Of a DNA stretch of 59,137 nucleotides, positions 1-59,137 are shown one piece after another. The stretch comes from a virus (Duplodnaviria; Caudoviricetes). The translations under genes and the position numbers were made by a program. Numbering within the stretch: the first letter of the stretch is position 1; every line of letters begins with the position of its first letter. The notes below the pieces were generated by a model. It saw only the letters and a program-made list of their open reading frames with translations. It did no database searches and was not told the origin of the DNA. Location: positions 1-59,137 of the IMG/VR virus record IMGVR_UViG_3300002461_000254, one strand, 5' to 3'.

Positions 1-162
1 CTCGCCGGCGCCGACCGCGTGCTGCTCGGCTCCGACTATCCCTTCGACATGGGCGACCTCGATCCCGTCGGCCTGCTCGCGAGTTGCAAGGGGCTCGACG
101 CCGCGGCCCGCAAGGCCATCGAGGCCGACAACGCCAAGAGCCTGTTCCGGATCGGCGGATGA
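1..162 (+). CDS. amidohydrolase family protein (ACMSD/LigW-like), 3' end only
   Basis: Frame 1 reads GADRVLLGSDYPFDMG...NAKSLFRI, stop at 160-162; typical amidohydrolase_2 C-terminus. Confidence 0.8.
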   Translation, partial: LAGADRVLLGSDYPFDMGDLDPVGLLASCKGLDAAARKAIEADNAKSLFRIGG

Positions 163-2378
163 GCCGCGACCGCCGACGGTTCCTGACCGGGGAGGGGGCC
201 TATACCGCCGACGTCGCCGTCGAGGGCGCTGTCCACGCCGCCTTCGTCCGGTCGGACTACGCCCATGCCCGGCTGGTCGAGGTCGCGACGGACGAGGCGA
301 GGGCCATGCCCGGCGTGCTCGCGGTGGTCACCGCCGCCGACCTCGGGGAAATTCGCGGCTTTCCGTCGTTCCTCCGCTATCCTGACCGGGACGGACGCCC
401 CTTTGCCGCACCGCCGCGGCCCGTCATGGCCTCCGATCGGGTCCGCCATGTCGGCGAGATCGTCGCGATGGTCGTCGCCGGGACGGCGACGGCCGCGCAG
501 GATGCGGCCGAGCGTGTCGTCGTTCGCTACGCCGATTGTCCGGTGGTCACCGGCTGGTCGGCTGACGAGCCCGTCGACGTCCCCATCCACGAGGCCTTCC
601 CGACCAACGTCGCCTATCGCGGGCTGTTCGGGGACCCCGCCGCCTGCCGTGCCGCCGAGGGCCGCGCGGCCCATGTCGTGACGCTGGAGGTGTCCCTTCC
701 ACGCGTCGTCCCCAATGCCATGGAGCCGCGGTCCGCCGTCGGGCGCTGGAACGCCGAGGAGGGCGCCTACGATCTCTGGGCGCCGCACCAGGGCATTCCC
801 GAGATCCGCCGCGACCTCGCCGTGGCGCTGGACGTTCCCGCGGACCGGGTCCGCATCCATCCCGTCGACGTCGGAGGCGGGTTCGGCGCTCGCGGCCCCG
901 CCTATCCCGAATATGCCGCCGTGCTGGTGGCGGCGCGGCTGGTCGGGCGGCCGGTCCGCTGGATCGGCACCCGTCTCGAAGGCTTCCTCGGCGAGCATCA
1001 CGGGCGGGGAACGCGCCTGTCGGGGCGCCTCGCCGTCGATGCGGCGGGCCGCTTCCAGTCCCTCCACGTCCGGCTCGACGGCGACCTCGGCGCCTGGGTG
1101 ACGCCGGTCGGCGCGCATATCCACGTCCACAATCCCCTGCAGACCCTGACGGGCGTCTACCGGATCCCGGTGGCGGCCTTCGAGCCGACGCTTCACGTCA
1201 CCAACGCCGTGCCGACCGGCCCCTATCGCGGCGCGGGCCGCCCCGACATCGCGCTGCTGGTGGAACGGCTCGTGGACGAGGCGGCGAAGGTCACCGGCCG
1301 GGATCGCATCGCCCTGCGCCGGCGCAACGGCATTCCGCCCGTCCGGTTTCCGTTCAAGACCCCCACCGGCGCCACCTATGACAGCGGCGACTATCCGCGG
1401 TTGCTCGACCGCGCCCTCGCCGAGGCCGACTGGAAGGGCTTTCCCGCGCGCCGGCGGGCGAGCGCGCGCCAGGGCCTCCTGCGCGGCATCGGGCTGAGCC
1501 TCTTCACGGAAGTCGCGGGCGGAGGGCCGGTGGCGGCCGACGAGGTCGAGCTGGCGATCGCGGCGACCGACGATGGTCTCGTCGTCGACCTCGAGACGGT
1601 CACCGGCTCCACCGGGCAGTCGCACGGCGAGGCCTTCGCGCGCATCGTGGAGCGCGAACTCGAGGTCCCCGTCGCCTCGTTCCGCCTCGCCGGCAGCGCG
1701 GCCGCGACGACGCTCGCCGGGGCCGGGTCCTTCGGCTCCCGCTCGACGACCTCCGCGGGCTCCGCGGTGGCCTTGGCCTGCCGGATCCTCAAGGGTCGCG
1801 TTGCCGCGCTCGCCGGGCCGGGCGAAGCGCTCATCGAGACCATCCGCAAGGCCAACGACCCCGATCTCCTCCGCGTCAGGGCGTCGGCGCCGGTCTCCGT
1901 GACGTTTCCGGCCGGGTGTCATGTGGCCGAGGTCGAGATCGACCCGGCGACCGGTGTCACCCGCGTGGTCAGGTACGTGGCGGTCGACGATGCGGGCACG
2001 GTCATCGACCATGACGCCGTGCTCGGGCAGATCGCCGGAGGCGTCGCCCAGGGGATCGGCGAAGCACTCGGCGAGATCGCCGTCTACGACGCGGCGGGGC
2101 AGCTTCTCGCCTCGAGCTTCATGGATTACCGGATGCCGCGGGCCGCCGATGTGCCGCCCATCCGGATCTTCGATGAGGGCGTTCCCTCGCCCAACAACCC
2201 CCTCGGGGCGAAGGGCGCCGGCGAGGCCGGGACCACGGGGGCGCTCGGCGCCGTCGCCAACGCCGTCGCGGATGCCCTCGGCGTCTGCGGGCGGACCGCC
2301 CCCGACATGCCGTTCACGCCGGACCGCATGGTGGTGCCGGAGTTCTCGCCTTCACGGCGGCCGCGTTCGAGGGCCTAG
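159..2378 (+). CDS. xanthine dehydrogenase family molybdopterin-binding subunit (CoxL form II-like)
   Basis: Motifs DVGGGFG, PYRGAGRP, SFMDYRMPRA, GAKGAGEAG; ATG overlaps the upstream stop. Confidence 0.9.
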   Translation: MSRDRRRFLTGEGAYTADVAVEGAVHAAFVRSDYAHARLVEVATDEARAMPGVLAVVTAADLGEIRGFPSFLRYPDRDGRPFAAPPRPVMASDRVRHVGEIVAMVVAGTATAAQDAAERVVVRYADCPVVTGWSADEPVDVPIHEAFPTNVAYRGLFGDPAACRAAEGRAAHVVTLEVSLPRVVPNAMEPRSAVGRWNAEEGAYDLWAPHQGIPEIRRDLAVALDVPADRVRIHPVDVGGGFGARGPAYPEYAAVLVAARLVGRPVRWIGTRLEGFLGEHHGRGTRLSGRLAVDAAGRFQSLHVRLDGDLGAWVTPVGAHIHVHNPLQTLTGVYRIPVAAFEPTLHVTNAVPTGPYRGAGRPDIALLVERLVDEAAKVTGRDRIALRRRNGIPPVRFPFKTPTGATYDSGDYPRLLDRALAEADWKGFPARRRASARQGLLRGIGLSLFTEVAGGGPVAADEVELAIAATDDGLVVDLETVTGSTGQSHGEAFARIVERELEVPVASFRLAGSAAATTLAGAGSFGSRSTTSAGSAVALACRILKGRVAALAGPGEALIETIRKANDPDLLRVRASAPVSVTFPAGCHVAEVEIDPATGVTRVVRYVAVDDAGTVIDHDAVLGQIAGGVAQGIGEALGEIAVYDAAGQLLASSFMDYRMPRAADVPPIRIFDEGVPSPNNPLGAKGAGEAGTTGALGAVANAVADALGVCGRTAPDMPFTPDRMVVPEFSPSRRPRSRA

Positions 2379-2527
2379 CGGTCACCCGCGCGATCGTCCC
2401 GCCTCCCGGCCGTTCCGGCGCCCAGGGGCGCTGATCCGTCAGGCGGCGAAGCTGGCGATCCGACGACATGCGGACGATGCGCGAATTCCGAACCCTGCCG
2501 GACCGTCGCTGGATGGGGGACGTGGAA

Positions 2528-2574
2528 TGGTGGGCGCGACAGGGATTGAACCTGTGACCCCTCCCGTGTGAAGG
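2528..2574 (-). other. prophage att site = 3' half of tRNA-Val(CAC)
   Basis: Minus strand CCTTCACACGGGAGGGGTCACAGGTTCAATCCCTGTCGCGCCCACCA: anticodon loop, T-arm and CCA present, 5' half absent; close to the integrase. Confidence 0.9.
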
Positions 2575-2583
2575 CCGCGGGCA

Positions 2584-3285
2584 TCAGTCACGACGAAATC
2601 TCCTCATCATCTTTAGGCCGTTGTTTCTGCTAATGTTTCCTGAGATGATCGCCTCGCGGATTTGAGCGGGGCGCATCATCGCCCCCAGCTTTCCCCCAGT
2701 TGGTTCGATTTTTGGGGTTGGACGAGGGCCGCGATGGCGAACGGTGTCTCGGGCATTTTCGGCCGGTGTCCCCCAGTACAGGTTGGCCGCAGCGTTATTC
2801 GTCTTCACGCCGTCGATATGGCACGCATACCGGACCCCGGCCGGCTCGCCGTGGAAGGCGAGGGCCACGGCGCGATGAACACCCATCGACTTTGCTCTGC
2901 CGTCGTTGCGGTAAAGGGTGACGTGCAGGTAGCCGTCCGACCGCATTTTCGGCTTCAAAGGGCGCGGCGTCGGCGCGTGGTTTGAGAAGAAGGCGCGCCG
3001 CACTTCTCCTGCGCTGCTGGCCTCGTACTTCTCAAACCCTGGGATGGTCCTCCAAAGGATTGCGGCCTGCTCGCGCGCCAAGTGGCGTAGGCAGGATGCT
3101 CGGGTCGACTTGTCTGCCGAGCCCCAAAGGACAAGGATGGCGCGCTCGCGCGCTGTCAGCGGAACCGACCCCCCGAGAACAGCGGTCACGCGGTCATCGC
3201 TTGTGCCGAGCAGGGCCGCGCATTCGCCCCGGCCCATTCTGGCGACAGCCCTAGCGGCTCTGCTGGCGTCTGACAGACGTTTCAT
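2584..3285 (-). CDS. NUMOD4-HNH homing endonuclease
   Basis: WRTIPGFEKYEASSAGEVR (NUMOD4) and VHRAVALAF...HIDGVKTNNAAANLYWGT (HNH). Confidence 0.85.
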   Translation of the reverse strand: MKRLSDASRAARAVARMGRGECAALLGTSDDRVTAVLGGSVPLTARERAILVLWGSADKSTRASCLRHLAREQAAILWRTIPGFEKYEASSAGEVRRAFFSNHAPTPRPLKPKMRSDGYLHVTLYRNDGRAKSMGVHRAVALAFHGEPAGVRYACHIDGVKTNNAAANLYWGTPAENARDTVRHRGPRPTPKIEPTGGKLGAMMRPAQIREAIISGNISRNNGLKMMRRFRRD

Positions 3286-4330
3286 CTCGGGTGTCCGTGG
3301 TGAGCAGGGGCATCGCGTCGATCGACGGGGCGAGGTTGGCGACGTTCACATGGGCGTACCGCTGCACCATGGAAATCTGCTTCCAGCCGCCGAGCTGCAT
3401 GAGGGCGAGAAGGTCGCGGTGGCGCAGGTAGTGCCACGTCGCCCAGGTGTGCCGGCAGGTGTGCGGCGTGACCGTGGCCATATAGATCCAGCGACCCGTG
3501 ACAGGGTGGCGCTCCCGGATGCCCATGCCGGCCTTCACCGCGGCGATGGCGAAAGCCTTCTTGATCTGCCCGCCCTCACCGTCGCGGGGCTCATAGGGTT
3601 CGCCGTCTGGCCGGCGGAAGACAGCGCCGCGGCGGTGCTCCAGGTTTGCGAGTGCGGCCACCACGACCGGGTGCAGCGGAACGCCGCGGTCCTCGCCGTT
3701 CTTGGTGTCGAGGAAGATGACGTGCCCGCGCTGCAGGTCGACCTGGTTCCAGTCGAGATAGAGGGCTTCTGAGACGCGGGCGCCGGTGTAGAGCATGAAG
3801 GTCACGAGCGGTCGCAGGTGATCGCCGCAGGCCCCGACCAGCCGGCTCGCCTCCTCGACCGTCATCCACCGCGTCTTTCCCTTCGGCTGCTTCGGCCGCG
3901 CGACCTTCTTGAACTCGCACATGCCGCGGCTGGCGGCGTGGGTCAGCACCGCCGAGACGGGCGTGTAGACGTGACGGGTGAGGGTGCTCGTCTTCCCCTT
4001 CGGGTAGAGTGCCTTCGCGCAGGCGTCGATGGCAGCCTGGTCGATCTTGACCAGCAGCGTCTTCCCGAAATGCCGGATGAGCGGCGTCATGAATCGCGCC
4101 TCGCCTCCGAACTCGAGGTAGCTTGCAGCGGCGTGCGCGAACGTCGCGACAGCGGCACGACCGTGGATGGCTTCGTCGAGGAGTTCCGCTTCGCGCCGCG
4201 CCCGGAACTCTTCCGCCCGCCGCCTGTCGCGAGTGCCAGTGCTTTCCTCAATGCGTCGTCCCCGGACAGTCCCTCGGACGTACCAAGGACCATCTTCGTC
4301 TTTCCGTGAGCGAACGAGCCGGAGCGGCAT
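3251..4330 (-). CDS. int: prophage tyrosine integrase
   Basis: TGARVSEAL, TKNG, HTCRHTWAT, LGGW, RYAH catalytic motifs. Confidence 0.95.
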   Translation of the reverse strand: MPLRLVRSRKDEDGPWYVRGTVRGRRIEESTGTRDRRRAEEFRARREAELLDEAIHGRAAVATFAHAAASYLEFGGEARFMTPLIRHFGKTLLVKIDQAAIDACAKALYPKGKTSTLTRHVYTPVSAVLTHAASRGMCEFKKVARPKQPKGKTRWMTVEEASRLVGACGDHLRPLVTFMLYTGARVSEALYLDWNQVDLQRGHVIFLDTKNGEDRGVPLHPVVVAALANLEHRRGAVFRRPDGEPYEPRDGEGGQIKKAFAIAAVKAGMGIRERHPVTGRWIYMATVTPHTCRHTWATWHYLRHRDLLALMQLGGWKQISMVQRYAHVNVANLAPSIDAMPLLTTDTRDETSVRRQQSR

Positions 4331-4506
4331 TTCATGGCCTCGCGCATGGTGATGATGTCGGCCGGGAGGAACCGCCAGGAGCGACCGATCCGGTAGCCGT
4401 GATCAGGGTGAGACGAGAGCCAACCTTGCAGCCATCGGCGAGAGCAGCCAAGGGCCTCGGCGGCGCCGTCCAGTGTCATCGGGCGGTCGATGGCGACGGT
4501 GGTCAT
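4087..4506 (-). CDS. excisionase-like HTH protein
   Basis: MTLDGAAEALGCSRRWL...RIGRSWRF (HTH_17-like), upstream of and overlapping int. Confidence 0.7.
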   Translation of the reverse strand: MTTVAIDRPMTLDGAAEALGCSRRWLQGWLSSHPDHGYRIGRSWRFLPADIITMREAMKCRSGSFAHGKTKMVLGTSEGLSGDDALRKALALATGGGRKSSGRGAKRNSSTKPSTVVPLSRRSRTPLQATSSSEARRDS

Positions 4507-5042
4507 TCCTCGGCTCCCGGCAATGGCTGACCGGCTGCGGCAGCGGCGATCAGTTTGAGCGCGCGCATTGACAGCCGGAACCACTCGCCCTGCAGGCGAT
4601 CGCGGTCGAGATATTCGTGGCAGCGCCTTTCCATTTGCCGACTGCCCGGCACGCAAGTGAGCGACGTGATCTGGCGGGCAAGGCCGGTCTGCAAGGCCTC
4701 AAGCCGCGACAGCGGGTCCTTGGAATAGCCGACCTTCAACGTCTCTCCGACCACGAGGAAATAGACGAAGGCGCCTTCGACCTTCGGTTTTCGTCCCCGG
4801 GACTGGATGCGCGAGCGCGTGTCGGCCGCGGCCACGCACTCCTCAAACTGCACGGATCCAGGCTCGCCGTAGATTCTCACCAGAGGGCCGCGCTGATCCT
4901 TGGGCAGGGTGCGGCCCTTTTGGAAATAGTAGTAGGCCTTGCCGTTCTTGCGAACGCAGAACACGTTGAGCGGCAGCCGGGGCTTGGCCGCGGCGGTGTC
5001 GCCGGAGACGAAAACGGGGGCGGGCGCGGCGCGGGGCTTCAT
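4503..5042 (-). CDS. GIY-YIG / T5orf172 domain protein
   Basis: FVYFLVVGETLKVGYS...RLEALQTG...GEWF. Confidence 0.8.
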   Translation of the reverse strand: MKPRAAPAPVFVSGDTAAAKPRLPLNVFCVRKNGKAYYYFQKGRTLPKDQRGPLVRIYGEPGSVQFEECVAAADTRSRIQSRGRKPKVEGAFVYFLVVGETLKVGYSKDPLSRLEALQTGLARQITSLTCVPGSRQMERRCHEYLDRDRLQGEWFRLSMRALKLIAAAAAGQPLPGAEE

Positions 5043-5416
5043 CGCCTCACCACCGTTCCATCCATGCGCTTCTTGATGCCGCTCGCGCGTGAGCCGGGCA
5101 TGGGTCGACCCTTCGGCTTGGCCAGCCCGAGCGCCTTCTTCCTGATCCGGTCCACCTTCGCGCGTTCCTTCACGTCCTGCGCCGTCTTCTCCCGGTGCTT
5201 GTCGCGAAGGGCCGGGGCCAGGTTGCTTTCCGAGTGGGTGCCGCCGTTGCACAGTGCGATCTTGTGGTCGAAGTCATAGGCATCGCCGGGCATGATCTTT
5301 CGGCCCGTGAGCCAGCACCGGCCGCCCTCGCGTTCCCAGATGCGAAGTTTCACGCGATCCGGGATCTTGCTGTCTGGCGATGCGCCAACCCATTCCTCGA
5401 CGGAGCGGCCGATCAT
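5039..5416 (-). CDS. small HNH endonuclease
   Basis: DFDHKIALCNGGTHSESNLAP. Confidence 0.85.
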   Translation of the reverse strand: MIGRSVEEWVGASPDSKIPDRVKLRIWEREGGRCWLTGRKIMPGDAYDFDHKIALCNGGTHSESNLAPALRDKHREKTAQDVKERAKVDRIRKKALGLAKPKGRPMPGSRASGIKKRMDGTVVRR

Positions 5417-5670
5417 GGCTGACGCTCCGCCTTGTCAAGCGCGGCCTGCATCTCGCGGAAGGCGACCCCTGCATTGCGCTCGTGCTCTTCGGCGCTGACC
5501 GGCGGTCCCCATGGGTCGCGGCCCATTTCTCGCGCGTCGTTCTGATAGGCCCAGTCCCCCACATAGGGCAGGATCGGCAGCGTGACGCGAAGTCCTGTCC
5601 AGCGAAGCGGCAGGAGCATGAACAGGTGGTAGCAGACGAAAGCGCGGATCATTCGCAGGTGACGGGCCAT
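5413..5670 (-). CDS. hypothetical protein
   Basis: ORF coupled to its neighbours in the early-left operon. Confidence 0.55.
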   Translation of the reverse strand: MARHLRMIRAFVCYHLFMLLPLRWTGLRVTLPILPYVGDWAYQNDAREMGRDPWGPPVSAEEHERNAGVAFREMQAALDKAERQP

Positions 5671-5930
5671 CAGTTCGCCCTCCGCATTGCGCCCGGTCCA
5701 GCCTCTCGCGCCCGCTCCATCACGTCCGAAGCGATCTCCGCCTCGAGCGTGTCCTTGACCAGGCAGAGGAGGGCCACGCGGTCGCGCTGGTGTTCCTGCG
5801 CTGCGATCGTCTGGCCGAGGACGGTGGCCAGGGCCTGCACGACCGGGATCGGCCGGGGTCGGTTTCCCATGTGCGCGGCCATGTGCTCGGCGACGAGGAC
5901 CGTGATGCCGGTTTCGAGGTCGGGCTTCAT
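5670..5930 (-). CDS. hypothetical protein
   Basis: Coupled ORF with RBS. Confidence 0.6.
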   Translation of the reverse strand: MKPDLETGITVLVAEHMAAHMGNRPRPIPVVQALATVLGQTIAAQEHQRDRVALLCLVKDTLEAEIASDVMERAREAGPGAMRRAN

Positions 5931-6730
5931 GCTGCCTTCCCTTCGTCCGTTTTGACCGCGCCGTCGAAGGTCGCCAATGCGCTACGGATGCGCGCTGCAG
6001 CCTGTTCTGCCTGCGCGGCAAGGCCCATGATCCCCGCGTAGGTGGCAAGCACCCCTGAGTTTCTGACGAGATTGACCGCCTTCGCGAACTCAGCGTCGTC
6101 GAATGCCCACTGATCCAGTGGAACGCCGATCATCTTCTCGATCCGCTCGACCTTGGCCGCCGCTTCTTCGGCCCGACGGGAGCGAAACTCGCGGTCTCGC
6201 TTGATTGCGGATTCAATCTTCGCCTCGCGGTCGCGGCGCTCCTCCTGTAGTGCCTTCTGGACTGCGCTCTCAACGACGGCGGCGTCAATGCCGCCCGCGG
6301 ACCGAAGCAGGCTGCAGAGGAAATCTCGCGTCGGCGGTTCCGGCGAAAGACGCGGGGCCTTCCGCTGCTCGCGGATCACGCCGCCCTTTACGGTGAGGAG
6401 CCCCCAGGTCTCGGGAACCTCGCTGGCCTCGACAAGGCCCGCCGGGCAGGCGAGATACCAGCGATTGCAGAACCGCATGAGGTCCTGCGCCTTCTTTGGA
6501 TTGGCTATCTCGCGCTTCCAATCCGAACGCGACACCTTGATCTCGATGCCGTGGATTTCCTGCCCGGTTGACGGCCAGATGCCTATCCCAAGCGCGTCAA
6601 TGCGGCGCCCGGCGTTCATTCCCGTCCCGTCCGCCACTTCGTAGAAAAGGGCGTGCGACGGGAGTGGGTAGCGAGTGCGCAGCGCCGCACAGATTGCCGA
6701 CGAGGTGATGCGCTCTTCGGTCTCGCTCAT
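5927..6730 (-). CDS. PD-(D/E)XK nuclease-like (MmcB-like) protein
   Basis: YEV...RIDALG...GIEIKVSRSDWKRE. Confidence 0.7.
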   Translation of the reverse strand: MSETEERITSSAICAALRTRYPLPSHALFYEVADGTGMNAGRRIDALGIGIWPSTGQEIHGIEIKVSRSDWKREIANPKKAQDLMRFCNRWYLACPAGLVEASEVPETWGLLTVKGGVIREQRKAPRLSPEPPTRDFLCSLLRSAGGIDAAVVESAVQKALQEERRDREAKIESAIKRDREFRSRRAEEAAAKVERIEKMIGVPLDQWAFDDAEFAKAVNLVRNSGVLATYAGIMGLAAQAEQAAARIRSALATFDGAVKTDEGKAA

Positions 6731-6791
6731 GCTGCCCTCGCGGATTCGAGATCGGACGGGGGAACGCCGAGCATGTCGGCGATGATGGCGG

Positions 6792-7811
6792 TCATGGCGC
6801 GAGCTCCGCTTCACGGCGGTTGAACACCTCGACCACCTTGACGTGGTCCGGCGGCATCAGGTCGGCGGCATCGAGCGGCTCGGTAACGTGGTCGTTCCAG
6901 AGGTCCTCGACCGTGTCGGCGGTCGCGTCCTTCAGAACTGCCTCGGCGAAGGCGATCCAGTCCTCGACCGGCGCGTCCTTGGCAGGAGCAGCGGGCGCCG
7001 GGGTCGAGGGGCCCACCTTCTCCCCGGCTTCCGAGCTGGCTTCCTCCTGGGCGGGCTCGCGAGGCCGCTCCTCCTCGACCGCAGCCTGGGTGACTGCAGG
7101 TTCCGTGATTTCGCCGGTCTCGGCGTCGACGTGATGGACGTTGAAGCCGGGCGCGGCCGCAGCCGGCGCCGTGGCGAACCTATCGGCGAGGCTCGCCTTC
7201 GGCGTCACGTCCCTCGGCTCGCCGGCGGGCAGTTCGTCGGGCGTGTAGATGCCGAGCAGCACGTCGGGGAAATGCCGGCGGCACAGCGCCCGGGCCGAGT
7301 AGTAGAACAGCTGCTGATCCGGGTCGGCGACCCACAGCGGCGAGTTCTTGACCTTGATCGCGTTGAACGGCGGGCTCGTGTAGTCGACCGCGCCTCCGTC
7401 CTTCAGCGCCGCGGTGATCTTGCAGACCCGCGACGGGCCGGTGCCGCTGTATTCGACCGCGAAGCGGCCCTTGATCGGCGCCCTGGCGAGGATGACGGCC
7501 TGGACGAGCTGACTCTCGAAAGCCAGCCGGTCGTTCACCGAGTAGGACTTGTTGGCGACCTGGAACGGGTGGAGCTGCCAGTCGAGCGCCTGGATGGTGA
7601 CGGCGAGGCAGGCGCCAGGGTTGTTCCGCAGGTGCTTCGGCACGGCCACGTCAGAGATCGCCATCAGCTTGGCGAACTCCATGACCTGGCCCATGTCCTG
7701 AAACGACAGGTTCCCGCGCTGCGGAGAGACAGCGACGGCACCGGCGCGCTGCGGGTCGACACGCTCGGCGATCTTGCGGCTCTCTTCGGAAATCGTCAGC
7801 ACGTTGGTCAC
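6792..7811 (-). CDS. recT: RecT-family recombinase
   Basis: VPKHLRNNPGACLAV, SPLWVADPDQQLFY, DVLLGIYTPDEL; adjacent to RecE-like gene. Confidence 0.85.
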   Translation of the reverse strand: MTNVLTISEESRKIAERVDPQRAGAVAVSPQRGNLSFQDMGQVMEFAKLMAISDVAVPKHLRNNPGACLAVTIQALDWQLHPFQVANKSYSVNDRLAFESQLVQAVILARAPIKGRFAVEYSGTGPSRVCKITAALKDGGAVDYTSPPFNAIKVKNSPLWVADPDQQLFYYSARALCRRHFPDVLLGIYTPDELPAGEPRDVTPKASLADRFATAPAAAAPGFNVHHVDAETGEITEPAVTQAAVEEERPREPAQEEASSEAGEKVGPSTPAPAAPAKDAPVEDWIAFAEAVLKDATADTVEDLWNDHVTEPLDAADLMPPDHVKVVEVFNRREAELAP

Positions 7812-8764
7812 GCGGCCTTCTCCTCTGGCAGCCGGCCGTCTTCCGCCTCTTGCTCAAGGCGCTTCTGGTAGAAGGCGGGCAGGTAAACGGGGGACAGATC
7901 GTCTTCGTAGGCGGGAAAGTCGCCGCTCTCGATGCAGCGGGCGAAGGTGTCGATGGCGCGCCTGATCTGCCGGCGGCCGTAGTAGATGGCCTCGGCGTCG
8001 ACGGGCTTGATGTTCACGGCGAAGGGCGGGGTCTTCTCGACGAAGACGAGGACATAGTCGTCATTGCCCGGCGCCTCGCCGGTGACGGCCTCGACGCCCA
8101 TCCCGGCCAGCGCGAGCTGCATGTGGTAGCCGTGGTCGGCGACCGAGCGGGCGATGGACTGGCGGTCGGCGGCGGCGCAGGTCTTCAGGTCGACGAGGCA
8201 GCGGTCGCGCGGGAGCGCATCGGGCCGGGCCTTAAGCCAGACGCCGGTGGCCGCGTCCTTCCAGACGATCGTCTGCTCGATCTCGCCGTTCAGCAGCCCG
8301 CCCTGGATGACCGGGTGGCGGGCGAGGCTGGCGGAGATGCGCTTGATGACCTCGACCTGGTCGAGTGTGAGCACCGTGCGGCCCGCTTTCCGCATGTCGA
8401 TGCGCCATTGCTGCGCGGCGTCGCTACGCCAGTCCTTCCACTGCTTCGGGCGGACGGCGAAGGCCTCGCGGAATCCGCTCTCGCCGAGCAGCAGCACATG
8501 CGCGGCCCGGCCGAAATCGAGAGCGTCGGACGGCTCCTCCGGCTCGCGGTCGGGGTTGTAGGGCGACCGGCACCAGTAGTGCGCCGGGCTGTCGTTCTCG
8601 ATAGTCCGGAGGCCCGTCGAAGAGATGGACGGGCCATCGCACAGGCCGGCGCCGTGGTAGACCTCGGCCGGGACGCCCGCATAGATGCCGGGCGCGCTGA
8701 TCGGCTGGCCGTCCCACTGCCTGGGGCGGATCACGGCGCCGCCGGTGATGAACATGCCGTCCAT
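7808..8764 (-). CDS. RecE-like exonuclease (DUF3799)
   Basis: ISSTGLR, DFGRAAH, KARPD...VDLKT, YHMQLAL. Confidence 0.85.
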   Translation of the reverse strand: MDGMFITGGAVIRPRQWDGQPISAPGIYAGVPAEVYHGAGLCDGPSISSTGLRTIENDSPAHYWCRSPYNPDREPEEPSDALDFGRAAHVLLLGESGFREAFAVRPKQWKDWRSDAAQQWRIDMRKAGRTVLTLDQVEVIKRISASLARHPVIQGGLLNGEIEQTIVWKDAATGVWLKARPDALPRDRCLVDLKTCAAADRQSIARSVADHGYHMQLALAGMGVEAVTGEAPGNDDYVLVFVEKTPPFAVNIKPVDAEAIYYGRRQIRRAIDTFARCIESGDFPAYEDDLSPVYLPAFYQKRLEQEAEDGRLPEEKAA

Positions 8765-8890
8765 GGTTTCACGCTCCGTTGAGGATGAGGGCGCCGAGGA
8801 TGGTGATCCCCAGGGCGAGGGCGGCGAGGGTGATGCGCTGGCCGGTGGTGAAGCCGAAGCGGCAGGAGGTGCCGAGGCGGGAAGGGGTGG

Positions 8891-10903
8891 TCACAGCCCG
8901 TCCCCCTCGGTCCAGTTGACGGAGACGCAGGCGAGGCGGCGCATGCCTTCACGCGCATCTCGTTCAGCCTCTTCCTTTGATGCACGGGGCGCCCCAAAAT
9001 CGCGGGGGCCATACACGTTCACCCACACCCTTCCAGACTTTGGCTCTGTCCAAGGGGCGATGAGATCGTCCGTGTTGCCCCTCGGGCATTTCCCGCCGGC
9101 CTCCCAATGGCAAAGAGCAACGGCGTACCCGAGCCACATGCCGCTTTCGGACTGCCCCACAACCTCAGCGCGGAGGCCGCTTCGGGTGCGGTACATGCCC
9201 GGCCCGGTGATCTTGAACTCGCTCATCGTCCGATCTCCACGCGAAGCTGCCTCACGGTCTCCGCGCGCTGGACCCTGTAGAGGTCGTTCACGGCGCGGTG
9301 GTTCTTGCGGTTGGCGCGGATCATGTCCGCTCGGCGGGCGCGGGCCTGTGCGATGGGCGCGGCCTTCCGGCGGCGGAACCAGGCGAGCCAGCCGCGGATG
9401 GCGGTGACGGGGTTCATGCTGCCCCCGCTTTGCGCCATTCATCGCGCTTGGCCTCCCACTCGGCGGCGGTCGGTCCGGCCAGGCGAGCAGAGGAATGCCG
9501 ATACTTCGGGTGGATGCCGATGGCGCGCTCTTCCGCAATTTGGCGCATGAACGCTGACTGCGGTTGAAGGTGCTTGCGATTCTGCGGCTCGGGCTTCGGC
9601 CCCTTCTTCTTGCGGCGCTTGTCCGCCTTCGGGGTGGTGAGAACCGGCGGTGAAGGCAGCGTCGGCGTCGTGTAGCCGCGGTCCATAGATGCCATCATGC
9701 CGGCAACTGTGGCGAGGCCCATCAGCCCGCCGCGAAAGCCTAAAGTCCCGCGGATCATTTGATCCCTCCCTTGGTCTGGTTGATCTGTTCCCGAATGGCA
9801 GCGCGCTCTTCGGTGATGGCCTGGAGGGCGACCGAGCCGGATCCGTCCGCGATGGCGCGGGCGAGGTCTTCGGTCGTGCGGGCGAGGGCGTCCTGCAGCC
9901 GCGCGAGTTCCGCGATGATGGCGCGGCGCTCGACCACAAGGCCGGGCGGGCCGCTGTCGGGGCGCTCGCCGGCGATGAACGCCGACAGGTTCCGACCGCT
10001 GATCCGCCGCGCCTTGGTGACGGCGTTCCGGTAGCGCTGCTCGGGCGTGATGGAGAGGTTGACGCTCATGCCGCCCTCCGCATCGCGCGCCTGTTCTCGG
10101 CGTCCATCCGCCGCCGCCGGCGCAGACCGGACAGCATCTCGGACGCGATGTCCTTCACCTGCTCGTCGGTGAGCCAGGAGAGCCCGCCGGCGCGGTGCAT
10201 GCAGGCCTTGAACGCCCGGTCGAAGTCGCGGCCGGACAGGGTGTCGAAGGTGTCGACGAAGCGCTCCAGGCGCTCGCGGGAAGCGGGGCGGCTCATGCTT
10301 CACCGCCAATCGGAGCCCACTGGTCGGGCTGGCGAAACATCCGCATGTCGGGGGAGATGAAGAAGTTGGGCATCGCCCAGCCTTCGCCGGTCCAGCACCC
10401 CTTGCAGGCATACCCTGGGGCCGAACGGCTGTGGTTCAGCCACACCTCAGTGCCATCCTTCGGCGCGGAACTGATGTCCCGCCACGCTGTCGACGATGAG
10501 GTCATGCTGCGGCCCTCCAATCGACGCCGGTCATCTCGGCGTGGGCCTCGGCCCAGGTGTGGAGGAAGCCCTTGGTGTTGGCGCACCCGGTCATCGCAGA
10601 CCAGTGCATGGCGAGGTAGGGACGGGGGTCGCCGCGAAGAGCGGCCAGAAGCTCGCGGTTGCGCTCGATGAGCCACGGGCCGGCGCCGGAAGCCTTGAGG
10701 CTGTGGAGCCGGTCGGCGACCACGGCGACGTCATGCTGGGCGCGGAACTCGTGAGCCTGGCGGATCAGCTCGCGGTCGACGAGGTCCCACCAGGACCAAT
10801 GCTCTGACCCGCGAACGTTCGGACGCGGCACCGGCGTGAGCGCGGCAACGTCACGCCGCTCGAGGTCGGCGAGGTGGGCAGTGAGGGGTGAGGGGAAGGG
10901 CAT
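8891..10903 (-). CDS. cluster of about 7 small early-left hypothetical genes (includes DUF551-like 10293-10505)
   Basis: Chain of ATGA-coupled short ORFs; WRDISSAPKDGT motif in one. Confidence 0.55.
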
Positions 10904-10927
10904 GGCGCTCTCCGTTCGATGGAGAGC

Positions 10928-10979
10928 ACTGTAGCGATTGGCGCTACACAGTCAATAGGGTGTAGCGAAAAAAGCTACG
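10928..10979 (-). promoter_or_regulatory. PL promoter with two operators (OL)
   Basis: TGTAGCGATTGGCGCTACA (10930-48) and TGTAGCGAAAAAAGCTACG (10961-79); minus-strand TTGACT-N16-TACAGT. Confidence 0.8.
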
Positions 10980-11021
10980 CCTACTTCTTCCGACCTGAGA
11001 TCGCGGGTCGGCTCGCTCGCA

Positions 11022-11225
11022 TCAGTCGATCAATCCATAGAATAGGTCCCAGCCCCACCATGTTCGGGCTCGGACAGTTTTAAGGCATTCCACATCAGCC
11101 GTTGGCGCCTGCGCTGATCGGCACATGCCAGATGCGAGCGCATATCTTTGGTTCTCCACGACAGCGAGCCGCCAGCCAAGCAGCAAAACCGTGGCAAACA
11201 GGACCGCAATCGCAAGGCTCTTCAT
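11022..11225 (-). CDS. small membrane protein downstream of cI
   Basis: Hydrophobic N-terminus; coupled to the cI stop. Confidence 0.55.
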   Translation of the reverse strand: MKSLAIAVLFATVLLLGWRLAVVENQRYALASGMCRSAQAPTADVECLKTVRARTWWGWDLFYGLID

Positions 11226-11803
11226 CTGGGCACCATGTTCTTGACGCGCGCGGCCCATTCGATGACCGCATCAAGGATCGGTTCCTCGGTATTGGAAAGC
11301 AGGTGGTAATAGCCGTCTGTCTTCGACCTCTGCACCTTCTTGACCATGATCCTCCCGTCAGCCAGGCCGACGACGCAGAGCTTGCCGATCAGATCATTGG
11401 TGATGGGGGACCGAACCTCGTCGTAGTAGACGAGCCACCTGTCGAAGATGGACCCCAGGCTGTCGCCCCGGATTTCAACGGCGACCGTCTCGTTGGTCGA
11501 TCCTTCTGGTGCTTCCACTTCGTCAATCACCCCCTGGTCATCGAAGAAATGCGCGACCGCGCCTGCAGCGACATAGCCCACCAGCGGCACCGTGCGCGGC
11601 CCCGAGTGGTCTGGCATTGGCGTTCCGGTGAGCCGGGACAGCTCGATCATCTCGTCGGCGGAAAGCCCACGCGTTCCCTTGTAGATCTTGTTGACCGCGG
11701 CGCGATCGATGGACTTGCCCAGCCGCTCCGTCATCTGCCGCGCGATTTCGGCCTGCGACATTCCGGAGGCATCGATGGCAGCCTTGGCCCATTGCTCGAT
11801 CAT
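11222..11803 (-). CDS. cI: CI-like repressor (HTH + S24 peptidase)
   Basis: HTH; VPLVGYVAAG cleavage site, GDS serine and VKK lysine; divergent from cro. Confidence 0.9.
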   Translation of the reverse strand: MIEQWAKAAIDASGMSQAEIARQMTERLGKSIDRAAVNKIYKGTRGLSADEMIELSRLTGTPMPDHSGPRTVPLVGYVAAGAVAHFFDDQGVIDEVEAPEGSTNETVAVEIRGDSLGSIFDRWLVYYDEVRSPITNDLIGKLCVVGLADGRIMVKKVQRSKTDGYYHLLSNTEEPILDAVIEWAARVKNMVPR

Positions 11804-11889
11804 GTAGCGATCATGGCAACGGATTGAAAAATCGTCTGTTTCTAGTTTCGCAACAGGGGGCTTGCATTCGTAGCGATAATCGCTACAGT
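11803..11889 (+). promoter_or_regulatory. OR operators and PR promoter
   Basis: Sites at 11803-21, 11837-55 and 11869-87 (CGTAGCGATAATCGCTACA); TTGCAT-N16-TACAGT. Confidence 0.8.
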
Positions 11890-11896
11890 GCGGGGC

Positions 11897-12118
11897 ATGA
11901 GAAGCGCCGCACAGATCGTAGCCAAGATGGGCGGGCCGACCAAGGCCGCCGACGCCATAGGCGTTCACCGCACTCGCGTTCATGACTGGATGCGGAGCGG
12001 GGCAATCCCGTCACGGCACTGGCCGACGATCATTGCGGCAACGAGCGGCGAAATCACGGCCGACGATCTCCTGTCACTTTCGCCCCGCTCGAGCCCCAGC
12101 ACGTCGGAGGCCGCATGA
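11897..12118 (+). CDS. cro: Cro-like protein
   Basis: GGPTKAADAIGV...WMRSGAIPSRHW; divergent from cI. Confidence 0.85.
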   Translation: MRSAAQIVAKMGGPTKAADAIGVHRTRVHDWMRSGAIPSRHWPTIIAATSGEITADDLLSLSPRSSPSTSEAA

Positions 12119-12292
12119 CCCCGCGCGACGACTGGTTCGGCATCCTTCTCTGCTTCGGCCCGGGCATCCTCATCGCCCCGGCCCTGATCTGGTGGTGGAT
12201 GCCATGACGCTCGCCGGATGGGCCATCGCTCTCGCCGTCTTCGCCGAGTTCACCCGCGCCATGTGGGGCGCCTTCACCGCCGGGAGGTTCTG

Positions 12293-12577
12293 ATGCTCCG
12301 CCCCGAAGACAGCATCCCCGGAACGCTGGTCGAGTGCATCGATGCACAGCCAGGCGAGTGGCCCGACGCGCTTCCTATTCGCAAGGGAGGGGCCTACGTG
12401 GTGGCTGGACTCAAAGAGGGGTTTGTACCGAACCGGAGCAAAAAGCTTGGCGTTGCGCTGGTTGGGTTTGCGCCAGATTGCTTCAGCTTTCACCGCTTCC
12501 GCCTCCTCCCCGACGAGCGCCTTTCCATCTTCCGCCAGATGCTCGCTCCCGCTCCCAAGCAGACGGAGCGCGTCTGA
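12293..12577 (+). CDS. hypothetical protein
   Basis: RBS GGAGG; VECID...FSFHRFR. Confidence 0.5.
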   Translation: MLRPEDSIPGTLVECIDAQPGEWPDALPIRKGGAYVVAGLKEGFVPNRSKKLGVALVGFAPDCFSFHRFRLLPDERLSIFRQMLAPAPKQTERV

Positions 12578-12934
12578 TGATCCCCGGGCTCTCACCCTAC
12601 TCCCCCGCCGAGGTCGGCGCCGACGAATACCTCGCGCGCTCGGCGCTGCCGCCGCCTCCTGACGGGGGCGAGCCGTGGGACGCAGAACCATCACCCACGG
12701 CCAGCCGAGGCCCCTTTGCAGTCGCCATGGGCATCTTCGTCGCCCTAGCGGTCGTCTCCGTCGCCGCCTTCATCGCCACGCTCCCGTGACGTTCAGAACC
12801 CCCGGCTGAGACCTCCCGAGCCGGGCCAACTGAGCCGCGAATGGCTCCATTTCTTTCCAGCCGCTCCGCACGGAGCCGCTCGACCAGTTCCGCAGCTAGT
12901 TCCCCGATACGCCTCATCCTTGGAGTAACGCCCG

Positions 12935-13444
12935 ATGGGCATCCATAGCCAACCGAACGTGGTTCGCGATCCCGAGCCGCGCGATCTGTTCCCGCCCGCC
13001 GTGCTGGAACGCCTCTCTCTCGTGGTCGAGCAGACCGTGGCTCGAGCCGGCGGTGTCGACGCCGTCGCCTCCGCCCTCGGCATCAACAAGGGCCGCGTCT
13101 CCGAGTGGGGCAACCCCGACCACTCCGCATGGCCCAACCTCCGCCAGATCGTGAACCTGGAGCGCTTCGCCAAGGTCGACTGGATCAGCCGGGCCCTCGC
13201 CGAGTTCCACGGCGCCGACCTGATCAAGCGCGGCAGCACGCTCGGCTCCGGCGCGGTGCTCCAGCAGCTCTCCGCCGCCTCCCGGGAGGTCGGCGAGGCC
13301 CTGTCCGCCTCGGCCCTCACCGCCGCGGCCCCGGCCTGCCCCAAGGCCGCCTGTCAGGCCGTGCGCGAGGCCCGTGAGGCCATCGCCTCGCTGAAGCAGC
13401 TCATCGCCGCCGTCGAGGCGTCGGTCGGGGAGCGCGTGGCATGA
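12935..13444 (+). CDS. CII-like HTH regulator
   Basis: HTH (GGVDAVASALGINKGRVSEW) plus helical C-terminus, downstream of cro. Confidence 0.55.
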   Translation: MGIHSQPNVVRDPEPRDLFPPAVLERLSLVVEQTVARAGGVDAVASALGINKGRVSEWGNPDHSAWPNLRQIVNLERFAKVDWISRALAEFHGADLIKRGSTLGSGAVLQQLSAASREVGEALSASALTAAAPACPKAACQAVREAREAIASLKQLIAAVEASVGERVA

Positions 13445-14076
13445 CCGACAGCCTCGCCGCACCGGAACTCGTCAAATCGCTGGCCGACCGCATCCTGCGC
13501 GGTGAGGCGCGGTGTCCGGTCACGCTAAGCCGGTCCATCGAAGGTAAGCTGGAGCGACTGGAATACGTGCTCGCGCCTTTGGCCGCATGCGGTCGCGTGA
13601 CCAGCGTCGCACTGGACAGGGCAACGTCTGCCGGCGGTCCGCTGCTCGGCATCAAGAACGACGGCGTTCAGCACCGCGTGAGGGTAGTCCGTCGGCACGG
13701 CAGCGTGAGGGCCGCGCTGGACGATTACAGTTCATGGCTCCCGAATGCGTGGGCGGTGCCGCCGCTGGATCTCAACCTCTTCGGCTTCGTCTACGCGATG
13801 GAAGCCGTCGATTTCCCCGGTGTGGTGAAGGTCGGCTTCTCGCGGAACCCGGCGGAGCGGCTGAGAGGCCTTGAACAAAAGCACCGGATCAAACTCCGGC
13901 TTCTCTGCCAGGCCCCCGGCACAGAGTTTTCCGAGCACATGATCCAGCACGAGTTCGCTCGCTTCGCAGTGGCCGGCGAGTGGTTCGACACGAGCGGCAG
14001 CCTTCGTGAGCGGATGCCGTGGGCTCGCTTCTACACCTCAGATCGCATGTGGAACGAAGTGCGGGAGGCCGCGTGA
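13441..14076 (+). CDS. GIY-YIG / T5orf172 domain protein
   Basis: GFVYAM...VKVGFSRNPAERL...GEWF. Confidence 0.8.
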   Translation: MTDSLAAPELVKSLADRILRGEARCPVTLSRSIEGKLERLEYVLAPLAACGRVTSVALDRATSAGGPLLGIKNDGVQHRVRVVRRHGSVRAALDDYSSWLPNAWAVPPLDLNLFGFVYAMEAVDFPGVVKVGFSRNPAERLRGLEQKHRIKLRLLCQAPGTEFSEHMIQHEFARFAVAGEWFDTSGSLRERMPWARFYTSDRMWNEVREAA

Positions 14077-14705
14077 TGGCATCGGCCAAGGATCTCCGTG
14101 AAGTCGTCTCCGCCGCCCGGCCGCTCATCGAAGAGTGGCTGGACATCGCCGAGCAGATCGCCGCGCTGCGCGACATGGCCACCGAACGGGGCCTCGACTG
14201 GTCGCAGATCAAGGCGCTGGTGAAGGCCCAGGTTCAGGACGAGCGCGCCGGCGACAACAAGCGCGTGCACCGGATCATCGAGAAGGCGGAGTTCGCCTCG
14301 GCCTATGCCGACATGCTGGGCCTCTCGGAGAAGATGAACGAGAATAATTTTTCTGCCGAGCCCGCGCCGGCCACCCCGCCGCACGATCCCGAGACGGGCG
14401 AGGTCGAGGAAGTCGAGGAGGTCATCGTCTCTACCGACATGGGCGAACGTCTGGCCGCTGGCGCCATCGAAGCCAGGTTCGGTGCCGGCGTCGTGTCGCG
14501 CCCCGCCATGGTCCTAGAGCAGGTCACGGAGGAAGCCGCGCTCACCGGTCTGGCCGCGTCAGAGCCCTACACCCCGCCGGCCTTCCTCGCCGCTCCCCGC
14601 AAGCCCCGCCGGCCCAACTGCCTGAACCCGGACGCCTGCGCCAGCTACAGCTCCAACCACTGCCACACCTGCACCAAGGCCGCAGAAGCCAGGGAGGCCG
14701 CGTGA
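14076..14705 (+). CDS. GapR/DUF2312-like N-terminal domain protein
   Basis: Loose resemblance (LIEEWLDIAEQI...RGLDWSQIKALV...YADMLG). Confidence 0.4.
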   Translation: MASAKDLREVVSAARPLIEEWLDIAEQIAALRDMATERGLDWSQIKALVKAQVQDERAGDNKRVHRIIEKAEFASAYADMLGLSEKMNENNFSAEPAPATPPHDPETGEVEEVEEVIVSTDMGERLAAGAIEARFGAGVVSRPAMVLEQVTEEAALTGLAASEPYTPPAFLAAPRKPRRPNCLNPDACASYSSNHCHTCTKAAEAREAA

Positions 14706-15388
14706 TGCACGGCACCATCACCCGCCTGCCCGCCACGCCCGAGAAGTGGTCCGAGCCTGTCATCGACCGTCTGTCGAAGCTCGCCAACGACGGCATTCCC
14801 CCGCGCGACATCGCCAACACGCTGAGCGAGGAGTTCGGCGAGACGTTCTCCCGCAATGCCGTCATGGGCAAGATCCACCGCCTGCGCCAGGCCGCCGCCG
14901 GCGAGGACCCCCGCGCCGAGATGATCCGCACCCTCGACGGCCAGGGGCTCTCCCGCCGCGAGATCATGGCCCAGGTGCGCTGCAGCTTCGGGCTGGTGGC
15001 CGGCGTCCTCGGCAAGCTCCCCGCAGCTGTCGCGGTCGCACGCCGGGCGAAGGGCTACTATGCCAAGGCCAGGAAGACGCCGCCGCCGAAACCGAAGGCC
15101 GCCAAGCCCGCGCCTGCATGGGCCGGCCCCGCCGCCGAGCCGAAGACCCTCGGCTTCGTCGAGTTCAGCACCCGCCTCACCATCATGGAGCTCAAGCCGT
15201 CGTCCTGCCGTTGGCCGGTCGGCGAGCCCACGTCACCGGACCTCCGCTACTGCGGCGCCCGCCACGTCGAGGGGCACCCGTACTGCGCCTCCCACTGCCG
15301 CGCCGCCTACCAGCCGATCGCCGCCCGCGCGGTCAAGGCCGACCTTCCGGCCATGCGCGCCAGCCCGCCGATGCGGAGGTTCGCATGA
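14702..15388 (+). CDS. gcrA: GcrA-family cell-cycle regulator
   Basis: SRNAVMGKIHRL; IMELKPSSCRWPVGEP...YCG...PYCASHCRAAYQP. Confidence 0.85.
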   Translation: MMHGTITRLPATPEKWSEPVIDRLSKLANDGIPPRDIANTLSEEFGETFSRNAVMGKIHRLRQAAAGEDPRAEMIRTLDGQGLSRREIMAQVRCSFGLVAGVLGKLPAAVAVARRAKGYYAKARKTPPPKPKAAKPAPAWAGPAAEPKTLGFVEFSTRLTIMELKPSSCRWPVGEPTSPDLRYCGARHVEGHPYCASHCRAAYQPIAARAVKADLPAMRASPPMRRFA

Positions 15389-15750
15389 AGACCGGCTATC
15401 ACATCCGCGAGCAGACGATCCACACGTCGATCATCGCCTATCTCAAGGCAGTCAGACCCGATGCCATGGTGATGCACGTCCCCAATGAGGGCGTCCGTTC
15501 CAAGGGTGCTGCCGGCGTCGCAATAGCCCTCGGCCTCGTGCCCGGCTGGCCCGACATCGGCCTCATCCTGCCCGGCGGCATGTCCTACTGGTTCGAGGTC
15601 AAAGGACCCTATGGCGCCTTGTCCAAGAAGCAGGAGCGGCTTCACGCCGAGATGGCGCGGGTGAACATCCCCGTCGCCGTCGTCCGCAGCATCGACGACG
15701 TGCAGCAGGCCCTCCGCCTCTGGCGCGTCGAGACGAGGGTCGCGGCATGA
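15385..15750 (+). CDS. VRR-NUC domain nuclease
   Basis: HVPNEG, GLVPGWPDI, FEVK...LSKKQ. Confidence 0.85.
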   Translation: MKTGYHIREQTIHTSIIAYLKAVRPDAMVMHVPNEGVRSKGAAGVAIALGLVPGWPDIGLILPGGMSYWFEVKGPYGALSKKQERLHAEMARVNIPVAVVRSIDDVQQALRLWRVETRVAA

Positions 15751-15919
15751 TCACCCCCGACGGCATCCTCCAGAACCTCTACCGAGCCCGCTACGGATCC
15801 GGCGAGGCCATGGCCCACCACTACCGCGACCACTTCATCGCCGAGGGCTGGATCGACGCGCAGTACCGCATCACCGCCGCCGGCCTCATCGAACTCGCCA
15901 AGCGGGAAGGGGAGGCGGC

Positions 15920-16597
15920 ATGAGCAAGATCGAGATCATCGGCGACTGCACGCTGTACCTGGGCGATTGCCGCGAAATTCTGCCGACGCTCGGCAAGGTG
16001 GATGCGGTGGTAACTGACCCTCCGTATGGGATGGAGTTTCGCTCCAATTACCGCAAGGAAAAACATGCCGCCATCGCCAACGATAGCGCGGAATGGCCAC
16101 TGCAGCTCGCCGTGGGTATCGAGGCGACCCATTCGCGATATGTCTTCGCCCGATGGGATGACCTGCAGCGCGTCGTGAAGCCACGCTCCTGCATTACGTG
16201 GGTGAAGAACAACTGGTCTATGGGCGACCTTGACCACGAGCACGCTCGCCAGACAGAGGTGGCCTTCTTCTACCCCGGCCCGGCTCATTTCTTCCCGACC
16301 GGGAGGCCGACCGACGTCATCGAGGCCCCGCGCACCGGCAACACATTCCATCCGACTGAGAAGCCGTCGCAGCTTATGTGGGCCGTCGTGCGGTGGACAA
16401 GTGGCACGGTTCTTGATCCCTTCATGGGATCGGGGACCACGGGGGTGGCATGCGCGAGGCTGGGCCGCAAGTTCATCGGCATCGAGATAGACGCCGGCTA
16501 CTTTGACATCGCCTGCCGCCGCATAACCGAAGCCTACCGCCAGCCTGACATGTTCGTAGAGCGCCCCGCTGCGCCGAAGCAGGAGGCGCTGCTGTGA
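15920..16597 (+). CDS. DNA N4/N6 methyltransferase (beta class)
   Basis: VTDPPYG, HPTEKP, VLDPFMGSGTTG. Confidence 0.92.
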   Translation: MSKIEIIGDCTLYLGDCREILPTLGKVDAVVTDPPYGMEFRSNYRKEKHAAIANDSAEWPLQLAVGIEATHSRYVFARWDDLQRVVKPRSCITWVKNNWSMGDLDHEHARQTEVAFFYPGPAHFFPTGRPTDVIEAPRTGNTFHPTEKPSQLMWAVVRWTSGTVLDPFMGSGTTGVACARLGRKFIGIEIDAGYFDIACRRITEAYRQPDMFVERPAAPKQEALL

Positions 16598-16739
16598 TCC
16601 GCACTGGCTTGTTCCGCCTCGTCCGCCATGAGGCTATCCGAGACCGCGAGCTCACTGGCTGGATGATCGTCCGCGACCTCGGCCCCGTTCACGGATTCTG
16701 GTCCGTTCTTATGTGGCGCTGCGACTGTCGGGAGGCTGC

Positions 16740-17162
16740 ATGACCCGCCCCAACGCTGAGGCGCTGTTCGTCGACCGCTACCGCGAGGCGCGCGGGCGGC
16801 TTGGCTTGCGGCCGAGTGCGCCGATCGTTCACATGGTGCGCCCGCCGCCGCCAGCGCCGCGAGGGCCGAGCGCATGGGCTCTGCGCTGCCTGGAATCGGC
16901 CCGTCGAAAGGCGGAAGCCGCCGCGCGCATCAAGGAGGAGCGAGAGGCTCGGCGCCGCCGTGACATCGCTGTCGTCGAGGCTTACCGGCTGGACCCGGGC
17001 CTTCGGGCTGTCGCCGCCGCGTTCGGCATCAGCCATGAAGCGGTGCGGAACATCCTCCATCGCGAGGGCATCCCCCTCAGGCATCGCGGGAGCCCGTTGC
17101 AGCCGCTGCCGCCGGGGCTCTCCGAAGGCTGCTCCGAAACGGCGATCGGGAGGACTGCCTGA
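16740..17162 (+). CDS. HTH-containing hypothetical protein
   Basis: GLRAVAAAFGISHEAVRNIL. Confidence 0.6.
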   Translation: MTRPNAEALFVDRYREARGRLGLRPSAPIVHMVRPPPPAPRGPSAWALRCLESARRKAEAAARIKEEREARRRRDIAVVEAYRLDPGLRAVAAAFGISHEAVRNILHREGIPLRHRGSPLQPLPPGLSEGCSETAIGRTA

Positions 17163-17761
17163 TGGCTATGCAGTCCGTTGCCGACGCGCTTTCGCACTCG
17201 TTCAACTCTGACCGGCAGATGAAGGACAAGGCTGCCTTCAAGCTCCGCGCCGATTTCCAGGCACTGGCCGCTACATGGCGCGAGCGCGCCGTGGGGAGCT
17301 ATGGCGTCTCGGTTCAACAGGCTGATGTATGTGTCGATATGGCCCTCGACGACATCTCGCGCGCCATCGGCGAGTGCGAGAGCCCCATTGAGCGCGCTCT
17401 GCTGCCCCACCTCCTGTTTCAGCCTTATGCGGACGACCACCCAGCGCCGGCACGCATCAGCCTCCGGTCGGACGACATCAGGCCGCCGGCGCCTGTGGTG
17501 GTGGTCCCGCAGTTCGCCTTCATCCGGTGCCGGATCGATTTCGCGGTCATCGCGAAGGTCAACTATGGATCCGTGATTGTCGCTGTCGAGTGCGACGGAG
17601 CCGAGTTCCACAACGTCGAGAAGGACCGGCGCCGCGACGCCTTCCTCGCGAGCTGGGGCATCCCGACTGTGCGCGCTTCTGGCAAGGACATCTCGCGGGA
17701 GGCGCAGGCGGTGGCGTTCAAGGTGGCCGAGCTGGTCAACACCGGGAGCCATCAGCCGTGA
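17162..17761 (+). CDS. DUF559/Vsr-like endonuclease domain protein
   Basis: ESPIE, RIDF, AVECDGAEFH...DRRRDAFL. Confidence 0.8.
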   Translation: MAMQSVADALSHSFNSDRQMKDKAAFKLRADFQALAATWRERAVGSYGVSVQQADVCVDMALDDISRAIGECESPIERALLPHLLFQPYADDHPAPARISLRSDDIRPPAPVVVVPQFAFIRCRIDFAVIAKVNYGSVIVAVECDGAEFHNVEKDRRRDAFLASWGIPTVRASGKDISREAQAVAFKVAELVNTGSHQP

Positions 17762-18591
17762 GCAGCCCTGCCTGGATGCCCCTCTACATCGCCGACTACA
17801 TCGCCGACACGATGCACCTCGGGGCATTGGAGCATGGGGCCTACCTCATGCTGATCATGCAGTATTGGCGGGCCGGCTCGTTGCCCGACGACGACAAGAA
17901 GCTCGCCAGGATCGCGAAGTGCACCGATCGCGAGTGGAAGGCTATTCGAGGCACGATCGCCGACCTGTTCGATGACGGCTGGGTTCACAAGCGCATCGAT
18001 TCCGAGCTGGAAAAGGCGCGCGCGAAATCAGACGCACGCGCCGACGCAGGAAAGCGCGGCGGAGAGGCTAAGGCACTGAAAAATAACGAAAGGCATGTAG
18101 CAAGTGCCAGCGATTTGCCACAGCAAAAAGCTGCGGATGCTCTAGCATCTTCTTCACATTCACCAAGGGTACCATCCTCACAGAGTTCGGATGGTTGTCC
18201 GAAACGAGTTCGGACCAAGTACCCGGACGATTTCGAAGGCTTCTGGTCTGCCTACCCGACCGACGCCAACATGTCGAAGAAGGAGGCCGCCGACATCTGG
18301 CGGCGCATGGATCCGGACGCACGCACCAAGGCCATGGCCTCCGTGCCGGCGTTCCGTGCCCATTGCTCGGCAAACCCCGATTACAGGCCGATCCATGCGT
18401 GCCGCTACCTGTCGAAGGAGCGCTACGAAGGGTTCGCCGCCATCGCCGAGAAGACCTCATCGGGGGTCTATCTGCGGCAGGGAGAGCCGGGCTGGGATGA
18501 GTGGCAGGCCGTGAAGAAAACGCCTGTCGATGGCAAGGGCGGCTGGTGGTTCCCGTCGCGGTATCCCCGAAAGCTTCAGGAGGTGGCATGA
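17758..18591 (+). CDS. DUF1376 (YdaU) replication initiator
   Basis: PAWMPLYIADYIADTMHL...EHGAYLMLI; FEGFWSAYP. Confidence 0.85.
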   Translation: MSSPAWMPLYIADYIADTMHLGALEHGAYLMLIMQYWRAGSLPDDDKKLARIAKCTDREWKAIRGTIADLFDDGWVHKRIDSELEKARAKSDARADAGKRGGEAKALKNNERHVASASDLPQQKAADALASSSHSPRVPSSQSSDGCPKRVRTKYPDDFEGFWSAYPTDANMSKKEAADIWRRMDPDARTKAMASVPAFRAHCSANPDYRPIHACRYLSKERYEGFAAIAEKTSSGVYLRQGEPGWDEWQAVKKTPVDGKGGWWFPSRYPRKLQEVA

Positions 18592-18875
18592 CCACCCGAG
18601 ACCCGACCGTCATGCCTCACCAGGTCTCCACCGTCCGCGTCGGGAACGGCTGGGCGGGCCGGTACACCCTGCCCGGACGGACCTGCCACGTCCGGGGTGA
18701 TGACGGCCTCGTCCGCGTCTTCGACGACCGCGAGGCGGCAGAGCGTGCAGCGTACCGGGCGATGATCGCCGAACTAAACGGCCCGGCGGGCGTGGTGGAT
18801 GGCAAGGCCCGCACCGTCACCCGCAACAGCCGCTGGGCGAGAGCAAACGCTGCATTCGAGGGGACGCGCGGATGA
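18588..18875 (+). CDS. hypothetical protein
   Basis: Coupled ORF with GGAGG RBS. Confidence 0.6.
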   Translation: MTTRDPTVMPHQVSTVRVGNGWAGRYTLPGRTCHVRGDDGLVRVFDDREAAERAAYRAMIAELNGPAGVVDGKARTVTRNSRWARANAAFEGTRG

Positions 18876-19621
18876 AATCGAAACTGGCCCGCCGGGCAGC
18901 CAAGAACCGCCTGAAGAACCCCCACAAGTGGCTCAGTGACTATCTGGGCGAGCGGCACGGGAAGCAGTCGAGGACCAAGGCCAAGCCCGAATGGCGCGAT
19001 GTCGACGAGACCACTGCGCTCGAGCCTGCGCCGACCGCTTCTGGATGGGTCGTGCTCATGGTCGAGCCGAGGATGGAAGCCAAGGCCGCCACTGCCCTCC
19101 GCGACGCCGGCTATGTCGCCTGGTTCCCCCAGACCGTCGAGGAGATCAAGACCGAGCGCCGAGGCCAGCGCATCAAGCGCAGGGTCAACCGGCCGCTGTT
19201 CCCGCGCTACCTGTTCGCCGCAGCGGGCGAGGCCGCTGAGCGGTTCGCATGGCCGACGCGGGACGAGTGCCGCGCCATCGCGCAGCGGGCTTCCTCTGGC
19301 CTGTTCAGCGAGCACATCAAGGGCACCGTCGAGAGGATCGGGATGCTCGACTGCGACCATGTCTCGGCCATCATCGGGCCAGTGCCGGTGGCAATGCTCG
19401 CCGACCTTTCTGCCCGCCAGGGCGACGGCGAGTTCGTCAAGGAGGACGAGCCGGCCAAGCAGTTCGGGCCCGGCGCCAAGGTGCGCGTCACCGACGGCGT
19501 ATGGTCATCGTTCGACGGCGTGGTCGAGCGCTCTGCAAAAGACCGCATCCGCATCCTTCTGGACATTTTCGGCAGGCCAACGCCGGTCGAGGTTGGCATT
19601 GAACAGGTGGAGGCAGCATGA
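18872..19621 (+). CDS. NusG/RfaH-like late antiterminator
   Basis: NGN (WVVLMVEPRME, PLFPRYLF) and KOW (GAKVRVTDG...IFGRPTPV) domains. Confidence 0.85.
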   Translation: MKSKLARRAAKNRLKNPHKWLSDYLGERHGKQSRTKAKPEWRDVDETTALEPAPTASGWVVLMVEPRMEAKAATALRDAGYVAWFPQTVEEIKTERRGQRIKRRVNRPLFPRYLFAAAGEAAERFAWPTRDECRAIAQRASSGLFSEHIKGTVERIGMLDCDHVSAIIGPVPVAMLADLSARQGDGEFVKEDEPAKQFGPGAKVRVTDGVWSSFDGVVERSAKDRIRILLDIFGRPTPVEVGIEQVEAA

Positions 19622-19875
19622 GCGAGAAGGTGATCATCATCCACGAAACCCTCTGGCAGTCCTACGCGAGGGACGCGGGATCGTTCGTCATGGTCGCAGG
19701 CATGATCGGGCTTGGGGTGTTCCTCGACAGCGCTGCGATGCAATGGCTGGGAGCCATCTTGGCTTTCATCGCCATGCTAAGCCGAGGGGTCGCCACTCGG
19801 AACGTGGGCCGCATGACGGTCGCCGAGGCGCGCGAGATGCTGGACGAGATCGAAGCGGGCGCCGCCCAGTCTTGA
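19618..19875 (+). CDS. small membrane protein
   Basis: Two hydrophobic segments. Confidence 0.6.
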   Translation: MSEKVIIIHETLWQSYARDAGSFVMVAGMIGLGVFLDSAAMQWLGAILAFIAMLSRGVATRNVGRMTVAEAREMLDEIEAGAAQS

Positions 19876-20223
19876 CCTCACGCCGCGAATATGTCAGGCA
19901 CGATCAACGGCTGGGCCATGACGAGCCCGGCAAGGCGCAGGCCCGATAAACAGGGCGTCGCCGGTTCGGCTAGCAGTCGGGAATGACCAGCGAGGCCGCG
20001 CAGACCGCGCCGCATGATGCGGGCGACCCTGAGTTGCCGCGCATTTCCAATTCCCGAAAGGGGCTCGCTCGCAAGCCGGTGGATATGGGACGGGGATGCT
20101 CGTCCGGCGACCACCGGAGCCAATCAGGTCGCTTCCCCCTTCGGGGTGCCCGGATCACCGGGAGCGTGGCGTGAGCCAAGTCGGTGCGCGCGCAAGCCGG
20201 CAACGTGGAAGCACCAATCACAT

Positions 20224-20294
20224 GCAGGGGTCGCTGGGGCGGTCTCTGGCCTTCCAAGCCGGTTGATGGGGTTCGATTCCCCGGCTCCGCTCCA
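20224..20294 (+). tRNA. degenerate tRNA-Gly(TCC)
   Basis: Anticodon arm CTGGC-CTTCCAA-GCCGG, T-arm GGGG-TTCGATT-CCCC and TCCA end; acceptor stem has mismatches and the D-arm is poor. Confidence 0.65.
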
Positions 20295-20310
20295 ATCCCC
20301 AAGAGGTCCC

Positions 20311-20835
20311 ATGTTTCACCGCGTCCTCGCGCTGGCGTCGCTGGCGTTCGTCCTCATGATCGCTGCCTCGCCGTCCCGCGCCCAGACCTGGGCCGAGATG
20401 TATGCCGCCGGCCAGGCTGTCGCCCCCGGCCACCGCGCGCTCCCCCGCACCACGCCGCTGCCGGTCCCGCGCTCCTCCGTCGAGCACCTCATCCGCCGCA
20501 GCGCCGAACGTCACGGCGTCCCCGTCCGCCTCGCCCTCGCTGTCGCCAAGGTGGAGAGTAACTTCCGCTGCAACGCCATCGGCCGCGCCGGCGAACGTTC
20601 CGTGCTCCAGATCCTCCCGGCCACCGCCCGCGGCCTCGGCTATCGCGGTTCCCCCGCCGGCCTCACCAACTGCGGCGCCGGCCTCGACTACGGCATGAGG
20701 CACCTCGCGCTGGCATATCGCCGGTGCGGGTCCAAGGCAGGAGCGGCCCGCCTCCACAATCGAGGCCTCGCCTCGTCCTGCCACGGCGGCGGTGCCTATG
20801 TCGCACGCGCCATGGCTGCGCTGGGCAGGGTGTGA
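20311..20835 (+). CDS. lytic transglycosylase (SLT) with signal peptide
   Basis: LALAVAKVESNF, LQILPATARGLGY. Confidence 0.85.
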   Translation: MFHRVLALASLAFVLMIAASPSRAQTWAEMYAAGQAVAPGHRALPRTTPLPVPRSSVEHLIRRSAERHGVPVRLALAVAKVESNFRCNAIGRAGERSVLQILPATARGLGYRGSPAGLTNCGAGLDYGMRHLALAYRRCGSKAGAARLHNRGLASSCHGGGAYVARAMAALGRV

Positions 20836-20837
20836 CC

Positions 20838-21431
20838 GTGTCTCTCACCGCGAAGCAGAAGCGGTTCGTCGACGAGTACCTAGTCGACCTCAACGCAACG
20901 CAGGCTGCGATACGCGCAGGCTACAGTGCCAAGACGGCTCGCTCTGTCGGGTCCGAGAACCTGACGAAACCTGACATCGCGGCCGCCATCGAAAAGCGGC
21001 AGAAGCGCCTGGCCGACAAGTACGAGGTCAACCAGGAGCGCATCGTCGCCGAGTTGGCCCGGATCGGGTTCGCCAACATGCAGGACTACATGCGTGCCGG
21101 ATCGGACGGCGACCCCTACCTCGACTTCTCTGGCCTTACCCGGGATCAGGCCGCGGCGCTCGCTGAGGTGACGGTGGAGGACTTCAAGGATGGCCGCGGC
21201 GAGGACGCCCGGGATGTCCGTCGGGTGAAGTTCAAGCTGCATGACAAGCGCGCTGCCCTCGTCGACCTCGGCAAGCATCTCGGCATGTTCAAGGAGCGCG
21301 TCGAGCACACCGGCCCGAACGGCGGTCCCATCGAGCACAAGGACGTGAGTGCGCGTGACCTCCTCGCTGGCAAGCTCAATAGCATCGCTTCCGGACGCCG
21401 AGAGGGCGGCGATCCTCGCAAGCCTCACTGA
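20838..21431 (+). CDS. terS: terminase small subunit
   Basis: LTAKQKRFVDEYLVDLNATQAAIRAGYS. Confidence 0.93.
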   Translation: MSLTAKQKRFVDEYLVDLNATQAAIRAGYSAKTARSVGSENLTKPDIAAAIEKRQKRLADKYEVNQERIVAELARIGFANMQDYMRAGSDGDPYLDFSGLTRDQAAALAEVTVEDFKDGRGEDARDVRRVKFKLHDKRAALVDLGKHLGMFKERVEHTGPNGGPIEHKDVSARDLLAGKLNSIASGRREGGDPRKPH

Positions 21432-22662
21432 GGCGCAGGCCGAGGAGCTTCTGCACGACTGGCGGTTTTGGGCTCGACCCAATCAGATCGCCCCCGATGG
21501 CGATTGGCGCACCTGGCTGGTGCTCGCTGGCCGCGGCTTCGGAAAGACCGAGGCCGGAGCGCAATGGGTGAGGGAGCGGGTCGCCAGCGGCGCCCGGAAC
21601 ATTGCCATCATCGCCGAGACGCAGAAGGACCTCGAGGAGGTCATGGTCTCGCGCATCCTGTCTATTCACCCGACGGCCGAAGCGCCCAAGGTCCGCTACA
21701 AGCCCGTGCGGCTGGTCTGGCCGAACGGCGCGATGGCGCTGGGATACAACGGCACCGAGCCCGACCAGCTGCGCGGCCCGGAGTTCGACACCGCCTGGGT
21801 CGACGAGCTCGCCAAGTACCGCTACGCCCGCGAGACGTGGGACATGCTGCAGTTCACCATGCGCCGGGGGCGTGACCCGCGGGTGCTGGTGACCACGACG
21901 CCGAGGCCCATCCCGGTCCTGAAAGAGATCATGGCCGATGCCGCGACGGAGGTCACCCGTGGCTCGACCTTCGACAATGCCGACAACCTGCCCGCAGCCT
22001 TCCTCCAGACGATCCGCACCAAATATGAGGGCACGCGGCTCGGCCGACAGGAGCTGAACGCCGAGATCCTCGACGACGTGCCGGGCGCCCTGTGGACGCG
22101 CGACATGATCGACAAGGCGTTGGTCAAAGCCGCGCCGGACCTCGTTCGCATCGTCGTCGCCGTCGACCCTTCCGGCACGAAGGGGGCCGCCGACAAGGGC
22201 GACAGCATCGGCATCATCGCAGCCGGCAAGGGTACGGACGGCAACGCCTATGTGCTGGCTGACCGGACCTGCAAGCTCTCGCCGGACGGCTGGGGCCGGC
22301 GCGCTGTCGCCACCTACTACGATCTCGGCGCCGACCGGATCGTGGCGGAGCGCAACTTCGGCGGCGCCATGGTCGAGCACGTCATCCGCACCGTTGACCC
22401 CAAGGTCTCCTATCGGGAGGTCACGGCGTCCCGCGGCAAGGTCGCCCGGGCCGAGCCCGTCGCGGCACTCTACGAACAGGGCAGGGTCAAGCACGTCGGC
22501 GGGTTCTCCGATCTGGAAGACCAGATGTGCTCCATGACGCCTGACGGTTACCTCGGCGAGGGCTCGCCTGACCGGGCCGACGCGCTGGTCTGGGCCATCA
22601 CCGAACTCATGCTGAGCGACAACGTGTCGGCCGGCGTCTTCCTGACATCGAGGAACCGCTGA
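21349..22662 (+). CDS. terL: terminase large subunit
   Basis: AGRGFGKT, AWVDE, VTTTP, VAVDP, SPDRADAL. Confidence 0.95.
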   Translation: MRVTSSLASSIASLPDAERAAILASLTEAQAEELLHDWRFWARPNQIAPDGDWRTWLVLAGRGFGKTEAGAQWVRERVASGARNIAIIAETQKDLEEVMVSRILSIHPTAEAPKVRYKPVRLVWPNGAMALGYNGTEPDQLRGPEFDTAWVDELAKYRYARETWDMLQFTMRRGRDPRVLVTTTPRPIPVLKEIMADAATEVTRGSTFDNADNLPAAFLQTIRTKYEGTRLGRQELNAEILDDVPGALWTRDMIDKALVKAAPDLVRIVVAVDPSGTKGAADKGDSIGIIAAGKGTDGNAYVLADRTCKLSPDGWGRRAVATYYDLGADRIVAERNFGGAMVEHVIRTVDPKVSYREVTASRGKVARAEPVAALYEQGRVKHVGGFSDLEDQMCSMTPDGYLGEGSPDRADALVWAITELMLSDNVSAGVFLTSRNR

Positions 22663-24041
22663 TGGGCATCCGCTTCGTTCTGAACAGCGCCTCGCGCAGT
22701 CTCGCGACGATGTTCCCCGGCTTCTTCACCGGCGCCAAGCACAACCACTACGCCGACTTCGGCTGGCCCGAAAACGTCGAGTTCAAGCAGTTCTTCGACA
22801 TCTACACCCGCAACGGCATTGCCCGGGCGGGAGTCGACCGCACGATCCTCAAGACCTGGCAGGACATGCCGTTCCTCCTCGAAAAGGAGCGCGACGGCAG
22901 CGAGGGCGCGGTCAAGGACGAGACGACGCTGGAGAAGGAAATCCGCCTCCGCTTCGCCGCCCTCCGCCTCTGGCAGCGCCTGGCCGAGGCCGACCGCCGC
23001 GGGCTCGTCGGGGGCTATGCCGGCGCGATCCTGCGCCTCGCCGACAGCAAGCGGTTCTCCGAGCCGGTCGACCGCGTGTCGGGTGGCCTGGACGGCCTCG
23101 TCGAGGTGATCCCGGCGTGGGAAGGCCAACTCGTCGTGTCAGAGTGGGATACGGCGGAGACCTCGCCGACCTACGGCCAGCCGAAGATGTTCCAGTTCAA
23201 CGAGGCCGAGGTCGGTAAGTCGACCGGCCAGGCGCGCGCCTTCAACGTGCATCCCGACCGCGTCATCGTCTGGTCCCGCGACGGGACCATTCACGCCCGG
23301 TCGAGCCTTGAGCCCGGCTACAACGATCTGCTGACGATCGAGAAGATCATCGGCGCCGGCGGCGAGGGCTTCTGGAAGAACGCCAAGTCCGCCCCCGTGC
23401 TCGAAGTGGATGGTGACGCCAACGTCGAGGCCATGGCCCAGGCGATGGGCGTTAAGGCCGAGGAAATCGCCGACAAAATGCAGGCCCAGGTCGAGGGATG
23501 GCAGAAGGGCTTCGACAAGCTCCTGATGATCAAGGGCATGCAGGCGAAGACGCTCGGCGTGACCCTGCCGAGCCCGGAGCATTTCGTGGCCGTGGCTCTC
23601 CAGTCGTTCGCCGCGTCGCTCTCCATCCCGCTGAAGATCCTCGTGGGGTCGCAGACGGGCGAGCGGGCGAGCACCGAGGATGCCGCCGAGTGGGCGCAGA
23701 CCTGCATGTCTCGGCGTCACAATGAGGTGGTTCCGAACATCATGACGCTCGTCGAACGGCTCGTCCGGTTCGGCATTCTCCCCGAGAAGGACTGGCACGT
23801 CGACTGGTCGGATCTGACCGAGTCCTCGATGTCCGAGAAGATCGATCGGGCCAACAAGATGGCCGACACGAACCAGAAGATGAAGGACGGCGGGGAACTC
23901 GTGTTCACGCCGGAAGAGATCCGCGCCGCGGTCGACCTGGAGCCGCTGTCGGACGCCGAGAAGTTCCGCGACGAGCCGGCAGCCGAGGACGCTGATCCGC
24001 TCGGCGCCCTGCCGCGCGAAGAGCCCGCGCCGGCGGCCTGA
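22662..24041 (+). CDS. portal protein (DUF1073-like)
   Basis: Directly after terL; VHPDRVIV, IPLKILVGSQTGERASTED. Confidence 0.85.
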   Translation: MGIRFVLNSASRSLATMFPGFFTGAKHNHYADFGWPENVEFKQFFDIYTRNGIARAGVDRTILKTWQDMPFLLEKERDGSEGAVKDETTLEKEIRLRFAALRLWQRLAEADRRGLVGGYAGAILRLADSKRFSEPVDRVSGGLDGLVEVIPAWEGQLVVSEWDTAETSPTYGQPKMFQFNEAEVGKSTGQARAFNVHPDRVIVWSRDGTIHARSSLEPGYNDLLTIEKIIGAGGEGFWKNAKSAPVLEVDGDANVEAMAQAMGVKAEEIADKMQAQVEGWQKGFDKLLMIKGMQAKTLGVTLPSPEHFVAVALQSFAASLSIPLKILVGSQTGERASTEDAAEWAQTCMSRRHNEVVPNIMTLVERLVRFGILPEKDWHVDWSDLTESSMSEKIDRANKMADTNQKMKDGGELVFTPEEIRAAVDLEPLSDAEKFRDEPAAEDADPLGALPREEPAPAA

Positions 24042-24072
24042 CCCTGACCACGATTGAACGAGGAGGCGGCTG

Positions 24073-25194
24073 GTGAAACAGGTCCGCGTGAACATCCGCG
24101 CCCGCGCCAACACGAAGGCCGTGCGCAAGGAGAAGCGGAACGGCCGTGACGTCATCATCGTCTCGGCCGCCACGCTTCCCGATAACGTCGTCATGAACGG
24201 CATCCAGTACCCGGCCGATGAGATCGAGAAGAGCTACGTCGGCCTCAACCGCACGCCGGCGCCCCTCGGCCACCCCACGATCAACGGCAAGTTCGTCTCC
24301 GCCCGCGATCCCGAGGGCATCAACATCGGGTGGATCGGCGCCTGGAACGAGAACCTGCGGCGCGAGAAGGGCCGGGTCCTCATGGACAAGGTCATCGACG
24401 TCGAGCGCGCCAGCCAGTCCGATGGCGGCAAGGCAGTTCTGGCCGCCATCGAGAAGGGCGAGCCCATCCACACCTCGACGGGGCTCTACTGCAACCTGGA
24501 AGCCGCCAACGGCGACGTCGACTACAAGCACATCGCTCGCAACCTCGAGTTCGACCACGACGCGATCCTCCTGGACGAGGAGGGCGCCGCCACTCCCGCC
24601 CAGGGCGTCGGCATGATGGTCAACGCGAAGGGCGAGCAGACCGAAATCGAGGTCATCAACTCGTCCCTCACGGACATGATCGACCAAGAGATCGACTACG
24701 CCGGGCACCGGCTGGTCGAAGCCCTCGCACGCCGGCAGCACGCCAGCGTCTGGGAGCGCATGAAGACCGCAATTATCGAAGCCTTCGGCTCCGAGCGGGA
24801 ACCCTCTACCAACACAACGAAGGACGACGACATGGACAAGGTCCAGTTCGACGCGCTTTCCCAGAAGGTTGACGCCCTCTCGGAAGCGATGAAGCCCGAC
24901 GCGCTGGCAACGGCGATCGGCAATGCGGTGGCCGCGGCGATCAAGCCGATCACCGACGCACAGGCCGAGATGGTCGCGAACCAGAAGGCGAAGGACGAGG
25001 CCGAGCAGGCCGAGCTCGTCGCCAAGGTCGTGAAGGCGAACCTCCTCGACGAGGAGACCGCCAAGGCCACGCCGCTGAACACCCTGCGCAAGCTGGCCGA
25101 GAAGGCCAAGCCGGGCACGGCAGCGGCGCTCAACGGGGCATTCGCCGGCACCGGCGACAAGCCCTCCTTCAAGCTCCCCAAGGCGGAGGCCTGA
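24073..25194 (+). CDS. prohead protease/scaffold (DUF2213-like)
   Basis: PLGHP, STG and DHDAIL protease-like motifs; helical C-terminal part with a likely internal start at 24832. Confidence 0.75.
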   Translation: MKQVRVNIRARANTKAVRKEKRNGRDVIIVSAATLPDNVVMNGIQYPADEIEKSYVGLNRTPAPLGHPTINGKFVSARDPEGINIGWIGAWNENLRREKGRVLMDKVIDVERASQSDGGKAVLAAIEKGEPIHTSTGLYCNLEAANGDVDYKHIARNLEFDHDAILLDEEGAATPAQGVGMMVNAKGEQTEIEVINSSLTDMIDQEIDYAGHRLVEALARRQHASVWERMKTAIIEAFGSEREPSTNTTKDDDMDKVQFDALSQKVDALSEAMKPDALATAIGNAVAAAIKPITDAQAEMVANQKAKDEAEQAELVAKVVKANLLDEETAKATPLNTLRKLAEKAKPGTAAALNGAFAGTGDKPSFKLPKAEA

Positions 25195-25196
25195 TC

Positions 25197-25646
25197 ATGC
25201 CGCGCTACAATAAGGTCTATGCGGGTCCCGTGACCCAGGTCAGCCCGCAGGTGCAGGAGCGCGTCTGCGCTGCTGCCATCCTGCCGGGCACGGCTCTCAT
25301 CGAGTCGGGCGCCAACTTCGCTCAGGCGGGCGCCAACGCACTCACCAAGGTCTACATCGCCCAGGACAACTACCTCGCGCTCAAGGGCGTCGACGACGCC
25401 TGGCCGGCGAACGACCGGATCATCGGCATGGAGATGCTCGACGAGCAGTTCTTCAACGTCCGAGTCCCGACGGGCGTGAACGTCGCCCGCGGCTCCCAGC
25501 TCACCACCAATTCGGCCGGCAAGTTCGTGCTCGCGACCACTGGTCAGCGCGTGATCGCCATCGCCGAGGAGGCCTACAACAACACGTCCGGTGCGGACCA
25601 GCTCGTGCGCGCCCGCGTGGCCCGCAACCAGCTCGCCGCGGCCTAA
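25197..25646 (+). CDS. head decoration/cement protein
   Basis: 149 aa beta-rich protein between scaffold and capsid genes. Confidence 0.6.
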   Translation: MPRYNKVYAGPVTQVSPQVQERVCAAAILPGTALIESGANFAQAGANALTKVYIAQDNYLALKGVDDAWPANDRIIGMEMLDEQFFNVRVPTGVNVARGSQLTTNSAGKFVLATTGQRVIAIAEEAYNNTSGADQLVRARVARNQLAAA

Positions 25647-25659
25647 AGGGGACACTCCG

Positions 25660-26091
25660 ATGCGATACTTCGACGAACAGCTCGTCGCCAACTCTCGCCC
25701 CCATGCGGAGTGGTGGAACGAGGTTTCCATGGTGCGCGAGCACTTCCACCGGACGGAGGAGGGCCTTGCCTCTCTGACGGCCCAGTTCATGGGCAACGCC
25801 GCCTCGATCCTGCCGCGCGATGCGTGGCTCGACCTCGACGGTATCACCCGGCGCGTCATGCGCTCGGACGAAGGCCAGGTCTGGATGGCGGACCTCATGC
25901 CGCTCGCCCGCCCGGTCAACATCGGCAAGATCGTGGTGATGAACCGCGTCTCCAGCGATGCGGGTGCGGTGACGCGCTCGATCTCCGGCCAGGTGCCGGT
26001 CGCCATGGACAAGGTGACCTACGACTATCGCGGCTCGCCCGTGCCCATCTTCTCGACCGCCTATGGTCGCGAGTGGCGCGAGTGGAACACG
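25660..26091 (+). pseudogene. major capsid protein, 5' part (interrupted)
   Basis: 144 codons ending REWREWNT at the direct repeat; continues in frame at 44566. Confidence 0.88.
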
Positions 26092-26135
26092 GTCGGGCCG
26101 GAAAACCGAACAACCCATTGACATGAAAAGGAAAT

Positions 26136-26159
26136 AGGCCCTTCGGGGCCTGTTTTTTT
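26136..26159 (+). terminator. rho-independent terminator just inside the satellite left end
   Basis: AGGCCC-TTCG-GGGCCT followed by G and T7. Confidence 0.85.
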
Positions 26160-26279
26160 GCCCGGTGATTGAGCGACAAAGGGCGACGCATAACCCATTG
26201 AAAAGTCAGAGACCGCCGACGTTGCGCGGCGCCGCCGACCGGCAACGAACCGGCAAGAGAGCGGCCGAAAGGAGATGTC

Positions 26280-26483
26280 ATGACATCGGATAAACGACCC
26301 GATCTTTGTCACGGGATTGAAGAGATCGCCAAGCATCTTGGCCTGGAGGAGCGTCAAGCCCGCTACCTTCATGAACGGGGGGAGCTGCCCACTTTCAAGC
26401 TCCGGCGCTCTGTGTGCGCTCTGCGCTCGAAGCTCGACGCATGGCTTCTGAAAAAGGCCTCGGAGGGCTCCTCCCATGGCTGA
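26280..26483 (+). CDS. AlpA/Xis-like wHTH protein
   Basis: IEEIAKHLGL...LPTFKL...CALRSKLDAWL. Confidence 0.75.
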   Translation: MTSDKRPDLCHGIEEIAKHLGLEERQARYLHERGELPTFKLRRSVCALRSKLDAWLLKKASEGSSHG

Positions 26484-26730
26484 CTTCGCAACCACCGACG
26501 ACCGGCTGATTGCCGAGGTCCCCAAGAACCAGCGCGAGACGATCCACGTCGCCCTGCGCACCTTCCAAGGCAACCGCGGGATCGATCTCAGGGTTCACGC
26601 GACGAACCATGACGGGAAGCTGGTGCCGACGCCAAAGGGCGTGGTGATCAAGCCGGCGAAGCTGCGCGACGTGATCGAGGCGCTCCAGGCCGCCGAGAAG
26701 GCAGCGATCGGCGAGGGTCTGCTGCCATGA
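26476..26730 (+). CDS. PC4/p15-like ssDNA-binding protein
   Basis: KNQRETIHVAL..FQG..GIDLRV...PTPKGV. Confidence 0.8.
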   Translation: MADFATTDDRLIAEVPKNQRETIHVALRTFQGNRGIDLRVHATNHDGKLVPTPKGVVIKPAKLRDVIEALQAAEKAAIGEGLLP

Positions 26731-27215
26731 ACGACACCCCCGCCCAACCGTTCTGCATTCTTGGCATCGACCCCGGCATCAGCGGCGCGATCGCCTTCTA
26801 CTTCCCCGACCGACCGGATTTGATCGGGTGCGACGACATGCCGGAGGCCGACGGCGAGGTCGACGCGGTGTCCCTCGGCCAGCGCATCCGGCAGATGGCG
26901 CCCGACCTGGCCGTGATCGAGCGGGTGCATGCGATGCCAAAGCAGGGCGTCTCCAGCACCTTCAACTTCGGCGCTGCCTATGGGACCGCCCAGGGCGTCG
27001 TGCTCGCGCTCGGCGTCCCGCTTCTGAGGGTCACTCCGGGCGCGTGGAAGAAGCACTTTCGTCTGTCCTCGGACAAAGAGCAGGCGAGGGCGATGGCGAT
27101 CCGTCTCTGGCCGACCTCGACCCACTTCACCCGGAAGAAGGACGCCGACCGCGCCGAGGCCGCGCTGATGGCTCGCTTCATCGCCGAAACCCGGCCGGCA
27201 GGAGACCGCCGATGA
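26727..27215 (+). CDS. RuvC-like Holliday junction resolvase
   Basis: ILGIDPGISGA, AVIERV, TPGAWKK, DRAEAALMA. Confidence 0.85.
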   Translation: MNDTPAQPFCILGIDPGISGAIAFYFPDRPDLIGCDDMPEADGEVDAVSLGQRIRQMAPDLAVIERVHAMPKQGVSSTFNFGAAYGTAQGVVLALGVPLLRVTPGAWKKHFRLSSDKEQARAMAIRLWPTSTHFTRKKDADRAEAALMARFIAETRPAGDRR

Positions 27216-27451
27216 TCACTGAAAATGGATATGTTGAGATCGACGGCGGCACCCTCACCGAAGGCAGCGATGCCCGCCTGATCGGGACGCGCCGCTACTT
27301 TGTGACTCTCGTCAGCCGGATCGGCGAGCGGTGCTGCGTTTGGGACGGCCCATTCTATTCCGACGCGCTTACCGCGGCCACGGAGATCCGCAGCGAATCC
27401 GGCCTGCCGCTGAAAGACCTCACCGGCGAAACGACGGGAGCGGTCCAGTGA
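27212..27451 (+). CDS. hypothetical protein
   Basis: Coupled ORF with RBS. Confidence 0.55.
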   Translation: MITENGYVEIDGGTLTEGSDARLIGTRRYFVTLVSRIGERCCVWDGPFYSDALTAATEIRSESGLPLKDLTGETTGAVQ

Positions 27452-27723
27452 AGCTCCCCTCGTTCAATCTCGCGATCGCCTCAACCGAGGCCCGGACCGC
27501 CGCCATCGCCTTGGCATCGACCGCATCCGACCTCGTCAGCGAACGGAGGGTCCGGCGAAAGCGGGTGGAGCGGCGCGCGTCGGCGGAGCTCAAGGTGCTC
27601 GCCCGCAAGTGCCTGTCTCGGCAGGGAGCCTTCGACGACGAGGACCTCGCTTTCGTCGAGAAGGAGGCAGCGGAGGAGTTCAACGCCCGCCTGGCCCAAT
27701 GGCTGGGGGCTGCCCATGAATAG
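27448..27723 (+). CDS. hypothetical protein
   Basis: Coupled ORF. Confidence 0.5.
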   Translation: MKLPSFNLAIASTEARTAAIALASTASDLVSERRVRRKRVERRASAELKVLARKCLSRQGAFDDEDLAFVEKEAAEEFNARLAQWLGAAHE

Positions 27724-28033
27724 GCACCGGCTTCCAGATCGCCGCCGCTCGGAAACTCGGCAGGTGGCACACCGCGGCCAAGCGTTCGCCGTCAGCGTCG
27801 GCTTCTATCCCGATGGTCGGCCCGCCGAGTGCTTCATCTCGTCCGTGAAGACCGGCAGCGACTTCGCGGCCATCGCCAATGACGCTGCGGTGGCGGTGTC
27901 GATCGCCTTGCAGTACGGGGTGCCTCTCGAGGCTCTGGCATCGGCTATGTCGCAGGACCCGCAAGGCGGAGCCGGCAGCGTTCTCGGCGCCATCCTCAAC
28001 GCCATCGTTGACGAGCCGCCTCGGCCACGATGA
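27716..28033 (+). CDS. stand-alone TSCPD domain (NrdJ C-terminal-like)
   Basis: RHRLPDRR, GFYPDGRPAECFI, SIALQYGVPLE. Confidence 0.75.
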   Translation: MNRHRLPDRRRSETRQVAHRGQAFAVSVGFYPDGRPAECFISSVKTGSDFAAIANDAAVAVSIALQYGVPLEALASAMSQDPQGGAGSVLGAILNAIVDEPPRPR

Positions 28034-28653
28034 ACGAGGCCGGTCGGCAGCGCGACGATATTCTCGACCGCGCGGGACTGATGGCAGACTGGCTCGCCCA
28101 AGCGTTCGGGGCGATCGGGGACGGCAGCGCTGCTGAAGCCGCACGGTGGCTCGCCGCGCATGGCGTGCCAGCCGACCTGATAACCGACCTGCCGATCCTG
28201 CCCGCTACCGTCCGATGGCTCGACCCTGGCGATGGCTTTGCGTTCGCCTCCACCGGCTCCCGGGCGCTGGTGTTCCCGATTTCCGATTGTGAGGCCGCCG
28301 AGGCCGACTTCGGCGACCTTCTCGCATTCGACCCTGCCGCGCCTGACCGCTTCGAGGTCGCCCGCGGCGGGGCATGGGCGCTCGGCGAGGACCAGGTCAG
28401 CGCCGTTCAACTCCGTCTGCACAACACTCCCCTTCAGCTTTGGCGCAACCCCCTCCGCTGGCTTCAGGCCGGCCGGCGCGGGGTCGTCATCCTCGACCAC
28501 GCGAGGGCACCGCATTGGCTCAGACAGATCGGCCCCATTCGAGCGCAGGACGAAGCGCACCGTCAGGAGGTCGCGGCGATGTTCCGCCGTTGGCGGGCCA
28601 TCCCGGACATTGGACTTCCTCCGGCCCAATCACCCATCGCAGCAACACCCTGA
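28030..28653 (+). CDS. hypothetical protein
   Basis: Coupled ORF; LWRNPLRWLQAGRRGVVILD. Confidence 0.65.
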   Translation: MNEAGRQRDDILDRAGLMADWLAQAFGAIGDGSAAEAARWLAAHGVPADLITDLPILPATVRWLDPGDGFAFASTGSRALVFPISDCEAAEADFGDLLAFDPAAPDRFEVARGGAWALGEDQVSAVQLRLHNTPLQLWRNPLRWLQAGRRGVVILDHARAPHWLRQIGPIRAQDEAHRQEVAAMFRRWRAIPDIGLPPAQSPIAATP

Positions 28654-28662
28654 AGGTGCAGC

Positions 28663-28893
28663 ATGCCGCATAGAACGAGCCCGCGTTGCGCCGTCTGCGC
28701 ATTCTTCAGCCCCGTGCTTGGGAACCCCGAGTTTCAGCCGCCCGCGAACCTGCGGATGGGCGAGTGTCGCGCCATGCCTCCGAAGGCAGCTGGTGACGAT
28801 GACGGCGCGCTGATCCGGGGGCGCGGCATTTGGCCGGCCGTCGAGCCGGAAGACTGGTGTGGCCATCATGCGGAGCGTCCCGATGCAGGATGA
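28663..28893 (+). CDS. small Cys-rich (putative Zn-binding) protein
   Basis: CAVCAFF...GECRAMPP...WPAV...DWCGHH. Confidence 0.65.
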   Translation: MPHRTSPRCAVCAFFSPVLGNPEFQPPANLRMGECRAMPPKAAGDDDGALIRGRGIWPAVEPEDWCGHHAERPDAG

Positions 28894-30187
28894 AACCGGG
28901 CCGCTCACCGTCGAGCAGATTGTCTGGCACCGGAAGTTCGGCGTGGGCACGGTAGCCGTCCCAGACGATACCGCGGGGATGGTCGGTGTTGAGTTCGCCA
29001 CCGTGGGACGGAAGCGCGTCATGCGTTCATTCCTTTCCACGCGCCCATTTCCCGCCATCGAGCCGGCCGCTTTTGAGCCGGCGCGGCGATCCGGCCCAGC
29101 CCTAACCATCGTCGCAGCATCAACACTCGCCGCAGGGCGTGCCACGCCGCGGCAAGAGCATGTCGCGGGAATGATCCCGGCCAAGAATGTGACGCTGCTG
29201 TTCGGAGACGGCGGCACCGGCAAGAGCCTCCTGGCACTGCAACTCGCGTTCTCAACAGCGACCGGCCATCCATGGATAGGGATGCCCACCGAAGAGGGCC
29301 GCACGCTGTTCCTCACGGCCGAGGACGAGGTTGAGGAGGTGCATAGGCGCTTGGAGAGCATCTGCCTGAAGACGGGCTATGACCTCGCCGAGGTGGCCGA
29401 GCTCCACATCCTCAGCCTCGCCGGTAAGGACGCCCTCCTGGCCACGGCTGAGGGCCGGTCGGGCATTCTCCGGCAGACGCCACTACTCGGACAGTTGGCC
29501 GCCTGGATCGGCCAGCGCAAACCCGCTCTGGTGGTCCTTGACACCCTGGCCGACCTATTCGGTGGAGAGGAGAACGTCCGATCCCAGGCGCGTCAGTTCA
29601 TCTCCATTCTCCGTGGGATCGCCATCGAGCACGGCGCGACCATCGTGCTTCTCGGACACCCATCGCTGTCCGGCATGACCAGCGGCGCCGGTACGTCCGG
29701 CAACACAGCCTGGAGCAACTCCGTCCGCTCCCGCCTCTACCTCGAAAGACAGGTCGTGCGCGAAGGTGAAAGGATGGCAGAGCCGGATCCCGATGTCCGC
29801 GTCCTGCGCGTCATGAAGGCCAACTATGGGCGCGTCGGCACCGAGTTGCGAGTGCGCTGGCAGGACGGGGTGTTCGTGCCCGTCGAGAACAGTATCGGAG
29901 GTGCTGGTCTGGTGGCAGCCGGGTTAAAGGCCGAGCGCGTGTTCCTCGACCTCGTGGCCACATACACAGCGGAAGGCCGAAGCGTCAGCCCAGCGCCGTC
30001 AGCCGGCTACGCCCCCACGGTGTTCGCCGCCGACGCCAGGGCAGAGGGGCTTACCAAGGGCGCCCTCGCCAAGGCCATGAACCGATTGTTCGCCTCAGGA
30101 CAGATCGCCGTGGAAAGCTATGGCCCTCCCTCCAAGCTCAGGCAGCGGATCGTGGTCAAGGAAGTGAGGCGCTATGATGCCGATTAG
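28883..30187 (+). CDS. AAA_25/RepA-like SF4 helicase
   Basis: GDGGTGKS, LVVLDTL, LLGHPS, SGNTAWSNSVRSR, KANY. Confidence 0.9.
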   Translation: MQDETGPLTVEQIVWHRKFGVGTVAVPDDTAGMVGVEFATVGRKRVMRSFLSTRPFPAIEPAAFEPARRSGPALTIVAASTLAAGRATPRQEHVAGMIPAKNVTLLFGDGGTGKSLLALQLAFSTATGHPWIGMPTEEGRTLFLTAEDEVEEVHRRLESICLKTGYDLAEVAELHILSLAGKDALLATAEGRSGILRQTPLLGQLAAWIGQRKPALVVLDTLADLFGGEENVRSQARQFISILRGIAIEHGATIVLLGHPSLSGMTSGAGTSGNTAWSNSVRSRLYLERQVVREGERMAEPDPDVRVLRVMKANYGRVGTELRVRWQDGVFVPVENSIGGAGLVAAGLKAERVFLDLVATYTAEGRSVSPAPSAGYAPTVFAADARAEGLTKGALAKAMNRLFASGQIAVESYGPPSKLRQRIVVKEVRRYDAD

Positions 30188-30190
30188 GTA

Positions 30191-30290
30191 CCGACGCCCT
30201 GCCGACGCCCTTCCAACGCCCTTCCAACGGGGTGTGTGCTCCAACCCCCCATACCCCCCACCGGGTTGGAACACCCCGGGCGTTGGAACG
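30191..30290. repeat. iteron-like repeats (putative satellite ori)
   Basis: 11-nt tandem CCRACGCCCTK x3 plus a partial copy, and inverted copies GTTGGAA / GGGCGTTGGAA. Confidence 0.65.
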
Positions 30291-30533
30291 CCGGGGTCAA
30301 CCCGCGAGACTGAAGGCAGGCCAGCCCGCGACAGCAACGCGAGGAGGTGCCAATGTCGATAGGAGGGCAGAATAGATGGCGAAAAACTCCCCCAGATCGA
30401 AAGGCCATGCGACGGCTCCGATACACGGTAGCGGAGCTATGTGCTTATTGGGGAACGCTTTTTTCGCTTGCGTTCATTCTTGCGGTCTCCTATCTTTAGC
30501 GGTGCTACAGCAATGCTAAGGAAGAGACGCAAG

Positions 30534-31193
30534 ATGCAGGTCTTCGGCTACATCCGAGTGAGCACGGCGGAGCAGTCCAAGCGGGGCGAAAGCCTGGATG
30601 CCCAGCGCCGCATGATCGAAGGCTATGCCATGATGAAGGGCTGGCAGCTGGCCGAGGTCTTCGTCGAGGCTGGGGTGTCTGGATCGGTCCCGTTGGCGGA
30701 ACGCCCTGAAGGAAAGCGACTGCTAGCCCTCGTCGAGAAGGGCAACGCGGTGATCACGCCGAAGCTAGACCGCATGTTCCGTTCGGCGGCCGATGCGCTC
30801 GCAACCCTTGAGGTTCTCAAGGCCGATGGTGTGTCGCTGCACATGATCGACCTCGGCGGCGATGTGTGCGGTAACGGCATCAGTAAGCTCGTCTTCACGA
30901 TCCTGTCTGCCGTCGCTGAGAGTGAGCGGGACCGCATCCGCGAGCGCATCCGGGACGTGAAGCAGAGCCTTGCCGCTCAGGGCCGATACAATGGCGGCAA
31001 GCGCCCCTTCGGCTTCGACGTTCTCGGCGATCGGCTTGTGCCGAACGAGGCGGAGCAGTCCGCCCTGGCCGACATGAGGGCGATGCGAGAGGCCGGTGCT
31101 AGCCTGCCAGCCATCGCGGCTAAGCACGGGACTCATGCGGCGACCGTGAAGCGATATCTTGAGCGCAAAGGCCATCTCGCCACCACATCTTGA
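30534..31193 (+). CDS. serine recombinase (resolvase family)
   Basis: GYIRVSTAEQ, GVSG, KLDRMFRS, VAESERDRIRER. Confidence 0.92.
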   Translation: MQVFGYIRVSTAEQSKRGESLDAQRRMIEGYAMMKGWQLAEVFVEAGVSGSVPLAERPEGKRLLALVEKGNAVITPKLDRMFRSAADALATLEVLKADGVSLHMIDLGGDVCGNGISKLVFTILSAVAESERDRIRERIRDVKQSLAAQGRYNGGKRPFGFDVLGDRLVPNEAEQSALADMRAMREAGASLPAIAAKHGTHAATVKRYLERKGHLATTS

Positions 31194-31301
31194 TTTGCGA
31201 CAGCCTATCGCATAGTCTTTCAGGCGTCGGCGTCGCTCCGACACGCTCATGGCGCCATCTGGCGAGCGGGCTCCCTCACCACTCAGGGAAGCCTCGTCAG
31301 C

Positions 31302-31967
31302 ATGCCGGCCGAAGCCCGCACCGATACCGAGAAGCAGCAGCGGTCAGCTAAGGCTCGGCGACTGCTGAAGCACCGTTGCAAGGTGTGCAACCATCCTGAG
31401 CGGGTGCGTATCGAAACGCTCCGCCTCGCGGGCGTCACCCTCGACAATCTCGCGGCCCGGTTCGGGCTTCAGCGCGACCTCATCTGGCGGCACATGAGGG
31501 ACCACGTCGACAGTGAGCGGCGCGCCCAGCTGATCGCCGACGTGCCCATGTCCGAACTAGCCGAGCGGGCAAACGCGGAAGGGACCAGCCTCCTCGATAA
31601 CCTGGCGATCGTCCGCAAGACCGTGATGGATGCGATGGTCGAGGCGGCGACGGTAAAGGACCGCCGCGCGACAGCATCGCTGGCCGGTCGGGCAACGGAA
31701 GTGCTGGTCGAGATGGGTCGGCTCACGGGCGAGATCCTCCGCAGCGGCCCAGTCACGAACGTGACGCAGAACGTCGCCGTGTTTATGGCCAGCCCAGCCT
31801 ATGCGAACCTTGAGGCGATGCTGATCCGCAAGCTTCAGCGGCACCCCGAGGCCCTTCGCGACGTGCTGGAGGGCTTGCAGGAGCTTCAGACAGCGCCTCC
31901 GGCAATTGAGGGAACGATCTCCCTTCCTGTGATCAGGGAGGCTGGCGATGACCGCGCTGCCGCGTGA
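31302..31967 (+). CDS. putative satellite terminase small subunit / HTH protein
   Basis: CKVCNHP plus HTH, directly upstream of the second terL. Confidence 0.55.
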   Translation: MPAEARTDTEKQQRSAKARRLLKHRCKVCNHPERVRIETLRLAGVTLDNLAARFGLQRDLIWRHMRDHVDSERRAQLIADVPMSELAERANAEGTSLLDNLAIVRKTVMDAMVEAATVKDRRATASLAGRATEVLVEMGRLTGEILRSGPVTNVTQNVAVFMASPAYANLEAMLIRKLQRHPEALRDVLEGLQELQTAPPAIEGTISLPVIREAGDDRAAA

Positions 31968-33255
31968 TGCAGACCTCTATGGGCGGCTGGCGAGCGCCCT
32001 GTCGAGCAGTTGGCGTCTTCGGGCTCGGCCCGATCAGCTGCCCCCGGAGGGGGAGGATTGGATCACCTGGCTCATCCTCGCCGGCCGCGGCTGGGGAAAG
32101 ACCCGCACGGGCGCCGAGTGGGTTCAGGAGCAGGTGATGAGCGGGGCGAGCCGCATCGCCCTAGTTGCGCCGACTGCCTCGGATGCCCGGGACGTCATGG
32201 TCGAGGGGGAGAGCGGGCTTTTGGCCATCGCTCCTCCGCACATGAGGCCGACCTATGAGCCATCGAAGCGCAGATTGCTGTGGCCGAACGGTGCCATTGG
32301 CACGACGTACAGCGCAGATGAGCCGGAGCGTCTGCGCGGGCCCCAGCACGACGCGGCATGGTGTGACGAGCTTGGCGCGTGGCGCTATCCCGAGGCGTGG
32401 CCGATGCTGCAGATGGGCCTTCGGCTCGGCGCGCGGCCGCGCTGTGTCGTGACGACGACCCCCCGACCGATCAAGCTGGTGCGGGACCTGGTGGAGCAGC
32501 AGGGCAGGGGCGTGGTGATCACGCGCGGCCGCACCCTGGACAATGCGGCGAACCTTGCGCCGACCTTCCTGAAGGCAATCGAGGGCCTGTACGGCGGCAC
32601 GAGGCTCGGCCGGCAGGAACTCGAAGGCGAGCTGCTAGAGGACACGCCCGGCGCGCTTTGGCAGCGGGCGTGGATTGATCGTGACCGGGTGGACCGGCCA
32701 CCTGAACTGGTGCGGATCGTTGTGGCCGTCGATCCGGCGGTGTCGAACAATGAGGGATCGGACGAGACAGGGATCGTCGTCGCCGGCATCTGCCGTCAGG
32801 GCCACGTCTACGTGCTCGACGACCTGACGCTGAAGGCCAGCCCCGAGGGATGGGCGAAAGCAGCGGTCAAGGCTTTCCATGGGTGGGAGGCGGACCGGAT
32901 CATCGCAGAGGTGAACAACGGCGGCGCGCTGGTCGAGGCCACCATTCGGATGGTCGATCAGAACGTGCCCTATCGAGAGGTGCGGGCGAGCCGCGGCAAG
33001 GTTTCCCGAGCGGAGCCGGTATCCGCTCTCTATGAGCAGCAGCGGTGCCATCACGTCGGGGCGTTCGATGCCCTCGAAGACCAGATGTGCGCCTTCACTA
33101 GCGACTTCGACCGCTCGAAGATGGGCTACTCCCCGGACCGGGTCGACGCCTTGGTCTGGGCGATTACCGAGCTGGCCGTCGACCAAAACCCCGTCAGATC
33201 GGCAGGTGTCTTCCTGACCAGCCGCGTGCGCCAGATCGGTGGAGCGGCATCATGA
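31948..33255 (+). CDS. terL: satellite terminase large subunit
   Basis: AGRGWGKT, AWCDE, VTTTP, SPDRVDAL; collinear with the helper TerL. Confidence 0.93.
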   Translation: MTALPRDADLYGRLASALSSSWRLRARPDQLPPEGEDWITWLILAGRGWGKTRTGAEWVQEQVMSGASRIALVAPTASDARDVMVEGESGLLAIAPPHMRPTYEPSKRRLLWPNGAIGTTYSADEPERLRGPQHDAAWCDELGAWRYPEAWPMLQMGLRLGARPRCVVTTTPRPIKLVRDLVEQQGRGVVITRGRTLDNAANLAPTFLKAIEGLYGGTRLGRQELEGELLEDTPGALWQRAWIDRDRVDRPPELVRIVVAVDPAVSNNEGSDETGIVVAGICRQGHVYVLDDLTLKASPEGWAKAAVKAFHGWEADRIIAEVNNGGALVEATIRMVDQNVPYREVRASRGKVSRAEPVSALYEQQRCHHVGAFDALEDQMCAFTSDFDRSKMGYSPDRVDALVWAITELAVDQNPVRSAGVFLTSRVRQIGGAAS

Positions 33256-33403
33256 CGGGTTTCCAGAACCACTCCGTGGACGCAGGCGCGCGAGGCGTCG
33301 GCGACTTCAATCAACTGCGAGATGGCGGGAGTGGTGACGCTTCCTTCGTCGATTGGTCGCCGCTCGCGGGCCTCGCACCTTTCCAACCGAAGAGGATCAC
33401 GAC

Positions 33404-33673
33404 ATGACGACCCGAACTTTTGTGACCGCCGGGGCAGGCCAGAAGCCGACCGACGAAGACTTCGAGGCTCTCCGCAAGAGGACCGACGCGGCGGTTGCCA
33501 GCGTCGAGGAGATGCTGAAGCCGGAGAATCTGACGAAGCTGGTCAGCGATGCCCTGGCGCCGGTTCTGAAGGATCTCGGCATCAAGCCGCAGACCGACGC
33601 GATGAACGCGGCCGGCGGGCGCAAGCCGGCGCCTGGCAGCAACCCGTTCAAACTCCCGAAGGCGGAGAACTGA
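33404..33673 (+). CDS. mini scaffold-like protein
   Basis: Ends NPFKLPKAEN versus helper scaffold PSFKLPKAEA. Confidence 0.7.
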   Translation: MTTRTFVTAGAGQKPTDEDFEALRKRTDAAVASVEEMLKPENLTKLVSDALAPVLKDLGIKPQTDAMNAAGGRKPAPGSNPFKLPKAEN

Positions 33674-33675
33674 CC

Positions 33676-34296
33676 ATGTCGAGCCCCTTCAGCAGCAAGT
33701 CGGCGGCGGATATTCGGGGCCGCCTCCTCGAAATCCGCCGAGAGGAGGAGCGCCACGCCGCGCGCGATCTTGACGCCGAACTGGCGGAGGTCATGGCGGC
33801 CGGCGGCGACCTCGACGCGATCGAGGCCAAGCACCTCGACGCCGAACGGGTCATGCGGCGCCTGCGAGTGGAGCGACGCGCGCTAGAGGCGGCGTTGCCG
33901 GAGGCCGAGCGGCGCGCTGGCGCGGCAGCGGTAGCCAAGTTCGCCGAAGAGCATGAGACCCTCGCCAAGGCGGCTCAGGCGGCTGCAGTGGCGGCTGTGG
34001 CGGCGTGGCAGCGGTTCCGCCAGGATCTGACCTCCTTCGCCGGCCATCAGGCGGAGGCCAGCCGGCTGACACACGCTGCGGATCAGGCGGCAAGCAACAG
34101 CGGCGCCGAGATGCCGATGATGGGCATGTTCAACAGCGCGGCGCTGACGGCTGTGCTCGCCGACCTCAACGAAGCCGATGCCGATATCCGCAGGACACTG
34201 GCGAGTGCGGACCAGCGCATGCACGTCGGCAAAAACTGGACACTCATGGCGCGTCCGATCGACGGCCCGCAGGCCGCCAATGACCAGGCTGCCTAA
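33676..34296 (+). CDS. all-helical coiled-coil hypothetical protein
   Basis: Ala/Glu/Arg-rich heptads. Confidence 0.65.
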   Translation: MSSPFSSKSAADIRGRLLEIRREEERHAARDLDAELAEVMAAGGDLDAIEAKHLDAERVMRRLRVERRALEAALPEAERRAGAAAVAKFAEEHETLAKAAQAAAVAAVAAWQRFRQDLTSFAGHQAEASRLTHAADQAASNSGAEMPMMGMFNSAALTAVLADLNEADADIRRTLASADQRMHVGKNWTLMARPIDGPQAANDQAA

Positions 34297-34534
34297 TCTG
34301 ACCGCAGCGGCCATCTTGCCTCGCCCGCCGGCATCTGCGGCGGCCATGCTGCAGGCCATGGAGCGGGCCGCGGAGCCGGCGCGCGCGGTGTTCGATCGCC
34401 AGCGCGGCCGGGCCATCGCGGCGCTCGACAGCACCGGCGCCCGCCAACTCGTTCTTGGGTTTCTGGACAACTTCCGGCGGTCCCGAAGCCTCTATCCGGA
34501 CCTGCCGGTCAGCGAAACCACCTGGAGACTTTAC

Positions 34535-34921
34535 ATGGACCTTTCCGACCTGATTTTCACCGATCGCGCCGTCATGACGCTTCGCCACCCCGTCTCGGGG
34601 GCGGCGATGAAAACGGACGACGGCGACCCGATCACCATCACGCTCGGCAGCATGGATTCGGCGGCATGGCGCCGGACCCAGTCCGACATCCTCGCCGAGG
34701 CGCCGGCCGGCAAGATCTCCGGCGACCAGATGGAGAACCACACCTTCCGCCTCCTCGCCGGCGTCACCCTCGGCTGGGACAACGTGATCGTCGACGGTGT
34801 GCGGCCGGCCTGCAACACCGAGGAGGCCGAGCGGCTGTATCGCAAGCTCCCCTGGCTGCGGCAGCAGGTCGAGGCCTTCGTCGGCAATCGCCAGAACTTC
34901 CACCGCAAGGCGGCGGCCTGA
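34535..34921 (+). CDS. tail assembly chaperone (may start at 34280)
   Basis: LRHPVSG...ITITLGSMDS...LLAGVTLGWDNV...PWLRQQVEAFVGNRQNF, immediately before a TMP. Confidence 0.7.
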   Translation: MDLSDLIFTDRAVMTLRHPVSGAAMKTDDGDPITITLGSMDSAAWRRTQSDILAEAPAGKISGDQMENHTFRLLAGVTLGWDNVIVDGVRPACNTEEAERLYRKLPWLRQQVEAFVGNRQNFHRKAAA

Positions 34922-34936
34922 TAAGGGGAGGCGAAC

Positions 34937-37594
34937 GTGACGGACATCGCACGGCTTGGCATTCAGGTCGACACCAACGCCGCGAAGGCGCGCGACGACC
35001 TCAAGGGACTGGCCGCGGCCAGCAAGGATGCCGAGCGTGCAGCGTCCGGCACGTCGTCTGCTTTCCAGGCGGCGGCAAACTCCGGCAGTCAGTTCGCCCG
35101 CGCTGCGCAAAGCTCGGTGCAGGCGAACGATCGCCTCACCACCAGCCTGAGGGGGCAGCGCGCCGCCCTCCAGAACCTATCGTTCCAGATCAACGATATC
35201 GCCACGTCGCTGGCGTCGGGATCCAGCCCCTTTCAGGTTCTCGCTCAGCAGGGCGGGCAGGTCATGCAGGTCTGGCAGCAGTCGCCGGGCGTGTTCGGCC
35301 AGGCGGCTACGGCGGTCGGCCGCTTCATGCTGTCGACCAAGGGGGCCGCCGCGACCGTCGCTGGCCTGACGATTGGAGGCGTGGCGCTCTATGAGCGCTG
35401 GGCCGGGGCGCAGCGCGAACTATCCCGCGCCCTTCAGGGTACCGGCCGGGACGCGGGGGCGACAACCGCGCTCCTAAACGCGGCGGCCGAAGCTGCTGCT
35501 CGTGCTCAGGGCGTCTCGGTAGCACAGGCGCGAGGGACAGTCGGGGCGCTGGCTAACACCGGCAGGGTCGGCGCGGGAATGCTGTCGCCGATTGCTTCCA
35601 TGCAGCGAGACCTTGCGGCCACCCTTGGCATTCCCGGAGCCGACGCGAACAAGCTCCTGGCCGAGTCGTTCGCAGATCCGATCCGCGGCGCGGAGATGCT
35701 GAACCAGCGTCTCGGCGGCCTCACTGAGCGCACGCGGCTCTACATCGCCGAGCTTGTCGCGAGCGGCAAGGAACAGCGAGCGCAGCAGGTCCTTATGGAC
35801 ACCTTCGCGCCGCGGCTCGGCAAGGCCAGCGAGCTGACCAGCATCTGGGCCCGGGCATGGGAGACGCTAGGCGCCAAGGCAGGCAACGCTGGAGACGCCA
35901 TCGGCCGAGCAATCGAGCGCGGGCTGGCCCAAGCCTCCGGACCGAGCTTCGCGGACCAGGCTGCCCAGCGTCTGGAGCAGCTTCAGGCACAGGCGCAGGG
36001 GCTGGTGGTCGACCGCGCGACCGGCCGGGAGCTTGGCAACCGGTCGGCTTTCGGTCCTCTCCAGGAGGATATCCAGAAAGAGAACGACGCCCGGAAGCGC
36101 GTGTCGGCCGAGCTGGAAATCCAGCGGGCGGCGATGCATGCCATCCGCGTCGCTCAGGACACCATCAACCTCGCCGTCGAGCGCCAGGCCGGCATGGAAG
36201 CGGAGATCGCTCGCCAGCGTCGGTCGATCGACCGCGGTACCGAAGCCGCGCGAAGCCTTGGCGTGCCCGAGCGGCAGCAGGTCGATCAGGTAACGAACCT
36301 GGCCGACGCATACCGTCGGCTCTACAAGGCCAAGGAAGACGCCTATCAGCGGCAGGGCGACGAAGGGGGCAACGAAGCCTATCAGCGAGCCCGCTCCGAG
36401 ATGATGACCGCGCAGCGAGCATTGCGCGATCAGCTTCAGGAAAATGGCCGGGGCGTCTTCGCCCGCGATGGAGCGCTGTTGCTGGACAACAATCAGCTTC
36501 TCGAGCGGCGCATCTCGCTTCAGGACCAGGTCAACCAGCGCGCCACGGTCGAGCGGCAACAGATCACCGCCGTCACAGCACAGCAGCAGCAGCAGGCTGC
36601 CGCGGCTCAGGTCATTCAGCAGGCGCGGGAACAGGGGGCGTCGGCAGGCAGCGCCGAGCTCGTCGCCGCCAAGGCTCTTGCGGCGGCGGAGACAGTCCGC
36701 GTCGGCATCAGTCACCAGCTGCTCCAGGCGGCCCGCGAGCGCATTCGGTCAACCCAGATGCAGATCGATGCCGAGCGCGCCTCGGCGGCCGTCATGGGCG
36801 GCTCAATCGCCGTCCAAGAGCGCGTGAGGCTGGAAACCCAGCTCATCAATGATGCTCGAAGAGAATATGCGCGGCTCGGCCTACAGATGCCGCAGGCCGA
36901 AATCGAGCACTATCGCCGGCTGGCGGAGGAAATGGGTCGCGTCCGCCAAGAGCAGGCGTTGATGCGCGCGACCCGCGATGCCTCGTTCGACCGTCAGACC
37001 ATGTTCATGGGCGACGGCGAGCGCAACATCGCAAACCAGTTGCGCGGCATCTACGGCGACGGCTGGCAAAGCCAAATGAACTCGGCGCTGGCGAGCCAAC
37101 TCAGGTTCAACGATCAGCTGCGCGCCACAGCCGACCTCATGTCCGGCTTCGGATCGGGAATGGTGTCAGACCTCCGTAGCGGCGTTGGCCTGTGGGGGGC
37201 GCTCGGCAATCAGGTGGCCCGCGTCGGCGACCGTCTAATGGCGATGGCGCTGGACAGTGCGCTGAGGTCTCTTCTCGGCTCGCTGCTTGGAGGCGGCGGT
37301 GGTGGTGGCGTCTTCGGGTCCCTACTCGGCGGTCTATTCGGCGGTGGCGGTGGGACCATTTCCCCCTTCGGGCAGTACGCCACGGGCGGCGCTGTCAGCG
37401 GCCCTGGCACAGGGACTAGCGACTCCATCTTAGCCCGGCTCTCACATGGGGAGTTTGTCGTGAACGCGAAGCAGACGGCTATCCATCGCCCCCTGCTAGA
37501 GGCGATCAATTCCGGCGTCCGCGGCTTCGCGGGCGGTGGGATGGTGCGGCCGTCCTATCCCGGCGTACATTGCGGCGAACTGGTGCTGCCATGA
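34937..37594 (+). CDS. satellite tail tape measure protein
   Basis: NLSFQINDIATSLASGSSPFQVLAQQGGQ; C-terminal ATGGAVSGPGTGTSDSILARLSHGEFVVNA. Confidence 0.9.
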   Translation: MTDIARLGIQVDTNAAKARDDLKGLAAASKDAERAASGTSSAFQAAANSGSQFARAAQSSVQANDRLTTSLRGQRAALQNLSFQINDIATSLASGSSPFQVLAQQGGQVMQVWQQSPGVFGQAATAVGRFMLSTKGAAATVAGLTIGGVALYERWAGAQRELSRALQGTGRDAGATTALLNAAAEAAARAQGVSVAQARGTVGALANTGRVGAGMLSPIASMQRDLAATLGIPGADANKLLAESFADPIRGAEMLNQRLGGLTERTRLYIAELVASGKEQRAQQVLMDTFAPRLGKASELTSIWARAWETLGAKAGNAGDAIGRAIERGLAQASGPSFADQAAQRLEQLQAQAQGLVVDRATGRELGNRSAFGPLQEDIQKENDARKRVSAELEIQRAAMHAIRVAQDTINLAVERQAGMEAEIARQRRSIDRGTEAARSLGVPERQQVDQVTNLADAYRRLYKAKEDAYQRQGDEGGNEAYQRARSEMMTAQRALRDQLQENGRGVFARDGALLLDNNQLLERRISLQDQVNQRATVERQQITAVTAQQQQQAAAAQVIQQAREQGASAGSAELVAAKALAAAETVRVGISHQLLQAARERIRSTQMQIDAERASAAVMGGSIAVQERVRLETQLINDARREYARLGLQMPQAEIEHYRRLAEEMGRVRQEQALMRATRDASFDRQTMFMGDGERNIANQLRGIYGDGWQSQMNSALASQLRFNDQLRATADLMSGFGSGMVSDLRSGVGLWGALGNQVARVGDRLMAMALDSALRSLLGSLLGGGGGGGVFGSLLGGLFGGGGGTISPFGQYATGGAVSGPGTGTSDSILARLSHGEFVVNAKQTAIHRPLLEAINSGVRGFAGGGMVRPSYPGVHCGELVLP

Positions 37595-38379
37595 CATGCA
37601 TTGTGATGTTTGCCGGAGACGACGGCGTGCTCGCCCTATCCGATACCGCCTGCATCTCGATGCGCGGCGAGATCATGTGCTTCATGGACAAGGTGGAGAT
37701 GCACCCGACCCGCCACATGTGCATCGCGCAATCTGGCCAAGCTGGTTTCCTCCCCGCCCTTTGGGTCGTGTTGGGCAACGAGATCAGCAGCCTCGACGAC
37801 TTCGAGGCCGCGTTCCCCGCTGCGGCAAGCTACGTCTACCGCCACATGATGTTGCAGACCGGCGGCAATGTGCTGGAGGTCGGGCTTGCCGTCGGTGGTT
37901 GGTCTGCGCGGCGCAACGGCTACACCCTTCTCTGTACGTCCTCCTACGAGAAGACGAGCCGCAACCTCGAAACAGACGAGATCACCGTGCGGGAGCCGTT
38001 CTCGTTCATCGAAGGCGGCATGTGGATGAGCGGCAACCCGGATCCCGACGACCTGCGGGCGGTCGGACTCGATCCCGATGACATTCGCGGGGAAATGGAT
38101 CGTCGCGATCGACTGGACTTCGGAACGCGGCTGGTCTTTGCCAAGCGGCGATCCTCAGGGCCACGCGAGCCTTCAGCGGAGAGCAGCGCGCCCTACTACC
38201 TCTGCGGGGGCAGCATTGTCATGTCCCGACTGTGGGACGGCGGAGCATCTCAGCAGGTGCTTTACCGCTGGAAAGACCAAGTTGGCGACACGGTAGACCT
38301 CTCACAGGACGAACCGCCGCCCAAGTTCTCGTTCGGCAACGTCGAAGACACGCCGGTTGAAACCGCCGAACAGCCGTGA
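37591..38379 (+). CDS. hypothetical protein, possible Ntn-hydrolase fold
   Basis: N-terminus MTCIVMFAGDDGVLALSDT. Confidence 0.45.
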   Translation: MTCIVMFAGDDGVLALSDTACISMRGEIMCFMDKVEMHPTRHMCIAQSGQAGFLPALWVVLGNEISSLDDFEAAFPAAASYVYRHMMLQTGGNVLEVGLAVGGWSARRNGYTLLCTSSYEKTSRNLETDEITVREPFSFIEGGMWMSGNPDPDDLRAVGLDPDDIRGEMDRRDRLDFGTRLVFAKRRSSGPREPSAESSAPYYLCGGSIVMSRLWDGGASQQVLYRWKDQVGDTVDLSQDEPPPKFSFGNVEDTPVETAEQP

Positions 38380-38727
38380 ATGAATAGCGCCGAGAGGTGC
38401 AACATGATCCGAGCCGCCAGCTTTGCAGCTGCCATCGTTATCCAGGCCGGCACGGCTCAGGCCCAAGATCGCCCGGCCTATTGCCCCATCCCGGAACGCT
38501 CCTCGGCGGACACGCTCAACGTGATCATTCACTACTGCCGACCCGGCGACCTGATCGGCATCCCTGCCGACAACCCGGAGTGGGTGGCGCGGATTTGCGA
38601 CCTCTCTAAGCCCACCACGCCGACGGGCCGCTTCGTCGTCTGCCATCTCGCCGCGAGCATCGGGCCTTACAAGGGCGTACCCGGGTCGTCCTCTCTGCTC
38701 CGAGAGCAGGTCATCCGACCGCGCTGA
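38380..38727 (+). CDS. small secreted Cys-containing protein
   Basis: Signal peptide ending AQA-Q. Confidence 0.5.
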   Translation: MNSAERCNMIRAASFAAAIVIQAGTAQAQDRPAYCPIPERSSADTLNVIIHYCRPGDLIGIPADNPEWVARICDLSKPTTPTGRFVVCHLAASIGPYKGVPGSSSLLREQVIRPR

Positions 38728-38794
38728 GGCCTCGCGCCCCGTTCCGCCGATAGCCGTCCCTGCTATCCTCAGGCGCCGAATCAGGGAGCGCGCC

Positions 38795-39214
38795 ATGGCG
38801 AGACGACCGATCCCAGTGCATGAGCCTGAGGTGGTGTCGGCAGGCGCCAAGCGCCGTTGGGGCGATGACGAGAAGGTTCCGACGACAGCCATTGGCACTC
38901 TTGTGGTCGACGGTGTCGGCCTAAGCAGTCGGTATGACAAGGCTCATGAGATTGAGGCCATGAGGCGGATGGTTGAGGGAGTGGAGCCCCACCTGCGGAG
39001 GCACATCCTTAGCATCTGGTGCGATAGCAAGGCCGAGGCGTGCTATTCCGTGTCTCTCGACGGTTGCGACGAGCGGACTGCCGTGATTGTGGTCGATCAA
39101 CTCGAAGAAGCCTGCCGCGTAAAGAATGGCGGCCACAACGGCATGTGGGTCAGCGGACACCAAGGCGGAGGGCTCTCGCGCGACCCCTATTGGGCTGGTG
39201 ATGACCAGTTGTGA
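38795..39214 (+). CDS. hypothetical protein
   Basis: RBS; coupled to the next gene. Confidence 0.6.
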   Translation: MARRPIPVHEPEVVSAGAKRRWGDDEKVPTTAIGTLVVDGVGLSSRYDKAHEIEAMRRMVEGVEPHLRRHILSIWCDSKAEACYSVSLDGCDERTAVIVVDQLEEACRVKNGGHNGMWVSGHQGGGLSRDPYWAGDDQL

Positions 39215-40134
39215 CCAGCCCGCCTCGTATCCTTCTACCTTCGCGCCTTGAGGGCACCGCTATCCACCGCGTGACGAGCGCGATCACTGCGGCGTGTCCT
39301 GATGGGCTCCCGAAGGAGATTGTCTTCGATATGAGCAGCCTGCGCTTCGTCCGTCCCGCCGGGGTCGTGCTGCTTAGCAACGTCGTCTCGTGGATGAAAC
39401 ACCGGGATTGCAGAGTTACGTTTGCCGGAACATCCACGTCCGCGGGATGGAGCCGACCCGAGGGGGTCACCTACCTCGATAACGCGCATTTCTTTCGACT
39501 GCATCAAGGTGCCCCGCTAAGCCCGGCGGCGAAGTCGTATCGGTCGATGCAACCGCTGCGGCTTATATCAAACAACGATGTGCACGCTTGGCTGGAAAAT
39601 AATCTGATACCTTGGCTAGCGAGTATTCTGCGCGTCAACACAGCGACTTTGGCGGATTACAAGGTTTGTATCAGCGAACTATTCAACAACATTCACGACC
39701 ATTCGGCTAATGAGATTGGAAGCATTCTGGTCCAACATTTTGGAGCAGAGAACACAGTCCGCATTGCCATCGCAGATTGGGGTGTAGGGATCCCAGCGAC
39801 GGTCAGAAGGGTTGAGCCGGAGATTGTGGGGCATGGCGATGCAATTGTGCGGGCTGTCCAGCCCGGCTTCACATCGAAATCCTGGCCGCGTAACCAAGGG
39901 GCAGGCTTGGCGCACCTTCTGGACAAGGTGGTCGGATCAAACCGCGGTTCCGTACTAATCATGTCGAGCAACGGAACTGTTCGCTTTGAGCCCGCCGGGG
40001 AGGGCGGAACTGGTTGGAGTTCCGTCCCGCTGTCTGATGCCGGATTCTGCCCAGGCACCGTTGTAGAAATCCACCTACGTACCGATACTATCGAGCACGT
40101 GCCCGAGAGCAGGGAGGACATGGAATGGCCCTGA
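39211..40134 (+). CDS. STAS-like + GHKL/HATPase protein
   Basis: FDMSSLRFVRPAG; ELFNNIHDHS, IADWGVGIP, NQGAGL, PGTVV. Confidence 0.85.
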   Translation: MTSPPRILLPSRLEGTAIHRVTSAITAACPDGLPKEIVFDMSSLRFVRPAGVVLLSNVVSWMKHRDCRVTFAGTSTSAGWSRPEGVTYLDNAHFFRLHQGAPLSPAAKSYRSMQPLRLISNNDVHAWLENNLIPWLASILRVNTATLADYKVCISELFNNIHDHSANEIGSILVQHFGAENTVRIAIADWGVGIPATVRRVEPEIVGHGDAIVRAVQPGFTSKSWPRNQGAGLAHLLDKVVGSNRGSVLIMSSNGTVRFEPAGEGGTGWSSVPLSDAGFCPGTVVEIHLRTDTIEHVPESREDMEWP

Positions 40135-40421
40135 TAAAGGTCGCCGACATCGCTTCCGGGGCGGACACCGGGGATCAAGGCGCCGCTGTCGCCGAGCACC
40201 TGGAGGTGGCGCTGAGCCGCGCCGACGCTGTCACGCTATCGTTCGATGGGGTCTCGACAGCGACCTCGTCTTTCGTCAATGCAGCGCTGCTGCCGATCCT
40301 CGACCGCATGAGCTTCGAGGAGTTCAAACGCCGAGTACGCATCGTCGATTCCACCCGCCAGATCAACGGAATGATACGGGAGCGCGTGATGCATCGCGCC
40401 GCCGCGCTCGCAGCTCACTAG
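40125..40421 (+). CDS. STAS-like (DUF4325) protein
   Basis: VTLSFDGVSTATSSFVNAAL. Confidence 0.8.
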   Translation: MALIKVADIASGADTGDQGAAVAEHLEVALSRADAVTLSFDGVSTATSSFVNAALLPILDRMSFEEFKRRVRIVDSTRQINGMIRERVMHRAAALAAH

Positions 40422-40538
40422 GCGCCGCGTTCCCCTTCCGGTCCTACAGGCAGTTGCGGTGGGAAGGCGCGCGCATCACTCTCATGCCTTGCCCGCTCCG
40501 GTATCTCATGCCTCAATAAGGCAACCGGGGAGGGTGCA

Positions 40539-41144
40539 ATGCGCGTCTGGCTTTCACTGGCGGTGATGGCGGCGATGTCGGCCGGCGCTCTTGCTCAGGA
40601 TCTCGAAACGCAGATGCGGGACTGTAGAACGAAGACGGTCGCTGCGGAGCGGCTAGAGTGTCTTGATGCGATCCCCCTGCCAGAACTTCCGGCAGCGACC
40701 GAAGACAGTGCAGCGGCATGGTCGATCACTGAAGGTAAGTCACCGCTCGATGACAGCCCCTCGGTGACGGCGGCGTTGGCAGCGCAGCCTCCCAGCAAAC
40801 TATTGATGATCGTGCGCTGCCGAGAGTCGCGGACGGAGTTATTGGTATCCGCAGACGGACCGATCGATTTCACCCAGCAACTGGCAGTAAGCTATCGCCT
40901 AGGCCAAGCGCCGGCAGTGCAGGCAAATTGGGGCACGTCCACCAACGGGCGGGCAGTGTTCTCACCGCCAGCGGCGACCATCTCGACTATCAGGAGTATT
41001 CCCGAGAACGGTCGGGTGTTCTTCCGTGTGCGGGGCCAAATCGCTCAGCACGAGGGGACTTTCAACACGGCCGGCATCGATGAGGTCCGCCGCAGGGTTT
41101 CGATAGCCTGCAGGTGGCCTGCTGAGGGCGCGCGGCGCCGCTGA
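40539..41144 (+). CDS. secreted VasI/TagO-like protein
   Basis: Signal peptide; RLECLD; WSITEGKSPLDDS; IVRCRESRTEL. Confidence 0.65.
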   Translation: MRVWLSLAVMAAMSAGALAQDLETQMRDCRTKTVAAERLECLDAIPLPELPAATEDSAAAWSITEGKSPLDDSPSVTAALAAQPPSKLLMIVRCRESRTELLVSADGPIDFTQQLAVSYRLGQAPAVQANWGTSTNGRAVFSPPAATISTIRSIPENGRVFFRVRGQIAQHEGTFNTAGIDEVRRRVSIACRWPAEGARRR

Positions 41145-41390
41145 GGACTATGCGAAGCGCAGGCCAAGCATAGGCTGGCCGACGAGTATGACGCAGCGCA
41201 AGAACGTGGCGAGGTTCGTAGGCCCAATAACGAGAAAATCACTTCCAGCGCGGAAGCGGTTTCTGTCTCTGACCTTGGCCTGTCCCACAAGGACATCCAC
41301 GAAGCCCGCATCATCCGTGACGCCGAGAAGGCTGACCCAGGCATCGTCCGGCGCGCAAGCGTTCGCCCCCGCGGGGACGGCGCTTCTTGA
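41145..41390 (+). pseudogene. start-less fragment of a common phage protein
   Basis: EAQAKHRLADEYDAAQERGEV...LGLSHKDIHEARIIRDAEKADPGIVRR, no start codon. Confidence 0.55.
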
Positions 41391-41688
41391 TCGGTTAGGG
41401 AAATCAGTTCATCGTGTCCGTGGGTGTGGAAACCCGGACCTGAGTAGGGACGTCGATCCGTTGGCGCGGATCACGTGCCCATCGCGTGAGAGCCTTGGCG
41501 GGCTCGACATCGCGTGGAGCGCCTTGGCGGGCGCCCGTCCTGGCCATTATGGCCGGGGGCGGTGCGCCATGTCCAGCGGGAAACCGTAAAAGCGCGTCGA
41601 CGTGTCTCTCAGGCACGTTTCCACCCCCCGGCTGCCCGGTCTGTTACCGGGCGCGGCTGTGGAAAGCCGATCACCTGAGAGCACCACC

Positions 41689-42336
41689 ATGAACACGATG
41701 CACGCCACGGCGGCACCGGGGCTCGTCCCCGACCATCCCAGCAACATTCTCGATATCCTCGACCGCCTCCGACTGGAGGCTAAAGGCGACGTTCGGCGCA
41801 TGCGCCGCGCGGCAGCTGAGCGCGTCGATGCCCTGATTGCCTTTCTCGACGCCACCGATGGCGACGCCGACCTTGAAGACGGCGATGGCCTCGAAGACGG
41901 TTGGGACCTTGAGGACGGCGGCGAGAGCGAACCGACACTCGGCGCCAGCGAAACCCGCCTTTCGATCCCTGAGCACCGCACATGGTGGGGGCCGATAGTC
42001 GAGAGTTGCGAGCCGCTCGGCTCCCAGTCGTCTTGGGCGGCTGGCCACCTGCGCAGCGATGACGCCGAAGAGGATGTGCAGGACGAGCCGCACGACGCTG
42101 GATACGAGGGCAACGACGAACCCTCTCTCGGCTGGCCGGAGGGCCGCGAAAACCAGCAAGGCGGGCTCTTCGGCACCGATGACACCGAAGACGAGCACGA
42201 CGGCCGCGAGCCCGATGACGAGGATAGCGCCGTCGACGACTTCGGCTGCGACGACGAGGAGTCTGACAGCTTCTACGCCGCTGGCCCTGAAGCCCACTTC
42301 CAGATGGCGGCGGGCTTCGAGCACTCCGCTATCTGA
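41689..42336 (+). CDS. highly acidic hypothetical protein
   Basis: D/E-rich with repeated EP(S/T)LG. Confidence 0.7.
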   Translation: MNTMHATAAPGLVPDHPSNILDILDRLRLEAKGDVRRMRRAAAERVDALIAFLDATDGDADLEDGDGLEDGWDLEDGGESEPTLGASETRLSIPEHRTWWGPIVESCEPLGSQSSWAAGHLRSDDAEEDVQDEPHDAGYEGNDEPSLGWPEGRENQQGGLFGTDDTEDEHDGREPDDEDSAVDDFGCDDEESDSFYAAGPEAHFQMAAGFEHSAI

Positions 42337-42389
42337 CGACACCCGGCCGGCGCCACGCGCGCCGGCCACCATCCCATCAGGAGAAGACC

Positions 42390-42728
42390 ATGAACTGCAC
42401 CGACATCATCGCCGCAGCTGAGGCCGGCGACCGTACTGCAACAGAGGAAGCCTTCCGGGCGCTTGTCGACTTCCCGCACGAAGAGCGCGTCGAAGGAACG
42501 CCGGACGAGCTTCTCGCCGCCCTCGACAGCTGCTGCGCCACGCTGATCGACGACCGGGTCGTCATGCCGGCCGGGACATGCCGCGCGCTCGGCATTCCGG
42601 CAGGCTCCAGCTATCACCAGGGCGCGGGATCGGCGCAGGCGGGCAGGGACGCGCTCCAGCGCCGATTTGCCGCCTATAGCCCTTCCTACGGCAGCGAGGG
42701 CGTCCTCCAGGCGGGGAGGGCAATGTGA
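42390..42728 (+). CDS. hypothetical protein
   Basis: AGGAG RBS. Confidence 0.6.
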   Translation: MNCTDIIAAAEAGDRTATEEAFRALVDFPHEERVEGTPDELLAALDSCCATLIDDRVVMPAGTCRALGIPAGSSYHQGAGSAQAGRDALQRRFAAYSPSYGSEGVLQAGRAM

Positions 42729-43321
42729 TGGCTCAGCCGATCGTGCGGGAGCACCCGCAGAGGACCATCAGCCGCCTTCAGAGGCAGGTCGATCAGTTGC
42801 GGCGGCAGGCGACGGAACAGCCGATCGAACGCTTTGATGTCGAGGCTGCCGCGGCGCTCAACCAGCTGCGAGAAGTGGTGGCCAGCCTCGCCAGCGAGAT
42901 CATCGCCCTCCGGATCGAGAGCGAGGGGATGCGCCGGGCCGCCGGCGTGGCGGTGGTGATGGACGGTGAGGAGAGCAAATCCGAAGTGCTCTACGGAGCG
43001 GCGGCGATCGCGAGGTTTCTCGGGCTCGCCGAGAAGGTCGTGAGGCATCGCATTGATCAGCAACTGATCCCGACTTTCCGCATTGGCGGAACGGTATGCG
43101 CACGGCCCGCCCGCCTTCGAGAGTGGCTCGCCGATCAAGACAAGCCCGATCTGCTCTACGGGATGAAGGACATCGCGGAGCATCTCGGCCTCTCTGAGCG
43201 TCAGGCGCAGCACCTGCACGACACCTCCCGACTACCGACCTACAAGATTGGTCGGAAGATTTGCGCGCTGCGCTCGAAGCTCGACGGATGGCTTGATCAG
43301 CAAGCGGGGAGGGCAACCTGA
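42725..43321 (+). CDS. coiled coil + tandem AlpA/Xis-like wHTH protein
   Basis: Two repeats homologous to 26280-26483. Confidence 0.75.
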   Translation: MMAQPIVREHPQRTISRLQRQVDQLRRQATEQPIERFDVEAAAALNQLREVVASLASEIIALRIESEGMRRAAGVAVVMDGEESKSEVLYGAAAIARFLGLAEKVVRHRIDQQLIPTFRIGGTVCARPARLREWLADQDKPDLLYGMKDIAEHLGLSERQAQHLHDTSRLPTYKIGRKICALRSKLDGWLDQQAGRAT

Positions 43322-44544
43322 TGGCTAGCGTTCGCAAGAGGAAGTGGACCTATAACGGCACCGTCAGGGAGGCATGGATCGTCGAGTACCGAGACGGAGC
43401 TGGCAAGGTGCGAACCATCACCGAGCGCACCAAGAAGGATGCGGAGCGGCGACGGTTTCAGGTCGAGGCCGAGATCGAACGCGGCGAGCACATCCTGATC
43501 AAGAAGACGGTGCTCGAGTTGTGCGACGACTTCCTCCGGCTACAGGACCAGCGCGTCAGAGACGGCACAATCGGCAGGCCCTGGCGCCGGATCATCGAGA
43601 GGTATGTGCGCCTTCACGTGCTGCCGTACATCGGGGCCCGAATCTTCTCCGAGCTTCAGTCGACGGATGCAGAGCACTGGTGGGTGGAGGTGTCCAAGGC
43701 GGGCACGATGAACGTCCAGACCCGAAAGAGCTGCCTGGAGGTCCTACGGCAGATCGAAGACATGGCGGTCCGCCGCGGTTACGGTAAGCGGCGGGTCTTC
43801 GCGGAGTTCAGACCGGAGCGAGCGGCAGGGCGGCGCACCATCGCAACGTTCACCGTTGACGACGTGAAGGCGCTCATCGAAGCCCTGAAGCACAAGCCGC
43901 GGTGGATCCGTCACCGGATGCACGCCACCATGAAAGTGGCCGTCTATCTGGCGGCATTCTGCGGGCTCCGGCGCGGCGAAATCTTCGGGCTCAAGGCGGA
44001 GAATGTCGACTTCGATCGACGGCTTATCAAGGTGCGCAACAGCCTGACGAACGACCTTGTGCTGAAGGGCCCCAAGACGCGATCGGGCATTCGCGATGTG
44101 CCAATGCCCGGACCTGTAGAAGCGGTGCTTCGCGAGTGGTGGGACACCTACTACCGCCCGAACCCGCACGGCCTACTCTTGACTACGGAGAACGATGCGC
44201 CTGTGACGATGAGCCATGGCTTCTACAACGCTTGGGGCTTGCTGCTTCAGCGGGCCGGTCTTCAGGAAAAAGGGGAGGCCCGGCCCTTCCATTTCCACGC
44301 CCTGCGACACTTCGCGGCGAGCTGGATGCTGGAGGGTCGGCTGTCGCCCCCCGATGTTGCTGGCCTGCTCGGACACCGAACTTTCGATGTCACGTTGCAG
44401 GTTTACGCGCATTCGGTTTTCTCTGGTTCGCACCGGCACGATGCGCTCGATCGGATGGCCTCCGCGTTGGTCGCCGCTCCACAGACAATCACGCTGGAAC
44501 CGGCAAAAACCCGGCAAGAGGGTGCTAAGTCGTTGATTTCATAA
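43321..44544 (+). CDS. int: satellite tyrosine integrase
   Basis: CGLRRGEIFGL, PKT, FHALRHFAAS, LLGH, VYAH; ends 10 bp before attR. Confidence 0.95.
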   Translation: MASVRKRKWTYNGTVREAWIVEYRDGAGKVRTITERTKKDAERRRFQVEAEIERGEHILIKKTVLELCDDFLRLQDQRVRDGTIGRPWRRIIERYVRLHVLPYIGARIFSELQSTDAEHWWVEVSKAGTMNVQTRKSCLEVLRQIEDMAVRRGYGKRRVFAEFRPERAAGRRTIATFTVDDVKALIEALKHKPRWIRHRMHATMKVAVYLAAFCGLRRGEIFGLKAENVDFDRRLIKVRNSLTNDLVLKGPKTRSGIRDVPMPGPVEAVLREWWDTYYRPNPHGLLLTTENDAPVTMSHGFYNAWGLLLQRAGLQEKGEARPFHFHALRHFAASWMLEGRLSPPDVAGLLGHRTFDVTLQVYAHSVFSGSHRHDALDRMASALVAAPQTITLEPAKTRQEGAKSLIS

Positions 44545-44565
44545 CGCCCAAAAGAGTGGAACACG

Positions 44566-45192
44566 CTGCAGTCGGAGAACTTCGACGCCCTGTCCGACGA
44601 CCAGGAGGCCCACACGGCGAAGATCCGCCGCGACATGGCCCTCTACGCCCTCAACGGCGATACCTCCATCGTCTTCCAGGGCTACACCGGGCACGGCATC
44701 AAGAGTTCGCCGCTGTCCAAGTCGATCAATCTGGGGCCGACCGGGGGTGCCAATATCAACCTCGCCGCCTCGGGCACCACGTCGGACGCGATCGAGGGCT
44801 TCATCAACGGCGCCTTCGGGACCATGCTGGACGCGAACCTCATCACGCGGCCGGTGAACCTCTACATCTCGCCCGAAATCGCGCGGAACTGGGATCGACC
44901 CTATTCCGGTTCGTCGGGGTTCAAGATCGGCTCGCTGCGTGACGCGCTGCTCGCCAACCGGCGCATCAACAAGATCGAGGTCTCGTTCGAACTGTCGGGC
45001 AACGAGTTCTTCGGCTTCGTTCCAAGCGCCGACTACATCCGCCCGCTCGTCGGCATGGCGGTCAACACGACTGCTATCACCCGCACCAATCCCACGGACA
45101 ATTACCAGTTCCTGGTGATGGGCGCGATGGGCATCGACATCCGCGCCGACATCAACGGTCGGGCGGGCGTCTTCTACTCGGTCAACGTCTGA
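44566..45192 (+). pseudogene. major capsid protein, 3' part
   Basis: LQSENFDAL... in frame with the 5' part; rejoined ORF is 352 aa. Confidence 0.88.
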
Positions 45193-45242
45193 CAATGACG
45201 ACCCCGGCCGGCGCCGGGGTCGCTCACCAACGGAGAGATGAG

Positions 45243-45566
45243 ATGAAGATCGAGATCACTGCGGGCGGAATCTTCGGCGCGAACGGCGAGATCGCCATTG
45301 GCACCGTACTGGACGTCAAGGAGGAGCCGAACTTCTGGGCGGGGCGCTACCGCGTCGTGTCGGGCGGCGGCAAGGACAAGGTGGCCGTGACGAACCCCGC
45401 CGAGGCCGACATGAAGGCCGTCCACCACGGCGGCGGCAAGTTCAACGTCGTCGACGGCGACAAGGTGCTGCTGTCGGGCCTCTCCAAGGCCGATGCCGAC
45501 GCCTTCAACGAGATGTCGACCGAGGACAAAACGTCCTTCGTCGAGTCCGAGACGGCCAAGGGCTGA
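45243..45566 (+). CDS. hypothetical head-associated protein
   Basis: Follows the capsid gene. Confidence 0.65.
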   Translation: MKIEITAGGIFGANGEIAIGTVLDVKEEPNFWAGRYRVVSGGGKDKVAVTNPAEADMKAVHHGGGKFNVVDGDKVLLSGLSKADADAFNEMSTEDKTSFVESETAKG

Positions 45567-45569
45567 CCG

Positions 45570-46061
45570 ATGGCCGGCTATGGCGATGACACGGCTTTCG
45601 CGGCGTGGCTCACCGAGGAGGGGCTCACCCTCCCCGGAGGAGCCCCGACTGCGGCAGTCCTGCGCCAGCGCGGTAGCCGGTACATCGACGCCACCTACGG
45701 CGGCCGCTTCGTCGGCGAGCCCACGGACGGCATTGACCAGGACCGGGCATGGCCGCGCTCAGGCGCCATCGTGCATGGCGTGTCCATCGCGGATGACGTC
45801 GTGCCGAACGCGGTGATCGAGGCCAGTTTCCTCGCAGCGTTCCAGGAGGCGACGACGCCCGGGTCGCTCAGTGGCGCCGCGGTCTCCGGGACGGCCCTCG
45901 TGAAGCGGGAGCGCGTCGAGGGCGCCGTCGAGATCGAATATGCGGTGTCGGAGAAGACCGACCTCGCCGCCGCCTCCCGCGTGATCCTCCCCGCGGTCGA
46001 AGGCATGCTTGCCCCATTCCTTGCGTCCGAGGCCACCGGCTTCGGCATATGGTCCGTCTGA
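45570..46061 (+). CDS. head-tail adaptor
   Basis: RGSRYIDA, QDRAWPR, VPNAVIEA, ERVEGAVEIEY. Confidence 0.75.
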   Translation: MAGYGDDTAFAAWLTEEGLTLPGGAPTAAVLRQRGSRYIDATYGGRFVGEPTDGIDQDRAWPRSGAIVHGVSIADDVVPNAVIEASFLAAFQEATTPGSLSGAAVSGTALVKRERVEGAVEIEYAVSEKTDLAAASRVILPAVEGMLAPFLASEATGFGIWSV

Positions 46062-46426
46062 TGGCCCAGTTCGACTATGGCCGGATGCAGACGAAGGCCG
46101 CGGGCCTGTTCAATCGCTTCCGCCAGGGCGTCGTCACGCTGACCCGGACGCCGACAACGCCGGGCGCGACGCCCATTGATCCCCCGACCTACGGAACGCC
46201 GGTCGTCTACGCCCTCGACGCCGTGGTTCGCGCGGTCGAGGACAAGTTCGTCGACGGCACGCTGGTCTACGCCACCGACCGGCAGGTGATGTGCGCCGTG
46301 CTGCCCATCGAGATCCTGCCCGGCGACACGCTCGCGATCGACGGCAAGGCCGTGACGATCGTCGAGACCATGCGCATCCCCGCCGCGGGCACCGCCGTCG
46401 CCTGGCGCTTCATCGTGCGGGGCTGA
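46061..46426 (+). CDS. head closure protein
   Basis: Position and size; FVDGTLV. Confidence 0.65.
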   Translation: MAQFDYGRMQTKAAGLFNRFRQGVVTLTRTPTTPGATPIDPPTYGTPVVYALDAVVRAVEDKFVDGTLVYATDRQVMCAVLPIEILPGDTLAIDGKAVTIVETMRIPAAGTAVAWRFIVRG

Positions 46427-46427
46427 C

Positions 46428-47438
46428 GTGCCCGCCAACTCATGGGAGCAACTGATCGCGTCGTGGGAGAAGCCCCTTCGGGATGCTTTCCTCGACGGCG
46501 TCTATCGCATCCGCGACGCGGCGCAGATCGGGCTTATCGCCGAGCGGCTCGAGCGCGGTGATGTCGAGGGGGCCCTTCGGGCCGTCGGCATAGACCCCAG
46601 CCGGTTCCGGGAGCTCGACGCGAAGCTCGCCGAGGCCTTCGCCGCCGGCGGGCGCTTCACCGAGAGCCGCATCCCGGCGACGAAAGACCCCAACGGGTTC
46701 CGCCTCGACATCCTCTTTGACATCCGCAACCCCCGCGCCGAGGTCTGGCTGCGCGACCACTCGTCCAACCTCATCCGCCAGATCACTGACGACCAGCGGA
46801 CCATGGTTCGCGCCGCCCTGACGCAGGGCATGATCGACGGCCGCAACCCGCGCGACGTGGCGCTGGAGATTGCCGGCCGGCTCAACCGAGCCACCGGGCG
46901 CCGTGAAGGCGGCCTCATCGGCCTCACATCGACGCAGCAGGAGTGGGCGCGCGGCTATGCCCGCGAGCTCGCCACGGGCGACCCGGCCGCGCTCCAGCGC
47001 CTCATGCGCGACAAACGCTTCGACGCCACGATCCGGCGGGCCATCAAAGAGGGCAGGGGCCTTACCAAGGAGGAAGCCCTGCCGGCGTTCCGGGCCTACC
47101 TCAACCGCGCGCTGAAGATGCGCGGCGAGACGATTGCCCGCACCGAGGCTATGGCGGCGCTTCACGCCTCCGCCCAGGAGGCCATGGCCCAGGCGATCGA
47201 CGCCGGCCAGGTGAACGAGGCCGCCGTCCGCAAGGTCTGGCACTCGGCGCGGGACCGTCGGGTGCGCGACACCCACCGCGCCATGAACGGCCAGCGAGTG
47301 ACGTTTCAGGCGGAGTTCGTCTCGCCGTCAGGCGCGCGGCTTCGCTACCCCGGCGACCCCGCCGCCCCGGCGGCCGAGATCATCAACTGCCGGTGCTGGG
47401 CGGACTACGACATCGATTTCCTCGCCGAGGTCGACTGA
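46428..47438 (+). CDS. MuF / SPP1 gp7-like head morphogenesis protein
   Basis: ETIARTE, KVWHSARDRRVRDTH, YPGDP...INCRC. Confidence 0.9.
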   Translation: MPANSWEQLIASWEKPLRDAFLDGVYRIRDAAQIGLIAERLERGDVEGALRAVGIDPSRFRELDAKLAEAFAAGGRFTESRIPATKDPNGFRLDILFDIRNPRAEVWLRDHSSNLIRQITDDQRTMVRAALTQGMIDGRNPRDVALEIAGRLNRATGRREGGLIGLTSTQQEWARGYARELATGDPAALQRLMRDKRFDATIRRAIKEGRGLTKEEALPAFRAYLNRALKMRGETIARTEAMAALHASAQEAMAQAIDAGQVNEAAVRKVWHSARDRRVRDTHRAMNGQRVTFQAEFVSPSGARLRYPGDPAAPAAEIINCRCWADYDIDFLAEVD

Positions 47439-47854
47439 TGGCCGTCTCCAACCTCTCGTTCGCCGCCCAGGTCGACGGGCTGGTCAAGAAGACCGAGCGC
47501 AACCTGACCGCCGTCTTCCGCGAGAGCGCCAAGCGGGTCATCCAGGAGGCCCAGAACAACGTTCCGGTCGACACAGGCTTCCTGCGATCCTCCCTGCAGG
47601 TCGGCATCAACATGCAGGTGCCGCCCGCTTCCCGGCCTCAGAACGCGCCGGGCCCGGTGCCGAACATCTCGGCGGTGATCGCCGGCGCCAGCCTCGGCGA
47701 CACGATCACGGCCGGCTACACCGCCAACTATGCCCTGTTCGTCGAGTACGGCACCTCCCGAATGGGCCCGCGCCGCTTCGTCGGCCGCGCCGTCGCCAAC
47801 TGGCAGGGCACGGTCAACCGGGTGGTGGCAGAGGTGAACGCTCGGGGTCGATGA
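47438..47854 (+). CDS. HK97 gp10-like neck protein
   Basis: PVDTGFLRSS, YALFVEYGTS. Confidence 0.85.
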   Translation: MAVSNLSFAAQVDGLVKKTERNLTAVFRESAKRVIQEAQNNVPVDTGFLRSSLQVGINMQVPPASRPQNAPGPVPNISAVIAGASLGDTITAGYTANYALFVEYGTSRMGPRRFVGRAVANWQGTVNRVVAEVNARGR

Positions 47855-48041
47855 GGCCTTCGACGTGATCGGCGTCATCCTCGGCCGCCTTCAAGAGGCC
47901 CATCTGCAGCAGTCGCAGCATCATGCGCGCCGCGTCGAGCGCAGTGTTGGCGCGAACCGTCGAGCCCTCGGCCCGGCCCAGCGTCTCAGACGCCTGGTGC
48001 AGCAGGTCGTAAGCCTCAACGTCGGTCAGCTTCAGCGGCAT
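47814..48041 (-). CDS. antisense moron, hypothetical protein
   Basis: 75 aa ORF filling the gap in the tail operon. Confidence 0.5.
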   Translation of the reverse strand: MPLKLTDVEAYDLLHQASETLGRAEGSTVRANTALDAARMMLRLLQMGLLKAAEDDADHVEGLIDPERSPLPPPG

Positions 48042-48092
48042 CGGTGGACGGTAGCAGCGCGCCGCGAAAGCGGGAACTGAAAAGGGTTCGGC

Positions 48093-48506
48093 ATGGCCGT
48101 CTACACCGACACGAAGGTCTGGCGGGCCCTCTCCGCCCGGCTCGCCACGCTGACATTCTCGCCGGCCCTGCCGGTGGCCTGGCCGAACTCGGCATTCGCG
48201 CCGCCCGGCGACCGCAAATGGCTGCGGGTCAACGAACTGCCGGCATCCACCACGCCTTTCGCCCTCTCGGGAGGCACGAGCGAGCGGGTCGGCCTCATGC
48301 AGGTGGACGTGTTCCGCCCCCTGAACGAGGGCCATGTCCCCGCCAAGGAGACGGCAGGCGCCATCGCCGCGCACTTCCCGCCGGCGCTCCGCCTGTTCAG
48401 CGAGGGCGTGAAGGTCGTCATCACCCGATCCGAACTCGGCCCGGTCCTGAAGCAGGACACCGAGATCATGCTGCCCGTGAGCATCCGCTGGCGAGCGTTC
48501 ACCTGA
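48093..48506 (+). CDS. tail terminator (DUF4128-like)
   Basis: VAWPN, GLMQVDVF. Confidence 0.8.
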   Translation: MAVYTDTKVWRALSARLATLTFSPALPVAWPNSAFAPPGDRKWLRVNELPASTTPFALSGGTSERVGLMQVDVFRPLNEGHVPAKETAGAIAAHFPPALRLFSEGVKVVITRSELGPVLKQDTEIMLPVSIRWRAFT

Positions 48507-48567
48507 CCCCGGCTCGAGCCGGCCACACGCCCCGTCCACGCGGGGTTTTTCACACTGGAGAGACCCC

Positions 48568-49050
48568 ATGACGGAGATCAACACGAGCCTGGGCGCCCGG
48601 CTCTACATCTCGAATGCCGCCGTTCTCGACACGATCGACACCGTGACCGAGTTTGAAGGCCTGACCTGGGTCGAGGTCGACCCGGTCGAGAACCTCGGCG
48701 ACTTCGGCGACGAGGCCGCGGCGGTGACGTTCTCCGGCCTCAAGGACGGCCGCATCCGCAAGCTGAAGGGCGCGCGGGATGCCGGCGAGCTCGCCGTCGT
48801 GGTCGGCCACAATCCGACGCAGGTCGGCCAGGTCGCGATGATCGCCGCCGAGGCCACCAAGTTCAACTACGGGTTCAAGGTCGAGATCCCCGACGCGCCG
48901 TCGAACCTCTACACCAACTCGGTCTTCTATTTCAGGGGCCGCGTGATGTCGAAGCGCATGAACGTCGGTGGCAACGGCGACGTGACCCGCAGGACCTTCA
49001 ACGTCGGCATCGACAGCCCGATTTACGAAGACCTGTCGGCGCTGATCTGA
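48568..49050 (+). CDS. major tail tube protein
   Basis: LGDFGD, RIRKLKGARDAG, FYFRGRVMS. Confidence 0.85.
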   Translation: MTEINTSLGARLYISNAAVLDTIDTVTEFEGLTWVEVDPVENLGDFGDEAAAVTFSGLKDGRIRKLKGARDAGELAVVVGHNPTQVGQVAMIAAEATKFNYGFKVEIPDAPSNLYTNSVFYFRGRVMSKRMNVGGNGDVTRRTFNVGIDSPIYEDLSALI

Positions 49051-49060
49051 GGACCGGTCG

Positions 49061-49381
49061 ATGACGATGAACGGCGATACGGACATCACCCTCAATGGCA
49101 AGCCGGTCACCCTGAAGTGCACCCCCCGTGCGCTTCGGGACCTGGATGGCATGGCCGGCAGCTTCAACGACATCCTCAACGGGCTCGTAAGCTTCCGCTT
49201 TTCGACCTACTGCGCCGTCGTCGGCGCCGGTCTCGGCAAGCGTCCCAACATGGTCGAGGACGACGTCTTCGCCTCGGGCCTCGACAATCTCGTCGGCCCG
49301 CTGACCGAGTACGTCGGCCGGCTGATGCGCGGCGGCCGTGAGGCGCCCACCGAGGAGGAGAAGGCCACGGGGGAAGCCTGA
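49061..49381 (+). CDS. tail assembly chaperone (gpG-like)
   Basis: After tail tube; slippery GGGGGAA near the stop. Confidence 0.75.
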   Translation: MTMNGDTDITLNGKPVTLKCTPRALRDLDGMAGSFNDILNGLVSFRFSTYCAVVGAGLGKRPNMVEDDVFASGLDNLVGPLTEYVGRLMRGGREAPTEEEKATGEA

Positions 49382-49629
49382 CCCACTCCGCCTACTTCAC
49401 CTGGCTCATGGAGATCGGGATGGGGTGGATGGGGTGGGACGAAGAGACGACGCTGGACAGCCGCATGACCAGCATCGTCACGGCCTATGAGGGTCGGCAA
49501 GGCATGCTGCGCGCCATTTTTGGCGGCAGCGACAAGGCCAAGCCTGCGGTCGCCGACGGGCTGGTGTCGGCGAAGGACCCGGCCGCGGTGAAGGCCCTGT
49601 TCATGGGGCTGAAGGCCAGGGAGGGTTAG
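49369..49629 (+). CDS. gpT-like -1 frameshift extension
   Basis: Open -1 frame from GGGGGAA: GSLTHSAYFTWLMEIGMGWMGW... Confidence 0.7.
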   Translation, partial: GGSLTHSAYFTWLMEIGMGWMGWDEETTLDSRMTSIVTAYEGRQGMLRAIFGGSDKAKPAVADGLVSAKDPAAVKALFMGLKAREG

Positions 49630-49633
49630 GTGG

Positions 49634-50050
49634 TCAGTGCACTTTTGGAGGCGCGTCGGGCGGCCCATCCTTCAACGCTGAAACTACTCTTTCCAGCGGC
49701 TCTATCAACTGCGGAGGAACGACAACCCCAAGCTCAAACACGTTGTCGAACTGGAGCATCAACGCCGGGTTTTTGGTCTGATCCGCAGCCGGACGAGCCC
49801 CAGTCAAAGTGAGAGGCTGAAGGAGGGCGCTGTCCGCCCCTGCTTTGATGGCAAGGGCCATGTGCTCTGCTTTCAGGCGAGCGACAAGATGCCCGACCGC
49901 GCCGTGTGGAATAGCGATGTTGAGTGTTTTGTCGTCGTCGGTTTCCAGTGCGACGACAAGGCAGTTTCGTTCGATGAATGCCGCAACCGAAACCACGGTT
50001 CGGACATCATGCACCTTCTTCGCGATCCGCACTTCTCGCGATTTCTTCAT
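49634..50050 (-). CDS. hypothetical protein (moron)
   Basis: GGAG RBS; 138 aa. Confidence 0.6.
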   Translation of the reverse strand: MKKSREVRIAKKVHDVRTVVSVAAFIERNCLVVALETDDDKTLNIAIPHGAVGHLVARLKAEHMALAIKAGADSALLQPLTLTGARPAADQTKNPALMLQFDNVFELGVVVPPQLIEPLERVVSALKDGPPDAPPKVH

Positions 50051-50120
50051 TGCGCTCTCCCTTATGAGGCGCGCATCCCATCACTGGCGCAACCGAGAGT
50101 CGACTAAGGGAAGGTACGGA

Positions 50121-50312
50121 TCAGGGCTTCAGATAGCCGTGGGCAGTGAGCCAGTCGCGCAGGATGCGGCGCACCGCCTCGGGGCGGGGGACGGACTGCT
50201 CCAGCGCGAAGGCGTCGAGGGCCGACAGGTCAGGTTCTTGGACGCGCGTCTTGATCGCATCCGATAGAACCGGCGGCCTGCCACGAGATTTTATGGGACC
50301 ATCTATTGACAT
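50121..50312 (-). CDS. ribbon-helix-helix (Arc/CopG-like) repressor
   Basis: RGRPP...LDAFA...RPEAVRRILRDWL. Confidence 0.8.
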   Translation of the reverse strand: MSIDGPIKSRGRPPVLSDAIKTRVQEPDLSALDAFALEQSVPRPEAVRRILRDWLTAHGYLKP

Positions 50313-50335
50313 CGTTCTTTGATGGTCCCATAAAA
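50289..50335 (+). promoter_or_regulatory. operator/promoter of the moron
   Basis: Perfect 15-bp inverted repeat TTTTATGGGACCATC / GATGGTCCCATAAAA flanking TTGACA. Confidence 0.75.
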
Positions 50336-50549
50336 GAGCGAGCCAAGCAAGAGGTTGCAGCCTCTGGCCTGGCTCTCACCTCAACCGACCTGTGATGGAG
50401 ATCGGTCATGGCTGTTCGCCTCATACCTCTTTCGTCGCTTTTCCGCGACCCCCTCGTCCGCCGCGCCTTCGAACGCGCCGAGCGGGACAACCCCGGCGCC
50501 AATGCGTTGCCCGTGCGTTCCCCGGTTCTGTCTGGCGGGGAGGCGGCCC

Positions 50550-50852
50550 ATGCACCGGCGTAATTTCCTTGCGGCGGCAGCGACCGTCGCCCTTCCCACC
50601 GCCGCAGTCGCGGCAACCGTCTCGCTGTATGCGGCTGATGTCGCCGCGATCCAGGCTCTGGCCGACAAGGTGGCAGCCCTCTGCGAGGACTGCTCCCGTT
50701 GCCGGGCAGTATACGAGGCCGGCGGCGATCAGGACTGCGAAGCCTGGACGCTCGCCTCGGACGAGCTTCTGCGAGCGCAGGTCGAATTCACGCGGGCCAA
50801 GGCCGCCCTTCATCAACGCGTCATGACGGACGCCGGCATTCCGACCTTCTGA
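50550..50852 (+). CDS. hypothetical protein with Tat-like N-terminus
   Basis: MHRRNFLAAAATVAL. Confidence 0.6.
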   Translation: MHRRNFLAAAATVALPTAAVAATVSLYAADVAAIQALADKVAALCEDCSRCRAVYEAGGDQDCEAWTLASDELLRAQVEFTRAKAALHQRVMTDAGIPTF

Positions 50853-50973
50853 TCACCGAACTTCGCCCTCTGGCAGGGGCAAGACGCGAACCGAGCTTCA
50901 CAGCGCCCGGTATCGCGAAAGCGAACCCGTGCGTCCGGGCCTGCCAGGGCCGGGCGCTGTGGAGACTACGAAA

Positions 50974-51636
50974 ATGGCAAAAGCACCCAAGACCGAGGCG
51001 AAGGGCTTCGAGCTACCGCCCCTCAACATCGGCGTCATGGAGGTGACGCTGATCGGCGACAGTCCGCTCATCGTCCACGCATGGAGCCGCAAGGCCAAGC
51101 TGGAGATGCTCGGCAAGCAGATGAAGCAGGCCAAGGGCGCCAAGGAGGCGAAGGATCCCAAGGCCGACTTCGAAGCCTCGCTCTACCGCCTGGACGACGG
51201 CTACGGCTTCCCGTCGGTGGCGTTCAAGAACGCAGCCGTCACTGCCGGCACGTCGGTGTCCGGCATCACCAAGGTGGCGGCGCGGCAGGCTTTCCATGTG
51301 CTCGGCGAGGACGCCGACGTGGCAGGCGCGTTCGACGGCGCCAAGTCGCGCGTGAACCTTGTTCGCATCATGGGCGGCGAGCCGACGATGCGCGAGGACA
51401 TGGTCCGCGTCGGCATGGGCACTGCCGACCTGCGCTACCGCGGGGAGTTCACCGACTGGTGGGCGAAAATCCTCGTCCGCTACAACGCGAACGTCCTTTC
51501 GGAAGCGCAGATCCTGAACCTGCTCAACGTCGCCGGCTTCGCTGTCGGCGTCGGCGAGTGGAGGCCGGAGCGCGATGGCATGGGCGGCATGTTCCATGTC
51601 GCCACCGAGAAGGACCTCGAGAGGATCGGCGCATGA
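50974..51636 (+). CDS. solo Cas7/RAMP-like protein
   Basis: VTLIGDSPLIVH, YGFPSVAFKNAA, RYRGEF..W...V.Y, and C-terminal Gly loop AGFAVGVGEWRP...GGMFHV. Confidence 0.7.
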   Translation: MAKAPKTEAKGFELPPLNIGVMEVTLIGDSPLIVHAWSRKAKLEMLGKQMKQAKGAKEAKDPKADFEASLYRLDDGYGFPSVAFKNAAVTAGTSVSGITKVAARQAFHVLGEDADVAGAFDGAKSRVNLVRIMGGEPTMREDMVRVGMGTADLRYRGEFTDWWAKILVRYNANVLSEAQILNLLNVAGFAVGVGEWRPERDGMGGMFHVATEKDLERIGA

Positions 51637-52139
51637 GGGTCGCCGGTTACGAGTTCTCCGAGGGCGCCCGCTTCCAGGCGGGAGCCAGCCAGGACCCCAA
51701 GGTGGTAGGCGAGCATCTGGACCTTCTTCGGAAGCAACAGCATGGCGAACTCACCCCCGAGGATGTCGTCGCCGATGCTCGAAACCCGAACAGCCCTCTC
51801 CACTCGTTTTTCGAGTGGGACGACAGCGCCGCAGCGGAGCAGTATCGGCTCCAGCAAGCGCGCGGGCTGATCCGCGCCGTGGTCGCCATCTACGTCCGCG
51901 AGGACAAGCCAGCGGTCCGGACTAAGGCTTTTGTCCACATCAACGAGCCGGGCGCGCCGCACTATCGCGAGGCCGGCCACGCCATGAGCCTGACGAAGAC
52001 CCGAAAGATGGTCCTCCAGCGAGCGTGGCAGGAGTTGCAGGCATGGAGGAAGCGATACCGCGACCTTCAGGAGTTCAGCGAGCTCTTCGACGTGATCGAC
52101 GATGTCGAGAAGCATCTGCCGAAGAAGACGGGCCACTGA
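51633..52139 (+). CDS. accessory protein coupled to the RAMP-like gene
   Basis: ATGA overlap; GELTPEDVVADARNPNSPLHSFFEWDD...RLQQARGLI. Confidence 0.75.
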   Translation: MRVAGYEFSEGARFQAGASQDPKVVGEHLDLLRKQQHGELTPEDVVADARNPNSPLHSFFEWDDSAAAEQYRLQQARGLIRAVVAIYVREDKPAVRTKAFVHINEPGAPHYREAGHAMSLTKTRKMVLQRAWQELQAWRKRYRDLQEFSELFDVIDDVEKHLPKKTGH

Positions 52140-52192
52140 CGGCCAGGGTTACGGCGAGAGTTCCCTAAAACCTCGCGCCCGCAAGGGTTCAC

Positions 52193-52415
52193 GGCAGGCA
52201 AGGCGGGGTGAGTTGTGGCACGGCAAGTCCGGGCACGGGTTGCAAGGCAGGCTTGGCAAGGTGGGGTTTGGCTTGTCACGTCGAGGCATGGCCGGGCAGG
52301 CGAGGTGGGGCAAGGCACGTCCCGGCAAGCCGCGGATAGGTGTGGCAGGAATGGCGTCGCGAGTTGTGGCGCGGCCCGCTCTGGTGGGGCATGGCCGGCC
52401 ATGGTCAGACAGGCA
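52193..52415 (+). ncRNA. (GGY-NN)n pentamer array in four units; putative guide RNAs
   Basis: Strict 5-nt periodicity with GGCA junctions at 52193, 52246, 52295, 52344 and 52412. Confidence 0.8.
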
Positions 52416-52422
52416 GTTGAAG

Positions 52423-52448
52423 GGGCCTCGGCGCGAATGCCGGGGCTT
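52423..52448 (+). terminator. hairpin closing the array
   Basis: GGGCCTCGGC-GCGAAT-GCCGGGGCTT between convergent transcription units. Confidence 0.55.
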
Positions 52449-52453
52449 AGCCT

Positions 52454-52891
52454 CTAGGGGCAGTTGAATGGGGCGCGGGTAGCCGCGACGATGCACTGGT
52501 TGGCGGCGTTGCCGCAGATCGTCTGCATTGTGCCGGCCACGGTGAGGCGCCCGCGCATCTGGTAGCCGACAGGACAGGCCGATGCGGGAGCGGCTGCGCG
52601 GCGGGCAGGGGCGGTAGTCGCTGGCCGCGTCGGCGCCTGGTTGATGATCGTAGTGTTGTTGATCGTCGACGGTGCCGCGGCGGCAGGACGAGGCCCGACC
52701 CTTACGTTCAAGTTGACGCGAGGCGTGCTCACTCGTGGCGCACGAACGCGAGCCGCGCTCCGCGCGCGAGGCCTAGACGATCGCGCGGATGACCGACGCC
52801 CGCGGCGCATCTCAATAGTGGTTTGCGGAATATCCAGCGCCGCCGTCGGAGCGGCGACAAGAAGATGGGCAGCAAAAAGCAATTCGATCAT
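52454..52891 (-). CDS. secreted Arg/Pro/Ala-rich protein with Cys-containing C-terminus
   Basis: Signal peptide; GGAGG RBS. Confidence 0.55.
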   Translation of the reverse strand: MIELLFAAHLLVAAPTAALDIPQTTIEMRRGRRSSARSSRPRARSAARVRAPRVSTPRVNLNVRVGPRPAAAAPSTINNTTIINQAPTRPATTAPARRAAAPASACPVGYQMRGRLTVAGTMQTICGNAANQCIVAATRAPFNCP

Positions 52892-52964
52892 CGTTTCCTC
52901 CCGCGAAGCTATCGTTAGATGGGCCGATGCTCGCAGAGGTGGTACCGGCTGTCGAGTCGCACAG

Positions 52965-53153
52965 CTAGAGCGGCCTTCCGTATTGATCATACCGCGGTCC
53001 CTTCACCGGCACCGCGATGAGCGCAATCAGGCTGAGGACCGGGAAGAGAAGCCCGAGCAAAAACCAGCCCAGTCCGCTGCGGTTCTTTGACCGCGCGATG
53101 AACGCGCAGAAGCCAGCGGCAACCAACCAGGCGAACAGGATCAGCGGCTCCAT
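52965..53153 (-). CDS. small two-TM membrane protein
   Basis: IARSKNRSGLGWFLLGLLF. Confidence 0.7.
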   Translation of the reverse strand: MEPLILFAWLVAAGFCAFIARSKNRSGLGWFLLGLLFPVLSLIALIAVPVKGPRYDQYGRPL

Positions 53154-53183
53154 GCCGTGCGCTCCGCATAAAAGGAAACGTCG

Positions 53184-55256
53184 ATGACCGACGCGGCCGT
53201 TCTTGGCATCGAAATCAAGACCAAAGGCGCCGATGAGGCAAGGCGCCAGCTTGAGAGCATGTCGAAGTCGTCATCCTCTGCCGAGAAGGCTGTATCCGAT
53301 CTTGCGCGCGGTGTGGGGGTATCCAGCGAAGAAATGGTGCGGCGGCTCCAGACTGCCGCCAAGGCCGCCGACGACTTCAAGCGAGCCGGCAATGCGGCAG
53401 GCGCCAACCTGGCGGACTTCGGACGGGCTGCCGATGGGGCCGGGCGCCAGGTCAGTGACCTGACCGGTGGCGTCAATCGTTTCGGTGTGTCGTTCGCTCG
53501 AGCTTTCTCCGCCGCGGTCATCACGGCGGGCATCGCGGGGGCAGTCAAGGCACTCTCCGACCTCAAGGCCGAGCTTCTCGACATCGAAAACGTTGCCAAC
53601 CTGGCCGGCCTCTCTGTGGAAAGGATGACCGCCTATCAGCAGATTGGCCGGTCGGTAGGCGTCGCCGGCGAAGAGACATCGCGGAATCTTCGTGGCATCG
53701 CCGAAAAGCTGAACGAGGCGCAGAACAGCGAGAACAGCCTGACCCGGATTCTTCGCGCAAATAACATCGCGTTCAAGGACCGCGAGGGCGCCGTCATTAG
53801 CGTCAATCAGGCAATGGAGATCGCCGCCGGCCTGATCGAGCGGGCCAAGACCGAGCTCGACAAGATCGATATCGCCAAGGCGCTTGGCCTCACGGAAAAC
53901 TGGGTTCAGATACTGGAGAAGGGCCCCCGGGCGCTCCAGCAGTCGCTCGGGGAAGTCGAGCGGCTTGGGACCGGCATCAACACCGAGATGGTCGAAAAGG
54001 CCCGCGCTTTTGAAAACGCCTGGAACCAGGCTATGGCGAATTGGGCCACCTATTCGAAGTCGGTCATCTACGACTTGGGCAAGTATATCGGCGGGCTGAT
54101 CACCCAAGCCCAGCGCCTTGCAAACATGGCGCCCGACCAAATCCAGGATGCAACATCACGCGCGACCGCGCGTGGGGATCGAGCGAATGGCGTCTACGAC
54201 CCCGCCACTGGCACATGGAGCGGGCCGAGCCCCAATATGGCTCCGGATGGCTCTTATGTGTCGTTTCTCCCCCCGACCCCGGTCGACCGGCCTCCTGAAA
54301 GCACGATCTCCGGAGAGACAAACGTCCCGCGGGGTCGCGCTCGATCTGGCGGCGGCGGCGGGGGTAACGATACCCTATCTTCCTTCGACCGCTCCCTTCG
54401 CCAAATGGAGGAGCGCAACGCCCTCGCCCGCCAGGAACTGGCGACGATGGGCCTCTCCACACAGCAGCGCGAGGCCGCGCTCGCCTATGAGCGCGCGCTG
54501 AACGTTGCCAAGCGGGACGGGGAGACGCTCACGGAGGACCAGCTCCAGAAGCTGCGGGCGCAGTCCGAGGAGTACGGCCGCATCCAGGCGCAATTGGAGC
54601 AGACCAAGAGGCTGATGCGCGAGCTGCGCGAGCTGTCCGACTTCGCCCGCTCCACCGTCTCCGGCCTGTTCACCGACACGCTCTCCGGGATCCAGCAGGG
54701 CAAGGGGGTGTGGGAGAGCTTCGCTCAGGCCGCCGTGAGCGCGCTCAACAAGATCTCCAACAAGCTGGCCGAGATGGCGATCAACGGCCTCTGGGAGGCG
54801 GCATTCCCGACGTCTGGCGGGGGCGGCGGTGGCCTCTTCGGCGCGCTCCTCGGCGGTGTGCTTGGCGGCCTGGGAGGCGGCGGGGACAAGTTCGCCATCA
54901 AGGCGGCCCAGGGCGCTGTCATCCGGCACGGAAACGTCGTGCCGTTCGCCAAGGGCGGCATCGTGACCGGGCCGACGACCTTCCCGATGTCGGGCGGGCG
55001 CACCGGCCTGATGGGCGAGGCAGGCGAGGAAGGCATCTTCCCGATCCGCCGCATGTCCAACGGCGACATGGGCGTCGCCGCTGCAAACTCGAACCGGCCG
55101 CAGTCGATCAGCCTGACCGTCGTGGTCGAGGGCGCCAACGGCGACCAGCACGTCATCGATCTCGTCCGCCAGGGCGTCGAGGCCGGCATGTCGCAGGTGC
55201 AGGCCAACATCGTGCCCACGGTGCGCGAAGGTCTCAGGCGGGGGGCTCTGCGGTGA
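53184..55256 (+). CDS. tail tape measure protein
   Basis: Long helical protein; C-terminal PFAKGGIVTGPT...MGEAGEEGIFP. Confidence 0.92.
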   Translation: MTDAAVLGIEIKTKGADEARRQLESMSKSSSSAEKAVSDLARGVGVSSEEMVRRLQTAAKAADDFKRAGNAAGANLADFGRAADGAGRQVSDLTGGVNRFGVSFARAFSAAVITAGIAGAVKALSDLKAELLDIENVANLAGLSVERMTAYQQIGRSVGVAGEETSRNLRGIAEKLNEAQNSENSLTRILRANNIAFKDREGAVISVNQAMEIAAGLIERAKTELDKIDIAKALGLTENWVQILEKGPRALQQSLGEVERLGTGINTEMVEKARAFENAWNQAMANWATYSKSVIYDLGKYIGGLITQAQRLANMAPDQIQDATSRATARGDRANGVYDPATGTWSGPSPNMAPDGSYVSFLPPTPVDRPPESTISGETNVPRGRARSGGGGGGNDTLSSFDRSLRQMEERNALARQELATMGLSTQQREAALAYERALNVAKRDGETLTEDQLQKLRAQSEEYGRIQAQLEQTKRLMRELRELSDFARSTVSGLFTDTLSGIQQGKGVWESFAQAAVSALNKISNKLAEMAINGLWEAAFPTSGGGGGGLFGALLGGVLGGLGGGGDKFAIKAAQGAVIRHGNVVPFAKGGIVTGPTTFPMSGGRTGLMGEAGEEGIFPIRRMSNGDMGVAAANSNRPQSISLTVVVEGANGDQHVIDLVRQGVEAGMSQVQANIVPTVREGLRRGALR

Positions 55257-55864
55257 CGATCACTTATCCGCGCGAGTTCCCAGCCGGCTCCGATTTCGAG
55301 AGCGTGCAGTTCGATCTGCAGCGCTACGACCTGACCTCGCAGGCAGTACGCGGCACCGCGCAGGTCATGGAGAACGCGGTCCCGCTCTGGATGTCCGAGT
55401 ACCAGGTCGTGCCCATGGAGCGGGAGGGGTTCCAGCGGTTCCAGGCGTGGCTCAACAGCCTCCGCGGCGGCGCCAAGCACTTCTGGGGGCATGACCCCGC
55501 CCGTGAGTATCCGGCCTACTACGGCCCCTCGGCGCCGGCCAACAGTTGTACCCTGGCAACGACCGTCTCGGCTGGCTTCACCCTGGCTCTCTCGGGCCTG
55601 CCTTCAGGCTACCGGTTCACGACGGGCGACCTCGTGGCCGTGCGCACGGAGACCAGCCGGTCGCTGCATGAGGTGCAGGAGGACGTGACGGCCACGACCT
55701 CGGCAACCATCACCGTCGAGCCCCGCATCGCGATCACGCTCACGTCGGGCGCGCAGGTCGATCTCGTGCGGGCCGCAGCCAAGATGCGGCTGGTCGAGAA
55801 ATCAGGTCTTCGCCGCGGTGCAAACCCTTCGGGCCTCTCCTTCTCCGCCATGCAGGTGCTCTGA
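55253..55864 (+). CDS. distal tail protein-like
   Basis: After TMP; AWLNSLRGG, GYRFTTGD. Confidence 0.7.
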   Translation: MTITYPREFPAGSDFESVQFDLQRYDLTSQAVRGTAQVMENAVPLWMSEYQVVPMEREGFQRFQAWLNSLRGGAKHFWGHDPAREYPAYYGPSAPANSCTLATTVSAGFTLALSGLPSGYRFTTGDLVAVRTETSRSLHEVQEDVTATTSATITVEPRIAITLTSGAQVDLVRAAAKMRLVEKSGLRRGANPSGLSFSAMQVL

Positions 55865-56505
55865 TGCGATCCTTCAACGCCGAAGCGCTCGCCAGCCTTG
55901 AGGGCGTCGAGCCGGTCCGCCGAGGCATGGTCCGGTTCGACCTCGCGTCGGGCTCTTACGGCTTCTGGGATGGGGCGGAGCCCTACACGTTCGAGGACTG
56001 CGTCTACCAGCCCGGCGGGCAGCTTCTGCAGATCGACGCCATCCCGGGCGGGATCGGCACGGAGAGCCAGGGAATCACCATCCGGCTTTCGGCGATCGAG
56101 AACTCCGAGCTTTCGCCCGACGTTCTCGCAACGATCGAAAACGAGGCCTACATCGGCCGGCGCGTCACGATCCACTCCATGTACCTGTCGCCGGAGGGCG
56201 CGCTTCTGCAGATCGTCCGCATCTACCGCGGCTACTGCGACAAGCTCGTCCATGAGGAAGTGGATGGCGGCGAGGCGGCAATCATCGCCAACATCGAGAG
56301 CAAAAGCCTCGACAATCAGAAGCGCGGCTACCGTGTGCGCTCGCCGAATGACCAGGCGCGCATCGACCCGTCCGACAAGGGCCTCGAGCACGTCGCTACC
56401 GCCTCCTCCTACGAAATCTATTGGGGCAAGAACCCGCCAGCATCCTTGAGCGGCGGGCAGGCGCGCAACCCGGGCTTTGGCGCGCAGGCGGGGTCCTTCG
56501 GATGA
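55864..56505 (+). CDS. tail tip/hub protein
   Basis: YGFWDG, YRGYCD, DQARIDPSDKG..YWG. Confidence 0.7.
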   Translation: MRSFNAEALASLEGVEPVRRGMVRFDLASGSYGFWDGAEPYTFEDCVYQPGGQLLQIDAIPGGIGTESQGITIRLSAIENSELSPDVLATIENEAYIGRRVTIHSMYLSPEGALLQIVRIYRGYCDKLVHEEVDGGEAAIIANIESKSLDNQKRGYRVRSPNDQARIDPSDKGLEHVATASSYEIYWGKNPPASLSGGQARNPGFGAQAGSFG

Positions 56506-56894
56506 GGCGCGAGGACTGGTTCGAGCGGCTGTCCGACGTGATCGCCCGTCATCATGACGTGCCGTTCGCCTACGGCAAGGCCGACTGCCTGACGTTCCCG
56601 CTGGAATGCGCGACCGCCATGACCGGGCGCACTTTCGATCTCCCCGCATACAAGACCGAGACCGGGGCGGCGAAGGCGCTGTTCAAGGCTGGCTTCATGT
56701 CAGTCGGTGATGCGCTGGCGTCGGAATTCGAGGAAATCCCCCCGGCCCTCGCCGGCCGCGGCGACCTCGTGGAAGCGATCAACGGGAACCAGGTCGCCGG
56801 CGGCGTCTGTGTCGGCATGGAAGTGGTCTGCAAGTCGGAGGCGGGAAACGTGCTGCTACCTCGATCCGCCATCCGCCGGGCCTTCAGGGTCTAG
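56502..56894 (+). CDS. NlpC/P60-like tail assembly protein
   Basis: PFAYGKADC, AMTG, RGDLV. Confidence 0.75.
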   Translation: MRREDWFERLSDVIARHHDVPFAYGKADCLTFPLECATAMTGRTFDLPAYKTETGAAKALFKAGFMSVGDALASEFEEIPPALAGRGDLVEAINGNQVAGGVCVGMEVVCKSEAGNVLLPRSAIRRAFRV

Positions 56895-56895
56895 C

Positions 56896-59137
56896 ATGAA
56901 GCGCATTCTCGCCCTTGCCCTGCTAGCTCTGCTGGCGGGGAGCTCGCCCGCGGCTGCGGATCCGATCTCCCTTGCCATCGGCGCGCTCGTCACGTCGATC
57001 GGCTCGATTGGCGCCACCGTTGGCGCCTTCGTCACCGGCCTCGGCGTGCTTGGCAAGGCGCTGATCTCCATCGGTCTGTCGCTTGCGCTGTCCTTTGTTT
57101 CGTCGCTGTTCCGGCCCAAGCCGAAGCAGGCTGAAGGCGGGGTTCAAAGCCAAATCCAGATCGGCGGCGACGTTCCGCGCTCTGGCATCTTCGGTAAACA
57201 GTCGACCGCAGGCCACATCGTCTATGTGAACACCTCCGGCGGCAGCAATGCCGTGCTGGAGATGGTGTTCGCCGTTGGCGACGGGCGGCATGAGGGGCTG
57301 TCGCGGGTCTGGGTCAACGGCAAACTGTCCGGCCTGACGCAGCCGGGCGCCGACCCCTACTATGTCGTGGATGGCTTCGATGGGAAGCTGACGCTCACCT
57401 TCGTGCCCGGCACTGCGGACCAGTCGGCACTAGCCTCGCTGGTGGCCAGCGCCAACCCTTCTGGCCGGTGGTCCACCGATCACACCCTGACCGGCATTGC
57501 CTACATCGTCGCGCGCCTTCAGTACGACGAGAAGGTATTTCCCAACGGCGTGCCGCAGCTTCTGTTCGAGATGGAGGGCCTGCGCCTCTACGACCCTCGC
57601 TTCGACAGCACGAACGGCGGGACGGGATCGCAGCGCTGGGATGATCCGACGACCTGGGCCTATTCCGAGAACCCGGCCATCCAGCTCTACAACTACCAGC
57701 GCGGCATCTTCCTGGACGGCGAGCGCGTCCTCGGCATGGGTCTGCCCGCGAGCGACCTCAACACCGCGTCCTATATCGCCGCGGCCAACATCTGCGACGA
57801 GACCGTCAGCCTCGCCGGGGGTGGCACCGAGACGCGCTACCGTTGCGGCTTCATCGTCAGCGACGGGATGCAGCACTCGGAGGTTATCGATCGCTTCGTC
57901 GAGGCCATGGGCGGCGTGATTGCCGAGCGGGCCGGGCTCTACACCGTGTTCGCTGGCGTGGCGCAGACCTCCGTCGTGACCATCACGGATGGCGATCTGG
58001 TGCTTGGCCGGCCCCGCACCTTCTCCGGCAAGAAGTCCCGCACCGAGCGGGTCAATGCCGTCTTCGGGACCTATTCCAATCCGGATGAGCAATGGAAGCC
58101 GGTCGCGTTCCCCGCGTTCACGTCCGACACGTTCGAAGCTGAGGACGGCGGCGAGCGTCTCGCCGTCAACCTCGACCTCGCGCAGGTTTTCTCAGTCACG
58201 CAGGCTCAGCGCCTGGCAATGATCCAGCGCCGTCTCGGTCGCCTCCAGGGCACGGCCGAAATCTCCCTGCCGTTCGCCTACATCCGGATCGAAGCCGGAG
58301 ACTGGATGACCTGGCAGTCGGCGCGTTTTGGTTTCACGAAGGTCTGGCAGGTCGTTTCCGCGCGGATCGAGGCTGACCAGACTATCCGCCTGTCGCTCCG
58401 CGAGATCGCTACCAGCGTCTTCTCGTGGATCTCCGGGGACGACGAGCTGGAGGTGGCGCAGCCTGGCCTCGTGCCAAGCCGGCCGCCTCTCGCCGGCGGG
58501 CTGAGCGAGTTCGCCGCGTCGCCGGTCACGATCGAAGGCGACAATGGAAGCGCTGCCCCGGCAATCCGCGCCAGCTGGAATCCGATCGAAGACGAGACCG
58601 TCGCGGCCGTCATCATCGAGCATCGGATCGGCGCGAGCGGCGAGGCTGGTCAGACGCGCTCCGTCAACCGCTTGGGCGGTTTCGTGGTCATTTCCGACGG
58701 CATCCAGCCGAACACCGTCTATCAGGTGCGCGGTACGATCGAGACAGTGCCAGCACGTGAGACGACGTGGTCGTCTTGGGTCAGCGTGACGACCCCAGAT
58801 GTGCGGATCACCGAGGGGGAGCTCGACGACGCCATCACTGCGGCAATCACCACGGCCGGCACCAACGCGGCGCGGGCGCTCCAGGACGCGCAGGATCTGA
58901 TCGCGGCGCTTTCGGCAGACGCGAACCGCTCGCAGCCGGCATCGGCGCGGCTTAACCTCGACCTGTCCAGCCGCTTGGAGCAGCTCTCCGGCGCGGTGCT
59001 CGCTTCTCAGGCTGCGGTCGAGGACTTCAAGGGCGTCCTCGGTGACCTTGGCTGGGAGCGCATCGGCCCCGGTGGTGCATCCCGGTTCCGCGCCATCGAT
59101 GTCGTCAACAATGGCCTGACCACGCTGACGACGCAGA
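56896..59137 (+). CDS. tail tip / host specificity protein (J-like), truncated by the window
   Basis: Open frame to the window end; YDPRFDSTNGGTGSQRWDDPTTWAYSENPA, AAANICDE. Confidence 0.88.
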   Translation, partial: MKRILALALLALLAGSSPAAADPISLAIGALVTSIGSIGATVGAFVTGLGVLGKALISIGLSLALSFVSSLFRPKPKQAEGGVQSQIQIGGDVPRSGIFGKQSTAGHIVYVNTSGGSNAVLEMVFAVGDGRHEGLSRVWVNGKLSGLTQPGADPYYVVDGFDGKLTLTFVPGTADQSALASLVASANPSGRWSTDHTLTGIAYIVARLQYDEKVFPNGVPQLLFEMEGLRLYDPRFDSTNGGTGSQRWDDPTTWAYSENPAIQLYNYQRGIFLDGERVLGMGLPASDLNTASYIAAANICDETVSLAGGGTETRYRCGFIVSDGMQHSEVIDRFVEAMGGVIAERAGLYTVFAGVAQTSVVTITDGDLVLGRPRTFSGKKSRTERVNAVFGTYSNPDEQWKPVAFPAFTSDTFEAEDGGERLAVNLDLAQVFSVTQAQRLAMIQRRLGRLQGTAEISLPFAYIRIEAGDWMTWQSARFGFTKVWQVVSARIEADQTIRLSLREIATSVFSWISGDDELEVAQPGLVPSRPPLAGGLSEFAASPVTIEGDNGSAAPAIRASWNPIEDETVAAVIIEHRIGASGEAGQTRSVNRLGGFVVISDGIQPNTVYQVRGTIETVPARETTWSSWVSVTTPDVRITEGELDDAITAAITTAGTNAARALQDAQDLIAALSADANRSQPASARLNLDLSSRLEQLSGAVLASQAAVEDFKGVLGDLGWERIGPGGASRFRAIDVVNNGLTTLTTQ

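What the first reader, a model, noticed from the sequence alone, without database searches (positions are those of the whole stretch)
52193..52415. Hidden grammar of the array: constant triplet + variable dinucleotide, in units of about 49 nt
Seen: each unit is GGCA followed by pentamers. U1 (52193-245): NN = aa gg ga gt ac aa cg ac tt, then gcaa. U2 (52246-294): tt aa gg tt tt ac ga at cg. U3 (52295-343): ga gg aa ac cc aa gc ta gt. U4 (52344-411): at gt ga gt gc cc ct gg at cg at ca. Triplets are mostly GGC/GGT with GTC/GTT/GCC/GGA variants. NN strings do not repeat and are far less GC-rich than the genome, unlike a slippage microsatellite. U2 and U3 are both exactly 49 nt. A hairpin CCC-GCAA-GGG precedes the array. 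Inference: four separate guides processed at GGCAGG.
Basis: partly seen in the sequence, partly recalled or inferred. Interest (0 to 1): 0.9.

Follow-up and report, generated by a model that had tools for sequence, protein, structure and literature searches.

The report
VIPR guide-RNA array in a phage
The odd five-base rhythm is a phage-encoded VIPR guide-RNA array, a CRISPR-like system first described in 2026, sitting beside its Vipr protein gene and apparently aimed at tail genes of closely related rival phages.

Summary
Bases 52193-52415 carry a strict 5-nt rhythm, GGY plus two free bases (z = 8.9 against the rest of the contig). It splits into units of 9, 9, 9 and 12 pentamers separated by a 4-nt GGCA step.

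It is not new. It matches VIPR (Viral Interference Programmable Repeat) systems, described in 2026 bioRxiv preprints. In those, vrRNAs of 9-16 GGYNN repeats are bound by a small RAMP protein (Vipr), and the NN bases read DNA with one base skipped.

- The two genes just upstream are a Vipr homologue (PDB SUSP1 Vipr, E = 2.6e-12; Cas7/Csm3 fold) and an accessory gene.
- The same three-part cassette recurs in IMG/VR contigs, rhizobial prophages and cluster F mycobacteriophages.
- Under the published skip rule, unit 1 exactly matches the major tail gene of a sibling phage, while this phage's own copy matches 15 of 18.
- Unit 3 exactly matches a J-like tail-fibre gene of another sibling.
- Unit 4 resembles tape-measure gene starts.
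- Unit 2 has no clear target.

Tail-less back-to-back units fit the preprint's "staggered array" class. Expression and processing were not tested.

The parts
50974..51636 (+). vipr gene: a small RAMP (Cas7-like) protein of 220 aa, counted from the ATG at 50974. The open frame starts at a GTG at 50929.
   Evidence: - PHROG: phrog_4652, E = 2.3e-28, function unknown.
- Sequence against PDB: chain 36pp_D 'SUSP1 Vipr protein', E = 2e-4 for the single protein.
- A 69-sequence profile gives E = 2.6e-12 across the G-loop, where GVGEWRP in the window aligns with GVGDWRP.
- AlphaFold model: mean pLDDT 94.5.
- Foldseek against PDB: 45 matches at E <= 1e-3. Every row printed is a CRISPR RAMP complex or subunit (type III Csm/Cmr, type VII, Cas7-11), and the top match is 6xn3_F at 6.3e-6.
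51636..52139 (+). vap-like accessory gene, 167 aa.
   Evidence: - PHROG: phrog_15946, E = 7.2e-24, function unknown.
- Found next to the array, on the array's strand, in 70 of 119 array loci, and together with vipr in 66.
- AlphaFold model: mean pLDDT 94.7.
- Foldseek against PDB: no match at E <= 1e-3. The weak top rows are mostly winged-helix DNA binders such as MarR, ArsR, RepE and AspA.
52193..52245 (+). vrRNA unit 1: GGCA, then 9 GGYNN pentamers, then GCAA. NN = AA GG GA GT AC AA CG AC TT.
   Evidence: - Parse.
- The skip-rule pattern has 2 exact hits in viral contigs. The reversed control has 0.
- One hit is the major tail gene of L123.
52246..52294 (+). vrRNA unit 2: GGCA, then 9 pentamers. 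NN = TT AA GG TT TT AC GA AT CG.
   Evidence: - Parse.
- 0 exact hits in viral contigs.
- 42 metagenome hits, mostly on low-G+C contigs and unconvincing as targets.
- Target unresolved.
52295..52343 (+). vrRNA unit 3: GGCA, then 9 pentamers. NN = GA GG AA AC CC AA GC TA GT.
   Evidence: - Parse.
- 6 exact hits in viral contigs. The reversed control has 0.
- All 6 lie in frame and read [DE]GKTPNAYV.
52344..52411 (+). vrRNA unit 4: GGCA, then 12 pentamers, several of them degenerate. NN = AT GT GA GT GC CC CT GG AT CG AT CA.
   Evidence: - Parse.
- No exact hit in viral contigs or metagenome contigs.
- Its single best site in sibling contig L130 is the tape-measure start codon, 17 of 24.
- The window's own tape-measure start scores 16 of 24.
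52423..52448 (+). 10-bp hairpin after the last unit, a possible 3' end or terminator. It has no T run.
   Evidence: - Fold of 52405-52500. The whole stretch scores z = -1.25, which is not significant.
- By eye, relatives L010, L131, L067 and L082 end their arrays with G+C-rich hairpins, some followed by T runs.
48973..48998 (+). The phage's own near-target of unit 1, inside its major tail protein gene (48568-49050).
   Evidence: - 15 of 18 informative bases match. This is the best site in the contig, and 3 of 200 shuffled guides reach that score.
- The site is homologous to the exact hit in L123, whose protein is 93% identical.
- The differences are AAG to CGC (K to R) and CGC to AGG (synonymous).
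53184..53218 (+). The phage's own tape-measure gene start, which resembles unit 4.
   Evidence: 16 of 24 informative bases match. Only 5 sites on the two strands of the contig score 16 or more.

Best explanation
The array is the guide-RNA part of a VIPR system carried by a temperate siphophage-like contig, probably of a rhizobial host.

**Established by others for SUSP1 and P. fulva systems (PMC13142463; 10.64898/2026.04.26.720927)**
- The array is transcribed.
- Vipr protomers polymerise along it, one per pentamer.
- Two neighbouring protomers grip each GGY and display the two N bases.
- The displayed dinucleotides pair with DNA while every third target base is skipped.
- This silences transcription of the target.

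**Shown here**
- The grammar of the array.
- The adjacent vipr and accessory genes on the same strand.
- The RAMP fold of the vipr product.
- The recurrence of the cassette in many phages.
- The hypervariability of NN.
- Exact in-frame skip-rule matches of units 1 and 3 to tail genes of sibling phages.

**Inferred**
- The four units act as four guides delimited by the 4-nt GGCA step. This would be the preprint's 'staggered' architecture, with no per-guide 3' tail.
- The array is co-transcribed with vipr and vap and ends at the hairpin at 52423-52448.
- The guides silence the tail module (major tail, tape measure, J-like fibre) of closely related competitor phages.
- The phage's own alleles escape through mismatches.
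For: **Periodicity and parse**
-.

**The same grammar elsewhere**
- 116 of the 120 IMG/VR stretches returned by one pattern scan carry it.
- In 141 arrays (55,424 nt), GGY-to-GGY spacing is 5 in 5310 cases, 4 in 851 and 10 in 759.
- 683 of the 4-nt steps read GGCAGGC.
- 581 of 922 GGCAGG spacings are 4 mod 5, with peaks at 39 to 64 nt.
- The units between junctions peak at 8-11 pentamers among 1226 parsed units.

**Flanking genes**
- The vipr family is present in 76 of 119 array loci.
- The vap family is present in 70, and both in 66.
- Every copy lies on the array's strand.

**Vipr membership**
-.

**NN information**
- 0.00-0.05 bits, against about 1.1 bits per G.
- Sister prophages have wholly different NN strings.

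**Targets**
- Unit 1 matches 18 of 18 in the L123 major tail gene. That protein is 93% identical to the window's own, and the window's own site matches 15 of 18.
- L123 shares 78-90% nucleotide identity with window 45570-49630.
- Unit 3 matches 18 of 18 in L130. L130 shares the tail module at about 77% and its fibre protein is 31% identical to window 57064-58836.
- The reversed-pattern controls gave 0 and 0 hits.
- The unit 4 site lies at tape-measure start codons.

**NN composition**
- NN is 46% G+C in a 66% G+C genome. That is expected if NN mirror codon positions 1 and 2 (the explanation is inference).
Against: - **No RNA data.** No listed sequencing run holding this DNA is on record as RNA, so transcription, unit boundaries and Vipr binding are untested.
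- **Partial sequence match to Vipr.** Similarity to the solved SUSP1 Vipr covers only the C-terminal third or so. The Foldseek library predates the Vipr entries, so fold identity with Vipr itself was not tested.
- **No conserved 3' tail.** No pseudoknot-type tail like that of type II vrRNAs was seen.
- **Two guides lack an exact target.** These are units 2 and 4.
- **No excess of near-matches in host-family genomes.** In 401 genomes of the family of G001, unit 3 at up to 1 mismatch had 3 hits against 3 control hits. All 3 real hits read xGKTPNAY[VLI].
- **No excess of differences at the unit 1 site.** Window versus L123 gives 3 of 21 position-1/2 differences inside the 18 site positions (P = 0.10).
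- **Unit 1 passes the authors' own threshold against its own genome.** Its self-match is 83%, above the 80% NN threshold the authors used when reporting no self-targeting.
- **No cross-targeting of this contig.** Guides from the other arrays do not hit it more than shuffled guides do: 7 against 3 at up to 2 mismatches, out of 672 guides.
Confidence: 0.9

Rival explanations
1. The guides regulate the phage's own late genes. Partial matches to its own major tail gene and tape-measure start would let Vipr-vrRNA damp or time tail-gene expression, rather than attack rivals.
For: - Unit 1 matches the phage's own major tail gene at 15 of 18 (83%). This is the best site in the contig, and only 3 of 200 shuffles reach it.
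- 83% is above the 80% NN threshold used in the preprint's methods.
- Unit 4 matches the phage's own tape-measure start at 16 of 24, one of only 5 such sites in the contig.
- The cassette sits inside the tail module, between the chaperone genes and the tape-measure gene.
Against: - Perfect matches exist in sibling phages at the homologous sites, whereas the phage's own alleles carry 3 and 8 mismatches.
- The preprint reports that disturbing NN pairing abolished silencing, and found no self-targeting at its threshold in the sets it examined.
- Unit 3 has no match in the contig better than 13 of 18.
Confidence: 0.06
2. The region encodes protein: a low-complexity, Gly/Ala/Arg-rich peptide with a 5-residue repeat. 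Annotators assumed this for the matching arrays in some mycobacteriophages.
For: - All six frames are open across the array.
- GenBank records annotate 'hypothetical protein' over the homologous arrays in ByChance gp39 and in DRBy19, Philus and BobaPhett.
Against: - The constraint has period 5, not 3. The period-3 signal is 0.28 here against a contig mean of 0.31.
- The 49-nt units shift the reading frame.
- The free positions fall in every codon phase.
- The two long ORFs across the array have no Pfam or PHROG family.
- Open frames are expected anyway at 66% G+C.
Confidence: 0.02
3. The array is a protein-binding RNA or DNA sponge without guide function, a TRAP-like 'triplet plus spacer' site. 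It would only titrate or nucleate the neighbouring protein, and the NN bases would carry no information.
For: - The layout of a triplet plus a 2-nt spacer resembles TRAP binding sites (recalled, not tested).
- Units 2 and 4 have no exact target.
Against: - Units 1 and 3 give exact, in-frame matches in tail genes of phages that share this phage's own tail module. The reversed controls gave none.
- The cited experiments show that NN programs the target.
Confidence: 0.02

Closest known systems
VIPR type II systems of Escherichia phage SUSP1 and a Pseudomonas fulva prophage (PMC13142463; 10.64898/2026.04.26.720927; 10.64898/2026.10.15.759431)
   Same: - A small RAMP protein gene and one accessory gene sit beside arrays of 9-16 GGYNN repeats.
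- The NN bases are hypervariable.
- Targets lie in protein-coding DNA of rival mobile elements, with the skipped base at the wobble position.
- The G-loop motif G-[DE]-W-R-P is shared.
   Different: - The units here abut one another. No conserved 3' tail or pseudoknot lies between them.
- Sequence similarity to SUSP1 Vipr is limited to roughly the last 70 residues.
- GTY triplets are common here.
- It could not be tested whether the accessory gene is vap1, because no Vap sequence was available.
'Staggered vrRNA arrays' of the same preprint (legend to fig. S18, read)
   Same: The legend says individual vrRNAs derive from positions overlapping by 1 nt, so that the end of one marks the start of the next. 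That fits a 4-nt GGCA step between runs of 5-nt units.
   Different: - The figure and the data tables could not be seen, so the match is my inference from the legend.
- The main text says sRNA-seq confirmed only the ribozyme-interspersed and single-vrRNA architectures.
Class 1 CRISPR backbone proteins (Cas7/Csm3/Cmr4) on crRNA
   Same: - The closest solved folds are Cas7-family subunits.
- Per the structure preprint, the protein forms a filament on the guide, with a thumb breaking the guide-target duplex periodically.
   Different: - The period is 5 with three bases hidden, rather than 6 with one base flipped.
- No repeat-spacer array, cas1/cas2 gene or nuclease gene was seen in the cassette.
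TRAP binding sites in Bacillus trp leader RNA (recalled, not tested)
   Same: Conserved triplets are separated by 2-3 free bases, one triplet per protein subunit.
   Different: - TRAP is a closed ring that regulates its own operon.
- Its spacers carry no information.
- It is not a RAMP.

Membership tests
VIPR system | A Vipr protein (a minimal RAMP with an RRM core, G-loop and thumb) is encoded next to the array. | tested here: met
   - The profile of 69 homologues hits PDB 36pp_D 'SUSP1 Vipr protein' at E = 2.6e-12.
- The model has pLDDT 94.5.
- Foldseek gives 45 PDB matches at E <= 1e-3, and all rows shown are CRISPR RAMP complexes or subunits.
- A direct fold comparison with a Vipr structure was not possible, because the library ends on 2026-04-08.
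VIPR system | The vrRNA consists of 9-16 tandem GGYNN pentamers. | tested here: met
   - The units have 9, 9, 9 and 12 pentamers.
- Across the family, units peak at 8-11 pentamers among 1226 parsed units.
VIPR system | GGY is conserved and NN is hypervariable among relatives. | tested here: met
   - Each G carries about 1.1 bits, Y about 0.5 bits and NN 0.00-0.05 bits, in 711 junction contexts upstream of the searched motif.
- Prophages with 79-80% identical Vipr share no NN string with the window.
VIPR system | G-loop residues that grip GGY, which are D177, W178 and R179 in SUSP1. | tested here: met
   - GVGEWRP in the window aligns with GVGDWRP in SUSP1, with E in place of D.
- G188, G192 and R197 are invariant among the 68 sequences, and G194 and P198 are nearly so.
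- Correspondence of H17 and R138 was not established.
VIPR system | An accessory vap gene lies in the locus. | tested here: inconclusive
   - A conserved 167-aa gene (phrog_15946) accompanies vipr in 66 of 119 loci.
- Its fold has only weak winged-helix-like matches, the best at E = 0.28.
- It was not compared with any named Vap.
VIPR system | The NN bases match DNA targets under the 1-nt skip rule, typically with the skipped base at the wobble position. | tested here: met
   - Units 1 and 3 have 2 and 6 exact hits, all in frame in a long ORF. The two reversed controls have 0 and 0.
- Two of the hits lie in siblings of this phage.
- Units 2 and 4 have no exact target.
VIPR system | The vrRNA is expressed, forms an RNP with Vipr and silences its target. 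| not testable with these tools
   No RNA run holding this DNA was listed. This needs bench work.
VIPR type II (SUSP1 clade) | Each vrRNA ends in an invariable structured 3' tail (a pseudoknot). | tested here: not met
   - The units are separated only by GGCA.
- The folds of the units and the trailer are not better than shuffles, at z = -0.39 and -1.25.
- No shared downstream motif was seen among 10 relatives.

The most novel reading that the evidence does not exclude
This clade of tail-less, back-to-back ('staggered') VIPR arrays uses the single-base GGC-A-GGC step as the only signal that ends one Vipr filament and starts the next.

In this phage, the guide set is a dedicated weapon against the tail module of near-identical sibling phages. 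The bearer's own tail genes have been recoded at codon positions 1 and 2, including an Arg CGC-to-AGG switch. That would be the kind of escape that wobble-skipping cannot prevent.

The case would be a natural, datable example of a VIPR arms race between siblings, and a testable rule for guide boundaries. By the main text I read, that architecture was not confirmed by RNA sequencing.
Probability: 0.3. Interest if true: 0.55.

Novelty: new member of a known kind. Interest (0 to 1): 0.35.

Why it matters
- **It supports the scan.** A reader without tools recovered the VIPR code (constant GGY, informative NN, separate guides) from raw sequence.
- **It adds a concrete case outside the studied enterobacterial and Pseudomonas systems.** This is a probable rhizobial temperate phage whose guides point at the tail genes of its own siblings, with its own alleles mismatched.
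- **The cassette is widespread.**
  - 34 GenBank phage records carry the vipr homologue. These are cluster F mycobacteriophages and Gordonia phages, plus one cyanophage and one Pseudomonas phage.
  - In those records the genes are 'hypothetical', and some arrays are annotated as coding sequences.
- **It gives numbers on the GGCA junction and on unit lengths.** These could guide array callers and experiments on how tail-less arrays are divided into guides.

Tried and rejected
**Searches on the array and its ORFs that found nothing**
- Rfam found nothing in the array. There were 4 chance-level rows elsewhere in 50500-54000.
- Tandem Repeats Finder found nothing.
- Pfam, PHROGs and NCBIfam gave no named function for the two genes or for the ORFs over the array.

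**Ideas dropped**
- My first ideas were a TRAP-like ring site, G-quadruplexes, a Rho-loading site on the opposite strand, Chi-like sites, and a pac or ori site. I dropped them once the flanking gene family hit 'SUSP1 Vipr protein'.

**Literature**
- A search for 'mycobacteriophage' plus 'pentanucleotide' found nothing relevant.

**Target searches that gave no support**
- Skip-rule searches in three prophage-bearing genomes (G001-G003), at up to 3 mismatches, gave counts like the built-in controls for all four units.
- Unit 3 in 401 genomes of G001's family gave 3 hits against 3 control hits.
- The 42 metagenome hits of unit 2 are mostly on low-G+C contigs. The 60% G+C hit lies in a frame that reads like an antisense ORF.
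- Guides from 672 units of other arrays do not hit this contig more than shuffled guides do.

**Accessory protein**
- A profile search against PDB and Foldseek gave no significant match.

**Sequencing runs**
- No RNA holder was listed.
- Contigs of four drinking-water runs were laid on the region. Short low-depth contigs identical to 52197-52426 and 52311-52500 were seen. No variant of the array was seen, so this gave no test of where relatives vary.

**What could not be seen**
- The supplements and figures of the preprints. The VIPR type (I-VII), and whether this clade is among their 664 loci, could therefore not be settled.

Full report
**What is there.**
- The window is the whole record: one 59,137-bp contig at 66% G+C.
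- It has phage head, tail and integrase genes.
- Bases 52193-52415 lie in a gap between a + strand gene ending at 52139 and a - strand ORF ending at 52454.
- An independent dynamic-programming parse returns units of 9, 9, 9 and 12 pentamers, with the listed NN strings.

**Is it more than chance?**
- Self-identity is 0.477, 0.437 and 0.462 at lags 5, 10 and 15.
- The period-5 excess is z = 8.9 in a sliding scan of the contig. The runner-up is z = 3.5.
- Tandem Repeats Finder and Rfam see nothing.
- The ORFs that cross the array have no family.
- The small CCC-GCAA-GGG hairpin is present, but it is not better than shuffled sequence.

**How the identity was found.**
- A sensitive blastn of the array against GenBank phages hit only cluster F mycobacteriophages (21 records).
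- In Saal and ByChance the match is a roughly 250-nt stretch of NNGGC pentamers punctuated by GGCAGGC.
- 116 of the 120 hold a dense period-5 array, in contigs of 42-73% G+C.
- In 141 arrays (55,424 nt), GGY-to-GGY spacing is 5 in 5310 cases, 4 in 851 and 10 in 759.
- 683 of the 4-nt steps read GGCAGGC.
- 581 of 922 GGCAGG spacings are 4 mod 5, peaking at 39, 44, 49, 54, 59 and 64 nt.

**Flanking genes.** All-against-all BLAST of the flanking ORFs gave two dominant families.
- One includes window 50929-51636 and is present in 76 of 119 array loci.
- The other includes window 51636-52139 and is present in 70. Both occur together in 66.
- Every copy lies on the array's strand.
- The array can lie before, between or after the two genes. 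Saal gp51 and gp52 are members.
- 39 loci had neither gene within 4 kb. Many of these are short loci, or arrays at contig ends.

**The protein.**
- The first family hits PDB chain 36pp_D, 'SUSP1 Vipr protein'. The single protein gives E = 2e-4 and a 69-sequence profile gives E = 2.6e-12, across a G-loop reading GVGEWRP against GVGDWRP.
- Its AlphaFold model (pLDDT 94.5) finds 45 PDB matches at E <= 1e-3. All rows listed are CRISPR RAMP complexes or subunits (type III Csm/Cmr, type VII, Cas7-11).
- That library ends on 2026-04-08 and holds no Vipr entry.

**What is known.** I read four preprints.
- PMC13142463 (also 10.64898/2026.04.26.720920): Results, Discussion, legends and passages.
  - It describes VIPR systems as a vipr RAMP gene, a vap accessory gene, and vrRNAs of 9-16 GGYNN repeats.
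  - The NN bases pair with double-stranded DNA while one target base in three is skipped.
  - The skipped base is usually the wobble base.
  - The result is transcriptional silencing of rival phages and satellites.
- 10.64898/2026.04.26.720927: Results part 1. It shows one protomer per repeat, and names the G-loop residues D177, W178 and R179.
- 10.64898/2026.10.15.759431: outline, one methods section and passages. It gives the caller and the target scan that I imitated.
- 10.64898/2026.10.21.760802: passages. It recovers 99 period-5 clusters.

Seven types exist. Type II has a per-guide 3' pseudoknot tail. Other architectures include 'staggered arrays' whose vrRNAs overlap by 1 nt (legend to fig. 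S18). The main text does not list these among the architectures confirmed by sRNA-seq.

**How this locus compares.**
- It meets the tested defining features: a Vipr homologue, the unit length, conserved GGY with free NN, the G-loop motif and skip-rule targets.
- It does not have a type II tail. The units abut, the folds are not better than shuffles, and the downstream sequences of 10 relatives share no motif.
- By eye, several relatives end the array in a G+C-rich hairpin, some followed by a T run.
- I read the GGC-A-GGC step as the 1-nt stagger of the preprint's staggered class. That is an inference from a legend.
- The type could not be assigned, because the figures and supplements were not visible.
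- The accessory protein folds confidently (pLDDT 94.7) but has only weak winged-helix-like matches.

**Relatives and host.**
- The closest Vipr homologues (79-80% identity) are in Phyllobacterium, Mesorhizobium and a Rhizobiaceae MAG, with the same vipr-vap-array order.
- Their NN strings share nothing with the window's.
- Across 711 junction contexts, NN carries 0.00-0.05 bits and each G about 1.1 bits.
- 34 GenBank phage records encode the homologue: 27 Mycobacterium, 5 Gordonia, one cyanophage and one Pseudomonas phage. It is labelled 'hypothetical' in the 30 rows listed.

**Targets (inference built on the published rule).**

*Unit 1*
- It has 2 exact hits in IMG/VR.
- One hit is in the 160-aa major tail protein gene of L123 (phrog_158).
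- That protein is 93% identical to the window's own gene at 48568-49050.
- L123 shares 78-90% nucleotide identity with window 45570-49630 and then diverges.
- The window's own homologous site matches 15 of 18. It is the best site in the contig, and 3 of 200 shuffles reach that score.
- The differences are a K-to-R change and a synonymous CGC-to-AGG change.
- The other exact hit (L124, 43% G+C, a beta-helix protein) is probably chance.

*Unit 3*
- It has 6 exact hits (5 independent), all in frame and reading [DE]GKTPNAYV.
- L125 and L129 were scanned and are J-like tail fibre proteins (Phage-tail_3; phrog_31 and phrog_5616).
- L128 and L130 look alike in length and layout but were not scanned.
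- L126 and L127 are a DUF4376 protein.
- L130 is the same contig as L206. It carries an 87% identical major tail protein, about 77% nucleotide identity over the tail module, and a fibre protein 31% identical to window 57064-58836.

*Controls and the other units*
- The reversed patterns of units 1 and 3 gave 0 and 0 hits.
- Unit 4 has no exact hit. Its single best site in L130 is the tape-measure start codon (17 of 24). The window's own tape-measure start scores 16 of 24, and only 5 sites in the contig score that high.
- Unit 2 is unresolved.

So three of the four guides point at tail-module genes of this phage's siblings. Compared with L130, the cassette lies within extra DNA between the tail chaperone genes and the tape-measure gene.

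**Results against, or neutral.**
- In host-family genomes, near-matches were no commoner than controls.
- The excess of differences at the unit 1 site is not significant against L123 (P = 0.10). It is modest against L130 (P = 0.012).
- Guides from other arrays do not target this contig above shuffles.
- Unit 1's 83% self-match exceeds the authors' 80% threshold. That keeps a self-regulation reading alive at low odds.
- No RNA data exist for this DNA.
- Identical pieces of the array occur at low depth in drinking-water metagenomes of another study. This shows only that the sequence is real.

**Verdict.**
- The kind of system is already in print (2026 preprints).
- This locus is a new, unannotated member, probably of the staggered, tail-less architecture.
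- Its predicted targets are plausible and testable.

Noticed in passing
L001 2365-2615 (Mycobacterium phage Saal) and L002 2465-2660 (ByChance); also DRBy19, Philus and BobaPhett: Cluster F mycobacteriophages carry the same GGCAGGC-punctuated array just upstream of the vipr and vap homologues (Saal gp51 and gp52), in the early region after the Rha-like gene. Several GenBank records annotate a 'hypothetical protein' CDS over the array, which is probably non-coding.
   Followed up: partly
window 52454-53153, minus strand: Two minus-strand ORFs sit between the array and the tape-measure gene, convergent with the cassette. One is 178 aa with no family. The other is a 62-aa small membrane protein (phrog_9201). 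They look like a moron-type insertion.
   Followed up: no
window 43321-44541: An integrase (phrog_1, E = 1.8e-58) lies upstream of the head genes, so the phage is probably temperate.
   Followed up: no
window 84-2375: A 764-aa ORF matches phrog_25833, labelled 'dehydrogenase' (E = 1.3e-79). That is an odd label for a large phage protein at the contig start. It was not examined further.
   Followed up: no
window 52412-52475: The motif GGCAGTTGAA followed by G-rich sequence occurs twice after the last unit (about 52412 and 52459), each time before a hairpin. It could be a degenerate extra unit or a 3' end signal.
   Followed up: no
window 52197-52426 and 52311-52500, against runs X4 and X6: Short, low-depth contigs identical to the array occur in 2024 drinking-water metagenomes of a different study from the probable 2015 source sample. 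The same runs also hold a more abundant relative whose vipr gene is about 82-85% identical over the parts that aligned.
   Followed up: partly
L046 1934-3601 (IMG/VR contig of 158,651 bp): This locus has a very long array region of about 1.7 kb with 14 matches to the search pattern. That is far more guides than in the window.
   Followed up: no
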